DNA of 64,000 nt. It comes from a virus (taxonomy: Duplodnaviria; Caudoviricetes). A program made the translations under genes and the position numbers. Positions 1 through 64,000 of the stretch are shown in pieces (the first letter of the stretch is position 1; each line of letters starts with the position of its first letter). The notes under the pieces are model-generated. The model searched no databases and was not told the DNA's origin. It saw only the letters and a list, made by a program, of their open reading frames with translations. The DNA is taken from positions 30,234-94,233 of IMG/VR virus record IMGVR_UViG_3300020112_000191. The stretch is one strand, 5' to 3'.

Positions 1-100
1 GAGAGACGAAATCATAGCAAAAGATATTGTTATGGACAAGAGTTTTATAAACGAAGTTGAATACACATTTCGTGACGAATTTGATTTCTACGAAGACTAA
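1..100 (+). CDS. 3' end of a hypothetical protein (truncated by window edge)
   Basis: Open frame from nt 2 (RDEIIAKDIVMDKSF...FDFYED) ending in TAA at 98-100, overlapping the helicase ATG (TAATG). Confidence 0.6.
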   Translation, partial: RDEIIAKDIVMDKSFINEVEYTFRDEFDFYED

Positions 101-1185
101 TGGGAGCAATAAGAAACCGAGTATTTAAGACTATTCGAGAGAATAAGAAGAATATCGAGAATGGCGTAATGAACTGCATTCCTTGGCCAATTCCAAGCAT
201 GAGATCAACGATTCCTGGTATTCGCCAGGGAAAGTATTACATGATCACAGCTCAGCAGAAGGTTGGTAAGACGCAGCTCAGTTGTTTTGTGCTATTTGAG
301 GCTATTTTGTACGCATATAAGCATAAGAGTGATATTCATCTAAAGATATTCTGTTTTCCTCTTGAAGAGACTCCAGAATTGATTATGGAGAGATTTATCT
401 CGTATGTGCTACATAAGGCCGATTCAAATGTAAGACTTACAGCTACCGATATGGAGTCTATTTCTAAGGGATTAAGTGATGATTATCTCAATTTGATTAC
501 GAAGGATCCAGAGCTTATTAAGCTTCTTGATTTCTTCGAGAGCGTCATTACATTCTCCGAAGAGAGAACTCCTACTGGTATCTGGAAAGTGTGTAGTCGC
601 TATGCAGATGAAACTGGCGATATTGAATATGAAGAATATCCAAAGCCAGATGGAACTGTAGGCAAAAGGAGAGTTGGTTATACTCAAGGAGATAAAAAGG
701 AGTACAGAATTATCTGGGTAGATCACTTAGGTTTACTTGGTACAGATAATTCAGCTCCTACGATTCGAGAGGCTATTCAACAGATGAGTTCGTTGTATTT
801 CGTAAAATTAAGGAATATTTACAATTTTACGATTTTAGCAGTACAACAGCAAATGGCCTACGATACTATAGACGCTTTCAAGCTAGATAAGATTGAGCCT
901 AGTGCAACAAACTTGTCAGATAACAAGGCTACAGCGAAGGATGTCAATACAATGATTGGCCTCTGGAGTCCTTATATGCTTGGAAAAGATACAATAGCAG
1001 ATTGTCCAATAAGCTTTAGAAGATTGACTCATTTTGGTCGTATCTTAAAGGTATGCGTTAATCGAGATGGTATTTGTGGAGATAGTTATCCTCTATTCAT
1101 GGATGGTGCTGTATCTTCATTTGAGCCAATGACCGCAGAAACTATAAATGAGCAATATACTAGAGCAGCAATATTAAGCAAATAA
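100..1185 (+). CDS. DnaB/SF4-like replicative helicase
   Basis: Walker A-like AQQKVGKT, Walker B-like IIWVDHLGL, LAVQQ motif and late VNRDG arginine-finger region; 361 aa; replication-module context. Confidence 0.8.
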   Translation: MGAIRNRVFKTIRENKKNIENGVMNCIPWPIPSMRSTIPGIRQGKYYMITAQQKVGKTQLSCFVLFEAILYAYKHKSDIHLKIFCFPLEETPELIMERFISYVLHKADSNVRLTATDMESISKGLSDDYLNLITKDPELIKLLDFFESVITFSEERTPTGIWKVCSRYADETGDIEYEEYPKPDGTVGKRRVGYTQGDKKEYRIIWVDHLGLLGTDNSAPTIREAIQQMSSLYFVKLRNIYNFTILAVQQQMAYDTIDAFKLDKIEPSATNLSDNKATAKDVNTMIGLWSPYMLGKDTIADCPISFRRLTHFGRILKVCVNRDGICGDSYPLFMDGAVSSFEPMTAETINEQYTRAAILSK

Positions 1186-1391
1186 CATTAGAAGAATTTA
1201 AATCTAAGTTTTATCATACGTTAGAAAATTTAGCGGTTACAGATAGCATATATTGTAATAAGTCAATAGAACTTCTTGCAAATGGAGATGCTAATGTCAA
1301 AATTTCGTATGATAAAGCAGAAAACGATTTTATAATAGATAGCTATGCTATTAGCACAGATCCAGATTTTCGTTGGGAATGGGTAAATAGC

Positions 1392-1781
1392 GTGTATTTA
1401 AATAATAATGACACAAATCCTACAATTAACGACATTAAGTGTATAGCAAATAATACAGTAACTAAATATAACAAAACAATGGAAAATTATAACAAAACAA
1501 AAGAAAATATAGAAAATAATAATAAAACAGTAGATAACGTCAACCACCCTAAGCATTATACAAGAGAGAACGCTATTCAGTGCATTGACGAAATGGTAAT
1601 GGTATTCGGTATTGAAGAAACAATGCATTTCTGCAAGCTCAATGCCTGGAAGTATCGCTATCGTGCAGCGGACAAGAACGGTGCAGAAGATATCGCTAAG
1701 TCTGACTGGTACATGAATAAGTATAAGGAACTCTCAGATAAGTTGGTTGAGAAGCAGTATGTAACAACTATCACTAAGTAA
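1392..1781 (+). CDS. DUF3310-like phage protein; true start uncertain (frame open from 1164, internal ATG at 1479)
   Basis: DNVNHPKHY...CID...F CKLNAWKYRYRA..KNGAEDIAKSDWY is the typical DUF3310 signature. Confidence 0.8.
   Translation: MYLNNNDTNPTINDIKCIANNTVTKYNKTMENYNKTKENIENNNKTVDNVNHPKHYTRENAIQCIDEMVMVFGIEETMHFCKLNAWKYRYRAADKNGAEDIAKSDWYMNKYKELSDKLVEKQYVTTITK
1467..1538 (+). repeat. Imperfect 21-nt tandem repeat (YNKTxEN-type)
   Basis: tataacaaaacaatggaaaat / tataacaaaacaaaagaaaat, with a degenerate third copy aataataaaacagtagataac at 1518. Confidence 0.6.
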
Positions 1782-1785
1782 TCGA

Positions 1786-1974
1786 ATGACTAATATCAAG
1801 ACAAATGACTTTGTTAAGATGTTAAAGAAAAATGGCTACTATTCAGTAAGAATGAATGGTAGCCATGAAATATTCGAGAACAAAGAGGGAGATAGTTTGT
1901 GTGTGCCAACTGGTAAGAGAGAGATGTGTGGTCCAATGGCAAAACGATTAATTAAAGAACACAATTTAAAATAA
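1786..1974 (+). CDS. hicA: HicA-family (dsRBD-fold) RNase toxin-like protein
   Basis: 62 aa basic protein with pattern LKKNGY..VRMNGSHEIF.....CVP....M...MAKRLIK; catalytic GSH motif present. Confidence 0.8.
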   Translation: MTNIKTNDFVKMLKKNGYYSVRMNGSHEIFENKEGDSLCVPTGKREMCGPMAKRLIKEHNLK

Positions 1975-1981
1975 ATTAACA

Positions 1982-2350
1982 ATGAGTTATTATAGCGAAG
2001 TCAAGCTTAAGGCTGGCGTAAAAATACAGAACAAGGTTGCTGAGATTGAAGCAAAGCACGGACACAAGTTGTTCGCAAAAGTTAAGGATTCAGAAAGTGA
2101 TCCAGAATTTAAGATTTACAGCGGTATTGGAAAGTGGTATAAAACAGATCCAATGGTTGCTGAGTTTATGCGCTATCTAGAGGATATAGAAGAAGAAGAT
2201 TGCCTCAATGACGAACCTATGGATATAGAGCGCAATTTCTGTTTCCTTCGCGTTGGAGATGGCATTGATTATCAATACGATGATATTGAATATCTTGCTT
2301 GTTCTCCATACATGAATACAACATTGAGAGTCGGAATTATAGAAGACTAA
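1982..2350 (+). CDS. Hypothetical phage protein
   Basis: 122 aa ORF, tight operon spacing; MSYYSEV / KWY / FLRVG pattern resembles a recurring uncharacterised phage family. Confidence 0.7.
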   Translation: MSYYSEVKLKAGVKIQNKVAEIEAKHGHKLFAKVKDSESDPEFKIYSGIGKWYKTDPMVAEFMRYLEDIEEEDCLNDEPMDIERNFCFLRVGDGIDYQYDDIEYLACSPYMNTTLRVGIIED

Positions 2351-2351
2351 T

Positions 2352-2510
2352 ATGAAGTTCAAGGTAACGTACACAGATAAATTGACTAGCAAGGCTCACG
2401 AATTCACTCTTGATGCAGCGAGCCTTGACTATGCCAAATGGCACGTAGAAGGCTATTTTGAGACCTTTCTAATCGATGCTGACAATGTAACTATAACGGA
2501 AGTAAAATGA
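2352..2510 (+). CDS. Small hypothetical protein (52 aa, not in ORF track)
   Basis: MKFKVTYTDKLTSKAHEFTLDAASLDYAKWHVEGYFETFLIDADNVTITEVK; exactly fills the gap, ATGA overlap with the next gene. Confidence 0.75.
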   Translation: MKFKVTYTDKLTSKAHEFTLDAASLDYAKWHVEGYFETFLIDADNVTITEVK

Positions 2511-2737
2511 GCAAAATAATCAAATTTGGAACGCCATGCTGTCCTATGTGTAAGATGATTGGCGAATACATGAAGAAGAATAACATCGAGTTTGAAGATG
2601 TAGATATGTCAGATCCAGCAAATAAGCACTATGAAGAGGAATATCAGATTCGTAATATTCCTGTAGTAGTAATTGATGGAGAGATTTATCGCACAGCTCT
2701 AGACGCAAAGAAGGCAATCGATAATCTTTTAAAGTAA
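2507..2737 (+). CDS. Glutaredoxin/NrdH-like redoxin
   Basis: CPMC (CxxC) motif, NIEFEDVD and cis-Pro loop NIPVVVIDGE; 76 aa. Confidence 0.85.
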   Translation: MSKIIKFGTPCCPMCKMIGEYMKKNNIEFEDVDMSDPANKHYEEEYQIRNIPVVVIDGEIYRTALDAKKAIDNLLK

Positions 2738-2743
2738 TTTAAT

Positions 2744-2962
2744 ATGGAATCAGAGAGATTTAAAGCATTCCAGGAAATGGCTACCAAGCTTTGTGAAGAG
2801 CAACCAAAGATCAATTTAGCAATGTTTTACATAGATACAATGGAGAGGCTTAATCTTGCTATTTCCGTAATGCCTATGAAGGTAAGAGCTAATTATTGCA
2901 AGTTGATTGCACGTTATGAAAAAGAGATGACAGCTCTTGCAGAAGAGGAAGCAAAAGAGTAA
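2744..2962 (+). CDS. Hypothetical protein
   Basis: 72 aa ORF, A-rich initiation region, operon spacing. Confidence 0.65.
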   Translation: MESERFKAFQEMATKLCEEQPKINLAMFYIDTMERLNLAISVMPMKVRANYCKLIARYEKEMTALAEEEAKE

Positions 2963-2967
2963 CTTTG
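2936..2967 (+). promoter_or_regulatory. Bacteroidota primary-sigma promoter (-33 CTTG, N20, -7 TAACTTTG)
   Basis: TAnnTTTG at 2960-2967 overlapping the upstream stop codon; TTG 20 nt upstream; 15 nt before ATG 2983. Confidence 0.7.
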
Positions 2968-2982
2968 CCGAAAAAATAAATT

Positions 2983-3765
2983 ATGAGTTATACAGATGAT
3001 GAGTTACTGAAGAAAGTAGCTGCTGCGAAGTATATTGCTGGTAAGGCGGTTGGAGCTGAGAGTAAACCTATTAAAGAGAGATACGAGAGAATACAGGGAG
3101 GTTTGGCTAATCCAGATCTAGCTCCAGGCGAAATGATCACTGATGGAACTTACGGCACTAATATGAGCAAGCAAGCTATGTCGGCTATTATTTCTGGTGT
3201 AGACGAAGGGAAAAACGGCGATGTAATTACTGAGGGAAGTTTGAATGATGAACAATTAGATTTGTTAAGAAGAGCTATCGCTATGGATATGTCGCAGAAA
3301 GGCGGCAGATCTGGAGTAGTTGATGGAGATAATATAATCCCAGCAATGCTTGGTTATAGTCGAATCGATGATGCTGGCAGAGCAAATACCGTTAAGGGAG
3401 TATTTGGCGCAGCAAATAATAATATCGAGTCGTTTATACCAAACACATTGGGAAGCTTTGGTTACGAGATTGATGAAGACGGAAACGCATGGGTGAATGA
3501 CGTATTTGATTTCTCCAAAACTAAAGATGGCTCAAATCACACAATGGCAAGAAAGATGCTGGGTAATTCTCTACAAGAAAAGAATAGCGGAGAGAATTAT
3601 AATGCTCCACGAAGCGTATTTAATCTGGGTAATATCTATGATTTATTGGGCGAAATGTCTGACAAAACAGACTGGACTGGCACAATAAAACAAGGTGATT
3701 ATTCAAGATTAAAGAAGGGTGAAGCACCAGCTTATCTACAAGAAGAAGATACTGATTGGTTCTAG
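2983..3765 (+). CDS. Hypothetical acidic/Gly-rich protein in its own transcription unit
   Basis: 260 aa ORF bracketed by a promoter and a terminator; ends TAG TAA. Confidence 0.75.
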   Translation: MSYTDDELLKKVAAAKYIAGKAVGAESKPIKERYERIQGGLANPDLAPGEMITDGTYGTNMSKQAMSAIISGVDEGKNGDVITEGSLNDEQLDLLRRAIAMDMSQKGGRSGVVDGDNIIPAMLGYSRIDDAGRANTVKGVFGAANNNIESFIPNTLGSFGYEIDEDGNAWVNDVFDFSKTKDGSNHTMARKMLGNSLQEKNSGENYNAPRSVFNLGNIYDLLGEMSDKTDWTGTIKQGDYSRLKKGEAPAYLQEEDTDWF

Positions 3766-3773
3766 TAACTCTA

Positions 3774-3805
3774 AAGGGTGGGTAGTTTTACTACTCATCC
3801 TTTTT
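3774..3805 (+). terminator. Intrinsic terminator
   Basis: GGGTGGGTAG-tttta-CTACTCATCC followed by TTTTT. Confidence 0.8.
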
Positions 3806-3828
3806 CTGTATTTAAAAACATTAAAACT

Positions 3829-3936
3829 ATGGTAGATATTATAAAAGAAGTAGAGCGAGATAGGCAAATGCTCTACACAAAGAATGAAGTTATTGATTTA
3901 TTAAACAAACTTAAAGAGCAATTAACAAACAATTAA
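3829..3936 (+). CDS. Small hypothetical protein (35 aa, not in ORF track)
   Basis: MVDIIKEVERDRQMLYTKNEVIDLLNKLKEQLTNN; initiation region (ttaaaactATGGTAGA) nearly identical to that of the next gene (ttaaaattATGGTAGA). Confidence 0.55.
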   Translation: MVDIIKEVERDRQMLYTKNEVIDLLNKLKEQLTNN

Positions 3937-3947
3937 AAATTAAAATT

Positions 3948-4235
3948 ATGGTAGAAGTAAAAATATATGTAAACGAGAAGGTTATTCGTAGAGGTGATGT
4001 AGAAAGTGATTATCATTTTCATCATTCAGAGAAATTTTCATCAGCCAAAGCAGCTCAGAAATTCGTAAAATCAAAGATGAATGACGCTAAATATCGTGGA
4101 AAGGAGACTAGCGTATTCATGGGTAAAAAGAAGGACGAAATTTCTAGACTTATAGTATTTACTGGAGAGCGTTGGATCAACGAAAATTCTGGCGAAGAGT
4201 GTTTTGGGTGTACATCTTATTGTATTGAGAAATAA
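3948..4235 (+). CDS. Hypothetical protein
   Basis: 95 aa ORF, TAATG overlap with thyX. Confidence 0.7.
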   Translation: MVEVKIYVNEKVIRRGDVESDYHFHHSEKFSSAKAAQKFVKSKMNDAKYRGKETSVFMGKKKDEISRLIVFTGERWINENSGEECFGCTSYCIEK

Positions 4236-5110
4236 TGAAGCTATTAGATCAAACAATTGAATTTTTAACTCCAGAGAATTACACACTTGAGAATTCTCTT
4301 AAGATAGCAGAGCTTGCTGGTCGTACAGCTTATAAAAGTGAAGATAAGATTACCGAAGATAGTTACGAGCGTTTCTGTAACGCAATGAAGAAGAGTCAGC
4401 ATTTCGCTGTTCTTGAGCATGCAACAATCTATCTGATGGTATTCTATAATTCGCAAGATCAGCAAGAAGTATTCAAGTATAACAATCTAAAGAAATTCTA
4501 TACAGAGAATCCTTACAGCTATTGCTACGAAGCTGCCTATGGTAATATTCTGTATATAACTACTAATTATCGTGTAATACTTGAGCATAGTCGAGAGGAC
4601 GATCTTAGATATATAAGTATGCCGCAGGCTCGTCACGTAAAGAGATATACATATAAGTGCATAACTAATCGCCAGGTGGCTAATGAGATCGTTCGTCATC
4701 GTGCTGGTGCTAGTTATCTCCAGGAATCAACCAGATATTGCGACTATAATAAGGAGAAATTTAACAATGAGTTGAATTTTATTAAGCCTTGGTGGTTTGA
4801 CATTGAAGATGATACGCACACAGATTCTGACAAAGAAACTATTAAGAAGTATCTTGGTCTTGTCGAGATGACTTACCAAGGAATGAAAAATCTGTCGGCT
4901 CAGGAGAAAGCGCAGATATTGCCATTATCTACTAAGACTGAGATCGTAATGACTCTTGACGAATATGCATGGGAGCATTTCTTTGATCTTAGATTATTCG
5001 GCAAGACTGGCGCACCGCATCCACAGATGAAGCAGCTGGCCGAGATGATTTTTGACGATATGAGAAAGAGACAATTGATAATGCAAGCGAATACTGACGA
5101 TAACGATTAG
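4235..5110 (+). CDS. thyX: Flavin-dependent thymidylate synthase
   Basis: HFAVLEHA, signature EIVRHRAGASYLQESTRY, LPLSTKTEIVMT, W.HFFDLR and AHP-like motifs. Confidence 0.92.
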   Translation: MKLLDQTIEFLTPENYTLENSLKIAELAGRTAYKSEDKITEDSYERFCNAMKKSQHFAVLEHATIYLMVFYNSQDQQEVFKYNNLKKFYTENPYSYCYEAAYGNILYITTNYRVILEHSREDDLRYISMPQARHVKRYTYKCITNRQVANEIVRHRAGASYLQESTRYCDYNKEKFNNELNFIKPWWFDIEDDTHTDSDKETIKKYLGLVEMTYQGMKNLSAQEKAQILPLSTKTEIVMTLDEYAWEHFFDLRLFGKTGAPHPQMKQLAEMIFDDMRKRQLIMQANTDDND

Positions 5111-5114
5111 AGAG

Positions 5115-5537
5115 ATGAAACGTAGTTTTAAGAAGGGATTAGAGAAGCATAATTATTTGGTAATATATTTGTCTGTAGGCAATAACGAATATCCGTTTAT
5201 TCTGGACACAGGCGCACCTTACAACATTTTCAATCCAGAAGTTGTATCTAAGCTGGATAATGAGACTATTAATGAGGTGGAGCTATTAGATTCAGATGTA
5301 AGCAATATGTTTGGCCCTGGAGCAACTGGGAAGAAAACACCATTTGATAATAAGTATATAAAGTTAAACCTTTGGGGAATTGGGTTAATTAGATTTGAGT
5401 ATTGTGACATGAAGGTAGCGTTTGAGCAATTTAGAAAAATCTTCGGAGAATCACCTATGGGTATTCTTGGCGGCGAATTCTTCAAGCAACATAACGCATG
5501 TATTAGTTACAAAACAAAAACTATAATAATCGATTAA
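5115..5537 (+). CDS. Retropepsin-like aspartyl protease
   Basis: Catalytic FILDTGA and C-terminal GILGGEFF motifs; 140 aa single domain. Confidence 0.85.
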   Translation: MKRSFKKGLEKHNYLVIYLSVGNNEYPFILDTGAPYNIFNPEVVSKLDNETINEVELLDSDVSNMFGPGATGKKTPFDNKYIKLNLWGIGLIRFEYCDMKVAFEQFRKIFGESPMGILGGEFFKQHNACISYKTKTIIID

Positions 5538-5543
5538 GTCCTG

Positions 5544-5583
5544 AGGGTATTGGCACAAAAAAGTGCTGATACCCTTTTTTTTT
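5544..5583 (+). terminator. Intrinsic terminator ending the replication/metabolism operon
   Basis: AGGGTATTGGCAC-aaaaaa-GTGCTGATACCCT followed by a long T run. Confidence 0.85.
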
Positions 5584-5597
5584 AAACAGAAAAGCAT

Positions 5598-5605
5598 TAA
5601 CTTTG
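5598..5605 (+). promoter_or_regulatory. Host-type -7 promoter element for the vRNAP gene
   Basis: TAACTTTG(C) 25 nt upstream of ATG 5631, directly after the terminator. Confidence 0.65.
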
Positions 5606-5630
5606 CCCCAAACATTTAATACGTATTGAA

Positions 5631-8600
5631 ATGTCAAATTTTTGTGTAGTACTTTTTCCTGGTGACAAACACTTGGCGGCTCTCGACGCTATATTGTCTA
5701 AGCAAGGAGCTATAAAGAAGGTATCTCAGACAAGTGCAGATCTTATAACAGCATCGCATTGTATTGGAGCAGCCTTTGATGAGCTTGGCATAGACTTTGA
5801 AGAAAGTCAAGAGGTTCCTCAAGGAGTGTACGAGAAGGCTGCTTCATTGTATAGAGCTAATAACAAAGATTGTCAGATGACTCTTAGCAATGGAAATACC
5901 TATATCGTAGATCCAGTAACAAGTGAAAAATGGGCTGTAGTGGACGGCAAGTTCGTAAGTATAGATTACGCAAACGATCCAGTATTAGCTCCATTAAAAG
6001 AACTAGAGATGAATCCAGAGATGAATAAAACTGAGATTCGTCTTGCTATTCAGGAATGTCAAGATGCCTGCAATAATCTTCTCTACAAAGAGCCATTAAT
6101 GGATGGCAATAGAGAACATGCAATGCGTATGGCATTCTCTTCACAGCAGCTTAATGAGCATTGTGACACAATTGCTCACTTATTCTCTGAGTATCTTACA
6201 AGAGATATCAACAGAAAGATTAAGGAATTCGAAGCTCTCGTAAATGGTATAGAGAAAGATTCTATTGCATGGGATCAAGAGTCTGTTTACGAAGCTGCTG
6301 CTATTACTAAGAATGAATCTATGTCTGACGCTTACAATAAAGAAGCGGTTCTTACTGCTCTTAGAAAGCGTTTGAATTCATTCTATGAAAATCGTTTTGA
6401 AGCAGCCAGAATCATTACTGGTGGATCAGCTTCTGTATTCAACGATGTGTTTAATGATTTAGAGGATGTAACTGATGCTATTAAAGCATTTGAAGCTGGC
6501 GATTACGCTAATTTCGCTCCAGTAGTACGTCTTGGTCTTGCAAAGATGAATATGCTTGCTGGTCTTGATCTTACTAAGCTTGGTGCAAAGAATTATGAAT
6601 ATCTCGCTCAGAATATAATTCCTCAGCTTAAGAAGATGTTATCTACTATCGAGAAGATCATTTCGTTTAAGAAAGAGATAATACAGCGTTCCTGTAGTAA
6701 TCTTGAGACGATTGAGACAGATATGAAGGTAAATTTCAAGGAAGCTACCTCTAATCAAAAAGAAACTGATTTCCTCGAAAATGAGGATAACGAAGATAAA
6801 GAACACTGGATGACAAGTTATACCTCTGTATCCATAGAGAACTCGATGTCAGCCCAGATGAAACTCTTCTTCGCTAACATCGAACAAACCGACAATGCTG
6901 GCAAACCAAAGATTAATTCACTTGGTCGCTCTACATTTGTCGGATTCGGTAAAACCTATGTAAAGATTGCTCAGCTTCTCTCTGATGCTGTATCTGAATC
7001 AGACGTAATGGATCGTCTAAAGAAGGCAGCAGTCACAAATCCTTGGATCAATAAGGTAATTAAGAGACTTGAAGAGTCTAAAGCTACTATGTTCCAGGAT
7101 GACTACGAGAAGTATGATTCATTCTACGCTGAGTTTTTCCATTGCTTCAGAAAGGATGAAGAGCTTCTTGCTGCTGTAGAGGCTGAATCTGCTTACGGCG
7201 TTGATACTTATACATCGCACAATATAAATCGTATTGGTGGTGTTCAAGTGATGGCTGAAGGCTGGATGCAAAATCTTGCTGGCTTCTGCATGGGTGTTGG
7301 CGAAGATCACTTTAAGATCTTCAATGAAGATGGCACTCTCAACGAAGAGGAATATACAGCTCTTATGGCTATGGTTAAGTCTAAGGCTAATATCGTTGAG
7401 AAGGCAAAAAATGACAATGAAGAAGCTGTAAACTTTGTGTATGAAGCCCTTTGTGCTATCGGTATGCCAATCGAATCTAAGGAATCTCTTCAGAAGGTTC
7501 TTAAGCAGATGCCTGATAATGTTATCTCTTCAATTCAGAATAAGATATTTGACGGCAATAAGGGTGCTCTAGCTCAGTTGAAGATTTCTTTCGGTGGTGC
7601 TAATAGCAATCGTAGCTTAATAGCTTGGGCTGAGAATGGATACCAGAATTTCCACATGAAGAAGATGGCTTACTATTTTAGAGACGCTGCAGAGGCTGTT
7701 TCTGAATCATCTGTAACTCATAACGGCAAGACTAGATATTCGCTTGTATCACCTAATTTCATAGGTCGTTTAGCGAAGATCCTTTCTTCTGAAGATACAG
7801 AGAGAGCTAAGAAATTCCTCAAGGAGCAGTATGAATTCCTCTATAATTCTAGGCTTGATTCATTCAATAATAACTATCTGGATTTCATTTACCAGAATCT
7901 TAAGAAGGGTCGCACGTTCGATATGGAGATGTCGAATATGATTTCCTTTGGAGAGAAAGATTATACAGATTTTAACTATGCTGAGACTCAGCTTGTTGGT
8001 ATAGTTAATTTCTTTGAAAATCAGGGTGAAGATTCAGATGCAAAACAAAACGTTGCACCATTTGTATCACCACTTCAGGCAGATAAGCCATCAATGAACT
8101 TGATGCGTTGTCCTGTATATTCGGTTGATGATATAAAGCTATTTGGCGGCCAGCGTAAAACTATTACTGGAGAACTTGATATACAGCGTGGATCTGTTAC
8201 TCAGTCATTGGTTAATGAGATCAATCGTATAAACAAAGTAGGCAAACGTCTTTCTATAATGGTTGAAGCCAAGCAGAAGGGCGTTAAATCTCCTATAGCT
8301 CCGATAACGAATTATGATGCAGTATTCGAGATAAAGGATGGCAAAGTAAAGATTAAGAAGCCTAATGGCCTTACATTTACAACTCATCCATTCTTCAATA
8401 CAGCTAAATTCGTATATGATGCAGCAACTGATACCTTGAAGCTTGGAGTAGATGGACAATCTCTTCTTGACATTCTTAATTCTCTTGACGAAATGGATAC
8501 TCATAGAGAATCAATCATTCGCCAGGCAGCTAAGATTAGTTATGAAGAGAATTTAAATGATTATTTTGAGAAGCTTAAGCGTGAAGGTTTGTTCGTTCAG

Positions 8601-11600
8601 AAGAAGAATTCTGAAGGCAAAGTTAAAGGACTTAAGTACTTTATGAATATTAAGGGATTCGAGAATTGCAAGACAGCTGAAGACTGCAAAGAGCTTCTTA
8701 GAAAGTATTATTACAATTACGCCGCCAACCAGGCTAACATGATTGAAATGCTCGCTGTCGACTCAGCCTTCTTTAAGCATGATAACTGGGTAGATTTTCA
8801 GAAGCGTTCTGGTCAGTGGCATGCTCCAGCAATGCGTGTATGCTCTGAATTTATGAGTCATATTGACGTTACTGGTCACGTAACAGAGAATACAGAAGCT
8901 AATGGTTTTGAAGCTAGATACCCAAAAGATCACATTGGACGTACATCGTTTAGAGAGTGTTATCTCTCAGATTTCAAGATGACATCTAATGCTATTGCAG
9001 AGATTGAGATTGGTCTTCTTAATATCGGTGAGCAGTATCTTACTGAAGAAAGAGCTAATGAGTATCGTACTATGATGTATGAACTTGCTTATGCTAGCAC
9101 TAACGAGCGTAAGGCTATTGTTAACAAAATGAAATCAACATTCCCTGAGATTGCCGAATTCATTGATAGTATTACTGATGTAGTTTCTAACTATAGAGGT
9201 ATCAATGTAGCCGATGCTGAGTGTTATATGAGTCTTGATGCTTACCTTGATGTAATGAAAGCTTATGGTGATAAGAACTACAAGAACATCATGAGAGCAA
9301 TAGATCATGTGAAGTCTGGTAAGATTACCATAGAAGATTATAACGCAATAGCTCAGACTTGGAAGCCATTTGCTTATGGTATCACTTATGTAGAAGATGG
9401 TCTTGGCGGTTGGATGGCTGTACCTCATCAAGGTAAGAATTCGCAGTTCCCTCTGTTAATGACTCTGTTTGCTGCAATAAATAATACAACTGCAACATCT
9501 AAGAAATTGAATGCTCTCAATCATGTAATGAAGAGTCGCAATATTCACATGTTCCAGTTTGAGTCTGCTATTAAGGCTGGTTGTTCAGCAACAATAGACA
9601 CTAATGAAAAGAGCCTGGATCCAAATCTTTCAGCAGAGCAGATGGCTGACGATATCATGGGTACTATTGATGAAAATCCACAGGCTGTTCACTTGGTTGC
9701 TGTTGATGACTGGGGCTTCCAGAATCACGAATCAGAACACTTGGTAGATCATGAAGCTCTTCGTGGAATTCAGTTCCAGAAATTGATTGCTTCTTGTATC
9801 TCTCCAGATGTTAATGATCTAAAGTTGTTTGATGGCAACGTTATCAACGTTCAGGATTGGTATCATAAATATACAGATATAGTAACCGCAGATAATGAGG
9901 ACGCTCTTAAGGATCTTCTTCATACATTCGGTACTAAGAAGGCAGCTTCAGATTTCTTGCAGAGAGTAATTGGCTCTTCAGACAGATATTCAGAACAGCT
10001 TAAGAAAGCAGTGCAGCTAGATTCTAATGGTAATTTCCAGTATTCACTGATGACTCCAGCTATTCGTTCACAGATAGCAGAGATCGCTCTTGCAGCAGCT
10101 GATAAGGCTCTTAACAAGCAGAAATTCAAGGGCGGTACTTGCACACAGGTTTCTGGCTATGGTGTAGAAGATAAGCTTTCTCTTGTATTTGAAGATGAGA
10201 ATGGCAATGAAGTTCGCCTCGACAAGAATCTTTCTTTGGAAGAGAGGGAGGCTAGCTTGGTGGGCCGTAAGCTTCATCTTAAGTATATGGAATGTTTCTT
10301 GCCAGCTTACTCTAAGAAATTGTTTGAGCCTCTTATGGATGCTAATGGCGTTCTTGATATAGAGAAGCTTCCAGACGAGCTTAGACGTTGTATCGGCTAT
10401 CGTGTGCCTACAGAGAATAAGTATTCAATGTGCCCTCTCTACATTAAGGGATTTAGTACACAGCAGAATGGTTCTCATATTATGGTTCCAGCTGAGATTA
10501 CAGTACTTTCTGGTTCAGACTTTGATATTGACCACATGTATATTATGTTGCCTGAATTCAAGGTTGAAGACAATACTGAGAATGAGAATTACGATGCGTT
10601 TGTTGCAGCTACAAAAGAGCAGCCTGAACTTGCTGATTATTTTGGTATTCGTGAAGATGATACTGATCTTGTAAAACGTTCAAGAGTAGCTAATGTATTC
10701 AAGAAGATTATCATGCCAAAGGCCAATAAAGGTCTTCTGAAGCCAGATACAGCTGACTACAATGTTTATCAAGCTTACTTGAGAATAGATCAATCTGTAG
10801 CTCATAATAAGGCTGTCAAGTACGTCAATTACGATTTCAATAAGCCAGCTACTGAGCAGACTCCAGAAGCTCGTACTAATGGTTATTTACAGCTTGCTTG
10901 GTCGGTACTTACTAATTCTGATACTCTTCGTCAGTTCTTGAAGCCTGGTGGTTTCGTTAAGCTTGCAGAAGCTGGTAACTATTGCGAGTTAGCTAAGATG
11001 GATCTTGAATCTATTAAGCGTGGTTGCGAAATTACTGGAATTCCATTTATTGCAGATGGCCAATCTAAGTACGATTGGATGGAAGCTCTTGATCCAGATG
11101 ATGTAACTAAGATTTATAAGGCTGGTCTTCCATCTGTAGATCCATTGTCTCCAGCAACATTCTCAGATTTCCATAGGCAGAATTTCGTTGGCAAGCAGAT
11201 GTTGGCAATTTTCGCTGTGAATTTGTCTTCACATGCGTTGGCTCAGCATAAACCAACTAAGCTTGATGCGCCAGTAGAATTCAATGGCAAGGTCGTTGAT
11301 ACTCTCGATGCAGTAAGAACTCCAGAGAATGATTTTACAATATATTCTCTCTCCGAAGGTGTGGCTGGTTCAGCGGATAACGTAAAGGATCCAAACCTTG
11401 CTAAGATGAACATTTCTAAGTTCAACATCAATGTAGAAACAATGATGCTTAGACTTGGATTCTCTCAGAAGGAAGTTGGTATATTACTTTCTCAGCCGAT
11501 AGTTAGGTATCTCGAACAGATTTATACAGAAAGAGGCGAACGTGGAGATTTTGCTGATATAGCAGCTACTCTCTGGGAAAGTTTTCAGAAGTCTGGTCTC

Positions 11601-13337
11601 GTTAATGATGATCTCGTAATGCCTAAGCTTAGTGTAGCAGCACTTGTTAATTCTAAGGGAATGACAAAGCAAATTACAGAATCAGATATTGAGAGTCATA
11701 ATATAGATCTAATGCAGCTTGCAACTCTTAAGTTCGTAATGGGAATCGCTCAAAATCTGAAGACATTCAATAACTACAATAATGAGTTCAAGCCAGAAAA
11801 GAGAATCAAGAGTTCTATAGAGGAATCAGTTCCAAATGATGAGCTATACACATTCAATGTAGATGATCATATTACCGATTCATTTGCAGTGAATTACTAT
11901 AGCGAAATGGACGAATCTGAGAGTCCAGCTATGCAACCAGGTATTCTCGGCACAGTTCTCTCTAAGCACCAGGCAACAAATACTATAATAAGAGATATAG
12001 TTAAGAAGCTATTCCCAATACATGCTTCAAACGCATGGAAGATGATGAAGGCTAGCTTGAATTCTATTACAGCAATGAGCAAGTCTGATCTCGATTCTTA
12101 TGTAGATAAGCTTATGAATTTCGGTGCACAGACAGCTCAGTGCTTCAACGAAGTAGCTCCAGCAGACGCATTCAATGCAGAAGGTAAGATTTCTACTAAG
12201 ATTGGTACAGCTACTTACGAAATAAAGAATCCTCTCGATGGTACAGAGTCTCCAGCTGAACGCTATGAGAAAGTTCGTAACTGGTATATTAAAGAAATGC
12301 CTAAGTTGTTAAATAAACTTAAGAATAATAAGCTGTTCAAGGATAGCAAATTATTCAAGGGACTTAAGGTAACAATGGACGCTAAGTCCAATGCAATGCC
12401 AGTTGTAATCTTCAAGCCAGCTACTAAGCTTGATAAGTATCAAATTGAGGATCTTCAGAATGAATGGCTGAAACTTTCAGAATCAGCTGATCCATTCTTG
12501 AGAAGATTTGCTACAATGCTTGCAGTATATTCTTCATATAGAAATTCATTCTCTGGACGTAATGGCGGTCTTGGTCGTATAATGCCTGTTGAAATATTGG
12601 ATAAGCTTCCTGGTTACAATGCAGCTCTTAAGGACATGAAAATCTTCGATGAAGTAACTCTTGGTTTAAAATGTTTGAATCAATTATTGCTCTCAGACAA
12701 GAATTTCCTCGATAAGTGCGCTAAGCTAATCTTCCATAAGAAGTATAAGACTAAGTTCTTCGAGCAGACTGAGAAAGGCAAAGACGATATGAAATCTCCA
12801 AAGGTTGTCGTTGAGATCGATCCTGGTGAGAATAAGCGTCTTGTATCTCCATTCTTGCGTATTGAGAAAAAGATAGATAATCCTCTTACTGGAAAGGAAA
12901 CTACTGTTACTTATTACTATAAGAGAGTACTCAAACCTGGTAATGAAGAAGCTTATCAGTATGTATTGATGATTCCTTCAGCTAATGAGATGCTTGAATA
13001 TTTCAATCCATTTAGGCAGTCTATATTTGACAATTCTAAATCTAAGCAATTCTCTAAGGAAACTTGGAAGAAGATTGTTGAGTATTACAAGAATGATCCT
13101 AGCGTTGGAGATATGGTTCAAGATATCGTTGAAGAGAAGAAGAAGGAGTCTAAGAGCTACGACTTTATAGATGACGAAGATGAAGGTGAAAATATCCTCG
13201 ATTCGATTGAAGTAAAGAAAGATGCTGAAGAGGCTCAGAAGAAAGACGATATATGCCCTAGCGGTAGTAAGAAAGCTCCACAAGGAAAAAGTGTAAAACA
13301 ACGTCCTTCTTTAGGAGATATTTGGAATATGCTATAG
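5631..13337 (+). CDS. crAss-like virion RNA polymerase (single-chain, two-barrel, beta/beta'-like)
   Basis: 2568 aa; catalytic GSDFDIDH (10518-10532) preceded by GYRVPTE; DFQKR, INVADAECY and FESAIKAG motifs. Confidence 0.9.
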   Translation: MSNFCVVLFPGDKHLAALDAILSKQGAIKKVSQTSADLITASHCIGAAFDELGIDFEESQEVPQGVYEKAASLYRANNKDCQMTLSNGNTYIVDPVTSEKWAVVDGKFVSIDYANDPVLAPLKELEMNPEMNKTEIRLAIQECQDACNNLLYKEPLMDGNREHAMRMAFSSQQLNEHCDTIAHLFSEYLTRDINRKIKEFEALVNGIEKDSIAWDQESVYEAAAITKNESMSDAYNKEAVLTALRKRLNSFYENRFEAARIITGGSASVFNDVFNDLEDVTDAIKAFEAGDYANFAPVVRLGLAKMNMLAGLDLTKLGAKNYEYLAQNIIPQLKKMLSTIEKIISFKKEIIQRSCSNLETIETDMKVNFKEATSNQKETDFLENEDNEDKEHWMTSYTSVSIENSMSAQMKLFFANIEQTDNAGKPKINSLGRSTFVGFGKTYVKIAQLLSDAVSESDVMDRLKKAAVTNPWINKVIKRLEESKATMFQDDYEKYDSFYAEFFHCFRKDEELLAAVEAESAYGVDTYTSHNINRIGGVQVMAEGWMQNLAGFCMGVGEDHFKIFNEDGTLNEEEYTALMAMVKSKANIVEKAKNDNEEAVNFVYEALCAIGMPIESKESLQKVLKQMPDNVISSIQNKIFDGNKGALAQLKISFGGANSNRSLIAWAENGYQNFHMKKMAYYFRDAAEAVSESSVTHNGKTRYSLVSPNFIGRLAKILSSEDTERAKKFLKEQYEFLYNSRLDSFNNNYLDFIYQNLKKGRTFDMEMSNMISFGEKDYTDFNYAETQLVGIVNFFENQGEDSDAKQNVAPFVSPLQADKPSMNLMRCPVYSVDDIKLFGGQRKTITGELDIQRGSVTQSLVNEINRINKVGKRLSIMVEAKQKGVKSPIAPITNYDAVFEIKDGKVKIKKPNGLTFTTHPFFNTAKFVYDAATDTLKLGVDGQSLLDILNSLDEMDTHRESIIRQAAKISYEENLNDYFEKLKREGLFVQKKNSEGKVKGLKYFMNIKGFENCKTAEDCKELLRKYYYNYAANQANMIEMLAVDSAFFKHDNWVDFQKRSGQWHAPAMRVCSEFMSHIDVTGHVTENTEANGFEARYPKDHIGRTSFRECYLSDFKMTSNAIAEIEIGLLNIGEQYLTEERANEYRTMMYELAYASTNERKAIVNKMKSTFPEIAEFIDSITDVVSNYRGINVADAECYMSLDAYLDVMKAYGDKNYKNIMRAIDHVKSGKITIEDYNAIAQTWKPFAYGITYVEDGLGGWMAVPHQGKNSQFPLLMTLFAAINNTTATSKKLNALNHVMKSRNIHMFQFESAIKAGCSATIDTNEKSLDPNLSAEQMADDIMGTIDENPQAVHLVAVDDWGFQNHESEHLVDHEALRGIQFQKLIASCISPDVNDLKLFDGNVINVQDWYHKYTDIVTADNEDALKDLLHTFGTKKAASDFLQRVIGSSDRYSEQLKKAVQLDSNGNFQYSLMTPAIRSQIAEIALAAADKALNKQKFKGGTCTQVSGYGVEDKLSLVFEDENGNEVRLDKNLSLEEREASLVGRKLHLKYMECFLPAYSKKLFEPLMDANGVLDIEKLPDELRRCIGYRVPTENKYSMCPLYIKGFSTQQNGSHIMVPAEITVLSGSDFDIDHMYIMLPEFKVEDNTENENYDAFVAATKEQPELADYFGIREDDTDLVKRSRVANVFKKIIMPKANKGLLKPDTADYNVYQAYLRIDQSVAHNKAVKYVNYDFNKPATEQTPEARTNGYLQLAWSVLTNSDTLRQFLKPGGFVKLAEAGNYCELAKMDLESIKRGCEITGIPFIADGQSKYDWMEALDPDDVTKIYKAGLPSVDPLSPATFSDFHRQNFVGKQMLAIFAVNLSSHALAQHKPTKLDAPVEFNGKVVDTLDAVRTPENDFTIYSLSEGVAGSADNVKDPNLAKMNISKFNINVETMMLRLGFSQKEVGILLSQPIVRYLEQIYTERGERGDFADIAATLWESFQKSGLVNDDLVMPKLSVAALVNSKGMTKQITESDIESHNIDLMQLATLKFVMGIAQNLKTFNNYNNEFKPEKRIKSSIEESVPNDELYTFNVDDHITDSFAVNYYSEMDESESPAMQPGILGTVLSKHQATNTIIRDIVKKLFPIHASNAWKMMKASLNSITAMSKSDLDSYVDKLMNFGAQTAQCFNEVAPADAFNAEGKISTKIGTATYEIKNPLDGTESPAERYEKVRNWYIKEMPKLLNKLKNNKLFKDSKLFKGLKVTMDAKSNAMPVVIFKPATKLDKYQIEDLQNEWLKLSESADPFLRRFATMLAVYSSYRNSFSGRNGGLGRIMPVEILDKLPGYNAALKDMKIFDEVTLGLKCLNQLLLSDKNFLDKCAKLIFHKKYKTKFFEQTEKGKDDMKSPKVVVEIDPGENKRLVSPFLRIEKKIDNPLTGKETTVTYYYKRVLKPGNEEAYQYVLMIPSANEMLEYFNPFRQSIFDNSKSKQFSKETWKKIVEYYKNDPSVGDMVQDIVEEKKKESKSYDFIDDEDEGENILDSIEVKKDAEEAQKKDDICPSGSKKAPQGKSVKQRPSLGDIWNML

Positions 13338-13356
13338 AAACTCCGAAAAATTTTAT

Positions 13357-13364
13357 TACCTTTG
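13357..13364 (+). promoter_or_regulatory. Host-type -7 promoter element
   Basis: TACCTTTG(C) in the 46-nt gap before ATG 13384; no clear -33 element. Confidence 0.65.
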
Positions 13365-13383
13365 CGGTGTAAAATAAAACACA

Positions 13384-16300
13384 ATGATTGGGATTTGTAG
13401 AATAGCTCCAGGGGTGCGCCGTCCAGATGGTACTGAGATTGACGCACCTCTTTATACAAAACTCATGAGTTTGGTTCATGATAGACAGACAGCTCTGGAT
13501 CTTTACTACTCAGTAAAGACTCCAGCAGCTATGTCTGTTATGAAACCAGCTTTAGATGAGTTCGGTGATCCGACGTTTGAATCGCTTATTACAAATAAGC
13601 AGTTCGCAAACAAACTCGGCAAAGATGTTTACGCAAAGGTTATAGAGGCCCAAACAGGCGTTAATATCAATGCTACCTACGACAATGCACAAGTGGCAGC
13701 TAAAGAGGCTGAAAAGATAAATAACAGCGCATTTGGCGAAAATAATGTCGCTGTGCATGTAGAGAAATCTGTTGGTATCCAAGCAATCAAGGTTCTTCCT
13801 AAGTCACCTAAGACAGAAGCACTCCACGAAGCAATAAAAACATCTGATGATATTCGAGAGAAGATCTATACGACACTTGCTGGCTGGGGGATATCTGTAG
13901 GCGAGCTTAATGCTCTTGATAAGAAGCTTGGAGTCAATGGTATAACTGACACAGCTAGACCAGCACGTACAGCTGAAGGATTAGTAGAGCTTATTCGTGT
14001 AGCTAAAGGCGAGAAGGAAACAGCAGCTCTTACAGAGGAATTTGCTCACGTAGCTTATAAGGCTCTCAAATCTACTGGCTCTCCATTATGCGCTAGACTT
14101 GAGAATATGCTATCTGATGAGGCTGTATTAAGAGAAGTTCTTGGAGAAGATTATGAAGCTTACGAAGAAAAATATCATGGCGAAAAATCTATAATAATTG
14201 AAGAGGCCATTGGTAAACTTATCTCTGAAGCAATTTCGACTGGCAATATGCGTCCTGGACCACAGAAGACGATTCTAGGCCGTATAATTGACGCTATTAA
14301 GGATTTCTTTAGTAAGTTCAATCCATCACCACTTGAAGAGCAAATAGCACGCTCTAAGGCCGTTGCAGCTAGTATTGCTTATGATGCTTTGAATAATAAT
14401 ATCAAAACTAAGGCTGAGAAGATAATCGCTACTGGTGCAGATACAATGTACCAGATCGATAATGAGAATTACGAAACATCCGATGAGGTTGTAGAAGATC
14501 CTCTTTATAATATGTTAAAAGATGTGATCGAGGTTCGTATTACTCAGACAGCTCTGGAGCAGAAACAGCTCGATGTTGTATCAGCAGAGAAAGATGAACA
14601 TATAGCAGTAGAGGCTCTTCAGGATGATTTGATTGATGCTCATTATGAGATTGGTATTTCAAAGGCAGCTCTTCAGTCAACTCAAAGAATGGAGAGAGCA
14701 ATCAATTTCTATAATAAACTTAAGGAATCTGAAAAGTCAACTCCAGCTGGTCGATTCAAGTCGCTTAGACGCTTAAAGATTTATGCAGATGCAGCAGCTC
14801 GTATTTACGATATCATGGATAAGCGTAAGATAAATGAGATCGCTGATGAGAAGATTAGAGAAGCTATTCTTGCTAGATTAAATACTCTAGAAGAGCAGAT
14901 AAAGACAGCTAGAGAAATGTTCCAGAAGAATGCTAAAGAAGAGATCTCTGAGATGTTTGCTCAGGCTATTCCTAATGGCAAGGAATCTACATTCAACGAC
15001 GATAAGCGTGTTGATATAGACGCTCTTCTTGATGTTGTAGATAAAGATACTGGCTGGTGTGATCATTTCTTGTTATCAATGGCAGAGTCTCGTAACGATC
15101 TTCTTAAAGCATTCGACAGAATCTCGAAAGAGGCGAAGGAGAAGGCTCGCTTGAAGACTGAAGAAGATATAGATGAGATTAAGCGTCTTGGCAAGCTTCT
15201 TGAAAGAGAAGGTTACAAGAATACGGATTGGGCTTACGAACGTAATGCTGAGGGAATCCCTACTGGCTATTTGCTTACCAGAATAGATCGTCACAAGTTC
15301 CTTGTAGAGCGTAAAGAAGCAATGCAGAGATTCAAGGCTGAATTGAATCCAGATGGTACTGCTGCTGGTGCAGCCAAAGAAAAGAGAGCTATGAAAGACT
15401 GGCTCAATGAGCATGCTACTATGTTCAATGGAGAATGGTGTCCTAAGAGCGAATATTACTCTAATCCAGAGTTTGCTAATCTCAGCAAGGTTCAGCAGCA
15501 GTTCATCGAAAGAATGCTTGAAATAAAGGAAGAATTGGATGCTCAGTATCCTACCGGTTCTACAATAGGTAATCGTGCGCCAATCGTTCAGAAAAGCTTC
15601 ACAGAGCGTCTTATTGCTAATGGCCCATCAAAGGCTTGGGAGACACTTAGTACATCAATAAAGGACTCTCTTATAGATAATGAATTCGATACTGAATATG
15701 GTGATGTTGACGTTAATGTGTTGATGGATTTCCAGAAGAAGACAGTCAAGAAGCGTCCAATATTCTATAATTCAATTCCTAAAGATAAGACGAAGCTTAG
15801 AGATCTCTCTACAGATTTAGTTTCTTCAATGATTTGTTATGCAGCCAAGGCTAATGAATACGGCGAAATGTCGAAGATAATCGATGGCCTTGAGGTTGCT
15901 AAAGATTACATCACAGAGTTTACTGGTGTTAATCAGAAGAAGGGATCTCATACATTGCGTAATGTAGCTAAGGTTGGTAATGCTTCGTTTGAATCAGATG
16001 CGCGTCTGTATGGCAAATCTGGAATGACAGATAAACTGAACGACTGGTTCGATATGCAAGTTTACGGCCAGTACACAAGATCTGAGGGCCAGCTGTTTGG
16101 ATCTAAGATTTCATTAGCTAAGGCAGCTGATGCTTCTAACTGGTGGACATCACTTAGAACGTTTGCAGCCAATGGTCTTGCGGCTGTATCGAACGTACTC
16201 GCTGGTAAGATCCAGACTTATATAGAGGCAGCTGGTGGCAAGTATTTTGGCTTCTCAAACTATATGAAGGCTGGCAAGATTCTTGCCGAGAATATTCCTG

Positions 16301-17412
16301 GCGTTCTTGCTGATTGTGGTTCTAGAACTAAGACAAACAAGCTCTGGCTTATGATGGATAAATTCAATGTTCTCCAGGATTTTGAGAGCGAGGTAAACGA
16401 GGTAGATTGGCACAAGAAATCAAGGTTCTCTAGATTATTCTCTGGCTCACTTATGTATGCTGGTAATACAATGGGAGAATTTATGCTTCAGAGTCGTTCT
16501 GCTCTTGCGATGCTTGATAAAGATTCGTTGATGTTGAATGGAGAGTCAATAAGCATATACGATGCTTATGAGGTAAAGTATTTTACCGAAAAGGAAGATG
16601 TTCTCTCAGATGAAGATCAAGGTTTAGGCGGCAAGCTTGTTCTTAAGCCAGGCGTTACTAAAAAAGATGGTTCTGCATTTACTCAAGATGATATAATTGC
16701 TCAAACTCTTAAGATGAAGAGCGTTAATCAGAAGATGCATGGTATCTACAATAAGGTTGATAGAAATATAGCTCAGAGCTATGCTGCTGGTCGTATGGCT
16801 ATCATGTTTAGAAAGTGGATCGTTCCATCGGTAATGAGGCGTTTTGGTTCTTCTTCAATTAACTCAGATACTGGCGAATGGGAGCAAGGTTACTACAACA
16901 CTTGCTGGACAATAATAAATCGTCTTCGTAGAGAAATACAGGCTGGAGAATTCAAATGGGCCGCATTCAAGGATCAACTTACAGAGGACGAAATTGCTAA
17001 CGTTAAGAAGGCAATGTTTGAACTCTGCACAATGTTAAGCTTGTTCTTGATCAAGTGCTATGGCTTCGATGATGACGATAAGGACAAAAAGAAGACTTAT
17101 CTCGAATCAATGGTTAAATATCAGTGTTGCCGTCTCTACACAGAAATTGGTGCATTGACTCCAACTCCTGCGATTCTTACAGAAGCGATGACAATTGTTA
17201 AATCTCCAACAGCAGATATAGATACATGGGAATCGTTTACAAATATTCTCGATATCTTTGCATTCTGGAATTGGGGAGATACATACGAAACTGGTAAACA
17301 CAAGGGCGAATCAAAGCTTAAGTGGGATCTCTTGAAGATGTTCCCATACATTAAGCCAATTGAGTCGACTTTGGATCCAGAGTCTAAGTCAAGATTCTTT
17401 GACAATAAGTAA
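13384..17412 (+). CDS. Giant virion/ejected protein (vRNAP-associated) with a degenerate zincin-like motif
   Basis: 1342 aa, largely helical; TEEFAH...EEAIGK near the N-terminus; C-terminal KMHGIY / MFRKW / EQGYY motifs recalled from crAss large cargo proteins. Confidence 0.7.
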   Translation: MIGICRIAPGVRRPDGTEIDAPLYTKLMSLVHDRQTALDLYYSVKTPAAMSVMKPALDEFGDPTFESLITNKQFANKLGKDVYAKVIEAQTGVNINATYDNAQVAAKEAEKINNSAFGENNVAVHVEKSVGIQAIKVLPKSPKTEALHEAIKTSDDIREKIYTTLAGWGISVGELNALDKKLGVNGITDTARPARTAEGLVELIRVAKGEKETAALTEEFAHVAYKALKSTGSPLCARLENMLSDEAVLREVLGEDYEAYEEKYHGEKSIIIEEAIGKLISEAISTGNMRPGPQKTILGRIIDAIKDFFSKFNPSPLEEQIARSKAVAASIAYDALNNNIKTKAEKIIATGADTMYQIDNENYETSDEVVEDPLYNMLKDVIEVRITQTALEQKQLDVVSAEKDEHIAVEALQDDLIDAHYEIGISKAALQSTQRMERAINFYNKLKESEKSTPAGRFKSLRRLKIYADAAARIYDIMDKRKINEIADEKIREAILARLNTLEEQIKTAREMFQKNAKEEISEMFAQAIPNGKESTFNDDKRVDIDALLDVVDKDTGWCDHFLLSMAESRNDLLKAFDRISKEAKEKARLKTEEDIDEIKRLGKLLEREGYKNTDWAYERNAEGIPTGYLLTRIDRHKFLVERKEAMQRFKAELNPDGTAAGAAKEKRAMKDWLNEHATMFNGEWCPKSEYYSNPEFANLSKVQQQFIERMLEIKEELDAQYPTGSTIGNRAPIVQKSFTERLIANGPSKAWETLSTSIKDSLIDNEFDTEYGDVDVNVLMDFQKKTVKKRPIFYNSIPKDKTKLRDLSTDLVSSMICYAAKANEYGEMSKIIDGLEVAKDYITEFTGVNQKKGSHTLRNVAKVGNASFESDARLYGKSGMTDKLNDWFDMQVYGQYTRSEGQLFGSKISLAKAADASNWWTSLRTFAANGLAAVSNVLAGKIQTYIEAAGGKYFGFSNYMKAGKILAENIPGVLADCGSRTKTNKLWLMMDKFNVLQDFESEVNEVDWHKKSRFSRLFSGSLMYAGNTMGEFMLQSRSALAMLDKDSLMLNGESISIYDAYEVKYFTEKEDVLSDEDQGLGGKLVLKPGVTKKDGSAFTQDDIIAQTLKMKSVNQKMHGIYNKVDRNIAQSYAAGRMAIMFRKWIVPSVMRRFGSSSINSDTGEWEQGYYNTCWTIINRLRREIQAGEFKWAAFKDQLTEDEIANVKKAMFELCTMLSLFLIKCYGFDDDDKDKKKTYLESMVKYQCCRLYTEIGALTPTPAILTEAMTIVKSPTADIDTWESFTNILDIFAFWNWGDTYETGKHKGESKLKWDLLKMFPYIKPIESTLDPESKSRFFDNK

Positions 17413-17415
17413 TAC

Positions 17416-17463
17416 AAAAAAAATTAGGGGAGTGTACCAAATCGGTACATTCCCCTTTTTTTT
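17416..17463. terminator. Bidirectional intrinsic terminator between convergent genes
   Basis: A8 run, AGGGGAGTGTACC-aaatc-GGTACATTCCCCT, then a T run; lies between stops at 17412(+) and 17477(-). Confidence 0.9.
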
Positions 17464-17476
17464 ATTCACCTTAGCA

Positions 17477-20400
17477 CTACATACATTTGAGGATCATTTC
17501 TTTCATCCAATCAGACATATTGTCGTACTCGTCTTTAGATATCTTTCTTTGGCCCAAATAAGCCTTTTCTTCTGGCGATAGTGTATTATATCCAGCTGTC
17601 ATCTTAACGTCCAAATTTGAGGCTATTTCGAGGCTTTCTGACGTATTAGTTTTTCTAGCATACTTACCAGAACGTATAGCATCGAAATAATTAGCCATTA
17701 CTGTATCGCAAGCCTCTGTATGAGTTATCTTAGCAAGAAGCTGTTTGAAGAATTTAGCAATGCGCTGTGAGAATGAAAGTTTACCATTAGAAGCTACGTA
17801 ACGTCTAAAGTCTTCTGCCATACATTCCTCAAGCTCAAGATTGCTCATTTCGCCATATTTAGCCTTAGCTTCCTGGAGAAGAGTATTACGCTCTTCAGCT
17901 GAGAGATAGTTTCTAAATACTACATGGAACGCTTCGTGGTAAGCAGTTCCTGGAGCAGCTATATCTGAGAGAGTTATATGTGCACCCTTAGTTTGACCCC
18001 AAGCCTTTGTAGAGCCTTCAGTAATCAATCCATGAACAATGTCAATCTTTCCTTCTCTTGAGAGCTGTGGAAGCATCTGGTCGAGAATTGCAAGCTCAGC
18101 TTCTTGATTCCATACTTCAGTTGTTTTGTTTGTTGCTACTCTAAATGGAGCTTCATCATCGAGAGACGGAAGATCGCTGAGATCAATTATCTTAGAGAGA
18201 TCTGGAACTGAATCTTCTTCAGCCTCTTGCTTAGTCTCTACATATAACTTAGACTCAGCGCCTGGAACGTGTACATCCGAAGATTCAACCACAGGAGAAG
18301 AAGAAGGTACACTAGCTGGTTCATTGTCCATGAGTGCATTAAACCCATCTTCAACATCTTTGTCTTCTTCCGTCTGAGCTACTTGAGCTGACTCTGGCAA
18401 CGGTGTATTATCGAAATCTTCTTCATCATCGAATCCGCTATAAAGATTTACAGCCTTCATTCGATCTTCCTTAAGATCTGCAACTGTTACCTTTCTACTC
18501 TTACCGAGTGTTCCGAAATCAACCTCTACATCAAATGGCTCTGCATACTCACGCTTATCGCCCTTCTTGTATGCTTTTCTAAAATCAGCTCCGTTACGCA
18601 ACTCTGGCTTAGCTACAGATCCAAGTTTGAATCCTTCTGCCTCAGCCTTGCTACGAGCTTCTTTAGAACGAGCTGAATTCATATCTATAGCATCGCTGCT
18701 ACCGAACAAATAAGAGAGAATATTGTTAGCTGCTTCAGTTTCAGCTTCAGTAAATACTCGACCAGTATGAGGATTAATCAAGATCTCTGTATTATCGTCA
18801 ACGAACTCAGGCATATCGAGAAGATCTTTGCCAGACTTTTCAAGTGCTGCATTCATTCTCTTGCGGCCAGATTCGTACATACTGCGATATTCCTTTGGCA
18901 TTCTTACAGCCTGGAAGAGAGCGTATTTTTTACCCTTCTTGCTTTCTACAATACGAATAGCACCATGATTGATAATCTTACCTTCTGAGTTAGTTTCATA
19001 GCTTACAAGACCAACTTTCTTAAGTTTCTCTTCTGCCTCATCGCTAAGATCCATTGTCATCATTACGATCTTCTGATCTTTGCTAGCTGCTGCTATGTTG
19101 TAAGATCTACCATCTGCATCATGAGTCTGGAATACTTTCTGAATGTTTTTAAGAATACTCATTCCGATTGTGCCGTTGAAATACTTGAAGAGATTACCAA
19201 GTGAGTCACTCTTATTGATTGGTACAAGTCCTTCAGTAGCTGTACGAACCATAGGAACTTTCTTCATTCGACCATTTTTGTCTGTCTGCTCTACGAAATA
19301 TACTTCAGTAGAACCACCGAACATCGAGTCTATGAATACTGGATCACCATAAGCTTCTCTAAGCTGAGCCTGTGTAGCATTACGAAGATCGTCTATTGCT
19401 TGCTGTCTAGCTTTTTCTTTCTCTTCAGCAAGTGCGACTCTAGCTACTGGCTTAGTTGCTTCGTATTGTTCATCTGTAGCAACTGTAACGCCGCCCTTAG
19501 AATTAACTTCTGGAGACTTTATTGTAGCCCAGTTATTAACTATTGGAGAAGGCCCAAATGGATCTACATTAGTAGTTACCATCTTAAGGTTTGTTTCAGA
19601 GAGTTCTGCATGACCTTCAGCATCAACATCAACATTATTGTTTACTGATACGCCAAGCTTACCGAGCATCTGAATTATTGCCTTAGCTGGATCATCGTAA
19701 TCTATGCCATCTTCAGTTTCTTCTGGAGTCTCATCGAGAGGGAAGAACTGAGCTTCGTAAGCTGCTTCCTGTTTAGGATATTTAACTCCGTTACCCTTAG
19801 TCTGGTAAATTTCCTTGCCAGCTGCATCGAGTTTCTTACGATACATCTTGATAAACATCTTGCCATCTGGGGATACGAAGAAATGAATTGCTACATTAGA
19901 GAGAGCTATCTGATCGCTAATTGTGTCGATTGCATCACGAAGCTTCTGAGACATTGTTTCGTAACGCTTAGCTCTAACTTCTGGATCAGCTGTGTTATCC
20001 ATCTTAAGACTAAGATTCTCTCTAACTATTGCGTCAACCGAGTTGCGAATTTCATTAGCAAGAACTTCGATCATTTCTGGATTCTCAGAAATTCTCTTAT
20101 TACGAGTAGCTATTGCTGTGTAAGTACCTTGTACGTTTGGAATCAAGACATACATCTGGCCTGGTACAAGTGCTTCAAGATTCTTTATCTCTGATTCCTT
20201 TACTCCATTCGAGAGGATTGAGCCTTCAGATTTTCTACGAATGATGAACTTTATATCGCTAGGATTAACATTGTGTGCCTGAGCAAAATCGCTAAGATTG
20301 GTTTCTACTGGAAGAACATTTGTTTCGCCGCAAAATACTTCCATTATCTCAGATGTAAATGTTGAGAAATGAACATCTGTCTCACCTCCATCAACTTTTA

Positions 20401-23400
20401 CAGAACCGAAATCGAGATCGTCAACTGCAAATTCCTTAGCTATTGCTTCGTAATTCTTGCTATTCTTATTGAAATTACCTATTGGGTAGAATGTACCATC
20501 TTCAGATCTTACGAACATTATGATAGATGGATTACCATCAAACTCAGGGAAATCCTTGCAAATACCAAAATAAACCTTTGATGGAATCTTATCTTCAGAA
20601 ACTTGCCTAAGAACTTCATTCTTCTTCGAGAAGCCTATTGAATCAAGGAAATCCATAAATTCCTTATATGGAATTGTGCCATCCTTGCGCTCGTATTCAC
20701 CTCTTGGAGTACAAGTTACGTTACCTTCTTTATCGGTAAATCTTACAAACTCATCAAGACCAGTAGTTATATAATGCTTTTCTGTAGCTGTGTTCTTTTC
20801 GTCATCAGCTCTACTGCCTCTAGAACCAGGAGTCTCTTCGCCAGTCAATGTCTGTGCTTCGTGACCTTCTTTAGTTTCATCTGTAGTGACCATGCCGAAG
20901 CCAGTGTTACCCTTATCGTCGATAATAGCAGCTGCGCCATTAGACATCTCTGGAAGCTTTTCACCAGCTGTAGGAAGAGTAGCTACTTCTTTTCTTGCCT
21001 TAATTACATCACCAAATCCAAGACCCTTAGATGATTTAGTAGTTTCACCTTCAACCTTAGTTTCTTTTGCTGCTGGTTTTGGAGCTGCATCACCAAGACG
21101 TTTTTCAAGATCCTTAGAGAGCTTCATTATTTGAGTCTGTGGATCTATTGTCTTAGTTACTGTAGAGCCATATGGACGAGGATCTTTCCATTGTACTGTA
21201 AACGAATCACCATTTATTTCAATGATTTCACAAATGCGACCCTTGCCATTAGTCGAGAGGCCGAATGCTTTACCAGATACAGCGATCTTATCGCCAACTT
21301 TGAAGATACTCATATCTATGCCAGAGAGATCAAGTGCTTCTGGATCAGCTGTAGATTTTGTGGAGCCCTTAACTGATTCAGTTTTAGATGTGCCATCTTT
21401 AGCTTCAGATTTACCAAGATCAACCAACTGATTAACAAAATCTGCTGGAATATCTTTTATACCGCTAGTGTCAATGTCATCCATACCGTTAACCTTTACA
21501 GAGGCTACTGCAATCATTTCCAACATTGCTTTAGCTGCTTCTTTATCTTCTTTGCTAAGCTTGCTATTATCTATATTCTCGAACGCTGACTTATCTGCTA
21601 TCGCATTGATAAGCTCCTGAGTATCGTTATATTTCTTAGCTGTAGCTACTACAACATCGCTTACGCCCTTTTTGTCTTTAAGCTCTTTGCTAGCTTCCTT
21701 ATCTTTAACAAGCTTCTCTGCTATTGTTCTAACTGAGCCATTGAACTTATTGCGTTTCTTCCATTTATCGAGCCATTCTTTCTGAGTATCATCGAGAATA
21801 GATCCATCCATGAATCCCTTGTTTGTAACAAGATCATTTCTGTTGGCATCTACATTCTTACAGAACTCATTAAAATCTTTAGAGCCCTTAGCTAACTCAG
21901 CTGCTTTCTGTTGCTTCTCGGTTGTCTTCTTCTGAGCCTCTGTAGCGGCCTTCTTTTCAGCTTTCTTTGTTGCATCTGCAGCAGCCTTAGCTGCACGTCC
22001 GTTGGCCCAAACTCCGTTAGCTATAATAGCCTCTTGCTCTTTCTTAATGTTCTCAGCTTGCTGAAGAAGAATTGGAGCATCAGCGATCTTCTGAGCAACT
22101 TCTTTCTGCTCTGCTATAGGAAGATCTTTTACGGCCTCCTGGAGTTCCTGGTTGAGAATTGCATTTACAGCGTCAGTAGCTTCAGTAATCTTCTTGCCAT
22201 ACTTTACTTGAGCTTCGATATTAGCTTCGATATTCTTACGCATCTGCTCAGCATCGTCGGAGAGAATAGAGAAGCCATTTCTTGAATTTGCTGCCTTAAG
22301 CTCTTCGCGTTTAGCCAAAGCTTCGTTCATGTCATCAAGATCAGCAAGAACTTCGTCAGATTTTTTATTGACAACTGCATCTTCCCATTTCTTTGTAGCT
22401 TCTTCAGCTGCTTTTGTAGCTGCCTTGAGTTCATGAGTCTCGTTCAGGAATGTAGGATTCTTTGCTGCTGCATCTCTAATTACGCTCTTTGTTGCATCAT
22501 TGAAGATCTCAGCTGCACGATCTTTGCGATTCTTTGCTGCTGCTTCAAGGTAAGAGAGACCTTCTATACAATCTGCATTAAGCTCTGGATGTTCATTCTC
22601 GAATTTGTCGAAGAACTTACCATACTCATCAATTGCTGCAAGCTGCTTATTTACTTTGTCTGCAACTTTTGTTCTTACTTGATCAGCATTCATTGTAGTG
22701 CCATCTTCGTTCTTCCAATTCTCTGGATTTTCCTTGATAACACCAGCAACTTCTTCATCAGTAAGATTTGCTGATTCCTGGATACGCTTCTTATAAACGT
22801 CCATCAGCATTGCCTGGCGAAACATCTGTACGTCTGAGATCATCTGCTGAAAATCAGCATTCTCCCATTCAACACGATTGCCATTTTGAGCTGCTTCAGT
22901 CTTTTTCTTTTCGAGAGCATTGTGAGCAACAATACCCTTATATAGTGCGCCGAACTTGCTGTCGGCCTTGAGTCTTTCGTTAATACGATTTACAAGATCT
23001 TGCTGTTCTCTCCATTCTTTAGAGCCTTCAGAAATCTCTCCATAGATACCGCCAGACCAGCCTTTGAGAGATGGAGTACCAACTGCACCAGTAACGAAGC
23101 CCATCAACATATCGAGACCGAGTTCTTTTTTGTCGATCTTACGAACGCCTTCGATAAGTGAATCGAGATAGCTCTTTACTACATTACGTGATTCGTCATC
23201 ATACTCAGCATCTTGCATCTTACGCCAGATTGGTGCGCCTTCTTTAATGATGTCCTGTGAGCCTTCTTCAAATGCTTCAGAGCAGTTATTTAAGAGGACT
23301 TTAGCACCAAGACCAGTATTAAATGCAACTTTGCTAGTTCCATGAGCTAAGCCATCTTTGCCAATCTGAAGAGCTATCTTACGTGAAGAGTCGTAACCCT

Positions 23401-24376
23401 TAGAAAAGAGATTGCCGAACTGAATTGAATTTGTTAATGAAAGCAAACCTATATTCGAGAGGAATACCATGTTGCCTTCACGCTTGAGATCATCTTCAGT
23501 CTTAGCGAGATCCTTCTGGAATTTAGCTGTAAGAGCTGGCTTATCTTCTTCAGCTGATTCAGCCATTGCTTTGTTATAAGCGTCTGTAAGAGCCTTAGAT
23601 CTTGAATTAAATTCCTCTGTCTTATGACCCACAGCTTCTGTTGCTGCTTCACCGATTGCACCAGTAAGACCACCGAGTACACGTTCGAGAATTGGGCTCT
23701 TCGTCATTGCTGCTTTAAGGCCAGAAAACATTTTACCAGCTACGCCACCATAAGCCATTGCTGAGAGAGCCATACCTTCTGTAAAACCCATGTTTTGCCA
23801 GAGATCAGCCCAGAAATCAATGCTGCCCATCTTCTCAAAGTTACCAGCATCCTGATACTCTTGAGTCTTGTAAACCTGGAATTTCTTAGCTGCTTCATCA
23901 CGAATGTCATTATCGAGATTAGATACAGTATTGTTCCAAAGCTTATTCATTTCGCCAGTTGCCATTGCTTCAACGATACCATCAGCAAGACCGAGAGTAC
24001 CATCTACGAATGATGTACCAGCAATTACAAGGTTGTTTATTGTGGCGTTACCCATTTTGTGATACCACTGCTGCATCTGAGCTACTTGCTCATCGATATC
24101 AGCTGTAGTCTTATTACCTACGTAACCGAGTGCGCTCTGGTAGTCTTCATCGCCACCCTTTGATTGAGAGTCTTGAATCTGAGTACCAACGTTAGATTGC
24201 AAAGAACTCAGAGTAGCACGCTTGTTGATCTCATAAGGATTGAGAGCATCAATCGACGCTTGTTCTCTCTGCGCTCTTTGTTTGGCAGTTTCCTTAACAC
24301 TAGCTACGCCAGTGGAATTATCCACTGACGCATTAGTGTAATCTGCCGAATTAAGAATACTTAAAATGTCAGACAT
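17477..24376 (-). CDS. Giant ejected cargo protein with N-terminal hydrophobic Gly/Ala segments and a C-terminal zincin protease-like domain
   Basis: 2299 aa; TAYHEAFH (17924-17938) plus downstream LEECMAEDF; membrane-like N-terminal helices; follows the cargo genes. Confidence 0.75.
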   Translation of the reverse strand: MSDILSILNSADYTNASVDNSTGVASVKETAKQRAQREQASIDALNPYEINKRATLSSLQSNVGTQIQDSQSKGGDEDYQSALGYVGNKTTADIDEQVAQMQQWYHKMGNATINNLVIAGTSFVDGTLGLADGIVEAMATGEMNKLWNNTVSNLDNDIRDEAAKKFQVYKTQEYQDAGNFEKMGSIDFWADLWQNMGFTEGMALSAMAYGGVAGKMFSGLKAAMTKSPILERVLGGLTGAIGEAATEAVGHKTEEFNSRSKALTDAYNKAMAESAEEDKPALTAKFQKDLAKTEDDLKREGNMVFLSNIGLLSLTNSIQFGNLFSKGYDSSRKIALQIGKDGLAHGTSKVAFNTGLGAKVLLNNCSEAFEEGSQDIIKEGAPIWRKMQDAEYDDESRNVVKSYLDSLIEGVRKIDKKELGLDMLMGFVTGAVGTPSLKGWSGGIYGEISEGSKEWREQQDLVNRINERLKADSKFGALYKGIVAHNALEKKKTEAAQNGNRVEWENADFQQMISDVQMFRQAMLMDVYKKRIQESANLTDEEVAGVIKENPENWKNEDGTTMNADQVRTKVADKVNKQLAAIDEYGKFFDKFENEHPELNADCIEGLSYLEAAAKNRKDRAAEIFNDATKSVIRDAAAKNPTFLNETHELKAATKAAEEATKKWEDAVVNKKSDEVLADLDDMNEALAKREELKAANSRNGFSILSDDAEQMRKNIEANIEAQVKYGKKITEATDAVNAILNQELQEAVKDLPIAEQKEVAQKIADAPILLQQAENIKKEQEAIIANGVWANGRAAKAAADATKKAEKKAATEAQKKTTEKQQKAAELAKGSKDFNEFCKNVDANRNDLVTNKGFMDGSILDDTQKEWLDKWKKRNKFNGSVRTIAEKLVKDKEASKELKDKKGVSDVVVATAKKYNDTQELINAIADKSAFENIDNSKLSKEDKEAAKAMLEMIAVASVKVNGMDDIDTSGIKDIPADFVNQLVDLGKSEAKDGTSKTESVKGSTKSTADPEALDLSGIDMSIFKVGDKIAVSGKAFGLSTNGKGRICEIIEINGDSFTVQWKDPRPYGSTVTKTIDPQTQIMKLSKDLEKRLGDAAPKPAAKETKVEGETTKSSKGLGFGDVIKARKEVATLPTAGEKLPEMSNGAAAIIDDKGNTGFGMVTTDETKEGHEAQTLTGEETPGSRGSRADDEKNTATEKHYITTGLDEFVRFTDKEGNVTCTPRGEYERKDGTIPYKEFMDFLDSIGFSKKNEVLRQVSEDKIPSKVYFGICKDFPEFDGNPSIIMFVRSEDGTFYPIGNFNKNSKNYEAIAKEFAVDDLDFGSVKVDGGETDVHFSTFTSEIMEVFCGETNVLPVETNLSDFAQAHNVNPSDIKFIIRRKSEGSILSNGVKESEIKNLEALVPGQMYVLIPNVQGTYTAIATRNKRISENPEMIEVLANEIRNSVDAIVRENLSLKMDNTADPEVRAKRYETMSQKLRDAIDTISDQIALSNVAIHFFVSPDGKMFIKMYRKKLDAAGKEIYQTKGNGVKYPKQEAAYEAQFFPLDETPEETEDGIDYDDPAKAIIQMLGKLGVSVNNNVDVDAEGHAELSETNLKMVTTNVDPFGPSPIVNNWATIKSPEVNSKGGVTVATDEQYEATKPVARVALAEEKEKARQQAIDDLRNATQAQLREAYGDPVFIDSMFGGSTEVYFVEQTDKNGRMKKVPMVRTATEGLVPINKSDSLGNLFKYFNGTIGMSILKNIQKVFQTHDADGRSYNIAAASKDQKIVMMTMDLSDEAEEKLKKVGLVSYETNSEGKIINHGAIRIVESKKGKKYALFQAVRMPKEYRSMYESGRKRMNAALEKSGKDLLDMPEFVDDNTEILINPHTGRVFTEAETEAANNILSYLFGSSDAIDMNSARSKEARSKAEAEGFKLGSVAKPELRNGADFRKAYKKGDKREYAEPFDVEVDFGTLGKSRKVTVADLKEDRMKAVNLYSGFDDEEDFDNTPLPESAQVAQTEEDKDVEDGFNALMDNEPASVPSSSPVVESSDVHVPGAESKLYVETKQEAEEDSVPDLSKIIDLSDLPSLDDEAPFRVATNKTTEVWNQEAELAILDQMLPQLSREGKIDIVHGLITEGSTKAWGQTKGAHITLSDIAAPGTAYHEAFHVVFRNYLSAEERNTLLQEAKAKYGEMSNLELEECMAEDFRRYVASNGKLSFSQRIAKFFKQLLAKITHTEACDTVMANYFDAIRSGKYARKTNTSESLEIASNLDVKMTAGYNTLSPEEKAYLGQRKISKDEYDNMSDWMKEMILKCM

Positions 24377-24377
24377 A

Positions 24378-26840
24378 TTATAAAAGTTTCTCTTTTCTTG
24401 AGTTAATAGCCATACCTACAGCAGACTGAGCTGTGAATGAACCGCCATTCTTCTCGTCCTCTGCGGTTGCAAAGGTACGTAAAATTCCCGATTTATTCCA
24501 ACAAAATCTCATAATTTGTGGTACTCCGTTAACATTTTTTGCACAAATTGTTCCAATGTAAATTGGATTATTGCTTTCATCAGTCTCAACTTGAAGATGA
24601 AGCATCTTCTTCATTGCTTCTGCATTTGGATTTGTGCCGTTCAATGTGGTGCTTATATTAGCTAGAGCCATGCCTGGCTTTGGGCCGCCCATCGCTGTTA
24701 TCTGATCAGCAGTAAGTTCGTATGTTCCGTTTGTAGCTACATTAGGAATCAGAACATCTGTGAATGTATTGAGAATAGTATTGAATCCTTCGTTAGATTC
24801 AAGCTCATCTGGATTGCGCATTATATCGGAATATAGCTCTGGAGAGAAATTCTTTACGTGATCAATACATGCATGATTCTCATTTGTTTTCTGAATGTCT
24901 GCTTCTACACCCTTGAGAAAATATTCTTTTCCATTAACGATGTAGCCTTCGTCACCATATTCGTTAACTACCTTCTGGAGCATAGCGCACTTATCTACTT
25001 CTTCAAGGAACGCTGGAACATCATCTTTAGCTATTCTAGTAAGCTTACCGCCTTCATTAATATAGATACCATTCTGAGCAGTATTATCGTCATCAAAATC
25101 GTCATTAGATCCAAGAGCAGCCATATTAGCCTTAGCGATGAAATTCATCTTCTCAGCCTTAAGATCCTCAGACTTAAGAGAACTTGTTGCATCGAATACT
25201 AAATGCTGCTTTGAAGATTGAGCCTTTTCGAGAGCTTCACCGAATTCAATATTCTGCTTGTCGCTCATGCCGTAGCCAGAGAACTTAACTTTGCGATCTT
25301 CAAGATCTTTAACAGCCTTAGCGTACTGACTCTCAAGGCCATCAAGTTTGAATGCTTTGTTAATATTCTCCATTGCTTTATTACGAGCGTATTCTGGATC
25401 CCATTCGCCCTTCTTTATAGTAGTAAAGCTTGTGCTTCCAGTCATGCCGCCAGTAGTAGATGTAGACTGATATTCTTTAGGAAGGAATGAATCGCCAGCC
25501 TTAAGAACTTCATCATAATCGCCATTAGCGATCTTTAACATTGCATCCTCAATATTATCGCTGCTAGCAATTATATTATTGAGAGCATCAACCTCGTCAT
25601 CGTTCCACTTCATCTCTTGAATGCCATTAGAACCATTGACTGCGTTACCGACACCAGGAAGAAGAGCTAAGCCAATAGATTTAGCTTTGCGTACCCATGA
25701 ATTATTGCTTCCTCTAGGATCGAATGTTTCGCCCTCTGTTTTGAGTCGATTCCACTCTTCATTAAGCTGGTTGATTGCTTCTGAACGTTTACCCTTAAGA
25801 AGTTCAATATCTGCTGTAGAAGCTTCGTTATCATCACCAACAATTGTAGACTTTACTTCTATAGGATTAGTGGTTATACCAGTACCAGCGAATCTAATTG
25901 AAGAATAGCTTGGATTACCAGGCAATGCACCGCCAGCTGTAGCACCACGAACGCCAGTCATATTGTGAATATCTTCGTTATATAAAGCTGCACCAGCAAG
26001 GCCCTGGAATATGCCGTTAGCAATGTATTTATCAATATCAGATTTAGCTTCTCCAGACAAATGTTTGTAATTCGTTTTGCCTTTCATTGCCTGAATGTTG
26101 CCGCTAAAATCTCTTGCTATTCGAGCTAATTCTTGATCTCTAAAATCTGCGCTCTTTGACCACTTTTCAATCTGCTCATCTGTAGCATTGATAAGCTGAT
26201 CGACTGTAACGTCTGTATTTACGCCGCCAACTTTAATGTGTCTCTTGAGCATAAAATCGTTATAATCACCACCATCGATTGCTTCATCGTAACGAGCATC
26301 ATCGAGGCTTATACGGCCTGTGAGAGCCTTAGCTGTATTAAACGCATCTGTCTGCATTGTAGTACCAGATACTGAATACATAGTAGGCTTAGCCGAATTC
26401 ATGAATGCGTTGATTCCCATAGTGACATCGTTACCATTTTCGTCCTTCATTGCGTAACGCATAGAAGCATCCTGTGTGCGCTGCTTATCTATCTCAGCTC
26501 TCTGAGCTTCGTATTTGGTAACTGCATTAGAGAGAATTGCGCTAGTATTATAGTAATCCTTTTTAAGCTGACGGATAGCATCTCTATCTCTAAGGAAGCC
26601 TGGAGTACCGATCTTCTCAGCTTGTTCGTTAATCTTTTGATTCATTGAGTTAAAAGCCTCTGTAAATGCTCCACCCTCTTGTGAGTATGGAGCAAATACA
26701 GCCATGCTTTTATTAACCTCATCAATCTCTGCTTCTCTTTCTCTATAAGCCTTATCGTACATTAACGCTGGCTTTAAATAATCATCAAGGCTACGTGCCT
26801 GAAACGACAAATTAGAGATTATTGGATTAATGTTTGCCAT
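24378..26840 (-). CDS. Putative ejected cargo protein
   Basis: 820 aa; N-terminal SLDDYLKP helical region; position between cargo-1-like and giant cargo genes. Confidence 0.6.
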   Translation of the reverse strand: MANINPIISNLSFQARSLDDYLKPALMYDKAYREREAEIDEVNKSMAVFAPYSQEGGAFTEAFNSMNQKINEQAEKIGTPGFLRDRDAIRQLKKDYYNTSAILSNAVTKYEAQRAEIDKQRTQDASMRYAMKDENGNDVTMGINAFMNSAKPTMYSVSGTTMQTDAFNTAKALTGRISLDDARYDEAIDGGDYNDFMLKRHIKVGGVNTDVTVDQLINATDEQIEKWSKSADFRDQELARIARDFSGNIQAMKGKTNYKHLSGEAKSDIDKYIANGIFQGLAGAALYNEDIHNMTGVRGATAGGALPGNPSYSSIRFAGTGITTNPIEVKSTIVGDDNEASTADIELLKGKRSEAINQLNEEWNRLKTEGETFDPRGSNNSWVRKAKSIGLALLPGVGNAVNGSNGIQEMKWNDDEVDALNNIIASSDNIEDAMLKIANGDYDEVLKAGDSFLPKEYQSTSTTGGMTGSTSFTTIKKGEWDPEYARNKAMENINKAFKLDGLESQYAKAVKDLEDRKVKFSGYGMSDKQNIEFGEALEKAQSSKQHLVFDATSSLKSEDLKAEKMNFIAKANMAALGSNDDFDDDNTAQNGIYINEGGKLTRIAKDDVPAFLEEVDKCAMLQKVVNEYGDEGYIVNGKEYFLKGVEADIQKTNENHACIDHVKNFSPELYSDIMRNPDELESNEGFNTILNTFTDVLIPNVATNGTYELTADQITAMGGPKPGMALANISTTLNGTNPNAEAMKKMLHLQVETDESNNPIYIGTICAKNVNGVPQIMRFCWNKSGILRTFATAEDEKNGGSFTAQSAVGMAINSRKEKLL
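24470..24501 (-). promoter_or_regulatory. Possible internal host-type promoter for the 2299 aa gene
   Basis: TACCTTTG(C) at 24477-24470 with TTG 21 nt upstream; inside the 3' end of the preceding gene, 93 nt before the ATG. Confidence 0.45.
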
Positions 26841-26847
26841 ATTGTTT

Positions 26848-29181
26848 TTATATTAAACTGCTGCCATCAAGTTTTAAAGCACCATCAGCAGCAAGCTTCT
26901 TAACTATATTCTTGTTATATGTATCATTACCGAGTTCCTGGAGAGCCTTGAACAAGTTGTCCTTAAGAGCCATCTTAGTAGCACGATCAGCTTGTTTAGC
27001 TGCGAGTAAATTCTCATTCTGTCGAGCCGCGATCTCCATAGCTGTAGCGTTACGCTGACGTTCAGCTTCCATTACTCTACGAGCGTAGTCTGCGTCAGTA
27101 GCATTGTTAGCTGCTATAGCCTGGTTACGGCCAGCAATATTAGCTTGTCTAGCTTGCTCTTCAGCTGCACCAGCATTGATTGTAGCCTGGTTATTGAGAG
27201 CCATCAGAGCTACTGCTAATGCTGATCCGTTATTGCTTGAATGCTGAATCTTATTAGCCATTGAAGCAGCCTCATTCATAATGCGATCTGACTGCATTCT
27301 TACGTTAGTTGGCTTGTAATCAACATGTGCGCCACGTTCTCCAGCTGAGAAATTCATCTGATTATATGCGCTCTGCAATCTCTTATTTGCCGCCTCTGCA
27401 TCTGGAGTAGCCATGTAATCTCTTCCATGAATAAGATTGTTAGCTGCACCAACGATACCAGCATAACGAAGATCTTCAGCATTCATGTTGCTAAGCTTAT
27501 CTTTTAGTGAAGAAGCGAAATTGCCAGCTTTAGAACTAAATGCCGTAGCAACCTCTTTAGCTTTAGAACCAGCAACAGAAGAATAAGGAGGCTCACTAGT
27601 TGTTTGTTTCTCTTCTGGAGTTTCGTATTCTACACCAGAGATAACTTTGCCACCAAGAATCGGTTCGCTAAGTTCAGCCTCTACACTAGGTTCGATAGAA
27701 TTAAGATATTCATCTTGAAGCTTAACATTCTTTAGAGTCTTATCTAATTCAGCTGGAGTAAGCTTAGATTCAAGTTTGCCTGGATTATTGAGAGGCCTAT
27801 TACCTTCTGGTTTTGTTGGCTCTTCAGATTCCATTATAGGTTTCTTTTTTCCTTCTACTGGTTCTGTAGGTGTTGTTTCTTCAGTTTTATTTTCACCAGG
27901 TTTATTTTCAAAAATTCCCCATTCTCTAAGAGCATTGATACGATTTATATCTTCTTTAGATGGGCCATTCTTTTCTGGTAATACTGGACGATTTTTAGGT
28001 TCTTTGATTACAGGCTTTTCTGGAACTTTCTCTTCTTGTGGTTTTAGCTTACTTGGAGCATTTGGATCAAATTGACTAAGATCGAATCCTTCAGATGTAT
28101 CAACTGGCTCTTTTCCTTCAAGAATACGCTTAATGTCTATCGGATTAGTCTTTATTGCTTTGAATCCTTTTGACTCTTTCTTTTCGCCAGGATTCATAGA
28201 CTCTTCGTATTCCTTAGTAAATATTGTCTCTCTAGGATTTTGCTTTTCACCCTTAGTAACAACTAATTCTCCAGTGTTACCTTTTCCAAGAACGTATTCG
28301 TCATTATCTTCAACGCCTCTAGATTTAAGCTCTTCTTCTATGGCCTTGATCATCTGCTTGGTTGTACTCAATGTAGAATCTGCTACATCGTACATAGCTT
28401 TAGCATTTTCTTTGTAGCCTTTACCCATAGACTGAATAACACCTCTACGATCTGTTTCTGAAGAAGCACTACCTTCGTAAGTATTAGCAGCTGCTCTAAG
28501 AAGATGAAGTTTATGCTTTAACTCTGCTGTTTCTTTACCGCCATAAGTGGATACTGCATCATCATACATTTGCTTGAGAGATTTGTATTTATCTTCTCTC
28601 CAGTTGTCCGCATCGCCAGTTTTGCCGTAAGTTTTCTTTGTACCACCACCAGCAAAAATACCGCCTTGAGCTGCCATCTGTTGCTGCATCTCTGAAGCTG
28701 CTAACATCTGCTGCTGTGCTGCATCATTATCAGCATCTTGACGTGCCTGAGCTTCAATCTGCTCTGGTGACATCTGGGCCTGTGCTTCAACTTTCTTTTC
28801 GTTAGCTTTCTGCTTAACGTATTCCTGATTGCCGAAGAACTGATCCTTAAGAATCTTAAGCTCATTCTTGAATGTGGAAGATCCAGAGTGTTCTTTGATT
28901 TTGTCGTATTCCTCTTTGAAGGCATCTGCATAAGTCTGACCTATGTGCTTCTTTAAGAGTGGAGTATCAGCATATTCAGCTGTAATCTTGTTTCTGTTAG
29001 AGAGGATATTCTCATTGTCGAGAATTACTTCTCCTTGCTCAACAAGGTTTGGTGTACCATCTGGAGCTACGCCAACTGGAACGCCACCATTTTTGTTAGC
29101 CTCATGTGTACCGCCGACATTGATGTTTGTTACACCATTACGGAGATCATTGAAGGCTCCTTTAATGCTTTTAAGATCCAT
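26848..29181 (-). CDS. Cargo protein 1-like internal virion protein
   Basis: N-terminal GGTHEANKNGGV...NLVEQGEVI motif typical of crAss cargo proteins; disordered Pro/Glu/Lys middle; Ala/Asn/Gln coiled C-terminus. Confidence 0.7.
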   Translation of the reverse strand: MDLKSIKGAFNDLRNGVTNINVGGTHEANKNGGVPVGVAPDGTPNLVEQGEVILDNENILSNRNKITAEYADTPLLKKHIGQTYADAFKEEYDKIKEHSGSSTFKNELKILKDQFFGNQEYVKQKANEKKVEAQAQMSPEQIEAQARQDADNDAAQQQMLAASEMQQQMAAQGGIFAGGGTKKTYGKTGDADNWREDKYKSLKQMYDDAVSTYGGKETAELKHKLHLLRAAANTYEGSASSETDRRGVIQSMGKGYKENAKAMYDVADSTLSTTKQMIKAIEEELKSRGVEDNDEYVLGKGNTGELVVTKGEKQNPRETIFTKEYEESMNPGEKKESKGFKAIKTNPIDIKRILEGKEPVDTSEGFDLSQFDPNAPSKLKPQEEKVPEKPVIKEPKNRPVLPEKNGPSKEDINRINALREWGIFENKPGENKTEETTPTEPVEGKKKPIMESEEPTKPEGNRPLNNPGKLESKLTPAELDKTLKNVKLQDEYLNSIEPSVEAELSEPILGGKVISGVEYETPEEKQTTSEPPYSSVAGSKAKEVATAFSSKAGNFASSLKDKLSNMNAEDLRYAGIVGAANNLIHGRDYMATPDAEAANKRLQSAYNQMNFSAGERGAHVDYKPTNVRMQSDRIMNEAASMANKIQHSSNNGSALAVALMALNNQATINAGAAEEQARQANIAGRNQAIAANNATDADYARRVMEAERQRNATAMEIAARQNENLLAAKQADRATKMALKDNLFKALQELGNDTYNKNIVKKLAADGALKLDGSSLI

Positions 29182-29183
29182 TA

Positions 29184-29873
29184 TTAAATCCTTTCGTAAT
29201 AGTCTTCCATATCGTTAATAGAAGACATTGTATTATAATTCTCAGAAGCGAACTTAGCATTCTGCACTAACTGAGCATTTGACTTTCTAATTTCTTCGTT
29301 ATATCGATTTCTAGCTCTCTTACGACCGAATAGCGATCCAAGATTAGCTACACCGCCAACGATACCACCAATGAGAGTACCCATGCCTGGGCCACCAATC
29401 ATTGTGCCGTATTTAGCTCCCTGAGCGAATGCTGAGAGATTATCAGCTACGCCAGCACCGAAGCCTTCTTTCTTCATCTCTGTGCCGTAATTTAGAGAGC
29501 TAAGTCTTCGTGCTAAGTCATCTGAAGATGTTGCAACGCCAATTGATTGATCAGCAAGATTGCTTGCATTCTCTACTGCTTCAGCACGATCTCTTCCCAT
29601 AGAGAAGAGTCTTGATAAAGGATCATCATCAATCCTTCCGTAGATCTTCTCTGAGTCTCCAGCTAAGCCACCATGACTCTTTTGAGCCAGGCTTGTTAAG
29701 CCTTTGACTGCTACGTCAGCACCGATAGAAATTCCAGTAGAAGCCATACTGCCAAGTGCATTTGCTTTGACATTGCCTTTAGCTCCTACGGATTCGGCAG
29801 TGCCACCGCCGTCAAATCTGCGGCCTCCATTCATTATTTGACTGAATGTAAGACCATTGTAAATTGAATCCAT
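29184..29873 (-). CDS. Gly-rich membrane-active cargo protein
   Basis: 229 aa; glycine-zipper-like GAKYGTMIGGPGMGTLIGGIVGGVANLGSLFG followed by a basic patch. Confidence 0.6.
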   Translation of the reverse strand: MDSIYNGLTFSQIMNGGRRFDGGGTAESVGAKGNVKANALGSMASTGISIGADVAVKGLTSLAQKSHGGLAGDSEKIYGRIDDDPLSRLFSMGRDRAEAVENASNLADQSIGVATSSDDLARRLSSLNYGTEMKKEGFGAGVADNLSAFAQGAKYGTMIGGPGMGTLIGGIVGGVANLGSLFGRKRARNRYNEEIRKSNAQLVQNAKFASENYNTMSSINDMEDYYERI

Positions 29874-29898
29874 ATATGAATATTACTAATTAGTGCCG

Positions 29899-29930
29899 CA
29901 AAGATAAAAAGAAAAAAGGAGTATAGCAAT
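29899..29930 (-). promoter_or_regulatory. Host-type promoter for the cargo operon
   Basis: -7 TATCTTTG (29906-29899); ATTG 20 nt upstream at the terminator loop. Confidence 0.75.
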
Positions 29931-29946
29931 AGCTATACCCCCTTTT
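29912..29946 (-). terminator. Intrinsic terminator after the muzzle gene
   Basis: Minus strand GGGGTATAGC-tatt-GCTATACTCC followed by TTTTTT. Confidence 0.85.
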
Positions 29947-29948
29947 AT

Positions 29949-32900
29949 TTATTCTCTATAGGAAATTTGTATATCATCTACACTAGTTTTCCTACATCTG
30001 TTAATAATATCAAGCTTCTGAGAAAGCTCAATTGTTAAGTATGGTGAACGCATTGGATCACTTGGTTTAACAATGCTACGCTTAATAGAGCCATTCTGCT
30101 TAGATTTTGGAATCAAATAATGCCATTGGTTAAACATGTGGCTTGCTATTCCAGATGGCCCATTGTAAGGCTTAGAATTCTCGATATCTATTTCGTTAGA
30201 ATCCTGGTAATCATTGTAGCAACGCATCACATCAAACGGCGGTAAAACCTGGCGTTCGACAATTGAATCTCTAAGTTCATCTCTTCTTGAGAACATATCT
30301 ATGGTATCCCAGCAGCGATCGTACATTCCAGTTGGAGAAACAAGAAGCTTAATACTCATTGCTTCGTACTCAGGTATTCCGTACAGTATCTTAGGATTGT
30401 TGTAATCATAGAAATTACCAAATGAGAAAAGTAGATGTCTATTGCCATTGTTAATGTATCCAGTAGTAAGCGGCTTGCTATAGAAGCTCTCGAATGAATT
30501 ATAGCGTTCATTGAATGCCAGATAATTATTTGGAGAGCATATCAATGTTCGACTATTATATGTATCATGGAGAAGCAATAGATTGTTGAAATCTTGATTC
30601 TTGAAATAAGAATAGAAACCGCATTGCTCAGATACTAATGGAGTCTTGCTATTGACAGCGTACATTGCCTTGTTGTAGTCATCAAGGATATATATTGCAT
30701 CATCTGTAGAAAGCACCCTAGAATTAGATAGAGATCCCTTATTGTTGTACAAATAAACCTTGCCATCAACCTTACCGCTATTAGCTACCTCAATTGGAAT
30801 ACCAGATTCTGTAGAGAGCTGTGTTCTTGAATTAAACAAGATGTTAGCTATACCACGATCTTGGACGCAATAGATCTCATTCTTAAATGTTGTTAACGCT
30901 GTTACTTTACCCTTGTCAGCATCCATATCTAAGTATGAAAGTCCAGTTAACGTTCCCCAAGTATCAACCTTATCTCCATTAACTTTAGTGGTCGTATAAG
31001 TTACTCTATTTGCGTAGTCTTCCTCTATATCAGTATATTCATCCTTCTGATAATAAGTGAAGAAATTAGGCAGCTGCGAGTAGCTATAATTAATCTTGTT
31101 GAATGTATCTGGCCTAGCATAGATGGATGGTTTGCAACTTAGAATATCGTATCTGCCCATCATATTTGTACGAGATTCAAGAGGAACAACAACAATTTCA
31201 TTGTATTGTTCTCTAGCATCAGACTCACAATATGTACCAAGTAATTCAACTCTATTAAAGAACCAGTCACCTTGCTTCCATGTTAACAAAGCTTTTAATT
31301 TACCATCGCTATCTGTTGAAAATCCAACAGAACTACCAGCTACAATCCAAGGAGTTGTAGAATCAACGTTTATAGTCGTATCTGTAATACTATTATCAAC
31401 AATATCTACTATTATAAATCCAGCTTCCAATGGTGCAAGGCCAGTCATCAACTTTTTAACTCTTAATAAAGTATCAAGATCTGTGTTTTTAAGAGCACCA
31501 GGAAGAACGAAATTCTTTGTAACTCCGTTATAGCCATAAAGAGTAGTAGGATACGATACTGTATATGCATCAGCGTCGTATAAAGGAGCATAAGGCCTTA
31601 ATACCTGATCGTATTCAACACTAGATGATATAGTTTTTGGTAACGACAATACCAAATGTGGTGCTTGTTTATATTTCAAATTAACTATATAACTCTTAGG
31701 TATTATCTTAAGATCATCAATTTGATCATTTTTCCAAGTAGGAACCCCAAGTTTGTATCTAGCTTCTGTACTTGTAGGAGTTATTATTCTATAGTATTCA
31801 GCATCGCATTCAAAAAGTCTATATTTTATATCGCTCTGAGTCATTCCATCTATATGGAAAAATTCTCCCATTCCAGACCATTCTACTGCATCGCCGAAAT
31901 ACATTGGTAATCCAGGAGAATGCCATTTTTTGTCTGTTTCTGCAAGAGCATTTGATATTACATCATTCGCTGGAGATATCATTTGTGTATATATCCAAAG
32001 ATAAGAATGATCAGCCTTTACGTTAACAAATTCAAAAGCAAGACTTACTTTACTTTTTATATTGTTAGGTAGCGTAAGCCATGTACTACTTCCGTTTGGT
32101 GCTATAGCTATATCTACATTACCATCATATATCTTTGTGTCTGAACCTACAGTTATTGGAATAGAATCATTCAGTCCAGTAAATAACGAAACATTAACAT
32201 CACTTACAGGAGAAACAGACGCTGTTACTAATGATGTCATATTAGCGATAACAAGATTGGATGTATATTTCTTTTCGATTTTTCCATTCTCGAAATCGTA
32301 ATTACCTTCAGCCTCTTTACCTTGATTGAATTGAATATATTCTCTTTGGAATGGATATATACCCCAATTTGTAGCATAATCAGTATCAGCTTTCTTCCAT
32401 CCAGAAATCCAATTCGGAGTAGTAAGCAGTCTCTTAGCACCTATAATTGCTATTGCTGCTGCTGAACCTTCTGTAAATACCGTTTTTTGCTGTCCAATAT
32501 TAGTTACACTTGCAGTCCAAGGAGACGATGCTACTATCTTTTGTATAGCTCTAATTGCCTTCTGCTGCGCATAACAAACAAATGATATTCCGTAAGTTCC
32601 ATCACTAACTGGAGAATCAGTTACATTAACGTCTGGACTTAAGAATTGCATTATAGATGCATCTACAAAGAACTTAGTATTATCAGTCTTTCTTATGGCA
32701 TCTGGATCTATTTCCTTAGTTGATGCGCCAGTAGTGCTAGCTGCTATTATTGAATTTCTAAGCTGTCTATTATAGTAACTCATGCATCCAGCAAATTCAG
32801 CATTCGTGTTACAAGCTGGAGGCAACTGAGCCATGTGGCTAGATACTACTCTAGATAATCCGCTAGATACATTATTCTCAACTGCGTTATAGCCAGGATG

Positions 32901-34610
32901 ATCTATGAATAACATTTCTGGTTGCGTAGCTATAGATGCTACTCCATTTGATATGTTACGCATACACATACTGCTCATTACGTGCGATCCGCCTTCAAGT
33001 CTAGCTTTTTCGTTAAAAACAGTAGGATATACAATACCTTGACATTTATATTTAGATTCGCTTGCTTTAGGGAAGATTATAACTGGCCTGATTCTATAGT
33101 CTGTTGATGTAAATCCAGATTCCGTAGATGTAACAACAAGTCTTTTTTCAACTTTAGATATAGTAGAGTTGTTAGCTGTTGGTTTTACACTAGATGTTGG
33201 TGCTGTATTTTCTATTTCTACTGGATCACTCCAATGGCCATATTTGTCCATTATCTGGTATCCATATCTATACTTTTCATTAGCTTTAAAAGTTGATACA
33301 TCCCAGCTACTATATTTAAGTAAACTTCCTACTTTATAGCCATCAGTTGTTGTTGTAAATGATGATGAGAATGAAGATGTCGCTGTCGTTATATTCGCAG
33401 ACTTCGCGAATTCTGGTACAGACTGACTTGTAAAATTATAATTACCAAGAAACAATGTTCCATCCTTCTGACAAGCTGTATGAGCAATCAATATCTTATT
33501 GTTCTTTGTTGTCAATATACTACTATCAATTTGCTCTTCAGTATTTAAGAATGTTACTATTGCTATCTTTATTTTGTCTTCTATAGAACCACTACCGCCT
33601 CTTGCGTAAGCTGGATTATCTTCATCTATAAGTGATGATTCTTGAATCGTTGACGAAGCCGATGCCGTTTCTTCTATTATATCGAATTTACATATCTTTC
33701 TGCGAACTATTGGAGCGCAATCTTTAGTTGGTCTGTAAATACTATATATAACACATTTATCTATAGAATAAAAATCCTGTGGATTAAATTTTATAGTTAT
33801 TTTATAAGAACAACCGCCTTCTGTTACATCTGGTTCAGAAGCCCTGTCTGCATATACAGAGTTATAGTACAACGGAGAGATCTCCAATATATTACTTTCT
33901 ACATTATTTTTAACTACAGAATATGCAAATTGCACAGTACCATTAGCATATTGACCACCACCAGCATTTCTAGTTATTACAAATGGATTAGAAATATTCG
34001 TCCTCTGACGGACATCTGGAGAAGCTACAAAATATGAAGAAGGGATATCCGTATGAATAGCAGTAATTATTCCATTTACAGCTGTACCTTCTTCGTAATC
34101 TTGACCGCCCTGTAGATAATCAGCAATGTTAATTTTTATTACTGGAGATCCATTACCAGATACGCAATATACATTGATATTCTTGCTATTTTCATAAGAA
34201 GGAACGAAATCAATCTTATGCTTTGGCATTCCTTCTGTAGTTAGATCATTGTAGATATTGAAGATATCATCGGTCAGATAGATAATATCTCTTTTTGTAG
34301 AGCCACCTTCTAGTGTATATTCGACTGTGATAACATTCTTACCTCTTTCAGCGAGAAATGGAATGCCTACATAAACAACATATTTATCAATGTTGCATGA
34401 GCCAAACATTACTTTAATGTGCTGAGCTTTTACTGATTCGTAAACTGGTTCAGCTTGCATTGAGCCATAGGAATTATCATCATCGTCTGGAGTCAATCTA
34501 GCGTTCACAATTTCTTGCGCAAACTCTACTGCTCCGTTGGTATTTATAGTGGATCTAGAGAGATCCTTATTCATACCTTTCAACTTAACGCTTACTGATT
34601 TCTTCTGCAT
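29949..34610 (-). CDS. Muzzle / tail stabilisation protein
   Basis: 1553 aa; N-terminal KGMNKDLS, LFLGNY, EKYRYG...GHWSDP and C-terminal beta-propeller-like repeats; position after the first ring gene. Confidence 0.8.
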   Translation of the reverse strand: MQKKSVSVKLKGMNKDLSRSTINTNGAVEFAQEIVNARLTPDDDDNSYGSMQAEPVYESVKAQHIKVMFGSCNIDKYVVYVGIPFLAERGKNVITVEYTLEGGSTKRDIIYLTDDIFNIYNDLTTEGMPKHKIDFVPSYENSKNINVYCVSGNGSPVIKINIADYLQGGQDYEEGTAVNGIITAIHTDIPSSYFVASPDVRQRTNISNPFVITRNAGGGQYANGTVQFAYSVVKNNVESNILEISPLYYNSVYADRASEPDVTEGGCSYKITIKFNPQDFYSIDKCVIYSIYRPTKDCAPIVRRKICKFDIIEETASASSTIQESSLIDEDNPAYARGGSGSIEDKIKIAIVTFLNTEEQIDSSILTTKNNKILIAHTACQKDGTLFLGNYNFTSQSVPEFAKSANITTATSSFSSSFTTTTDGYKVGSLLKYSSWDVSTFKANEKYRYGYQIMDKYGHWSDPVEIENTAPTSSVKPTANNSTISKVEKRLVVTSTESGFTSTDYRIRPVIIFPKASESKYKCQGIVYPTVFNEKARLEGGSHVMSSMCMRNISNGVASIATQPEMLFIDHPGYNAVENNVSSGLSRVVSSHMAQLPPACNTNAEFAGCMSYYNRQLRNSIIAASTTGASTKEIDPDAIRKTDNTKFFVDASIMQFLSPDVNVTDSPVSDGTYGISFVCYAQQKAIRAIQKIVASSPWTASVTNIGQQKTVFTEGSAAAIAIIGAKRLLTTPNWISGWKKADTDYATNWGIYPFQREYIQFNQGKEAEGNYDFENGKIEKKYTSNLVIANMTSLVTASVSPVSDVNVSLFTGLNDSIPITVGSDTKIYDGNVDIAIAPNGSSTWLTLPNNIKSKVSLAFEFVNVKADHSYLWIYTQMISPANDVISNALAETDKKWHSPGLPMYFGDAVEWSGMGEFFHIDGMTQSDIKYRLFECDAEYYRIITPTSTEARYKLGVPTWKNDQIDDLKIIPKSYIVNLKYKQAPHLVLSLPKTISSSVEYDQVLRPYAPLYDADAYTVSYPTTLYGYNGVTKNFVLPGALKNTDLDTLLRVKKLMTGLAPLEAGFIIVDIVDNSITDTTINVDSTTPWIVAGSSVGFSTDSDGKLKALLTWKQGDWFFNRVELLGTYCESDAREQYNEIVVVPLESRTNMMGRYDILSCKPSIYARPDTFNKINYSYSQLPNFFTYYQKDEYTDIEEDYANRVTYTTTKVNGDKVDTWGTLTGLSYLDMDADKGKVTALTTFKNEIYCVQDRGIANILFNSRTQLSTESGIPIEVANSGKVDGKVYLYNNKGSLSNSRVLSTDDAIYILDDYNKAMYAVNSKTPLVSEQCGFYSYFKNQDFNNLLLLHDTYNSRTLICSPNNYLAFNERYNSFESFYSKPLTTGYINNGNRHLLFSFGNFYDYNNPKILYGIPEYEAMSIKLLVSPTGMYDRCWDTIDMFSRRDELRDSIVERQVLPPFDVMRCYNDYQDSNEIDIENSKPYNGPSGIASHMFNQWHYLIPKSKQNGSIKRSIVKPSDPMRSPYLTIELSQKLDIINRCRKTSVDDIQISYRE

Positions 34611-34612
34611 AA

Positions 34613-35248
34613 TTATCTAAATCTGTATCCTGGATCTCTATAATCATTTGCGTAGAGTGTAGAGCCCATAATTGTTTCAATATTAAGCATCTCTCCAGTA
34701 GTTGGTGTATTGTATCGGCCCATGAGCTGAGCAACCAATTCACCATAATTGCGCTTTACATTGGCAATCTGATTCTGCTGAAGCTTTCCCTGGTCGTAGA
34801 GATTCTCGAATTCTCTCCATTTGATAAATGCTTCGAGAGTATCAATGAAGAGTTCGTCATCTGGAATCATCGGGAATCCATCGCAGTCAGTAGGAACCGC
34901 CTTGTAGATAACTTTCAAATCTCCATTCTTGATAGCTGTCTGGATCGCTCTACCTTTAATCTGATACGTATTCATATCGCCATGCTTAACGAATTGAGAA
35001 GCTGGTCTCATAATAATGTCCTGTGGACGATTAACGAGAACTATGCTCTCGATCTGATGAATACCAATTGGCAGAGTTCCAAGATGATTCTCGATCTTTA
35101 CTATAGTATTCTCAGTAGTAAGTATCTGTGGTGCAGCAAGCTCACGCATGAATCTTACAGCGTAACGAACTACAGAGTCTATATTCAGATGAAGCATTGG
35201 GTGATCACCAAGATCATCCAGGATTCTGTGAATACTTGTGTACTCCAT
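34613..35248 (-). CDS. Tail ring / head-tail adaptor protein (R1-like)
   Basis: 211 aa; YTSI..IL N-terminus and YKAVPTDCDGFPMIPD motif; synteny. Confidence 0.7.
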   Translation of the reverse strand: MEYTSIHRILDDLGDHPMLHLNIDSVVRYAVRFMRELAAPQILTTENTIVKIENHLGTLPIGIHQIESIVLVNRPQDIIMRPASQFVKHGDMNTYQIKGRAIQTAIKNGDLKVIYKAVPTDCDGFPMIPDDELFIDTLEAFIKWREFENLYDQGKLQQNQIANVKRNYGELVAQLMGRYNTPTTGEMLNIETIMGSTLYANDYRDPGYRFR

Positions 35249-35249
35249 A

Positions 35250-35672
35250 TTATTTAAGTTTTACTATTTCATGTTGTATTTTCTGTGTCGGCATAAACTT
35301 CATTAGCTTTATATTCTTAATGAAGCAGCCGCCTTTATTCCATTTAAGGAAATACTTTACTTTGATGCGCTTTTGGATCCTGATCCATTCGCCGTTTTCC
35401 TTAAAATAAGCCTTCATTTTAACCCAATCAGGACAAGTTGTAAATTCCTTCATCTCTCTTCTAAAAATCGAAAGAGAGCCCATTTGTCGAGGTAATTCTA
35501 CTTTTGAACCAGCTAATACGCATTCCATTATTGAGTCGTTTACAGCCTCTACAATCGCCGTAAATTGACTGCCTGGTATATCGTCAATCTTGTGCTTTAT
35601 ATGGTTATAAATTAGATACTTATTGAAGGATTTTCCCCACTTACCTTTAGTTAGCATTTGATGGAACGTCAT
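35250..35672 (-). CDS. IHF/HU-like DNA-binding protein
   Basis: Basic 140 aa; GSKVELPRQMGSLSI resembles the HU/IHF beta-arm start; crAss-like position between ring genes. Confidence 0.65.
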   Translation of the reverse strand: MTFHQMLTKGKWGKSFNKYLIYNHIKHKIDDIPGSQFTAIVEAVNDSIMECVLAGSKVELPRQMGSLSIFRREMKEFTTCPDWVKMKAYFKENGEWIRIQKRIKVKYFLKWNKGGCFIKNIKLMKFMPTQKIQHEIVKLK

Positions 35673-36336
35673 TTATAGCTTCTCTAGCTTTGCCAGAAAT
35701 TCCCTTCTGGATATCTGGGCCAGAATCAGCTGAGTTATTTATATCGTCTGAATTAAGGTTAGCACCCATAGTAAGCTCTTTTACGCAGAGCATAATACAT
35801 GGTTCAATCAAATGCGCTTCGAGAGGAAACTTCTTTTCGATTACTGTATCGAGATCATCACCATAAGCCTTGACTGAATCAGTAAATACTGCACGAATTG
35901 TAAAAGATTCAAGATGCTCAACCATCGGATTGTCACTCTTGATGTAAAGCTTGTTATCTATTACAGAGGCATACAAGATATTCTTGCGATAAGTTGAATG
36001 ACCTAAATAAGGCATTCTATCTGGAGCTACATAGCAAATAGTATGCTCACCAAAAATATCACCTGTAACAAATACTCTTGGAGAGGCAAACAAGAACATT
36101 GTTGGAACCTCTTCATTGCTTACGAGATATTTACCAGACTTACTAAATGTAAGATCAATCGACTGGTAATCATCTTCATCGACTCTCTTGTTAAGATTGA
36201 CGTATTCTTTCTTTAAGAGGGCCGATCTAAATTTGTCTAGAAGAAATGTAACGTGTTCATTGGTGTAGAACGCATCGTCTGAAATACGCTTCATTTCGTC
36301 ATGCACCATGTAGATGCATTCTTTAAATGTGGCCAT
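35647..36336 (-). CDS. Tail ring protein (R2-like)
   Basis: 229 aa; ISDDA, RSALLK, FPLE and DDINNSAD motifs; synteny. Confidence 0.7.
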   Translation of the reverse strand: MATFKECIYMVHDEMKRISDDAFYTNEHVTFLLDKFRSALLKKEYVNLNKRVDEDDYQSIDLTFSKSGKYLVSNEEVPTMFLFASPRVFVTGDIFGEHTICYVAPDRMPYLGHSTYRKNILYASVIDNKLYIKSDNPMVEHLESFTIRAVFTDSVKAYGDDLDTVIEKKFPLEAHLIEPCIMLCVKELTMGANLNSDDINNSADSGPDIQKGISGKAREAINDVPSNAN

Positions 36337-36362
36337 AAATATATAAATTGCAATTATGGGTG

Positions 36363-36393
36363 CAAATATATAAATAAAAAAGGGAGATACAAA
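36363..36393 (-). promoter_or_regulatory. Host-type promoter (TTTG-N19-TATATTTG)
   Basis: -7 at 36370-36363; -33 TTTG at 36393-36390 at the terminator loop. Confidence 0.8.
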
Positions 36394-36405
36394 ATGTATC
36401 CCCCT
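36376..36405 (-). terminator. Intrinsic terminator
   Basis: Minus strand AGGGGGATAC-atttt-GTATCTCCCT followed by TTTTT. Confidence 0.85.
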
Positions 36406-36414
36406 AATTTTTTA

Positions 36415-39400
36415 CTATTTTAATTCTCCACCATCTATGAGCTTCAGATATACTCTTGTCTTCTTAGATGTGTTACCTACGTAAATAGCATCAGTCTTAT
36501 CTCTTGCTGCTGTTGTGAATGCGCAGTTAGCTATAGACTGCTCTACGCTGAACTTGCCATTATTGAAATACAATGCTATAGTGCCGGTTCCGATAACGTT
36601 TCCAATTGTAGTCGATCCTTCACGAATTGTTACTGCCAATTGCGCCATTCTTGTGTCGTAATTATTTGTAACAAATACCTTTACAGGAATTATAGCTTCT
36701 CCTTCTTCAGAAGCTACGTATTCCTTTTTGTATTGTATCGCTCCATGAGAATAACTAGAATTGCTTATTGTACTCTGTCCATCTCCCAAGCCATAAGGCA
36801 TTGTAAACGTTGTATTAGATTCGTATTGTTCGCCATCGCTCACCAACTTAACATTCGCTGCAGCTGAGTAAGTATTCTTTGCTCTTATTGTTTTTATGAT
36901 TAAGTCTTGATTACTGTCTGGCCTATAGTATCCTCTAGGTAAAATATTTATAGTTACATTTTCAAGTTCTTTCTCTGATTCAACAACTAAGCCATAAAGA
37001 ACTCTTGCTACTTTAGTATATGCATCCTTCTGAACAAGAGAATCTTCTCCAGTAAGTGATAGCCAATCTGGGCCTACATAAGACTTAGAATAAGTATTTG
37101 TAGGCTTCTTGTCTGCCAATGCATTCTTTGCTATGCCAAAAGCTTCATTATTGATTGATCCAATCGTTCCAGTAGTATCTCTGGTTAAGAATACCTGCGG
37201 TACTGAACTAGCCAAATCTATATTAGTAGAGAGGCCCAATGATGTACCACCGATATGCTTGATTATTTGCTTATTTTTGTCTCCAGCTTTGATAATATAC
37301 GAATGTATAAGAGTCGTATATTTACCATAGTTTGAATCAGATCTGATATATGACTTATTGGTAATATTCTTGTATCCGATATTAGGAGAAATTGTAACTA
37401 TCGGTTTGTTGGATCCATCAATTCCAAGGAAATCATAGTAACCATAATTTATGTTAAATGGAACATTATCCTTGATCATGAATGTAATCTTCAGATCGAG
37501 ATTTTCAGTTTCAGCCTTTCCGTTGTATCTAAGATCTATAGCACTTTCGCTGTTTGTTGAATAAGAAAAATACTTCTTAGATGTTTCGTCGAGAGATACT
37601 GAAATATTCTCATTATCGAATAGATTCTTATCGAATGTACTTATAGACCAATCGTCAAGAGGCTCCAAAATATTAGTGCTTGCATTGTCGAATTTAAACT
37701 CAATAGTATGATCTTCATTGTCGTACATTGTGAATGATCCGATACTCTCGTCAATATGAACTGAACCAGAATCTATGCCATTACGCTTTGTATAAGTAGT
37801 CTTCTTTGCTACAGGATCAATTGTACCATTAAAACCGCCATAAGAGAACTGCTGGAATGGCGTTACTACATTTACATATAAAGTAACATTAGCTTTAGTC
37901 TTTGTCTTTATAGTCTTCAGACGCCAGCTCTGATTGCTAGTTACAATGTTATCTGTAGTGTAATCATACTTAATTTCTTCACCATTCTTAATCATGTACC
38001 AATAGCACTCTTCAGTATCAGTTGGATGCGTACCATATTTAGCTTCTGGAACATTCTTGCTACTTGTTGCTGAGCTAAACTTATAGAATGCCTTATTAGT
38101 CGTTGACTGAATTTCTATCTCTTTACCATTCTCTACTGTATAGAATTTAACAGTAAATTCCTTATGTACTGGAATTGCGTTAAAATCTCTATTTCCAGCC
38201 GCAGTAACAGTAATCTTGTCTCCAGGCTTATATGTTACTGTAGCACCAGTAGAATTCGTTGATGTCCATACATTGTAAGTACAAGTGCTTGTTGCAGCTG
38301 GCAATGCTGGCATTACAATAATATCGTCAACGGCAACTGTCTTGGTATAATCCTTAATAATCTCGTACTGAATGTTTGTCTGCGTAAGCAGTTCGCCTTT
38401 GTAGAATGAATAAGTATTATTCGCTGGCTTAGCCTTATATTCAGCAGTAAGAGTAACGTCACATGTAATAGGCTTATTCTTGTTGAAATTAACTGGATCA
38501 GTATTTATTTCTTCGAGATTATAGCCAACCTTCTGAGGAAATGTATAAATATCCGAATCAGTAAGATATGAACCATAGCTCTTTGTAATCGCTTTCGACT
38601 CTTCAGTCTCTTCAGTTCCGTCAGACTTAACATAATGACTATTCCATTTTACATCGTACAAATTCAAACTATACATGGCAGTAACTACGATATTGTCACC
38701 AATAATCTTATCGGTAGCTACAACCTCTTTCTTATCTGTATATTGTGGATACTTGGTTGTGTCGTTAAATTCAAAACACCAATTTTCAAATGTACCACCA
38801 GTAATAGTTTTATCTATACCAGTCTGATTGTTAATGAGAGTTAAGATGCTATCTCCATATTTACACTTGATATCTGCTACAACTTTAAGGTTAACCGGTG
38901 TTCTCTCCCCTGCAATCTTGGACATCTTGCGTACTTTGAGAGTATAGATGATATCGCTAATTTCTGCATTTATGACCAGATTACTCTTAACTGAATCGAA
39001 GCTTTCTTTCCATGCTACGAACTTCTTACCAGCTGGAACCGCTGCAGATATCTGCGCTGTTGTTGGTGCTGTAGCGAATGAACCATAAGGAACGTCTGTT
39101 TGCTCTTTGACAGTCGTAGAACCAACTTTAAATGTAACCTTAAACTTGTTTACATTAAGAAATCCAGTGATTGTTGTATTGCCAGTTACTATTGCTGGAA
39201 TAGTTGACCATCCACTAAATGTATAACCAGTCTTTGCTGGAACATCTGGAGTCTTTGTGGCTTCTCCATACTTCTGATTGTATGATTTGTAGAGAACGCC
39301 ATCGAGTACATATTTAACAGTAAATTCTTTAGCTATATGCTGATAATACAAATTAACGTCACTTGTTAATTTATCTTCAGGACTATAACCATTAAGAGTA

Positions 39401-40224
39401 CCAAGACCATCGCTAGCTGAAGAATAATTCTTTCTATAAGTTGCGTCAGTCTGTGCTATTGCATCCTGAATCAATGTACCATAAGCTACGCCATTTATTT
39501 GCCAAGCAATATCTGAACTAATTTCTTCTGTAGCATGAGCATATATCGAGAATGTATCTGTATCATAGAAAGCAGTCATCTCAATATCTGATGTTACATT
39601 TGTCAACAACTGAGGATTCTTATCGTACTCTCTAAAATGTTTGCCTTCGAGTAGCTTCTCTACCTTCTCTCTAGCAGCAGTAACTTTGTTAAGAATATCT
39701 GAACCACTATCTACAATATTAGAATAGAATACGAAATCGTCTTCCATCTTCACTTTTACCTTGTAAGTATTAATCTGCCACTGAGCAGTTATTACACAGT
39801 TTCTAGTAACATTTTTCCATTCGTCTGAATCCCAGCCAGTGAACCGATAATTGTCACGTTTGAATGTTGGTGGAACCGCAGAATCACCTCTACGAACTGA
39901 TTGCTCTACAGCTTCACCAAGCCAGCCATCTACGAATGTTACTGAATAGCTCTTGAAATGATCTTTATTTGCAGCCTGATAAATTGTATCTTCATCTGGT
40001 TGCTCAAGAAGCTCACAGGTGTCGTATAAAGCCGCTTCTACTCGATGTGCTGCTTGTACATCCTCTGGAGTCATAAAGGGCTTAAAAAGGCCATCTTTCT
40101 CGTCAAAGAAACTATGGAGAGCATCCACAAACATGAGTCTCTTAACGCAGCAGAAACTCTCGTATCCGTAGTGAACAAGCTTGTCCATAAGTTTCATGTA
40201 TCCATTCTCTATAACGTTAGCCAT
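36415..40224 (-). CDS. Tail hub B-like N-terminal domain fused to InlB B-repeat (Listeria-Bacteroides repeat) domains; putative adhesin/fibre
   Basis: Start re-called at MANVIENG; after about 90 aa come repeated YxVTF...P.P.K.GY.F.GW....V..N..I.A units (e.g. TPDVPAKTGYTFSGW, PPTFKRDNYRFTGW). Confidence 0.7.
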   Translation of the reverse strand: MANVIENGYMKLMDKLVHYGYESFCCVKRLMFVDALHSFFDEKDGLFKPFMTPEDVQAAHRVEAALYDTCELLEQPDEDTIYQAANKDHFKSYSVTFVDGWLGEAVEQSVRRGDSAVPPTFKRDNYRFTGWDSDEWKNVTRNCVITAQWQINTYKVKVKMEDDFVFYSNIVDSGSDILNKVTAAREKVEKLLEGKHFREYDKNPQLLTNVTSDIEMTAFYDTDTFSIYAHATEEISSDIAWQINGVAYGTLIQDAIAQTDATYRKNYSSASDGLGTLNGYSPEDKLTSDVNLYYQHIAKEFTVKYVLDGVLYKSYNQKYGEATKTPDVPAKTGYTFSGWSTIPAIVTGNTTITGFLNVNKFKVTFKVGSTTVKEQTDVPYGSFATAPTTAQISAAVPAGKKFVAWKESFDSVKSNLVINAEISDIIYTLKVRKMSKIAGERTPVNLKVVADIKCKYGDSILTLINNQTGIDKTITGGTFENWCFEFNDTTKYPQYTDKKEVVATDKIIGDNIVVTAMYSLNLYDVKWNSHYVKSDGTEETEESKAITKSYGSYLTDSDIYTFPQKVGYNLEEINTDPVNFNKNKPITCDVTLTAEYKAKPANNTYSFYKGELLTQTNIQYEIIKDYTKTVAVDDIIVMPALPAATSTCTYNVWTSTNSTGATVTYKPGDKITVTAAGNRDFNAIPVHKEFTVKFYTVENGKEIEIQSTTNKAFYKFSSATSSKNVPEAKYGTHPTDTEECYWYMIKNGEEIKYDYTTDNIVTSNQSWRLKTIKTKTKANVTLYVNVVTPFQQFSYGGFNGTIDPVAKKTTYTKRNGIDSGSVHIDESIGSFTMYDNEDHTIEFKFDNASTNILEPLDDWSISTFDKNLFDNENISVSLDETSKKYFSYSTNSESAIDLRYNGKAETENLDLKITFMIKDNVPFNINYGYYDFLGIDGSNKPIVTISPNIGYKNITNKSYIRSDSNYGKYTTLIHSYIIKAGDKNKQIIKHIGGTSLGLSTNIDLASSVPQVFLTRDTTGTIGSINNEAFGIAKNALADKKPTNTYSKSYVGPDWLSLTGEDSLVQKDAYTKVARVLYGLVVESEKELENVTINILPRGYYRPDSNQDLIIKTIRAKNTYSAAANVKLVSDGEQYESNTTFTMPYGLGDGQSTISNSSYSHGAIQYKKEYVASEEGEAIIPVKVFVTNNYDTRMAQLAVTIREGSTTIGNVIGTGTIALYFNNGKFSVEQSIANCAFTTAARDKTDAIYVGNTSKKTRVYLKLIDGGELK

Positions 40225-40792
40225 TGCAGTTACATTTGATTGTTGACTTAACATTGCGAATAAAATACTTCTTGTAGAGGATACAAGCCTGTGTATAATT
40301 GCCAGCCTTAATTTCTACTTCGAGAGCCCTAAGCTTAATAAATTCGTTAATGAATTCATCTGGAATCTGCTTATTGTCAACGTCGAATTCCATCATCTTG
40401 ATTGTAGAGGCTACCTTCTTGTAGAGAGGCTGAATATTGCAAACTGCCGTAATTGTATAGATATTATCCATACCGCAAGGAGTATCTGATGTAGGAGTAC
40501 CAGATGCCTTCAAGATGATAACGAAAAGCCCATTTCTAAAGCTGCCTGGGATCATAAGTTCTTCTGCAAGAATTGAGCCATCTATCGTCTTAGCGTTCTT
40601 GAACGACTCATGGTAAGCGTACTGGCCTTCAGTCAGATTTTCTGGCTTCATGCCTTCTTTGTACTGATCTTGATTTACGATCCATAAATCAGAGATAAAT
40701 ACATTCTCGTAATACTCAGCCGATTTAACAGCCGCATTGATGTAAAGAGCCTCGCCACCTTCACCAATGTACGTTTCTTTAATATCTATCAT
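40217..40792 (-). CDS. Tail hub A-like protein
   Basis: Start re-called at MIDIKETY because the track start lies inside a terminator; TPCGMD motif and C-terminal CNCNG; synteny after auxiliary capsid. Confidence 0.65.
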   Translation of the reverse strand: MIDIKETYIGEGGEALYINAAVKSAEYYENVFISDLWIVNQDQYKEGMKPENLTEGQYAYHESFKNAKTIDGSILAEELMIPGSFRNGLFVIILKASGTPTSDTPCGMDNIYTITAVCNIQPLYKKVASTIKMMEFDVDNKQIPDEFINEFIKLRALEVEIKAGNYTQACILYKKYFIRNVKSTIKCNCNG

Positions 40793-40800
40793 ATAGTAAT

Positions 40801-40835
40801 AAAAAAAAGGGAGCGGGCGATCTTGCCCACCCCCC
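40801..40835 (-). terminator. Intrinsic terminator after the auxiliary capsid gene
   Basis: Minus strand GGGGGTGGGC-aagatc-GCCCGCTCCC followed by T8. Confidence 0.85.
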
Positions 40836-40875
40836 AAAATGTTTATATTTTGATTATTGAACTAAAGAGTTCTGA

Positions 40876-41967
40876 TTAAGCCATTGTATTCTTAGCCTGC
40901 TCGTTGTAAGCTGCATCCTGGCCGAGGTAAGCGTTACCTGGCTTAAGAGCCTTAAGAATAGCCTTAGTCTGTGCGCCGAGCTGACCGAGAGCTGCATCCT
41001 TAGTAGTGTATGTAGCGTTAGTAGTACCAGGATTCAATACAGCGATCAGAAGATCCTTCTCTGACTTCTCTGGGTTAACGCCATCACCAATGAATGCGTA
41101 GTGTACAGAGATCAAATCGTAATCCTTCTTCTCATCAACGAGGCCCTTAGTTGGATTGATATTTGGATAACCTACACCACGATACTGATCACCACGATTT
41201 CCGAGGCAGAACCACTCGTAATCAGAGATCTGACGGCCTGAAGGAATCTTGTTACCATTAACGATTGGAACCTGAAGAACCTGCTCGTCAGTTGTAGAGA
41301 TTATGCGAACCTGAATATCTGAGCTGATGTCACCATCAACCTCAGTGCAACGGCAACGAAGGCAAGCGTCATTCTTAACGCCTACGATGTGCTTACCGAG
41401 ATTTTCAGTGATTGTGCCGTTAGTTGTATCGAAAGTGAAGAGATCCTTAGATGCCTCACGAGCCCAAGACTTCTTCATCTCAGCAACGAGAGCCTTAAGC
41501 TCAGTTGCGATAACTGCTGAACCAGCTGTGATTGCGCACTCTTTAACGTAAACGTCTTCGTCAGACTGGCCGAACATGCCACGAAGATTCATACGAAGAA
41601 TAAGGGTGTCACCTACCGCTACAGTACCAGGCTGTGCAGAAGCAAGAGTAGCACTAGCTACATTGAACTTCTGAGTATAGCCAGCGATACGACCAGCTGC
41701 GCAAGCGTTGATATTGATTATATTGGTAATGAGATCTGAACGAAGAACATCACCAAGTGCGTTCTGTGAGAACAAGAATGGAACGCCGTTAGTAGTTGCC
41801 TCAGAACCATTGAATGCTGCTGATGCTGGGTGAGCCTTGTGACCTACGCCTACAGCTGGAACTGTTTCAGCCTTTACTGCTGTTGCCAAAGCACGATTGT
41901 TTGCTGCTGTAACGAGTTTTTCTGCTACGTAAAGCTGTGATACAGCATTTGCATTGAAAGTTGCCAT
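40876..41967 (-). CDS. Auxiliary capsid protein
   Basis: 363 aa; MATF...V.QLYVA, RSDLI and DYEWFCLGNRGDQYRGVGYP motifs; strongly biased (high-expression) codon use like the MCP. Confidence 0.75.
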   Translation of the reverse strand: MATFNANAVSQLYVAEKLVTAANNRALATAVKAETVPAVGVGHKAHPASAAFNGSEATTNGVPFLFSQNALGDVLRSDLITNIININACAAGRIAGYTQKFNVASATLASAQPGTVAVGDTLILRMNLRGMFGQSDEDVYVKECAITAGSAVIATELKALVAEMKKSWAREASKDLFTFDTTNGTITENLGKHIVGVKNDACLRCRCTEVDGDISSDIQVRIISTTDEQVLQVPIVNGNKIPSGRQISDYEWFCLGNRGDQYRGVGYPNINPTKGLVDEKKDYDLISVHYAFIGDGVNPEKSEKDLLIAVLNPGTTNATYTTKDAALGQLGAQTKAILKALKPGNAYLGQDAAYNEQAKNTMA

Positions 41968-41993
41968 CTTTAATATTGTATTAAGTTAATGTA

Positions 41994-42632
41994 TTACTGA
42001 CGAGCGTTAATGGCCAGCTCGACAGCCTTGTTTAAAATTTCGTTGTGGATTGATTCATCTACGGCAATCTCCGTATTTGAATTACAGCCGCAAATATATA
42101 AGTTATTTTCCAAATCTCCAAATATTATTGGCGAAGGTTTTGTTAAAACTGAAAATTTATAAGTTGTTAACAAATCCTTGCTATACAGGCGAACTTTTCC
42201 GTCTGCGTAATATTTGACAACTCTTCTGGAATTTGGGCATCTGAATGGATCATCTAATGTACTCTCCAGTGAATCTTGAGAGATTGGCTTTACAATGTAT
42301 TTGCCAGCGTTACCTTTCGCTGAGTCCTTAAGTACAAATAGAAAATCGTCCATTTCTACTGGAATTTCATACATGTAGAATGACCCATCTTTGCCTTTAT
42401 TATAATTTGCGATAGAGAGATCTACATCGCTGATTAGCGTCTGGAGAGCCTTCATTGACTTCTCGTCCTTCTCAAAGCTTCCGTTATAGATCGCCTTTAT
42501 GACTAACTCTTGAGCCTCTGTAAATAATACCGATTTCTCGTATTCATTCAATCCATCAATGATAGAACGCTCATTCTTTGTATATATCTGAATAAGCGTA
42601 TCAAATCTGTTAGAAAGCTCTTCGTTTGTCAT
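41994..42632 (-). CDS. Tail ring protein (R3-like)
   Basis: MTNEELSNRFD, LNEYEKSVLFTEAQ and IHNEILNKAVELA; paralogue of the adjacent gene. Confidence 0.75.
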   Translation of the reverse strand: MTNEELSNRFDTLIQIYTKNERSIIDGLNEYEKSVLFTEAQELVIKAIYNGSFEKDEKSMKALQTLISDVDLSIANYNKGKDGSFYMYEIPVEMDDFLFVLKDSAKGNAGKYIVKPISQDSLESTLDDPFRCPNSRRVVKYYADGKVRLYSKDLLTTYKFSVLTKPSPIIFGDLENNLYICGCNSNTEIAVDESIHNEILNKAVELAINARQ

Positions 42633-42634
42633 AA

Positions 42635-43456
42635 TTATCTAGTTGGGCGTTGAGCAGCAGCTGCAGCCATCATCTGAGCCATGTTGCCCATCTGTGTGCC
42701 AGAGTTGTTGCCAACAGTGATTATTGAGTTAATATCGCCAGCGTAAGCAGCCTTAGCAAGCTCTACAGCACGATCAACTATCTGGTGATGAAGATTTGGA
42801 TGCAACTCGCAAGGAAGGCCTATTGCAGATGCTACAATCTTGTTATCGTAGTCGATTGTATCTCCAACAGTCCAGCCATCAATCGAGAGACCTTCTTCGA
42901 CATCTGCAAGAATAATTGGGCGAGCCCTACGAATGTAGCGAATTCTGCTCTTTGTGAGAACCTTATTTACTGCGCCAAGATATTCAGCAGATTCGTACAT
43001 TGAAGATCCGTTATTAGGAATCTTCCATACGATACCTTTTGGTGGTCGAGCCATTATCTTTGACATCTTATTTTGGTACTCAGCAACGCTCAGAGGAATT
43101 ACTGGAAGCTGATTGCTCTTTGAGTCAACTACAGTCTCTCCAATAATAGCGTAAACATCCGCTGGATAGCTGCCAACATAAGCATTATCATTCATCATAA
43201 TAACGCTGCTAGTTGGCTTTGAGAGCTGTGATTCTTTGACCGTCAAAAGAGATACTTCCATCTGCTCTTTAACACTAGAATCCTCGAAGCCTTCCATCTG
43301 TTTATTATTCTTGGGGCTGAACACCGCTTCAGTGAGCTGGTGTTCGGCCATTGTCAAGAATACAGATTTATCATACTCGTTGATTCCACCAGTTTGATTA
43401 GATCCAATGTTATTCCACTGGATATCAAACTCATTGGACATTTCTTGTACGTTCAT
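42635..43456 (-). CDS. Tail ring protein (R4/R5-like)
   Basis: MNVQEMSNEFD, INEYDKSVFLTMAE and CELHPNLHHQIVDRAVELA. Confidence 0.75.
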   Translation of the reverse strand: MNVQEMSNEFDIQWNNIGSNQTGGINEYDKSVFLTMAEHQLTEAVFSPKNNKQMEGFEDSSVKEQMEVSLLTVKESQLSKPTSSVIMMNDNAYVGSYPADVYAIIGETVVDSKSNQLPVIPLSVAEYQNKMSKIMARPPKGIVWKIPNNGSSMYESAEYLGAVNKVLTKSRIRYIRRARPIILADVEEGLSIDGWTVGDTIDYDNKIVASAIGLPCELHPNLHHQIVDRAVELAKAAYAGDINSIITVGNNSGTQMGNMAQMMAAAAAQRPTR

Positions 43457-44544
43457 TACAATTCTGATTTCTGTTCGAGAGACATCAGCAATGTGTTCAT
43501 GCGAGGCAAATTCAAATACTTCGCAGCATTTGTAAGAGTTGACTCTTCGCCAGTATCACACAATGGGCTGTTGTCGCTCTTCAAATAATACAAGTTATTT
43601 CTCTTTGAAATAAGGCCCTTGTCAACACACTTCTTGATAAGCACCTTAGTTTCGATATATGGATCTTTGACAACACTTAAAAACATCTTAGCGTTCTGCT
43701 CGATTATATCGCCAATGCGAGTCTGAACAACTTCGAGTGTTGCAAATTTTTCTACTGGTGTTCCTGTAACCGATTCAACAATCAGACGAAGCAATGCTTC
43801 ATTGTCCTCATGCTTTCCGTAAATCTTCCAGCATTCAGCCTTGAGAGACATATTATTCTTGAGAAGTTTAGTCTCTTCAGATGAGTCGACAATCACAAAC
43901 ATATATGTTGCCTTTGGCGCATCCTTAAGCTGCTGAAGACTTGGGCAAATATGCTCTGCATCACCCAGGAGAATCTTATACTTAATATAGTCGTTTGGAT
44001 TAGCAAGATCGAGCCACAAACCAGCTTTGCCGATCTTTACAATATTAGCGTTGTTTTTATTAGCTGTACTCCAGAAGCTTGGTGTATTGCTGAATGTATT
44101 GTTGTACGGAGAAAGCGTACCAGGCTTCAGACCCATATAGTCTTCCAAGAATGCCTCTTCACTTTCAGTAAGGACTCTCTTGAAATTACCAGACTGCAAT
44201 ATTGGGCAGCAGAATGTCTTTACTGCTGTCTCTGAAATACCGCCAGCTAACACATGCTTATTTGATGAGAACAAGCCAGACTGCTTAGGAATGTATCTTA
44301 CGTACAATCTCTGGTGTCTTAAGCAGTTCACTAGATTCACCTTTGGAACGTTTGCATGAACTGCATTACGTGCTGCTTCAGCTGCCGCCTGTGCTGCTGC
44401 TTCAGCCTGTTGCTTCTGCCAGAGAGCCTTCATTTCAGCAAGCTCAGTTGGAGATGGAGCCAACATATCTACGTCTGCAAGTTCAACATTTTCGTTACCG
44501 AAATCTACCTCAGACTCAGTAACAACCTCTTTAGTTTTTGCCAT
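43456..44544 (-). CDS. Conserved crAss protein downstream of the major capsid gene
   Basis: 362 aa; LDLANPNDYIKYKIL motif; synteny. Confidence 0.65.
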   Translation of the reverse strand: MAKTKEVVTESEVDFGNENVELADVDMLAPSPTELAEMKALWQKQQAEAAAQAAAEAARNAVHANVPKVNLVNCLRHQRLYVRYIPKQSGLFSSNKHVLAGGISETAVKTFCCPILQSGNFKRVLTESEEAFLEDYMGLKPGTLSPYNNTFSNTPSFWSTANKNNANIVKIGKAGLWLDLANPNDYIKYKILLGDAEHICPSLQQLKDAPKATYMFVIVDSSEETKLLKNNMSLKAECWKIYGKHEDNEALLRLIVESVTGTPVEKFATLEVVQTRIGDIIEQNAKMFLSVVKDPYIETKVLIKKCVDKGLISKRNNLYYLKSDNSPLCDTGEESTLTNAAKYLNLPRMNTLLMSLEQKSEL

Positions 44545-44571
44545 AATCTTCTGTCTTTAAAATTGATGCCG

Positions 44572-44602
44572 CAAATTTACGGAAAAAGGGCGGCAATACA
44601 AA
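44572..44602 (-). promoter_or_regulatory. Host-type promoter (TTTG-N19-TAAATTTG)
   Basis: -7 at 44579-44572; -33 TTTG at 44602-44599 forms the terminator loop. Confidence 0.8.
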
Positions 44603-44613
44603 ATTACCGCCCT
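44583..44613 (-). terminator. Intrinsic terminator after the major capsid gene
   Basis: Minus strand AGGGCGGTAAT-tttgt-ATTGCCGCCCT followed by TTTT. Confidence 0.85.
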
Positions 44614-44643
44614 CTGTTTTATGTTAAATTTCTTTAAAATTTA

Positions 44644-46179
44644 TTAGCCACGAAGAGCAGCTGGGATCAAGCTCATAGTACGAGTTGGATCGAGTACGCA
44701 GATACCCAACCAAGCCATCTTATGGATTGATGCAGAATCCTCTTCATAAGACATATTGTCGTTGCCAACCTTACCAGTGAATGGGTTAATCAAACCAGAC
44801 TGATAACCACGAACTTCAGGCTTACCCTTAATAGCGCACTTGAAGATATTTGGCTGATCCATTGAACCAAGGTCGAAGATATCGAAACGATAGCTCATTG
44901 CTGGGCCACCTTCTGGATGCATTACCTTGTTGCGTACTGGATCATCATACATAGGATCAACAACAACCTTAAGCTTAAGGCCGTTCATGCCTACATACTC
45001 AGTGAACTGTGGAGCAACAGCCTTGAGAGCGTTGCCAGTGTGACCAGCAGTAGTCTTCTGAACGCCACCGAATGCCTCGTTAGCAGAGAGAGTAGAGTTG
45101 CCAGAAACAGCGTACCAACCTGAGAGAGTATCCTTTACAGCCTTAGAGAACTTAGTTGCACCACGCTCACCAGTGTGAAGAACGAACTCACGCTGTGCGA
45201 AATCCAACTTAGCTGCGCAAAGCTCGTAGAGTGCATCCTCGATCAAGCTGAGAGAGAACTCATTGTAGAACATTGCGTTAGCAAACTCCATCTGCTCGTA
45301 AAGACCAGCACCAGTACGGATAACATTGCCAGACTTGCCGATATTCTTGTACTCGCCATTAGCGTTGCGGTTTGAACGACCGAATACGAGTGCGTTGTTC
45401 TTGTACTCACGGAACTGCTGCTCAACCTGGTAGTCAACATAGTGCATCCAGTAGTTAGCTACGTCAACAGTGTAACGGCCAGCTGTCTGCTTAACGATTG
45501 GAATACCTACAGCGAGCTTCTGATTCCACATAGCACCAGACTCCTTGTGATAAATACGAATTGTAGAGAACTCGTTACGCATTGATGTAGGAGCTGTGAA
45601 AGTGATATCACCAGCCTTGCGTGAAAGTTCCTGCTCAACGAATGCTGCTTCCTTAGAGAAGAGTTCACCAGCGAGAAGACGCTCAGCTGGAACGCCATCG
45701 ATGTTACCACCAGCAAGTTCTACTGAATAAACCCAGTTCATACCTTCCTGGCGTGGCTCACCGAGAATACGGAACTGATAAACTTCGTTAAGGTTACCAA
45801 CGATGAATTCGCCATCTGCAAACCAGTTCTCAGCGAAAACAAGCTCAAATGGAGCTGTGTTAGCACCTACGTTGTAAGATGTGCCATCGTTAACAATGTT
45901 GCCATCTTCATCACGAGCCTCAACGAGAGCGATGTTACGGCGTGAAGAGCCAATTACATCCCATGTGTACTCGTCCTCAGAGTCGAATTCTTTAGTTGGG
46001 AATTTAGAGATCAAAGACTCCATTGTGTTACCATGATGGAATGCGAGAAGCTTAACCATCTGATTAGAAGCCTTCTGAGTGTTGCGCTGGAAAATTGCGC
46101 CAATGTGATTCTTAGTGGTCAACTTTGACCAAGACGTAAAGCTCTTAGAGAACTGATACGCACCAAGCTGTCCTGCCAT
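44644..46179 (-). CDS. Major capsid protein (HK97 fold, crAss-type)
   Basis: 511 aa; LTTKNH, EYTWDVIG, MRNEFSTIR, TGAGLYEQ, TGERG and YDDPVRNK motifs; strong codon bias; follows scaffold. Confidence 0.9.
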   Translation of the reverse strand: MAGQLGAYQFSKSFTSWSKLTTKNHIGAIFQRNTQKASNQMVKLLAFHHGNTMESLISKFPTKEFDSEDEYTWDVIGSSRRNIALVEARDEDGNIVNDGTSYNVGANTAPFELVFAENWFADGEFIVGNLNEVYQFRILGEPRQEGMNWVYSVELAGGNIDGVPAERLLAGELFSKEAAFVEQELSRKAGDITFTAPTSMRNEFSTIRIYHKESGAMWNQKLAVGIPIVKQTAGRYTVDVANYWMHYVDYQVEQQFREYKNNALVFGRSNRNANGEYKNIGKSGNVIRTGAGLYEQMEFANAMFYNEFSLSLIEDALYELCAAKLDFAQREFVLHTGERGATKFSKAVKDTLSGWYAVSGNSTLSANEAFGGVQKTTAGHTGNALKAVAPQFTEYVGMNGLKLKVVVDPMYDDPVRNKVMHPEGGPAMSYRFDIFDLGSMDQPNIFKCAIKGKPEVRGYQSGLINPFTGKVGNDNMSYEEDSASIHKMAWLGICVLDPTRTMSLIPAALRG

Positions 46180-46211
46180 AATTATGTTAAATTTAGATTT
46201 TTGTTTTTATT

Positions 46212-47345
46212 TTACATTACATCCCAATTATCACCAGCGTTGTTTGCGTAAGTTAATGCGCCAGATGTATTTGGATTGTTTTTTAATACCTTCTCAAGAT
46301 TAGAGAATGCTTTCTTTGTAGCCTTCTGCGTACCTATCTTGGTAAGATTCTCCATGTTCTTGAAGCCATTTGTAAGCTTGTAACAAAGAGATACATTCTT
46401 AAGATAGTCGAGAGGATTCGTCTCTGAATAATGCTCAAGTTCAGTAAGTTTTCGGCCTGTTGCTTTTTCTGTATAAGCTGGCTTCAGTGCTATATCGCTG
46501 ATTGATGTTTTTACATCATCGCTAATGTCTGACCAAATGCCATCTTTTGATTCTTTAATTGATTTGCCGATGTCCTCACGTAACTTAGCAGCTGCAGCGA
46601 CTGCATTCTCATTTTGAGTCTTTTGTGCGTTTACAGCGTCATCATAACGTTTCTGCGCTAATTTGATACTAACTGCCAATGCATCTTTTGCATCGTCAAT
46701 ATCAGTACCAGCTTTGAGCGATTTCTGTACTTCTCTTTCGGCCTGCTCTTCAGACAATCCTCTTGATATAGCGGCATTTTTAATAAGGATCTTACGTACC
46801 TCTTCGCCGTCAGCTGATTCAGCTTCTATGTCTGCACTAGAGATGCCCTTGAGAGTACTCATCACATCGTTATATCTTTTGATCTCATTACGATCTACAC
46901 CCATGCCGAGAGCTTCATTAATCTGCTTCTGAGTGTCGTTGAGTCTTGACTCAATCTCCATCTTCATAAGCTTGTTAAAATCCTCAGCGGTTTCGATCTT
47001 CATGTCTTCTGGAATGTTCGAGAAAATACCTTGTTCCAGACAATCCTTGGCAAAGGAAGAGTAGACAGAAGAAGATGAATTGTCTGGAACTTCGGTATCA
47101 TTTTCCTGTTCTTTAGTTCCTTCAGGTTTCTCCTTTTTGTCTTCCTTCTTTTTACCATCGCCCTCTTCACCGAAGATTGCATCTGGATCATCTAGTTCAG
47201 ATATAGGCTCGATTTCTTCCTCTTCAGCTTCTCCTTCACCAGACTCCTCTGGAGTCTCTTCTGGAGTTTCTTCTGGTTCACCAAATGCTGCATCTGGATC
47301 GAAATCCATTGCATCATCAAGTAAGCTCATGTCTAACTGTGCCAT
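46212..47345 (-). CDS. Putative capsid scaffolding protein
   Basis: 377 aa; very acidic disordered N-terminus (EETPEETPEES), helical remainder; directly upstream of the MCP. Confidence 0.7.
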   Translation of the reverse strand: MAQLDMSLLDDAMDFDPDAAFGEPEETPEETPEESGEGEAEEEEIEPISELDDPDAIFGEEGDGKKKEDKKEKPEGTKEQENDTEVPDNSSSSVYSSFAKDCLEQGIFSNIPEDMKIETAEDFNKLMKMEIESRLNDTQKQINEALGMGVDRNEIKRYNDVMSTLKGISSADIEAESADGEEVRKILIKNAAISRGLSEEQAEREVQKSLKAGTDIDDAKDALAVSIKLAQKRYDDAVNAQKTQNENAVAAAAKLREDIGKSIKESKDGIWSDISDDVKTSISDIALKPAYTEKATGRKLTELEHYSETNPLDYLKNVSLCYKLTNGFKNMENLTKIGTQKATKKAFSNLEKVLKNNPNTSGALTYANNAGDNWDVM

Positions 47346-47378
47346 AATCTTCTTCTTCTTTATTTGTTAATAACGCCG

Positions 47379-47410
47379 CAAAGATAATAACAATATTTGA
47401 AACTTCCAAA
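47379..47410 (-). promoter_or_regulatory. Host-type promoter for the scaffold-capsid operon (TTTG-N20-TATCTTTG)
   Basis: Full consensus match: -33 at 47410-47407, -7 at 47386-47379. Confidence 0.85.
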
Positions 47411-47448
47411 TTTTGTTACAAACTTTGTTTAATCAGTAAACAAACTTA

Positions 47449-47727
47449 CTAATACTCTGTCTTGTGATAGCCTAATTCTGGATGTCTATGCGGACAAGTT
47501 GTCTTGTCACAATAAAACATTGCCACTTTGTGTAGCTCAGATTTTACATTGAGCAACTCTTTGCGAATCGCTTCCATCTCAGACTCAACTTTCTCTGAAC
47601 GCTTATCTGCTTTAGCGGAGATCTTATTTTGATTTTTGAGAGCAATGTAGATGCCACCAAATGCCAGTGCTATAAACGGAGCCGTTCCTCCAATAGATTC
47701 TAATAGGCTAATTACAACGCTATCCAT
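47449..47727 (-). CDS. Holin-like membrane protein
   Basis: 92 aa; one N-terminal TM segment, coiled coil, C-terminal CxxxxCxxR motif. Confidence 0.5.
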   Translation of the reverse strand: MDSVVISLLESIGGTAPFIALAFGGIYIALKNQNKISAKADKRSEKVESEMEAIRKELLNVKSELHKVAMFYCDKTTCPHRHPELGYHKTEY

Positions 47728-47729
47728 GA

Positions 47730-48257
47730 TTATTCGACCTTGTAGAAATCTCTTAATTTTTCGTCAAATTGACTCTTCTGATACAAAGCCTGAATTCTCT
47801 CTGTAAATACTCCAATTGCGTTCTTATGATCTTCAAATGGCCCACATTTTAATAATAGTGTACCTCTGCCATCATAAGCAACGATTGTAAGTCCACGCCT
47901 CTTGATTGTAATATTTTCAAAAAACTTTTTACAGAAATCCAATTCCCTAGTATTGTAGCGGTAGTAAATATAAGTAGCTCTATTCATTACAGCTGTATCA
48001 GCCATAGTAATGCAATCATCCTCTTTATAATTGCGAATGTATGCAGTCATAAGAGTATTGATGTTTTTATTAGTCTCGTCTGTTAAATACTTTATATTAT
48101 CGAGACTCTTGTATAGCTCGACTCTAAATTCATTTGCAGTAGGAAGGTTAATAACGATTACTGTATAAATAGAGAAATAACATACGACTACTATACTAGA
48201 TAGTATTGAGAAGATTTTAAGAGATTTTGTTATTGCTGGTTCTAATGATAAACACAT
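47730..48257 (-). CDS. Membrane-anchored hypothetical protein (lysis region)
   Basis: 175 aa; hydrophobic segment IFSILSSIVVVCYFSIYTVIVI. Confidence 0.55.
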   Translation of the reverse strand: MCLSLEPAITKSLKIFSILSSIVVVCYFSIYTVIVINLPTANEFRVELYKSLDNIKYLTDETNKNINTLMTAYIRNYKEDDCITMADTAVMNRATYIYYRYNTRELDFCKKFFENITIKRRGLTIVAYDGRGTLLLKCGPFEDHKNAIGVFTERIQALYQKSQFDEKLRDFYKVE

Positions 48258-48271
48258 AACTAATCTCCTTT

Positions 48272-48400
48272 CTACTTAGTTGGAGTCGTTGGCTTTACTG
48301 GTTCAATTGGAGTTTTCGGATCATCCTTGCCTGGTTTTGGCAGAGGGTGCTGTATAATTGTCGGAGTGACTGTACAGCAAGGAAATTTACTTATCTTCAT
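48272..48400 (-). CDS. Small Pro-rich peptide (42 aa, not in ORF track)
   Basis: MKISKFPCCTVTPTIIQHPLPKPGKDDPKTPIEPVKPTTPTK; fills the gap between neighbouring genes and overlaps the upstream stop. Confidence 0.55.
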   Translation of the reverse strand: MKISKFPCCTVTPTIIQHPLPKPGKDDPKTPIEPVKPTTPTK

Positions 48401-48665
48401 ATTTTTGTTGTTTAGAAATTTCGGTGTAATACTCTACTACTGGACAACTATCATTCTTAGCTGTCTTGCAAGTCTTTGCCATAGCAAAACACTTGGTAAG
48501 ATCTTCGTATGCTTCTTTTGTAGCACGTTTGTCGATAGCATTGAAATATCGCATTTCTTCAGCCTTGTCTTCCTCGCGTTTGTTCTTGACGAAACCAAGT
48601 ATATCTGGTAAGAAGCCAAAAACCTTAACGACGATTGATTTGATCCATAATAATAATTGTGGCAT
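48387..48665 (-). CDS. Small membrane-associated protein (holin/antiholin-like)
   Basis: Start re-called at MPQLLLW, downstream of the promoter; amphipathic N-terminus, C-terminal CxxAxxC...CPV. Confidence 0.5.
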   Translation of the reverse strand: MPQLLLWIKSIVVKVFGFLPDILGFVKNKREEDKAEEMRYFNAIDKRATKEAYEDLTKCFAMAKTCKTAKNDSCPVVEYYTEISKQQKYEDK

Positions 48666-48709
48666 ATAAATTTTTATTAAGTGCGCCCACCATATTTCAG
48701 ATGAGCGCA

Positions 48710-48741
48710 CAAATATAAAACATTAAAATGAATTCACCAAA
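48710..48741 (-). promoter_or_regulatory. Host-type promoter for the putative lysis cluster (TTTG-N20-TATATTTG)
   Basis: Full consensus match: -33 at 48741-48738, -7 at 48717-48710. Confidence 0.8.
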
Positions 48742-48743
48742 AA

Positions 48744-51700
48744 CTAATCAGCAATTAAAGCCATGATCTTGTCGTACTGATCCTTATTGAATGTGTAGAG
48801 CCTCTCAAGCTTCTTAAGGCCAGTAGTTGTATCCTTAACAACCTGATAGCGGCCCTTTGGAATCGTTGTATAAGTTGCAGTAGGATCATCCTTAAAATTC
48901 CTTAAACGAAGAATACACCAGTCTGTATTAAGAGTACCAGTAGGTTGTTTATCATCTATACTAAGATCACAAGGAAAATCCTTTACTAAATATCCATTAT
49001 CAAGATTGTAGAATGTATTGTAATCTGTACGATGTACATAGAACTCTTTAATAGGTGGCCTATGAGAATAATCTCCGCCATTATACATATCTACTGTTAC
49101 AACATGTCTCTTAAAATCTGGTGATAATGTATCACGAAGCAACATTCTTCTTGGAATGTATGAATATTTAGTATTGTTTGGATTAGCGTAATGACTAGGG
49201 AATCTATCCCCATACTGGAAATAGAATCCAGGATCAGATACGCTCTTCGCTCCTACATTTCTAAGATATACAGCAACAGTTTTTTTACCAGTTCCGCTAT
49301 AGTAGCTTCCGTCACTTCTCTTGTCTGGAGTAAATGAGAATACCAAATAATCAATTCCAAATCTTAAGCTCTGAGTAAATGCGCTTGGATTTTCAAATCT
49401 AAATCCGAGTTCAGCAGTTTCATCTGGTATCACATCGCATACAGCACATACAGGCTCTCCAGTATGATCCGCAACGGTCTTTATATATTGTTGTACGAAG
49501 TCCTCACCAGTTCTTGTCGAATAATCATAATATACATTCGTATCTGCATACACAAGTTTCTTGGCAAAGAGATTACTATCTGTTTTACCGCCCTTCCATG
49601 CATTTGTCCAGCAAGTAGCTGATCCCATTCTTGTTACATTATGCATTTCTTGAGCTGATCCTATTTGACGATAATAATTGTACGCTGTTATATTACCAGT
49701 TCTTTTAGGCATTTCTTCTGTAGTAGCTCTGCCTGTATCATCTGTTCGTCTTTTAGTAGAATCATCCTTCGAAGCAACAAATCCAGTATTTGGTCTTATA
49801 AACAATTTTTTCTTAAGTTCGGTCTCTATTTCGCTTGGAATTTCTACATCATACTCTCCAAGAGGGTGAGATGATACATATTCAAAACCAACAGATCTTC
49901 TGCCGCCATAATAATCATCTTTAAATAATTGTCTATCTACAGTAATTAGATCAAGTTCTGAATAATTATACACATTATCTTTTTTACTCCATTTTAATCC
50001 ATAATTGAATATGCAACTTAATTCGTCAATTGTTGCAGTTCTCCAATCTGGAGCAAGCCAAATACAAGCTGGATCTGTAATATGCTCATCAACACTAAGA
50101 GGATCAATAACATCTCTAGTAAGATTTATTATATGTCCTTCTGGCATTGATTGAACATCTGGATACATATCGTAATCCTGGCGATCGTTACCTACTGAGA
50201 ATGTAACTCCATTGATGTGTATAGAACGCAATTCATTAGTACTACTATTTACATCAGCTGTAGTACCAAGGGTTAATGGGAGATCCCAGAAAGTTTCTTT
50301 GTAAGTGCCATCAGACTGCTTCTCCTGAGTACTTATTGAATTGAGAATTCTTAGATATTGAGTATCATGATTACATCTAACTGCATCCCATGTTTTGTCT
50401 GGAATTTCTGAAGATAATTTAGCACCAATGTGTGATGTTGCCAAATTATCTCCGAAAGCTTTTGTGACAAATGTCTTATCACCTAAAGGATACGATGTTC
50501 CAGAAATATATATATTGTTATTAGTATCTACATATACATAATTTCTCATTTTCTCATCAAAGGTAGATTCATCGCTGATTTTTACCCAAGCATTATTTAT
50601 ATAAGCATATATTAGATAAAACGTCTCTGAACCAACCTGTTTTTCTACTAATGCCAAATTAGATGGAGGAAACAAATTATTTGATATACTAGGCAAACTT
50701 GACACACTATTATATACTCTTACTCCATCAATACGATAATTTGTGCCGTTAATAGTCAAACTTGAAAGAAGCTCGCAATTTTGAACTCCGTCATGCTTTT
50801 TGACAACAGATATTGAGTAATAATTATTGCCAACTTTCAAAGTACTTAAATCTGACCTTTCACCACTTGATGGGATAACTACGTTTGGTTCAATATTGAT
50901 TTGATCGCCACCGATTACGCCTAATGTTAACACACCATTAACCTTCTTTACGATCTTGATTTCTGTATTAGTAGTTCCAGTTGCGCTCTTGATGTATATA
51001 TTGCCTTCTACAAGGTTTGATGTTGGAAAATCATTTACAACAAAAACATTTCCATATTCATTCAACGTGACGTTATCACCACTCTTTACACCAATTTTTA
51101 TTGATGGCTTAGTTACTTCGTCGTATTCAGGTGTTATTATTGTTGTTATATTAGATTTCCCTGCTCTGAATGCACTTCCATTCCACTTTCCAGATGACGT
51201 ACCTATTTGTCCTATAGGTGTTCCATCTACTGCTATAAAATCAGGTATTTGGCTATGCAATGCAGCTGGTGTGCTAGCTGCATTAAGAGGCTTTCCATAC
51301 ACAGGAATATAATCTTTGCCGCATAATACTTCTTGCGAAAATTCTATCTCTTTTCTTTCAAGCATGTAATCAATCATTTTGCATCCAAGATCATAACCAA
51401 TCTGAAAACCAGGAAGAAATTCTACCGCACCAGCAATAGCACCAATATCTCCATCTGTCATAAAAACTGTAGTTAGTTTTGTTGTATTCTCGAATGCTGG
51501 TTTAGAACCAAAAGTTATGCCATCCTTAGAAAATTCTACACTTCGATATTCGAATTTGTTAGTAGATGTGTTCTTATAATACCGTGGAACGCAAAATGTT
51601 ATCTTTGCATCATCTTCTGCAAGGAAAGCACCACCAATAACTTGGTATTCGCCAACTGCGATTGAAAGAGTTGTTTCATCTACATAAGATTTATTAGCAC

Positions 51701-53276
51701 TATATATTTCGTAATTATCACATTTAGCTACTTCTTCGTCTGTAAAATCTGCAAAGCTTTTTCCTAGAACCGCTTCGCAATAATCACAATAACTAGTATA
51801 ATGTGTCTCGAATACAAGAGTTTCCATCATCACCGCATATACAGTAGTACCATCTATATCAACAGATTCAACTTCGATATTAGGATGTCTAGGTAAAAGA
51901 TCTAATATTCTCTTGAATTCAGCATAATGGAAATGTCCAAAAGAAATTACTCCATGATCATCTCCTGGAGTATATTCATTATAAACAGGATTATCATAAA
52001 TTGTCTCAGTAGTTGTTTCGCCTTCATGATGAATAACTCCACCTTTTGTGATATACAAATGATTCTCCTTAATGCTAGAAGGTATGCTACTTACTATATG
52101 AACATTTTCCTCTGGAATAGGCTTAACATTATGTTCTACGCCGTCAACCTTAATCTTCTTCAGGTATCCATCTGTATCATCTGTAGCAACTACTTCAGAA
52201 CCTGCTGCGGAATCGCCGCCTTCGCCGCCTTCTGGAACGTTGTAAGTTTCTCCATCTACAATGATCTGTTTGAGATTTCCAGCTTCATCGCTCTTAGCTA
52301 CGACCTTAGATTTATTTGCAATGGCTGAATCAATAGAATCAATCTTTGCAGCTATTGTTGAAACACTACCATCTTTAAGCTTTATGTCTGAACCAGTAAG
52401 TTCTACTTCTCCAGTTTTCCCGTTAACAGATGTTATAACGTCAGCTGGAAGATTGTATGTGTCGCCATCTACCTTTATGGTTTTAAGAGTTCCGTCAGCA
52501 TTTGTTGTGCAAGTTACTTTAGAAGAATCAAACGTATAGAGTTTATTTCCTATGCCAATTTTGCTAATTGCTCCACTAGGTGAAAACTTTGCTATATCTG
52601 TTGGATTAGCCTCTACAATAGTAGGAGCAGATTCAACGCAATCAAATATAACTTGCATATTGAATGGACTAGCTGTGAATGTAATATTCATCAGCACAGA
52701 TACAAGACGATCTTGCCATTCGTAGCTAAATCCCTTATATTCTACTCTATCGACTTTTTTATGTATAACGTTATAATGAGAGTATTCTTCTGCAGTTACT
52801 TGCATCATCAGCTTTGTAGGATTCTCGTAATCCATGCTAGCTTGTTCGCAATCAAAATAGAAATGCATAAACTGATACAAATATCCAGCAGCATCGGCTG
52901 TTATAGAATGCGCTCCTGGAACAAAAGCATTCAACTGATTCAGTAATGCTCCAGCTGGTATCAATCCATCAGTTTTCTTTATTTCAGTCTTAAGCTTCTT
53001 AACTTCTTCTTCAAAGCTAAATTCTACTACTTCCGTAGATCCACCTTCTGGAATCTTATATTCTACATTGTTTATCTTCAAGCCAGCAAGATTTGGTGCT
53101 GTAGAAGATACTCCAGATGTCATAGGCGTAACACTAGCACTACTAGCTTTAGCATCAATCTCAGATATTATTGTATCAAGAGTTTTGCCATCGCTATCAG
53201 CAACACGTTCTGTACGTGTTACTATGCCATGCTTCGCTGACGTTTTAATTTCGTCTAGAACAATTATTTCTGCCAT
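48744..53276 (-). CDS. Long tail fibre / receptor-binding protein
   Basis: About 1510 aa from MAEIIVLD; VITSVNGKTGEVEL fibre motif and repeated L..I.VDG.TY.(L/V)P units. Confidence 0.75.
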   Translation of the reverse strand: MAEIIVLDEIKTSAKHGIVTRTERVADSDGKTLDTIISEIDAKASSASVTPMTSGVSSTAPNLAGLKINNVEYKIPEGGSTEVVEFSFEEEVKKLKTEIKKTDGLIPAGALLNQLNAFVPGAHSITADAAGYLYQFMHFYFDCEQASMDYENPTKLMMQVTAEEYSHYNVIHKKVDRVEYKGFSYEWQDRLVSVLMNITFTASPFNMQVIFDCVESAPTIVEANPTDIAKFSPSGAISKIGIGNKLYTFDSSKVTCTTNADGTLKTIKVDGDTYNLPADVITSVNGKTGEVELTGSDIKLKDGSVSTIAAKIDSIDSAIANKSKVVAKSDEAGNLKQIIVDGETYNVPEGGEGGDSAAGSEVVATDDTDGYLKKIKVDGVEHNVKPIPEENVHIVSSIPSSIKENHLYITKGGVIHHEGETTTETIYDNPVYNEYTPGDDHGVISFGHFHYAEFKRILDLLPRHPNIEVESVDIDGTTVYAVMMETLVFETHYTSYCDYCEAVLGKSFADFTDEEVAKCDNYEIYSANKSYVDETTLSIAVGEYQVIGGAFLAEDDAKITFCVPRYYKNTSTNKFEYRSVEFSKDGITFGSKPAFENTTKLTTVFMTDGDIGAIAGAVEFLPGFQIGYDLGCKMIDYMLERKEIEFSQEVLCGKDYIPVYGKPLNAASTPAALHSQIPDFIAVDGTPIGQIGTSSGKWNGSAFRAGKSNITTIITPEYDEVTKPSIKIGVKSGDNVTLNEYGNVFVVNDFPTSNLVEGNIYIKSATGTTNTEIKIVKKVNGVLTLGVIGGDQINIEPNVVIPSSGERSDLSTLKVGNNYYSISVVKKHDGVQNCELLSSLTINGTNYRIDGVRVYNSVSSLPSISNNLFPPSNLALVEKQVGSETFYLIYAYINNAWVKISDESTFDEKMRNYVYVDTNNNIYISGTSYPLGDKTFVTKAFGDNLATSHIGAKLSSEIPDKTWDAVRCNHDTQYLRILNSISTQEKQSDGTYKETFWDLPLTLGTTADVNSSTNELRSIHINGVTFSVGNDRQDYDMYPDVQSMPEGHIINLTRDVIDPLSVDEHITDPACIWLAPDWRTATIDELSCIFNYGLKWSKKDNVYNYSELDLITVDRQLFKDDYYGGRRSVGFEYVSSHPLGEYDVEIPSEIETELKKKLFIRPNTGFVASKDDSTKRRTDDTGRATTEEMPKRTGNITAYNYYRQIGSAQEMHNVTRMGSATCWTNAWKGGKTDSNLFAKKLVYADTNVYYDYSTRTGEDFVQQYIKTVADHTGEPVCAVCDVIPDETAELGFRFENPSAFTQSLRFGIDYLVFSFTPDKRSDGSYYSGTGKKTVAVYLRNVGAKSVSDPGFYFQYGDRFPSHYANPNNTKYSYIPRRMLLRDTLSPDFKRHVVTVDMYNGGDYSHRPPIKEFYVHRTDYNTFYNLDNGYLVKDFPCDLSIDDKQPTGTLNTDWCILRLRNFKDDPTATYTTIPKGRYQVVKDTTTGLKKLERLYTFNKDQYDKIMALIAD

Positions 53277-53321
53277 ATTTATTTGAATTAGGGCCAGCTG
53301 TTGCACTGGCCCATATTGTTA

Positions 53322-54866
53322 CTAATTTGAAGCTGCTTTAGTTGTCATAACAAACTTGTAGGCCTTCATGTAGCCCATGCCGCCAGACTGAACGCCAGAC
53401 TTATAAACTCTCCACTTATAAATTGGATCAGTTGTATCTGTGAGAACGCCAATCTCAGTAAATGCGCTCTGCATTGCAAGACCAGAAGCTTTATCTACAA
53501 GAGTATCGAGAGCTCTTGAAGAAGGAATAGCAATATAAATTGCGCACTCTGAATCGTAAGTATCAGTAAGCTTAGTTCCCTTCTCTTCAGAGAAGATTGT
53601 CTGGCCTTTAACCGCTCTTGTAAAGCGACCAGAAACCGAATTCGTAAGAAGAGTCTTAATGTTAGCTGCTGTAACCTCTGTAGTACCACTAGTTGTTGAT
53701 CCGAAGAAGCAGAGCTGTGGCAAATATATTGTAAGTGACTTAGAATTAGCTGTTACATTAGAAATAGCTGCATCAGTAGCTGTATGATTCTTCTTGTAAA
53801 TAGTACACTTAGCTTGACCGCTATAAGTACCAGGATTCTTGCCAGCTACAGCCACCATTCCAGTATTATTAACTGTTATATCGCCACTAACTTTAGTATA
53901 GACGAGATCATTAGTTGTAGCTGTAATATTGCTCTTTCCAAGAACTACGCTTTCGCCAAGTCGATCTTGCGTCTTTGGAGAGAGGCTACAAGTCATACTC
54001 TTTATTGTACCATCGTATTCTGCAACCTGATTGGATCCAGTACAATCCATCAGATAGTCAATATGCCAATAATTAAGAAGACGAACAAACTTATTATGTT
54101 GATCTTCCGTAAGAGTCTTGCCATCTATACAAACTACAGAGCCGCTATCATTAGTGCCGAGAATTTTATTTGCATTCGTAGCACCCTGCTCTTTAGCAAC
54201 CTTAGTTTCATCAGTAGCAGTCATTGCCTGAGTACGAACGAATGACCAAGCACTATTCTCATAGTAATACATATATACCTGATTAGCAACAGCTGGCTTA
54301 CCACCAGATGTATACTTATTACAGAGATACATCTTACTCTTTGAAGGACTTGTTACTGAATCGAGATCATCAACAACTTCATAAGGCTTAACATCCAGAT
54401 CACAAGAAATCTTTCCGCTGCTAGAAATACTTATACCAGAACCAGCTGTAAGTTTATTTTGCTTACTATTCATGTCGTTCGGATAAGTGGTTATCTTGAA
54501 ATTGTAATAATCAGTCAATCCTTCATTATCTGCATAAATATGATTTACCCAAGCTTTATCAAGCGTTCCTTCTGATGCTCCTTTGTAAGTATACCAGCCG
54601 ACTCCGTAAGATTTACCATCTTCAGACTGAGCTTGTGTCAAGTAATACATGTGACCAGCTGTAAACTTTTCATCGTCAAGTTCAAGCTTATCAATATTCA
54701 TTGCGTCACCCTTAGCTGAACCACCTGTACCAATAACTGCTTCGAGATCAGCTATTACATTGTTCAGCATTTTGCTTTTTGTCTCTACATATACGCCAGA
54801 TCCTCGAACTGTCTGTCCATGCTTAGCGGATGTCTTGAGCGTATCAAGAACGATTATATCTGCCAT
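53322..54866 (-). CDS. Tail/head fibre protein
   Basis: 514 aa; KQNKLTAGSGISIS and YEVVDDL...MYL fibre motifs; N-terminus paralogous to the 1510 aa fibre. Confidence 0.7.
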   Translation of the reverse strand: MADIIVLDTLKTSAKHGQTVRGSGVYVETKSKMLNNVIADLEAVIGTGGSAKGDAMNIDKLELDDEKFTAGHMYYLTQAQSEDGKSYGVGWYTYKGASEGTLDKAWVNHIYADNEGLTDYYNFKITTYPNDMNSKQNKLTAGSGISISSSGKISCDLDVKPYEVVDDLDSVTSPSKSKMYLCNKYTSGGKPAVANQVYMYYYENSAWSFVRTQAMTATDETKVAKEQGATNANKILGTNDSGSVVCIDGKTLTEDQHNKFVRLLNYWHIDYLMDCTGSNQVAEYDGTIKSMTCSLSPKTQDRLGESVVLGKSNITATTNDLVYTKVSGDITVNNTGMVAVAGKNPGTYSGQAKCTIYKKNHTATDAAISNVTANSKSLTIYLPQLCFFGSTTSGTTEVTAANIKTLLTNSVSGRFTRAVKGQTIFSEEKGTKLTDTYDSECAIYIAIPSSRALDTLVDKASGLAMQSAFTEIGVLTDTTDPIYKWRVYKSGVQSGGMGYMKAYKFVMTTKAASN

Positions 54867-54870
54867 TTTA

Positions 54871-55737
54871 TTAAATGTATTTTATTGTTTCTACCATTGG
54901 GTTTTGTGCAGTAGTCTTATAAACATCATAAGACACATTGGTTCCATCTATATTAACATCAATGCTCTTCATCTTCTCAAAGCCGCAATTAAAAGAATAC
55001 ATACTACCTTTATTCTTAATCCTCTGAGGATAAATAATATCGTTTACATAATCAGATGGTGCTGCAAAGAAGATAGTATCTAATTTATCTGTAAGAGTAA
55101 GAGTTACCTCTCCAGGAAGAGGATCACAGGTTGCTCCAGTATAACACTCTGCATTGTCTGAGTAAGATCTACCATTCTTTATACAAGATACAATATCAAC
55201 GTCTGTAATTAGATCGTTTGATACAAATATAGAAGAAGGGTATCTAGCTTCTACAAGAAATTCTGCATCCATTGTTATTGCCTCTGAACATTTTACTTTA
55301 ACTACATGTTTTTGTATTCCTTCAGCAGTAGGTGATACTGCGAATGTCTGAGTTGTCGTAATTCCATCAAGCTTAACTTCGAGAGGACTTATCTCAGTTG
55401 TTTTACCTTTCTCAGTTTTATATACATGGATCGTATTCAACTTAGAGAGCTGAATGAACGAATTATTGAGAATGGTGAACTTCGCCGATGTCCAGTCTAG
55501 CTTAACAGAGAACGTTACTTTGTTTACGTCTTCAGCATTGATCTTAACAAGTTTACAATGCTTAACAATATACATATCGCCTTCTACAAGTTTAGCTTTG
55601 TTGCCGAATACACACTGGATGTAATCATTCACAAGATCTTCAATCGAATGAGAATTCTTATAATGTGGATGATGACAATTGCACGGAATCGGTACGCAGC
55701 TTTCTTCGTTATTAGGCTTCTTGCCGTCCTTTATCAT
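54871..55737 (-). CDS. Putative fibre-associated structural protein
   Basis: 288 aa, beta-rich, Cys/His cluster near the N-terminus (CVPIPCNCHHPH); fibre-gene context. Confidence 0.5.
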   Translation of the reverse strand: MIKDGKKPNNEESCVPIPCNCHHPHYKNSHSIEDLVNDYIQCVFGNKAKLVEGDMYIVKHCKLVKINAEDVNKVTFSVKLDWTSAKFTILNNSFIQLSKLNTIHVYKTEKGKTTEISPLEVKLDGITTTQTFAVSPTAEGIQKHVVKVKCSEAITMDAEFLVEARYPSSIFVSNDLITDVDIVSCIKNGRSYSDNAECYTGATCDPLPGEVTLTLTDKLDTIFFAAPSDYVNDIIYPQRIKNKGSMYSFNCGFEKMKSIDVNIDGTNVSYDVYKTTAQNPMVETIKYI

Positions 55738-56318
55738 TGCTGTACGTTTATGAATCGTTTATTTTCGGTGCAAATGTAAGGATTATTTTCCACAATATCA
55801 ACAACAGTTACTACTTTTTTCTTCTGGAATAATCTAAATAGCCAGAATTTTTTTGGCGGATTAACTGTCTCTTTATATGTATGGAAGATTGCTGTCATTT
55901 CGCTCTTTACACTGAGATCAACAGAAAGGCCACTAGGAGGCTTAATTCCAAGCTTTATTGTCGTATATGGCTTATATATAATCGTATCTAATTCAGCTAA
56001 AAATATAGGTTCTTTTACGACTATTGTATCATGTATCTCAGCCTTACTTTCTACATATACAACCTCTGTAACTTTGCGAGTTTTAACGCCAGCTTCCTTG
56101 ATCGTCTCCAGAATCTTCTGATTGAGAGAATCATTTGAATATTTAAGCTCATCAATAGTAAGCGTTAATTCACGTCTGCTATCTTCAGAAGCTCTGTAAT
56201 TCATTGTCTGTCTTGCTACCTCTTCGTTTAGTGTAGAAATGCGGCCCATCGCATAGTACAATGAGCCGCACAATCCTACAACTAAAAGAATCAGTGCGAT
56301 AAGCACTTTATTCTTCAT
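55734..56318 (-). CDS. Spanin/Rz-like membrane-anchored coiled-coil protein
   Basis: N-terminal TM helix, coiled coil, HDTIV and KKFWLFRLFQKK motifs seen in Bacteroidota phage lysis genes. Confidence 0.6.
   Translation of the reverse strand: MKNKVLIALILLVVGLCGSLYYAMGRISTLNEEVARQTMNYRASEDSRRELTLTIDELKYSNDSLNQKILETIKEAGVKTRKVTEVVYVESKAEIHDTIVVKEPIFLAELDTIIYKPYTTIKLGIKPPSGLSVDLSVKSEMTAIFHTYKETVNPPKKFWLFRLFQKKKVVTVVDIVENNPYICTENKRFINVQQ
55771..55801 (-). promoter_or_regulatory. Internal host-type promoter for the fibre operon
   Basis: TACATTTG(CACC) at 55778-55771 with TTG 20 nt upstream; 33 nt before ATG 55737. Confidence 0.6.
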
Positions 56319-56320
56319 AA

Positions 56321-58777
56321 TTATTTACTAGATGAAGAAGCGGGCTTGCTAGCCTTCTTCTTGTCGATTTCTAATTTCTTTTTATCGTTTTCGTTCTTGA
56401 TATTGAACTCACGCTTTTGTTCAGCGAGATCTTCTGCATGATGGCGATCGTCTTGCTTCATCTTAGCTACTTCCATAGTAAGCTACTCTCCATTATCGCC
56501 TTCTACTGGTTTATCTTCAGCTTGCTTCGCTGCGAGATTCTTATTGGCGATATCTTCCTGAACTCCAGCCTGGATCTCTGCTACACGAATCTTAGTTTCA
56601 TTATCACGCATATTGATCTTATCGGCAAACTCTTGCTGAGCCTTTATCTGTTCGAGCTGTATCTGAAGCTTCTTCTGCTCTGCCTCTTGTTCAGCCTGAG
56701 CTGCTTGCTGCTGCTGGGCCTTCATACGCTTTTCAGCGGCATCAACCATTCTCTGCTTCTCTGACAATGAGCTTGTTGAATAAAGCTTCAATATAGAACC
56801 CATATCAAGCATCTTGTTCTGCATAGCTGCCTGAGCAATCATGTCGATCTGCTGATTCAATCTCTGTGCGCCATCACCATTCTCAATGCAAATTCCGTAA
56901 TCACATTCACAGAACTGCTCTCCATCAATGTTGAATGTTTCCTTTGCACCATCATCAAGAATGTAATCGAACTTCTTCAAGCCGCCGCTTACTGCCTCTT
57001 TAGCAGTTTCGAGGAATACCATCAATGCTCTACGCTTAGTGTCATCATGAGTTTCAAAGAGCCATTTGGTGATCATTGCTGACTGCATTGTAGCTCTCTC
57101 TACGCCACCTACTGTTTCACGATTTTCAATGGATCCCTCACGCTGTTTAGAGATACCAGCTGCTGCTGACATTTCTGCATCGATCTGCTGGAGAATGCTT
57201 AAGTGCATATTTATACCAGCCGTCTGATCTGCATCTACAGCACCACTATTAGCTGTGTTTAGAGAGCCAGCGATTATTCCAGAGGCTTGACCAGTCTTTC
57301 CAACGTTGAATGGATTCTCTACAAGAACTTTTGACTTACGAGCAAAATGCAACCATTTTTCTACAGACCAATCGTCTGGCTTCTTAGACATATCGAGTCG
57401 AATCATTTTACCCCAAGATGTAGCAACAAGTTCATTGAGTCTGTAATGGATTACATCGTAGTAATAAGCGAATGGTTTTAAGCGATCTACCATTGAAAAA
57501 GGCTTACCTTCATTCAGGTTGTAAATTGTTCCAACGAATCCAAAATGGCAACGTGAAGGATTGTTAAGCGAATTATACTGAACTTTACATGGGCCAATAT
57601 TTACATAAATCTTTTCGCCAATCTTAGTGCCTTCCCAAGCTTCGTTAATCCAGATAAGCTTTTCTTCTTCACCCTTAGATTTATCAATCACATGGCTTTC
57701 TTCATAGTAATCGTAAGTCTCTTTGCCAGTTATCTCATCAAAATGCTTTACCATCTTGATTGGCTTTCTTGACTTCCAATATACCTTGAGAACTCTAAGG
57801 TTGCCAGCTTCATCAAATGGAGCCTGAAGATTGTAAGTAGCACCTTCAAATATTCCTCTTATCGTCTGATCTTCAAGACCAACTGCTGTACCTTCATCGC
57901 CAACAAATGCTGTGTTAATAAATTCGTTACGTGGCTCATATTCGCCCATTGTGCTAGTTCCAGTATTCATTGCTATAGGAAGATCCTCAATGTACTTAAG
58001 ATCCTCTGCAGTAAATTGCTCTCCATAGAGATCGCAAATCATACCTGGACTCATGTATTCCTCTGTAACAACAATATCAGCATCTTCAATATGGTTTGAA
58101 TAACCGCTTCTGAATATTGAAATGTGTTTTGGATTTACTCTACGAATAGTTGGCTCTCCATGATCAATATCACACTTGTAAATTTCTTCACCGACAGTAG
58201 TAGCATCCCTGAAGCCCTCTGTAAACATAGGCTTCATATTAAGCTCTTTGTAATAATGGTTCAGCAAGAAATTTGCATTGCGTTCACGAATGTCCTGATA
58301 TTCGTAAGTAAAGTAATTATTTATAGCATCAAGTTCCGCATCGTCTTGGCTCTGCGTCTGCTCTTGATTGCCCTGAAGATACTGCTGTAATCTATCGAGA
58401 ATAGCAGCCTTCTTCGTCTTCTCCATTTCGGAGATGGCCGTAGGATTAGTAACTACTACTCGATGTTCAAAGATTCTTGATTCCTCTTCACCATATAGCA
58501 AATCGAGCTTCGAGTTGATAATTGGATAATGAGGTATCTTCTTTGGAATCTGACTACCCTGGTGAGCATCGGCTTCCATCCAAGCTTTGAGATCATCCAT
58601 GTGGATCTTGCCATCCACCAAGTCGTAGTTGATAATCTTGTGCCGAATTGATTTTCTGACTGGCTCGTAGTGCCAATAGCTCTTTGAGTCAGCCCAATCT
58701 ACACATTGCTTTCTCCACTTTTCGTCTTTCTTGGAATAAGCAATCTGCTGTTTAGGAAAATTAACAAACTCTGGCAT
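56321..58777 (-). CDS. Portal protein (764 aa to TAG at 56483-56485; 818 aa if that TAG is read through)
   Basis: FPKQQI, HYPIINSKLDLLYGEE, WINEAWEGTKIG, SMVDRLKP and GISKQREG...ETVGGVERA crAss portal motifs; follows terL; frame stays open 53 codons past the TAG. Confidence 0.9.
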
Positions 58778-58803
58778 ATATTATATGTTTTATTTTCTGG
58801 GTG

Positions 58804-58811
58804 CAAATATA
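58804..58811 (-). promoter_or_regulatory. Host-type -7 element upstream of portal
   Basis: TATATTTG(CACCC), identical to the 36370 element, in the terL-portal gap. Confidence 0.7.
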
Positions 58812-58816
58812 ATAAA

Positions 58817-61800
58817 TTAAAATGAGAAATCCATAGGGTTGAAATTATCTCCATCAATTTCGTCATCAAATTTGTTGAAGAACGGATCATCCATGCGTTC
58901 GTCACGAACTTTACGCACTTCATCCATTGATGGATCTCCACCATAAGCAATCATTCTGTCTTCTCTAAGGAGCATAAGCATGCCCATAGAAGATATTCGG
59001 TCAAAGTTGCCTTCAGAGTTGTACACTGCACACTCTTGAAGCAATGCTCTGTTACGAATTAAGAATAGATTACGAGTAGTTTCCTCACGCTCAGTACCAT
59101 CGTCATTTTGACGAATCACAGTTACTGGTTTTAAGAGCCAATCACGAAGTAAATGTCTAGCCCAGTCGTTAACTCCAGGAGTTGCCACAGTACCCTTAGC
59201 GCAGTTACCTATTGTGTTGCCCTTGAACATTTGCTTGTCCCTCAAACACTGCAATGAATCAGTAAGCAAATATGTAGAAGACATCTGCGAGAAATAGGTA
59301 AATAAGCCCTTCTTGTTGTTTTCGTAGTTACATCGAGCATTATAATACAAGCACAATCTGCGGCAGATCTCATAGAAATCATTAGCGAAATCTGGTCGAC
59401 CAGTATACTCAGCTACAATTTTATCTGTCCAGAGATCCAGAATGAATATAGAGCCTAATGACATTGATTCAGCCTGGTCGTTATCGTAAGGGTCGACACC
59501 AGCAATATATCTATTGTCAAATGGCTTTTTAGTTCTTTCGTTGATCTCAGGCTGAGCAAATATCTCTATTGCACCTTTGACTTTGTTATCCTTAGTTGGA
59601 AATATATGTATAGGCTGATCATTAGTTGGTCTAAAACCGATTTCTCCATTCTTCTCAATTATAAGATCGCCTACAAGAACGTCATCGTATTCTCCAGCGT
59701 TATTATCGAGCTGAGCAATTCTGTTACCACAATCTACAGAAGGGAACATATTGTAAGCCATCGAGATGATTGCCTCTGAAGGAACTATTGGATTTTCGGC
59801 CATACGCTTGATGATCTTGTCTGGGTCATTAGAATTGTATTTAGCCTGGAATCTTTCAAGTAATATTTTCTTAAGAGCCAATGTAACATCGCTATTGCCA
59901 TCTTCATCCATACAGCCAGTACGACTCATGTAAGCTGGAAAGAAATACACGAATTTCTTTTTGCCAGTACCAATTTTGTCGTAGACATTAGGCAAGCCAT
60001 ACATCATTGAACCTTCTGGATGATACATAATATCTGAAGCACCAGCAAAGTCCGAAGCGTTATCACCAGCAGTACCAACCATTATTATCTGGCCGAATAC
60101 TGCGTCACCATCCTTTACTGAAGGAATTGTATTCTCGAATACTTTACTCAAATTAGGGAACGAACCAAATTCCTCGAAGAATATATGAGCTGCACGTTTA
60201 CCACGAGCCTTACCAACTTTATCTGCAATCGTTACACCAACAATAGTATTCTGTGTACCACGAATAATGCCATTCTCTTTATCTCTGTAGCCCATTACCC
60301 AGATCATATCGTCTGGACGCTCTGTAAGTCTTAGAGAAGGCCAATGCATCTTATCTGCGCACCAGTCAATTGTCTTCTGGAACTTATTCAAGCAGCCGTC
60401 CTTACCTTGAAGGTATTCCTTTGAATAAGCCATATTTACGCCCATTACGCCTCCTTCTTTTGTCTCTTCGTTTTCTCCGAGAATGAAATCATGAGCCAAC
60501 ATAGATGACATCGTATAGCTATTGTGAGTTACTATTTGATCTGCGGCAACGAAACAATGCGACTTATTATCAACTGTCACACATTTAGCACCAGTATATC
60601 CAAGGAACTCTATGTTAGTTATTGCTGTCCATTTAGAACGATTGCTCTTATTATAGATAACCTTGCTGTATTTTCTCTCAAGGTTAAATAAACGCTCTTC
60701 TGCAAATATTGTAATATCGTAGCTATCTAAACACTTTACGACTTCTCCATTTTTCTTGTATGAAGATTTATGTTTAGATACATTACAATTAAATCCAAGA
60801 GTTCTGACTATTGTTACAACAGAATCCTTAAGAGCTTCAGATGTAGTAGTAAAGCACATATTGCCTTTTGAAACAATTCCATCTGAATCCATCAAGCCTC
60901 TTAATACATTAAGTCTTACTTCCTTGCTGTTATAGATATATTCATCTGGAATGTATTTATCTTCAGATTTTAAACTCCAGAGATCACCAAATAAATCGCA
61001 ATCTATAGATAAGCTGTATGTGTAATTATCATTACTTACCTTATGGAATTCGTAAGGAATAAATTTTCTGTATGTGTCAATATCGTCCTTATGTGCGGTA
61101 AAATTTACGTGCTTAGATTTCTTTTTCCTGAAGCATCCATCACCAACAAGAAATCCCAGTGTATATGGATCTATTGGCGTATTCTTATACTCGAACTCAA
61201 GACACTTACAAACTGGAATTCTATATTGATATTCTCGACCATTAGTGCGTTTAGAAGTTTTAGTCCTCTTCATTACTTCTTTGCCAATCATTTGAGATAA
61301 TGGAATTGTTACAATCTTATTATTTCTGTAATGATCTTTAACAGTAAATAAGTGATCTTCACTAGCCAATATCTCTCTGCCATCCTGAAGAGTGACTGTA
61401 TAAACTCCGCAATGAGGATCATCATACGGAATATCTATAACTTTAGTTGGCTTTCCATCGTCACCAAACAAATAGTCACCCTTCTTTATTTGACACCAGA
61501 ATTTCCAACCATCTGGAGTTAATACTGATTCGTCATAACTGAGTGCTTTTGAAGCACCACGCTTTGCTAATACTGCACAGAAATTACCGCCTTCCCAATT
61601 GTTATAGATGCCACCGAAACGAGCTTGTTCGTAATAATGAAACATGTAGTAAACGCCTTCCCAGAACTTAGGGAAATCCTCTACACGACTAGCTTTCTTT
61701 GGATTCTTTGGATCAAACTTAGACAACTCAATACGAGCGTAATTCAAGTAGTAATAGCAATAACCAGTGATCCATTCTCCATCTGACTCTCTTACGTAGC

Positions 61801-62149
61801 CATTCCAGCATCTGCGAGTCTCTTCACGTATCCATCTGCCGAACTCTGAATTCTTATTTGGATTTGGCTTCAAGAACGTATAACAGCCATACTTGCGATA
61901 ATGATTCGCAGCTGGCGTAAAATAGTCCATATTTTCGAGAATATGAGGATTAACTATATCCACGATTATACGGCCTTTATCGTCTCTCTCAATGTCACAA
62001 GCTCTCTTTCTGGATGTTGATACCATCGTCTGTATCATCGGAACCTGGTTAAAGAATTCCCAGAACTGCTGAATACATTCTTCTGGCATATCTGAGAAGA
62101 ACTTATCGTCAAGAGGCGTTTGATATTTATTTAATATTGGATAATCCAT
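58817..62149 (-). CDS. terL: Terminase large subunit (intein-containing; about 768 aa after splicing)
   Basis: Walker A AKRGASK^S split by the intein; ARGKRA.HIFFEEFG Walker B; MVGTAG; nuclease motifs YIAGVDPYD and NFDRISS. Confidence 0.93.
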   Translation of the reverse strand: MDYPILNKYQTPLDDKFFSDMPEECIQQFWEFFNQVPMIQTMVSTSRKRACDIERDDKGRIIVDIVNPHILENMDYFTPAANHYRKYGCYTFLKPNPNKNSEFGRWIREETRRCWNGYVRESDGEWITGYCYYYLNYARIELSKFDPKNPKKASRVEDFPKFWEGVYYMFHYYEQARFGGIYNNWEGGNFCAVLAKRGASKALSYDESVLTPDGWKFWCQIKKGDYLFGDDGKPTKVIDIPYDDPHCGVYTVTLQDGREILASEDHLFTVKDHYRNNKIVTIPLSQMIGKEVMKRTKTSKRTNGREYQYRIPVCKCLEFEYKNTPIDPYTLGFLVGDGCFRKKKSKHVNFTAHKDDIDTYRKFIPYEFHKVSNDNYTYSLSIDCDLFGDLWSLKSEDKYIPDEYIYNSKEVRLNVLRGLMDSDGIVSKGNMCFTTTSEALKDSVVTIVRTLGFNCNVSKHKSSYKKNGEVVKCLDSYDITIFAEERLFNLERKYSKVIYNKSNRSKWTAITNIEFLGYTGAKCVTVDNKSHCFVAADQIVTHNSYTMSSMLAHDFILGENEETKEGGVMGVNMAYSKEYLQGKDGCLNKFQKTIDWCADKMHWPSLRLTERPDDMIWVMGYRDKENGIIRGTQNTIVGVTIADKVGKARGKRAAHIFFEEFGSFPNLSKVFENTIPSVKDGDAVFGQIIMVGTAGDNASDFAGASDIMYHPEGSMMYGLPNVYDKIGTGKKKFVYFFPAYMSRTGCMDEDGNSDVTLALKKILLERFQAKYNSNDPDKIIKRMAENPIVPSEAIISMAYNMFPSVDCGNRIAQLDNNAGEYDDVLVGDLIIEKNGEIGFRPTNDQPIHIFPTKDNKVKGAIEIFAQPEINERTKKPFDNRYIAGVDPYDNDQAESMSLGSIFILDLWTDKIVAEYTGRPDFANDFYEICRRLCLYYNARCNYENNKKGLFTYFSQMSSTYLLTDSLQCLRDKQMFKGNTIGNCAKGTVATPGVNDWARHLLRDWLLKPVTVIRQNDDGTEREETTRNLFLIRNRALLQECAVYNSEGNFDRISSMGMLMLLREDRMIAYGGDPSMDEVRKVRDERMDDPFFNKFDDEIDGDNFNPMDFSF
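60521..61546 (-). mobile_element. Intein (342 aa) with LAGLIDADG homing endonuclease, class-3-like
   Basis: Starts ALSYDESVLTPDG, block B ASEDHLF, LAGLIDADG motifs LGFLVGDG and LRGLMDSDG, block F AKCVTVD, ends VTHN followed by Ser(+1). Confidence 0.92.
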
Positions 62150-62151
62150 AA

Positions 62152-62409
62152 TTATAAATTCGTTGGAAGAATATAAGCTCTATCTGGATCAGTTACAAAT
62201 GGAACTCTAGGCTCTGTAAATCCAAATCTAGCTAAATTGTTGTATCTCATAAAATACTGAATAATCTCTTCTTCTCTCTGTTTCTTTGCATCATAGCCGA
62301 GTAAAGGCTCTGCAGAGATATTATTTACTTCAAATTTCCATACTCACTTGAGAGCATTATACTTTAATGGGCTTTCTTCGATATCCTTTACAACCAATAT
62401 ATTCTTCAT
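62152..62409 (-). CDS. 85-codon gene with one in-frame TGA (readthrough candidate or pseudogene)
   Basis: MKNILVVKDIEESPLKYNALK*VWKFEVNNISAEPLLGYDAKKQREEEIIQYFMRYNNLARFGFTEPRVPFVTDPDRAYILPTNL; fills the gap from 10 nt after the upstream stop to the TAATTATG junction with terL. Confidence 0.7.
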
Positions 62410-62419
62410 AGTTCTAATA

Positions 62420-62962
62420 TTAAAAATCACTAAATCCGTCTTCGAGAATCTTCTTCTCTGCAGAACCTCTAGCCTTACCGCCAACTTGTTGCATATCGGT
62501 ATTAACAGCTTTCTCTGCTTCTGCAATAGACTTAGTTACTTGTGGTAGCTCCTTAAGGATCTTAAGAGCGTTCATCGTATTATCAAGCTCAAGATCTGAA
62601 TCAAGATCCAGGTTATCCATCTTGCGCTGTATCTTAGAAGCAAGTCCTTTGGCTGATTCGAGAAGCCTTACTGAAGCTGGTTTAAAGCCAATGTAGAAAT
62701 CAATGGCATCCTGAACTTCCTTAGTAATCTTAAACTTCTTCTTCTCTCCAAGAATCTGCTTAGAAATTTCATCAAGTCGTTCCTCTTGATCTTCTATAAT
62801 CATAAAATCAGAACGAGGATCACAATAAAAATAGATAAAATCGAGGTACTGCTTAGCTTCCTCTTTATCTTTGAATTTATCCCAGATAGCCTTAAACGGC
62901 TTTAGTAATAGTGCCTCTGGATCCACCACTACATTATAGCCTTCATATTTGAATAGTTTCAT
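62420..62962 (-). CDS. Conserved crAss protein upstream of terL (small terminase candidate)
   Basis: 180 aa; MKLFKY, FIYFYCDPRSDF, helical C-terminus with ARGS..K..LED; position. Confidence 0.6.
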   Translation of the reverse strand: MKLFKYEGYNVVVDPEALLLKPFKAIWDKFKDKEEAKQYLDFIYFYCDPRSDFMIIEDQEERLDEISKQILGEKKKFKITKEVQDAIDFYIGFKPASVRLLESAKGLASKIQRKMDNLDLDSDLELDNTMNALKILKELPQVTKSIAEAEKAVNTDMQQVGGKARGSAEKKILEDGFSDF

Positions 62963-62985
62963 AGTCTAATAAATTTTTGCAAATG

Positions 62986-63017
62986 CAAAAATAATAAACC
63001 CCACCCAAGTTTCCAAG
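62986..63017 (-). promoter_or_regulatory. Host-type promoter for the packaging operon (CTTG-N20-TATTTTTG)
   Basis: -7 at 62993-62986; TTG at the loop of the overlapping hairpin. Confidence 0.65.
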
Positions 63018-63030
63018 GATGAGGTTTATT
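62993..63030 (-). terminator. Probable intrinsic terminator
   Basis: Minus strand AATAAACCTCATCC-loop-GGGTGGGGTTTATT followed by ATTTTT; the G-U pairs work only on the minus strand. Confidence 0.65.
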
Positions 63031-63041
63031 TTTAACAAAAA

Positions 63042-63671
63042 TTATCGTTTGAATTTAAGGGATAATGTAACATCTTCATTTTTGTGTTCGAGCATGAAAT
63101 CATCTTCGTATTCACCTTTATAAGTAAAATAAGCACGAAGCTTCTTTTTTGATTCTCCAATAAACCTTACATAGGTAAGCTTAAATTCGCGTCTCATCAT
63201 GCAAGCAATACTTGATGTGTCCAACCCTACGTAGTAAACCCAAAATGCACCATAGCCATGTTGCCCTATACAAGTTGAACTCGGCTTCCAGTCGTATAGC
63301 TTAATATCTGCTGTGATTGCATTATCTAATTCAAGATCTACAGAAAATTCCATTTTATTTTCCCAATCTTGAAAATCTACAAAATGTCCTGTACGATAAA
63401 TTATATCAATGTTTCCAAAGTATTCGCTTTGAGAACATCCATCAGAAGGGCCATGCCATTTCTTTTTGTGCAATGTATATTCGTAAGTGGCATAATACTG
63501 GGTAAACTCAGAATCATATCTGAGTTTACGAACCAGTATTTTATCACCTTCGTTATAGCCCTTATAGCTTGGATAATCCGTATGTACGAGTACTTTAGAT
63601 TTTGCTGGAGTTGTTCTGTCTTTTGGTTCTTCAAGACACTCCATTACGTACTTAACTTTTCTTCCAGCCAT
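63042..63671 (-). CDS. Hypothetical protein
   Basis: 209 aa ORF, aromatic- and beta-rich; no recognisable motif. Confidence 0.65.
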   Translation of the reverse strand: MAGRKVKYVMECLEEPKDRTTPAKSKVLVHTDYPSYKGYNEGDKILVRKLRYDSEFTQYYATYEYTLHKKKWHGPSDGCSQSEYFGNIDIIYRTGHFVDFQDWENKMEFSVDLELDNAITADIKLYDWKPSSTCIGQHGYGAFWVYYVGLDTSSIACMMRREFKLTYVRFIGESKKKLRAYFTYKGEYEDDFMLEHKNEDVTLSLKFKR

Positions 63672-63682
63672 AGTATCTAGTT

Positions 63683-64000
63683 TTATGCAGTTCTAATCCA
63701 AGCTGTAACGTTTTTACCCTTAATTTCGACGTTATAGCCAGAGTGTACCTTATCGTTCTTATAAGCGAGATCTGCACCATACTCAGTAGACTTAGAGGCA
63801 TCAAAACCAATGCGGTTAAAGTTCTCGACTTCGCCGTTCTTCCAACCAGGAGCATTAAGTTGCTCGTACTTATAGAGAGCTGACCCTTCGTAGAAATCTT
63901 CACCACGCCAGTTAGAAACTCTACCGAATTTACCAGTGATATTAGGCAAACGATCTTCCATCTCTTCTCCATCTGGCAAGCTTGAATCACAACAGAGATA
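63683..64000 (-). CDS. C-terminus of a tail-fibre/collar-like protein (truncated by window edge)
   Basis: Frame open to nt 64000; EDRLPNITGKF...GFDASKS...KNVTAWIRTA resembles fibre tip domains. Confidence 0.6.
   Translation of the reverse strand, partial: YLCCDSSLPDGEEMEDRLPNITGKFGRVSNWRGEDFYEGSALYKYEQLNAPGWKNGEVENFNRIGFDASKSTEYGADLAYKNDKVHSGYNVEIKGKNVTAWIRTA

Follow-up and report, generated by a model that had tools for sequence, protein, structure and literature searches.

The window analyzed here is a stretch of 64,000 nucleotides (positions 30,234 to 94,233) from the IMG/VR virus record IMGVR_UViG_3300020112_000191 (G000), a linear sequence of 94,233 bp with 38% G+C that is 97% complete by CheckV and whose source is a crAss-like phage of the gut. 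On the minus strand, at 56483..58777, lies a portal open reading frame (ORF) of 764 aa that ends in VEGDNGE and then meets a TAG at 56483 to 56485 (codon 765); codons 1 to 764, which the standard code translates, span 56486..58777. Past this TAG, the same frame runs on for 53 sense codons (56324..56482) to a TAA at 56321..56323, as the first-pass annotation of this DNA had described. An ATG corresponding to Met768 (56474..56476) lies 6 nt (two codons) past the TAG and opens a 51-aa ORF, for which translation could re-initiate there. The TAA overlaps the ATG of the next gene as TAATTATG (56316 to 56323). This downstream gene (55734..56318, minus strand) encodes 194 aa and has a weak match to DUF6549, just below the Pfam cut-off, as well as a match to the Rz-like spanin profile of PHROGs. 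All genes flanking the portal stop are on the minus strand. The first-pass annotation had also drawn attention to use of the same junction at 34611, 42633, and 62150; the octamer is indeed present there (at 34608, 42630, and 62147), but it is not enriched, with 7 matches versus 5.4 expected. Its description of the 164 nt from the TAG to the next gene as lacking a terminator or promoter was borne out by consensus scans, which revealed no minus-strand terminator in this stretch; the nearest minus-strand promoter-like match was weak (9 of 12) and lay at 56628 to 56600, inside the portal coding sequence.

The portal assignment is supported by both a curated profile and a solved structure. The ORF scored 31.7 bits against the Pfam family P22_portal (PF16510; cut-off, 26.1 bits), and a phmmer search linked it to gp20 of Bacteroides phage crAss001 (PDB code 7QOG) with an E value of 8.6e-239, so that it belongs with the P22-like and crAss portals on the basis of a score above the curated cut-off and of full-length similarity to a solved portal. 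It is ~50% identical to the portals of Steigviridae, such as those of DAC15 and cr128_1.

Annotated homologous portals are 791 to 802 aa long and thus exceed the 764-aa ORF. When the C termini were aligned, the 53-codon tail fell on the conserved end of these homologues, which carries the motif L.E..R.F and then a segment rich in K, D, and E; in crAss001 gp20, the tail motif aligns with residues 759 to 791. The three closest relatives other than the sister strains described below (L004, L008, and L009, from a large protein collection) have portals of 825 to 839 aa with ~55% amino acid identity. All three read straight through the TAG position, with Q, Q, and N encoded under the standard code by CAG, CAG, and AAT, respectively, and the residues that follow this position (VAKMKQDDRHH.EDL.E.KREF) are strongly conserved among them. 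We also surveyed IMG/VR by searching with the portal alignment. Of the 80 homologues recovered, ~73 have one contiguous ORF of 791 to 815 aa with the tail motif included; none of these standard-code contiguous homologues lacks the tail motif, and none of the 80 is split at the position of portal codon 765. Judged from these alignments, the 53-codon tail is a genuine, conserved C terminus of the portal that is contiguous with the rest of the protein. The comparison with crAss portal homologues proposed in the first-pass annotation therefore came out as it had anticipated, with a contiguous tail and with Gln aligned to the TAG in the closest relatives.

The neighborhood of the portal gene differs among these relatives in several other respects. 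In L004 (6496 to 6657), L009 (6520 to 6666), and L008 (12480 to 12615), a small gene of 48 to 53 aa lies between the portal gene and the DUF6549 gene, although gene calling did not mark the homologous stretch in L008. The lineage of the window lacks this small gene, and its portal stop overlaps the start of the DUF6549 gene. Upstream of the portal gene, the window encodes a large terminase of 1110 aa (58817 to 62149, minus strand) with an intein and a LAGLIDADG homing endonuclease (Pfam LAGLIDADG_3, Hom_end, and Intein_splicing). The intein is also found in L004 and L008, while the terminase of L009 is 768 aa long and lacks it. A 270-nt gap (62150 to 62419, minus strand) separates terL from a 180-aa gene and contains an 85-codon frame with one TGA (62344 to 62346), which is also present in both sister strains; in L004, L008, and L009, the genes flanking this gap abut and the stretch is absent.

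Two contigs from other samples, JGI 3300001598 EMG_10000176 (97,566 bp) and Logan SRR1221442_441 (86,004 bp), are 99.5% identical to the window at the DNA level and are referred to here as the sister strains (L010 and L011). The exact read-through protein (818 aa, with Q765) is called on both contigs, each of which translates under table 11 to an uninterrupted 818-aa portal. Their portal genes stop at the same TAA as the extended frame of the window, which marks it as the true portal stop. Where the window reads GAG TAG CTT ACT ATG, both sisters read GAG CAG CTT ACT ATG; the variable base is window position 56485, which on the coding strand is T in this record and C in the sister strains. Over 16.7 kb, the sisters and the window share 99.5% identity, with 79 substitutions and no indels, and the 2,457-nt portal gene contains only two of these differences: a synonymous one at codon 610 and the C/T difference at position 56485. 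Because both near-identical contigs have CAG, the TAG is private to this assembly, and it is likewise absent at this position from all other standard-code relatives. The CAG strains share all 53 codons past the TAG without a single difference, which indicates that the nonsense change is recent. An exact-pattern scan over the site, allowing either pyrimidine (Y) at position 56485, gave no match in viral and metagenome contigs, where near-identical records may have been masked. The first-pass annotation had proposed either readthrough yielding short and long portal isoforms or a split portal, and had itself named TAG versus CAG in related genomes as a check on these ideas; the CAG in the near-identical strains goes against them.

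A lone C-to-T change is all that separates the gene at this codon from the matching gene in two assemblies, and a truncated portal is otherwise unseen among the ~73 standard-code relatives. Both observations are what would be seen if the phage in the sample had CAG and the T in the consensus were an artifact of base calling or assembly. We compared the record with the sister strains over all 42,341 bp for which sister DNA was obtained. This comparison yielded 216 variable sites, consisting of 156 transitions and 60 transversions (ratio, 2.6), and the assembly otherwise looks clean relative to the sisters, with one single gap and no other indel over 42 kb. Synonymous change dominates in the conserved genes encoding TerL (5 synonymous and 1 nonsynonymous differences), the portal, and the capsid protein (1 synonymous difference), so the strain differences look like real, selection-filtered divergence rather than an error-rich consensus. 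Exactly two sense-to-stop changes in real genes were found over the 42,341 bp, both of them private to this assembly, and there was no nonsense change in the opposite direction (a stop in a sister and a sense codon here). Under this codon usage and transition bias, only 3.0% of random coding substitutions create stops (47% of which are TAG). Dozens of errors would thus be needed to produce two stops, too many to fit the few nonsynonymous differences in the TerL, portal, and capsid genes. For these reasons, we consider it unlikely that the TAG is an error, and the allele would instead be real.

The two private nonsense changes compare with ~6 expected in real genes in the absence of selection, and they sit at the least damaging places, namely, an accessory early lipoprotein gene and the last 7% of the portal. 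The lipoprotein change lies outside the window (G000 6821 to 6823; L014:822-824), where a private G-to-T transversion has turned codon 42 of a 157-aa gene, GAG (Glu) in the sister strains, into TAG. A further in-frame TAG outside the window (G000 8391 to 8393; L014:2392-2394) falls on codon 54 of an early frame of 143 aa and occurs in the sister strain L015 as well. The homologue in Xanthomonas phage Xoo-sp13 spans both halves of this frame in a single frame, and a tblastn search of the genome at an E value of 1e-3 found only the gene itself and no intact paralog. The 143-aa frame is either a shared pseudogene or the site of a shared leaky stop.

A candidate joining of a 98-aa ORF with the primase across a TAG (G000 15579 to 16940) was ruled out, since the primase profile begins at the primase's own ATG and a sister strain also has the 98-aa product. 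The gene for a GT2 protein has a 61-codon extension past its TAG, with the profile match staying within the ORF. Of the 47 nonsynonymous differences from the sisters, 36 fall in a 1510-aa late gene (48744 to 53306, minus strand) that has only 6 synonymous ones, which suggests a host-recognition protein under diversifying selection. At the other end of the record, a sister contig runs 3.3 kb past its start (L020:4800-8189) with an open frame of >1130 aa, indicating that the record begins partway through a large gene.

Crassvirales that use genetic code 15 also have in-frame TAGs at glutamine positions of late structural genes, and many in-frame stops occur in their late genes (PMC10136315). TAG-to-Gln recoding exists within this portal family: in IMG/VR, we found portals with in-frame TAGs at Q-like positions in L032 (2 TAGs), L079 (13), L090 (11), and L100 (17), as well as in L039 (2). 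A review reports that code switches can occur over short phylogenetic distances (PMC10136315). The portal TAG replaces a Gln codon, and the two private ambers, together with the third, shared TAG in a gene with a contiguous Xanthomonas phage homologue, could indicate that a host or helper phage lets TAG be partly read in this lineage, as amber suppression or as incipient recoding. Several properties of the genome stand against this. Whereas a code 15 genome would not be expected to use TAG as a terminator, this genome ends genes with TAG: among the 76 non-nested ORFs of at least 90 aa, 52 end with TAA, 16 with TAG, and 8 with TGA, and the TAG-terminated genes include the 514-aa capsid gene and late genes of 2299 and 1279 aa. 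No TAG terminator changed between the strains compared. Code 15 relatives carry many in-frame TAGs, whereas the late operon here contains a single internal one, that of the portal, with its other ORFs uninterrupted under table 11, in agreement with the first-pass observation that no internal TAG is evident in other late genes. Open frames of at least 100 codons cover 89.1% of the sequence under code 11 and 93.5% when TAG is read as sense, but this gain is not specific to TAG, as the same exercise gives 93.3% for TGA and 97.4% for TAA. The first-pass annotation was thus right that the genome as a whole is not recoded. A tandem stop within 0 to 1 codons follows 6 of the 16 TAG-ended genes versus 15 of the 52 TAA-ended genes, which does not distinguish the two classes.

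The genome also lacks a recognizable means of reading TAG. ARAGORN found no tRNA in the window, the 94-kb genome, or the extra 3.3 kb of the sister contig, and the CUA suppressor tRNA or release-factor gene whose presence the first-pass annotation had suggested looking for did not turn up; no RF-1 or PCRF domain is encoded in the genome, and Rfam gave no match in the window. In contrast, the complete genome behind L032 (G001), a recoded relative, has at least 25 tRNA genes, one of which has the anticodon CUA (L102:624-696) and lies within a 21-tRNA array. Since a suppressor tRNA is reported for only ~40% of phage genomes with TAG recoding (PMC10136315), its absence alone is not decisive, and it is the other properties described above that are decisive against recoding here. 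Beyond these, the near-identical strains have CAG at the portal site. The lipoprotein amber replaces Glu rather than Gln and sits in an early gene (codon 42), contrary to the late-gene pattern of recoded crAss phages, and the finding that both nonsense changes are TAG is expected by chance (P, ~0.22). Suppression or incipient recoding is thus a very unlikely account of the portal TAG. By the same token, it is quite doubtful that the private ambers at portal Gln765 and lipoprotein Glu42, together with the amber shared between strains, mean that the lineage tolerates ambers without a phage suppressor (through suppression by the host or a helper phage, or through unusually leaky reading of UAG) as an early step to the TAG-to-Gln recoding known from related crAss-like phages.

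We found equally little at the stop itself to point to programmed readthrough, in which both the stop and the extension past it are conserved. Here, the extension is conserved and the stop is not. The 121 nt that surround the stop are predicted to fold no better than shuffled sequences (z-score, 0.17), so there is no sign of a stimulatory RNA structure, and the only relevant feature of the readthrough context is a C as the next base. Together with the CAG in the sister strains and the lack of a suppressor tRNA or release-factor gene, these results do not sustain the first-pass proposal that site-specific or suppressor-dependent readthrough produces two portal isoforms.

The second arrangement put forward in the first-pass annotation was a functional split, in which re-initiation at ATG 56476 yields a 51-aa tail peptide apart from the portal body, the tail acting in trans. 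The sequence offers some basis for this idea. The ATG follows the TAG by 6 nt and has a GGAGAG 9 nt upstream, and in a low-confidence AlphaFold2 model, the stop falls in a predicted coil (residues 750 to 765) and the 51-aa ORF matches the predicted helix 766 to 807 almost exactly. However, both the ATG and the GGAGAG are already present in the unsplit CAG strains, so they are adaptations neither to the stop nor for a split gene, and the ATG position is occupied by Leu in the more distant relatives (~55% amino acid identity). The break and the restart are therefore neither conserved nor of common origin; none of the 80 relatives is split at this position, and a tail detached from the dodecamer would lose its 12-fold tethering inside the capsid. 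We regard a functional split as highly improbable. For annotation, the portal of this record is best described as an 818-aa gene with a nonsense codon, and the 51-aa ORF at ATG 56476 should not be called a gene.

What the stop removes can be gauged from crAss001 gp20 (PDB code 7QOG and others; Bayfield et al. 2023, PMC10172136), which resembles the portal of the window over its full length, with the same domain order and the same conserved tail motif; in the window portal, as in gp20, this motif would follow a long helical barrel. The two differ in that gp20 is one uninterrupted 806-aa chain, whereas the portal here is interrupted at residue 765 by the private TAG, and in that the clade of the window has an insert of ~27 aa (VEGDNGEQ...DDRHH) before the tail motif. 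The portal barrel of gp20 is resolved for residues 672 to 739 of 806 (PMC10172136), and the gp20 residues beyond the barrel appear not to have been modelled in that structure. Residues 1 to 738 of the window portal align with gp20 residues 1 to 739. Because residue 738 corresponds to gp20 residue 739, the end of the resolved barrel, codon 765 lies beyond the resolved structure. We also modelled the full-length portal with AlphaFold2 and, owing to the low confidence of the model (mean pLDDT, 57), relied on it solely for secondary structure. Residues 671 to 749 are predicted to be helical, 750 to 765 to be coil, and 766 to 807 to be a second helix; the alignment to the resolved gp20 barrel (672 to 739) supports the first of these helices. 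With the stop in the predicted linker, only the terminal helix would be lost. When the portal of phage P22 is cut at residue 602, with the whole barrel missing, its core is identical to that of the full-length structure, and it was crystallized bound to gp4 (PMC5290284). The P22 barrel is, moreover, unfolded until DNA is packaged (PMC5290284). The 764-aa product probably still assembles the portal ring.

Taken together, the data are probably best explained by a private single-base nonsense substitution in one strain (CAG to TAG, Gln765 to amber) rather than by a programmed decoding signal. Under the standard code, this strain would make a portal of 764 residues instead of 818. The truncated protein would keep every domain resolved in the crAss001 structure, the alpha-helical barrel included, and would lack the last 54 residues, a flexible but conserved terminal segment that is predicted to be helical. 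Such a portal would be expected to form dodecameric rings and to support growth, perhaps at some fitness cost. Its viability would explain why the structural genes carry a nonsense change here and nowhere else. A little full-length portal may still arise from low-level near-cognate readthrough, or a little free tail peptide from re-initiation at the ATG that already lay 6 nt past the stop; both would be by-products. Against a private nonsense allele, the tail is conserved family-wide, which implies a fitness cost for its loss, and no other standard-code relative lacks it. The private lipoprotein amber and the TAG held in common with a sister strain leave a small opening for amber tolerance in the lineage.

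Nonsense alleles of this kind are familiar from the classical conditional-lethal amber mutants of phage portal genes. Like those alleles, the one described here is a single CAG-to-TAG transition that is absent in near-identical relatives and is followed by intact codons indicative of a recent change. It differs from them in the position of the stop, which lies past the resolved structure and costs the protein only its final 7%. Given this position and the lytic nature of this metagenome-assembled phage, the phage is probably viable and not a prophage in decay. Such a mutation is of little importance in itself. Its practical lesson is that where a lone in-frame TAG occurs in a late gene of a crAss-like phage, near-identical strains should be checked before recoding or readthrough is claimed. 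If real, the allele would also amount to a natural experiment, from which the final 54 residues of a crassvirus portal seem not to be strictly essential.
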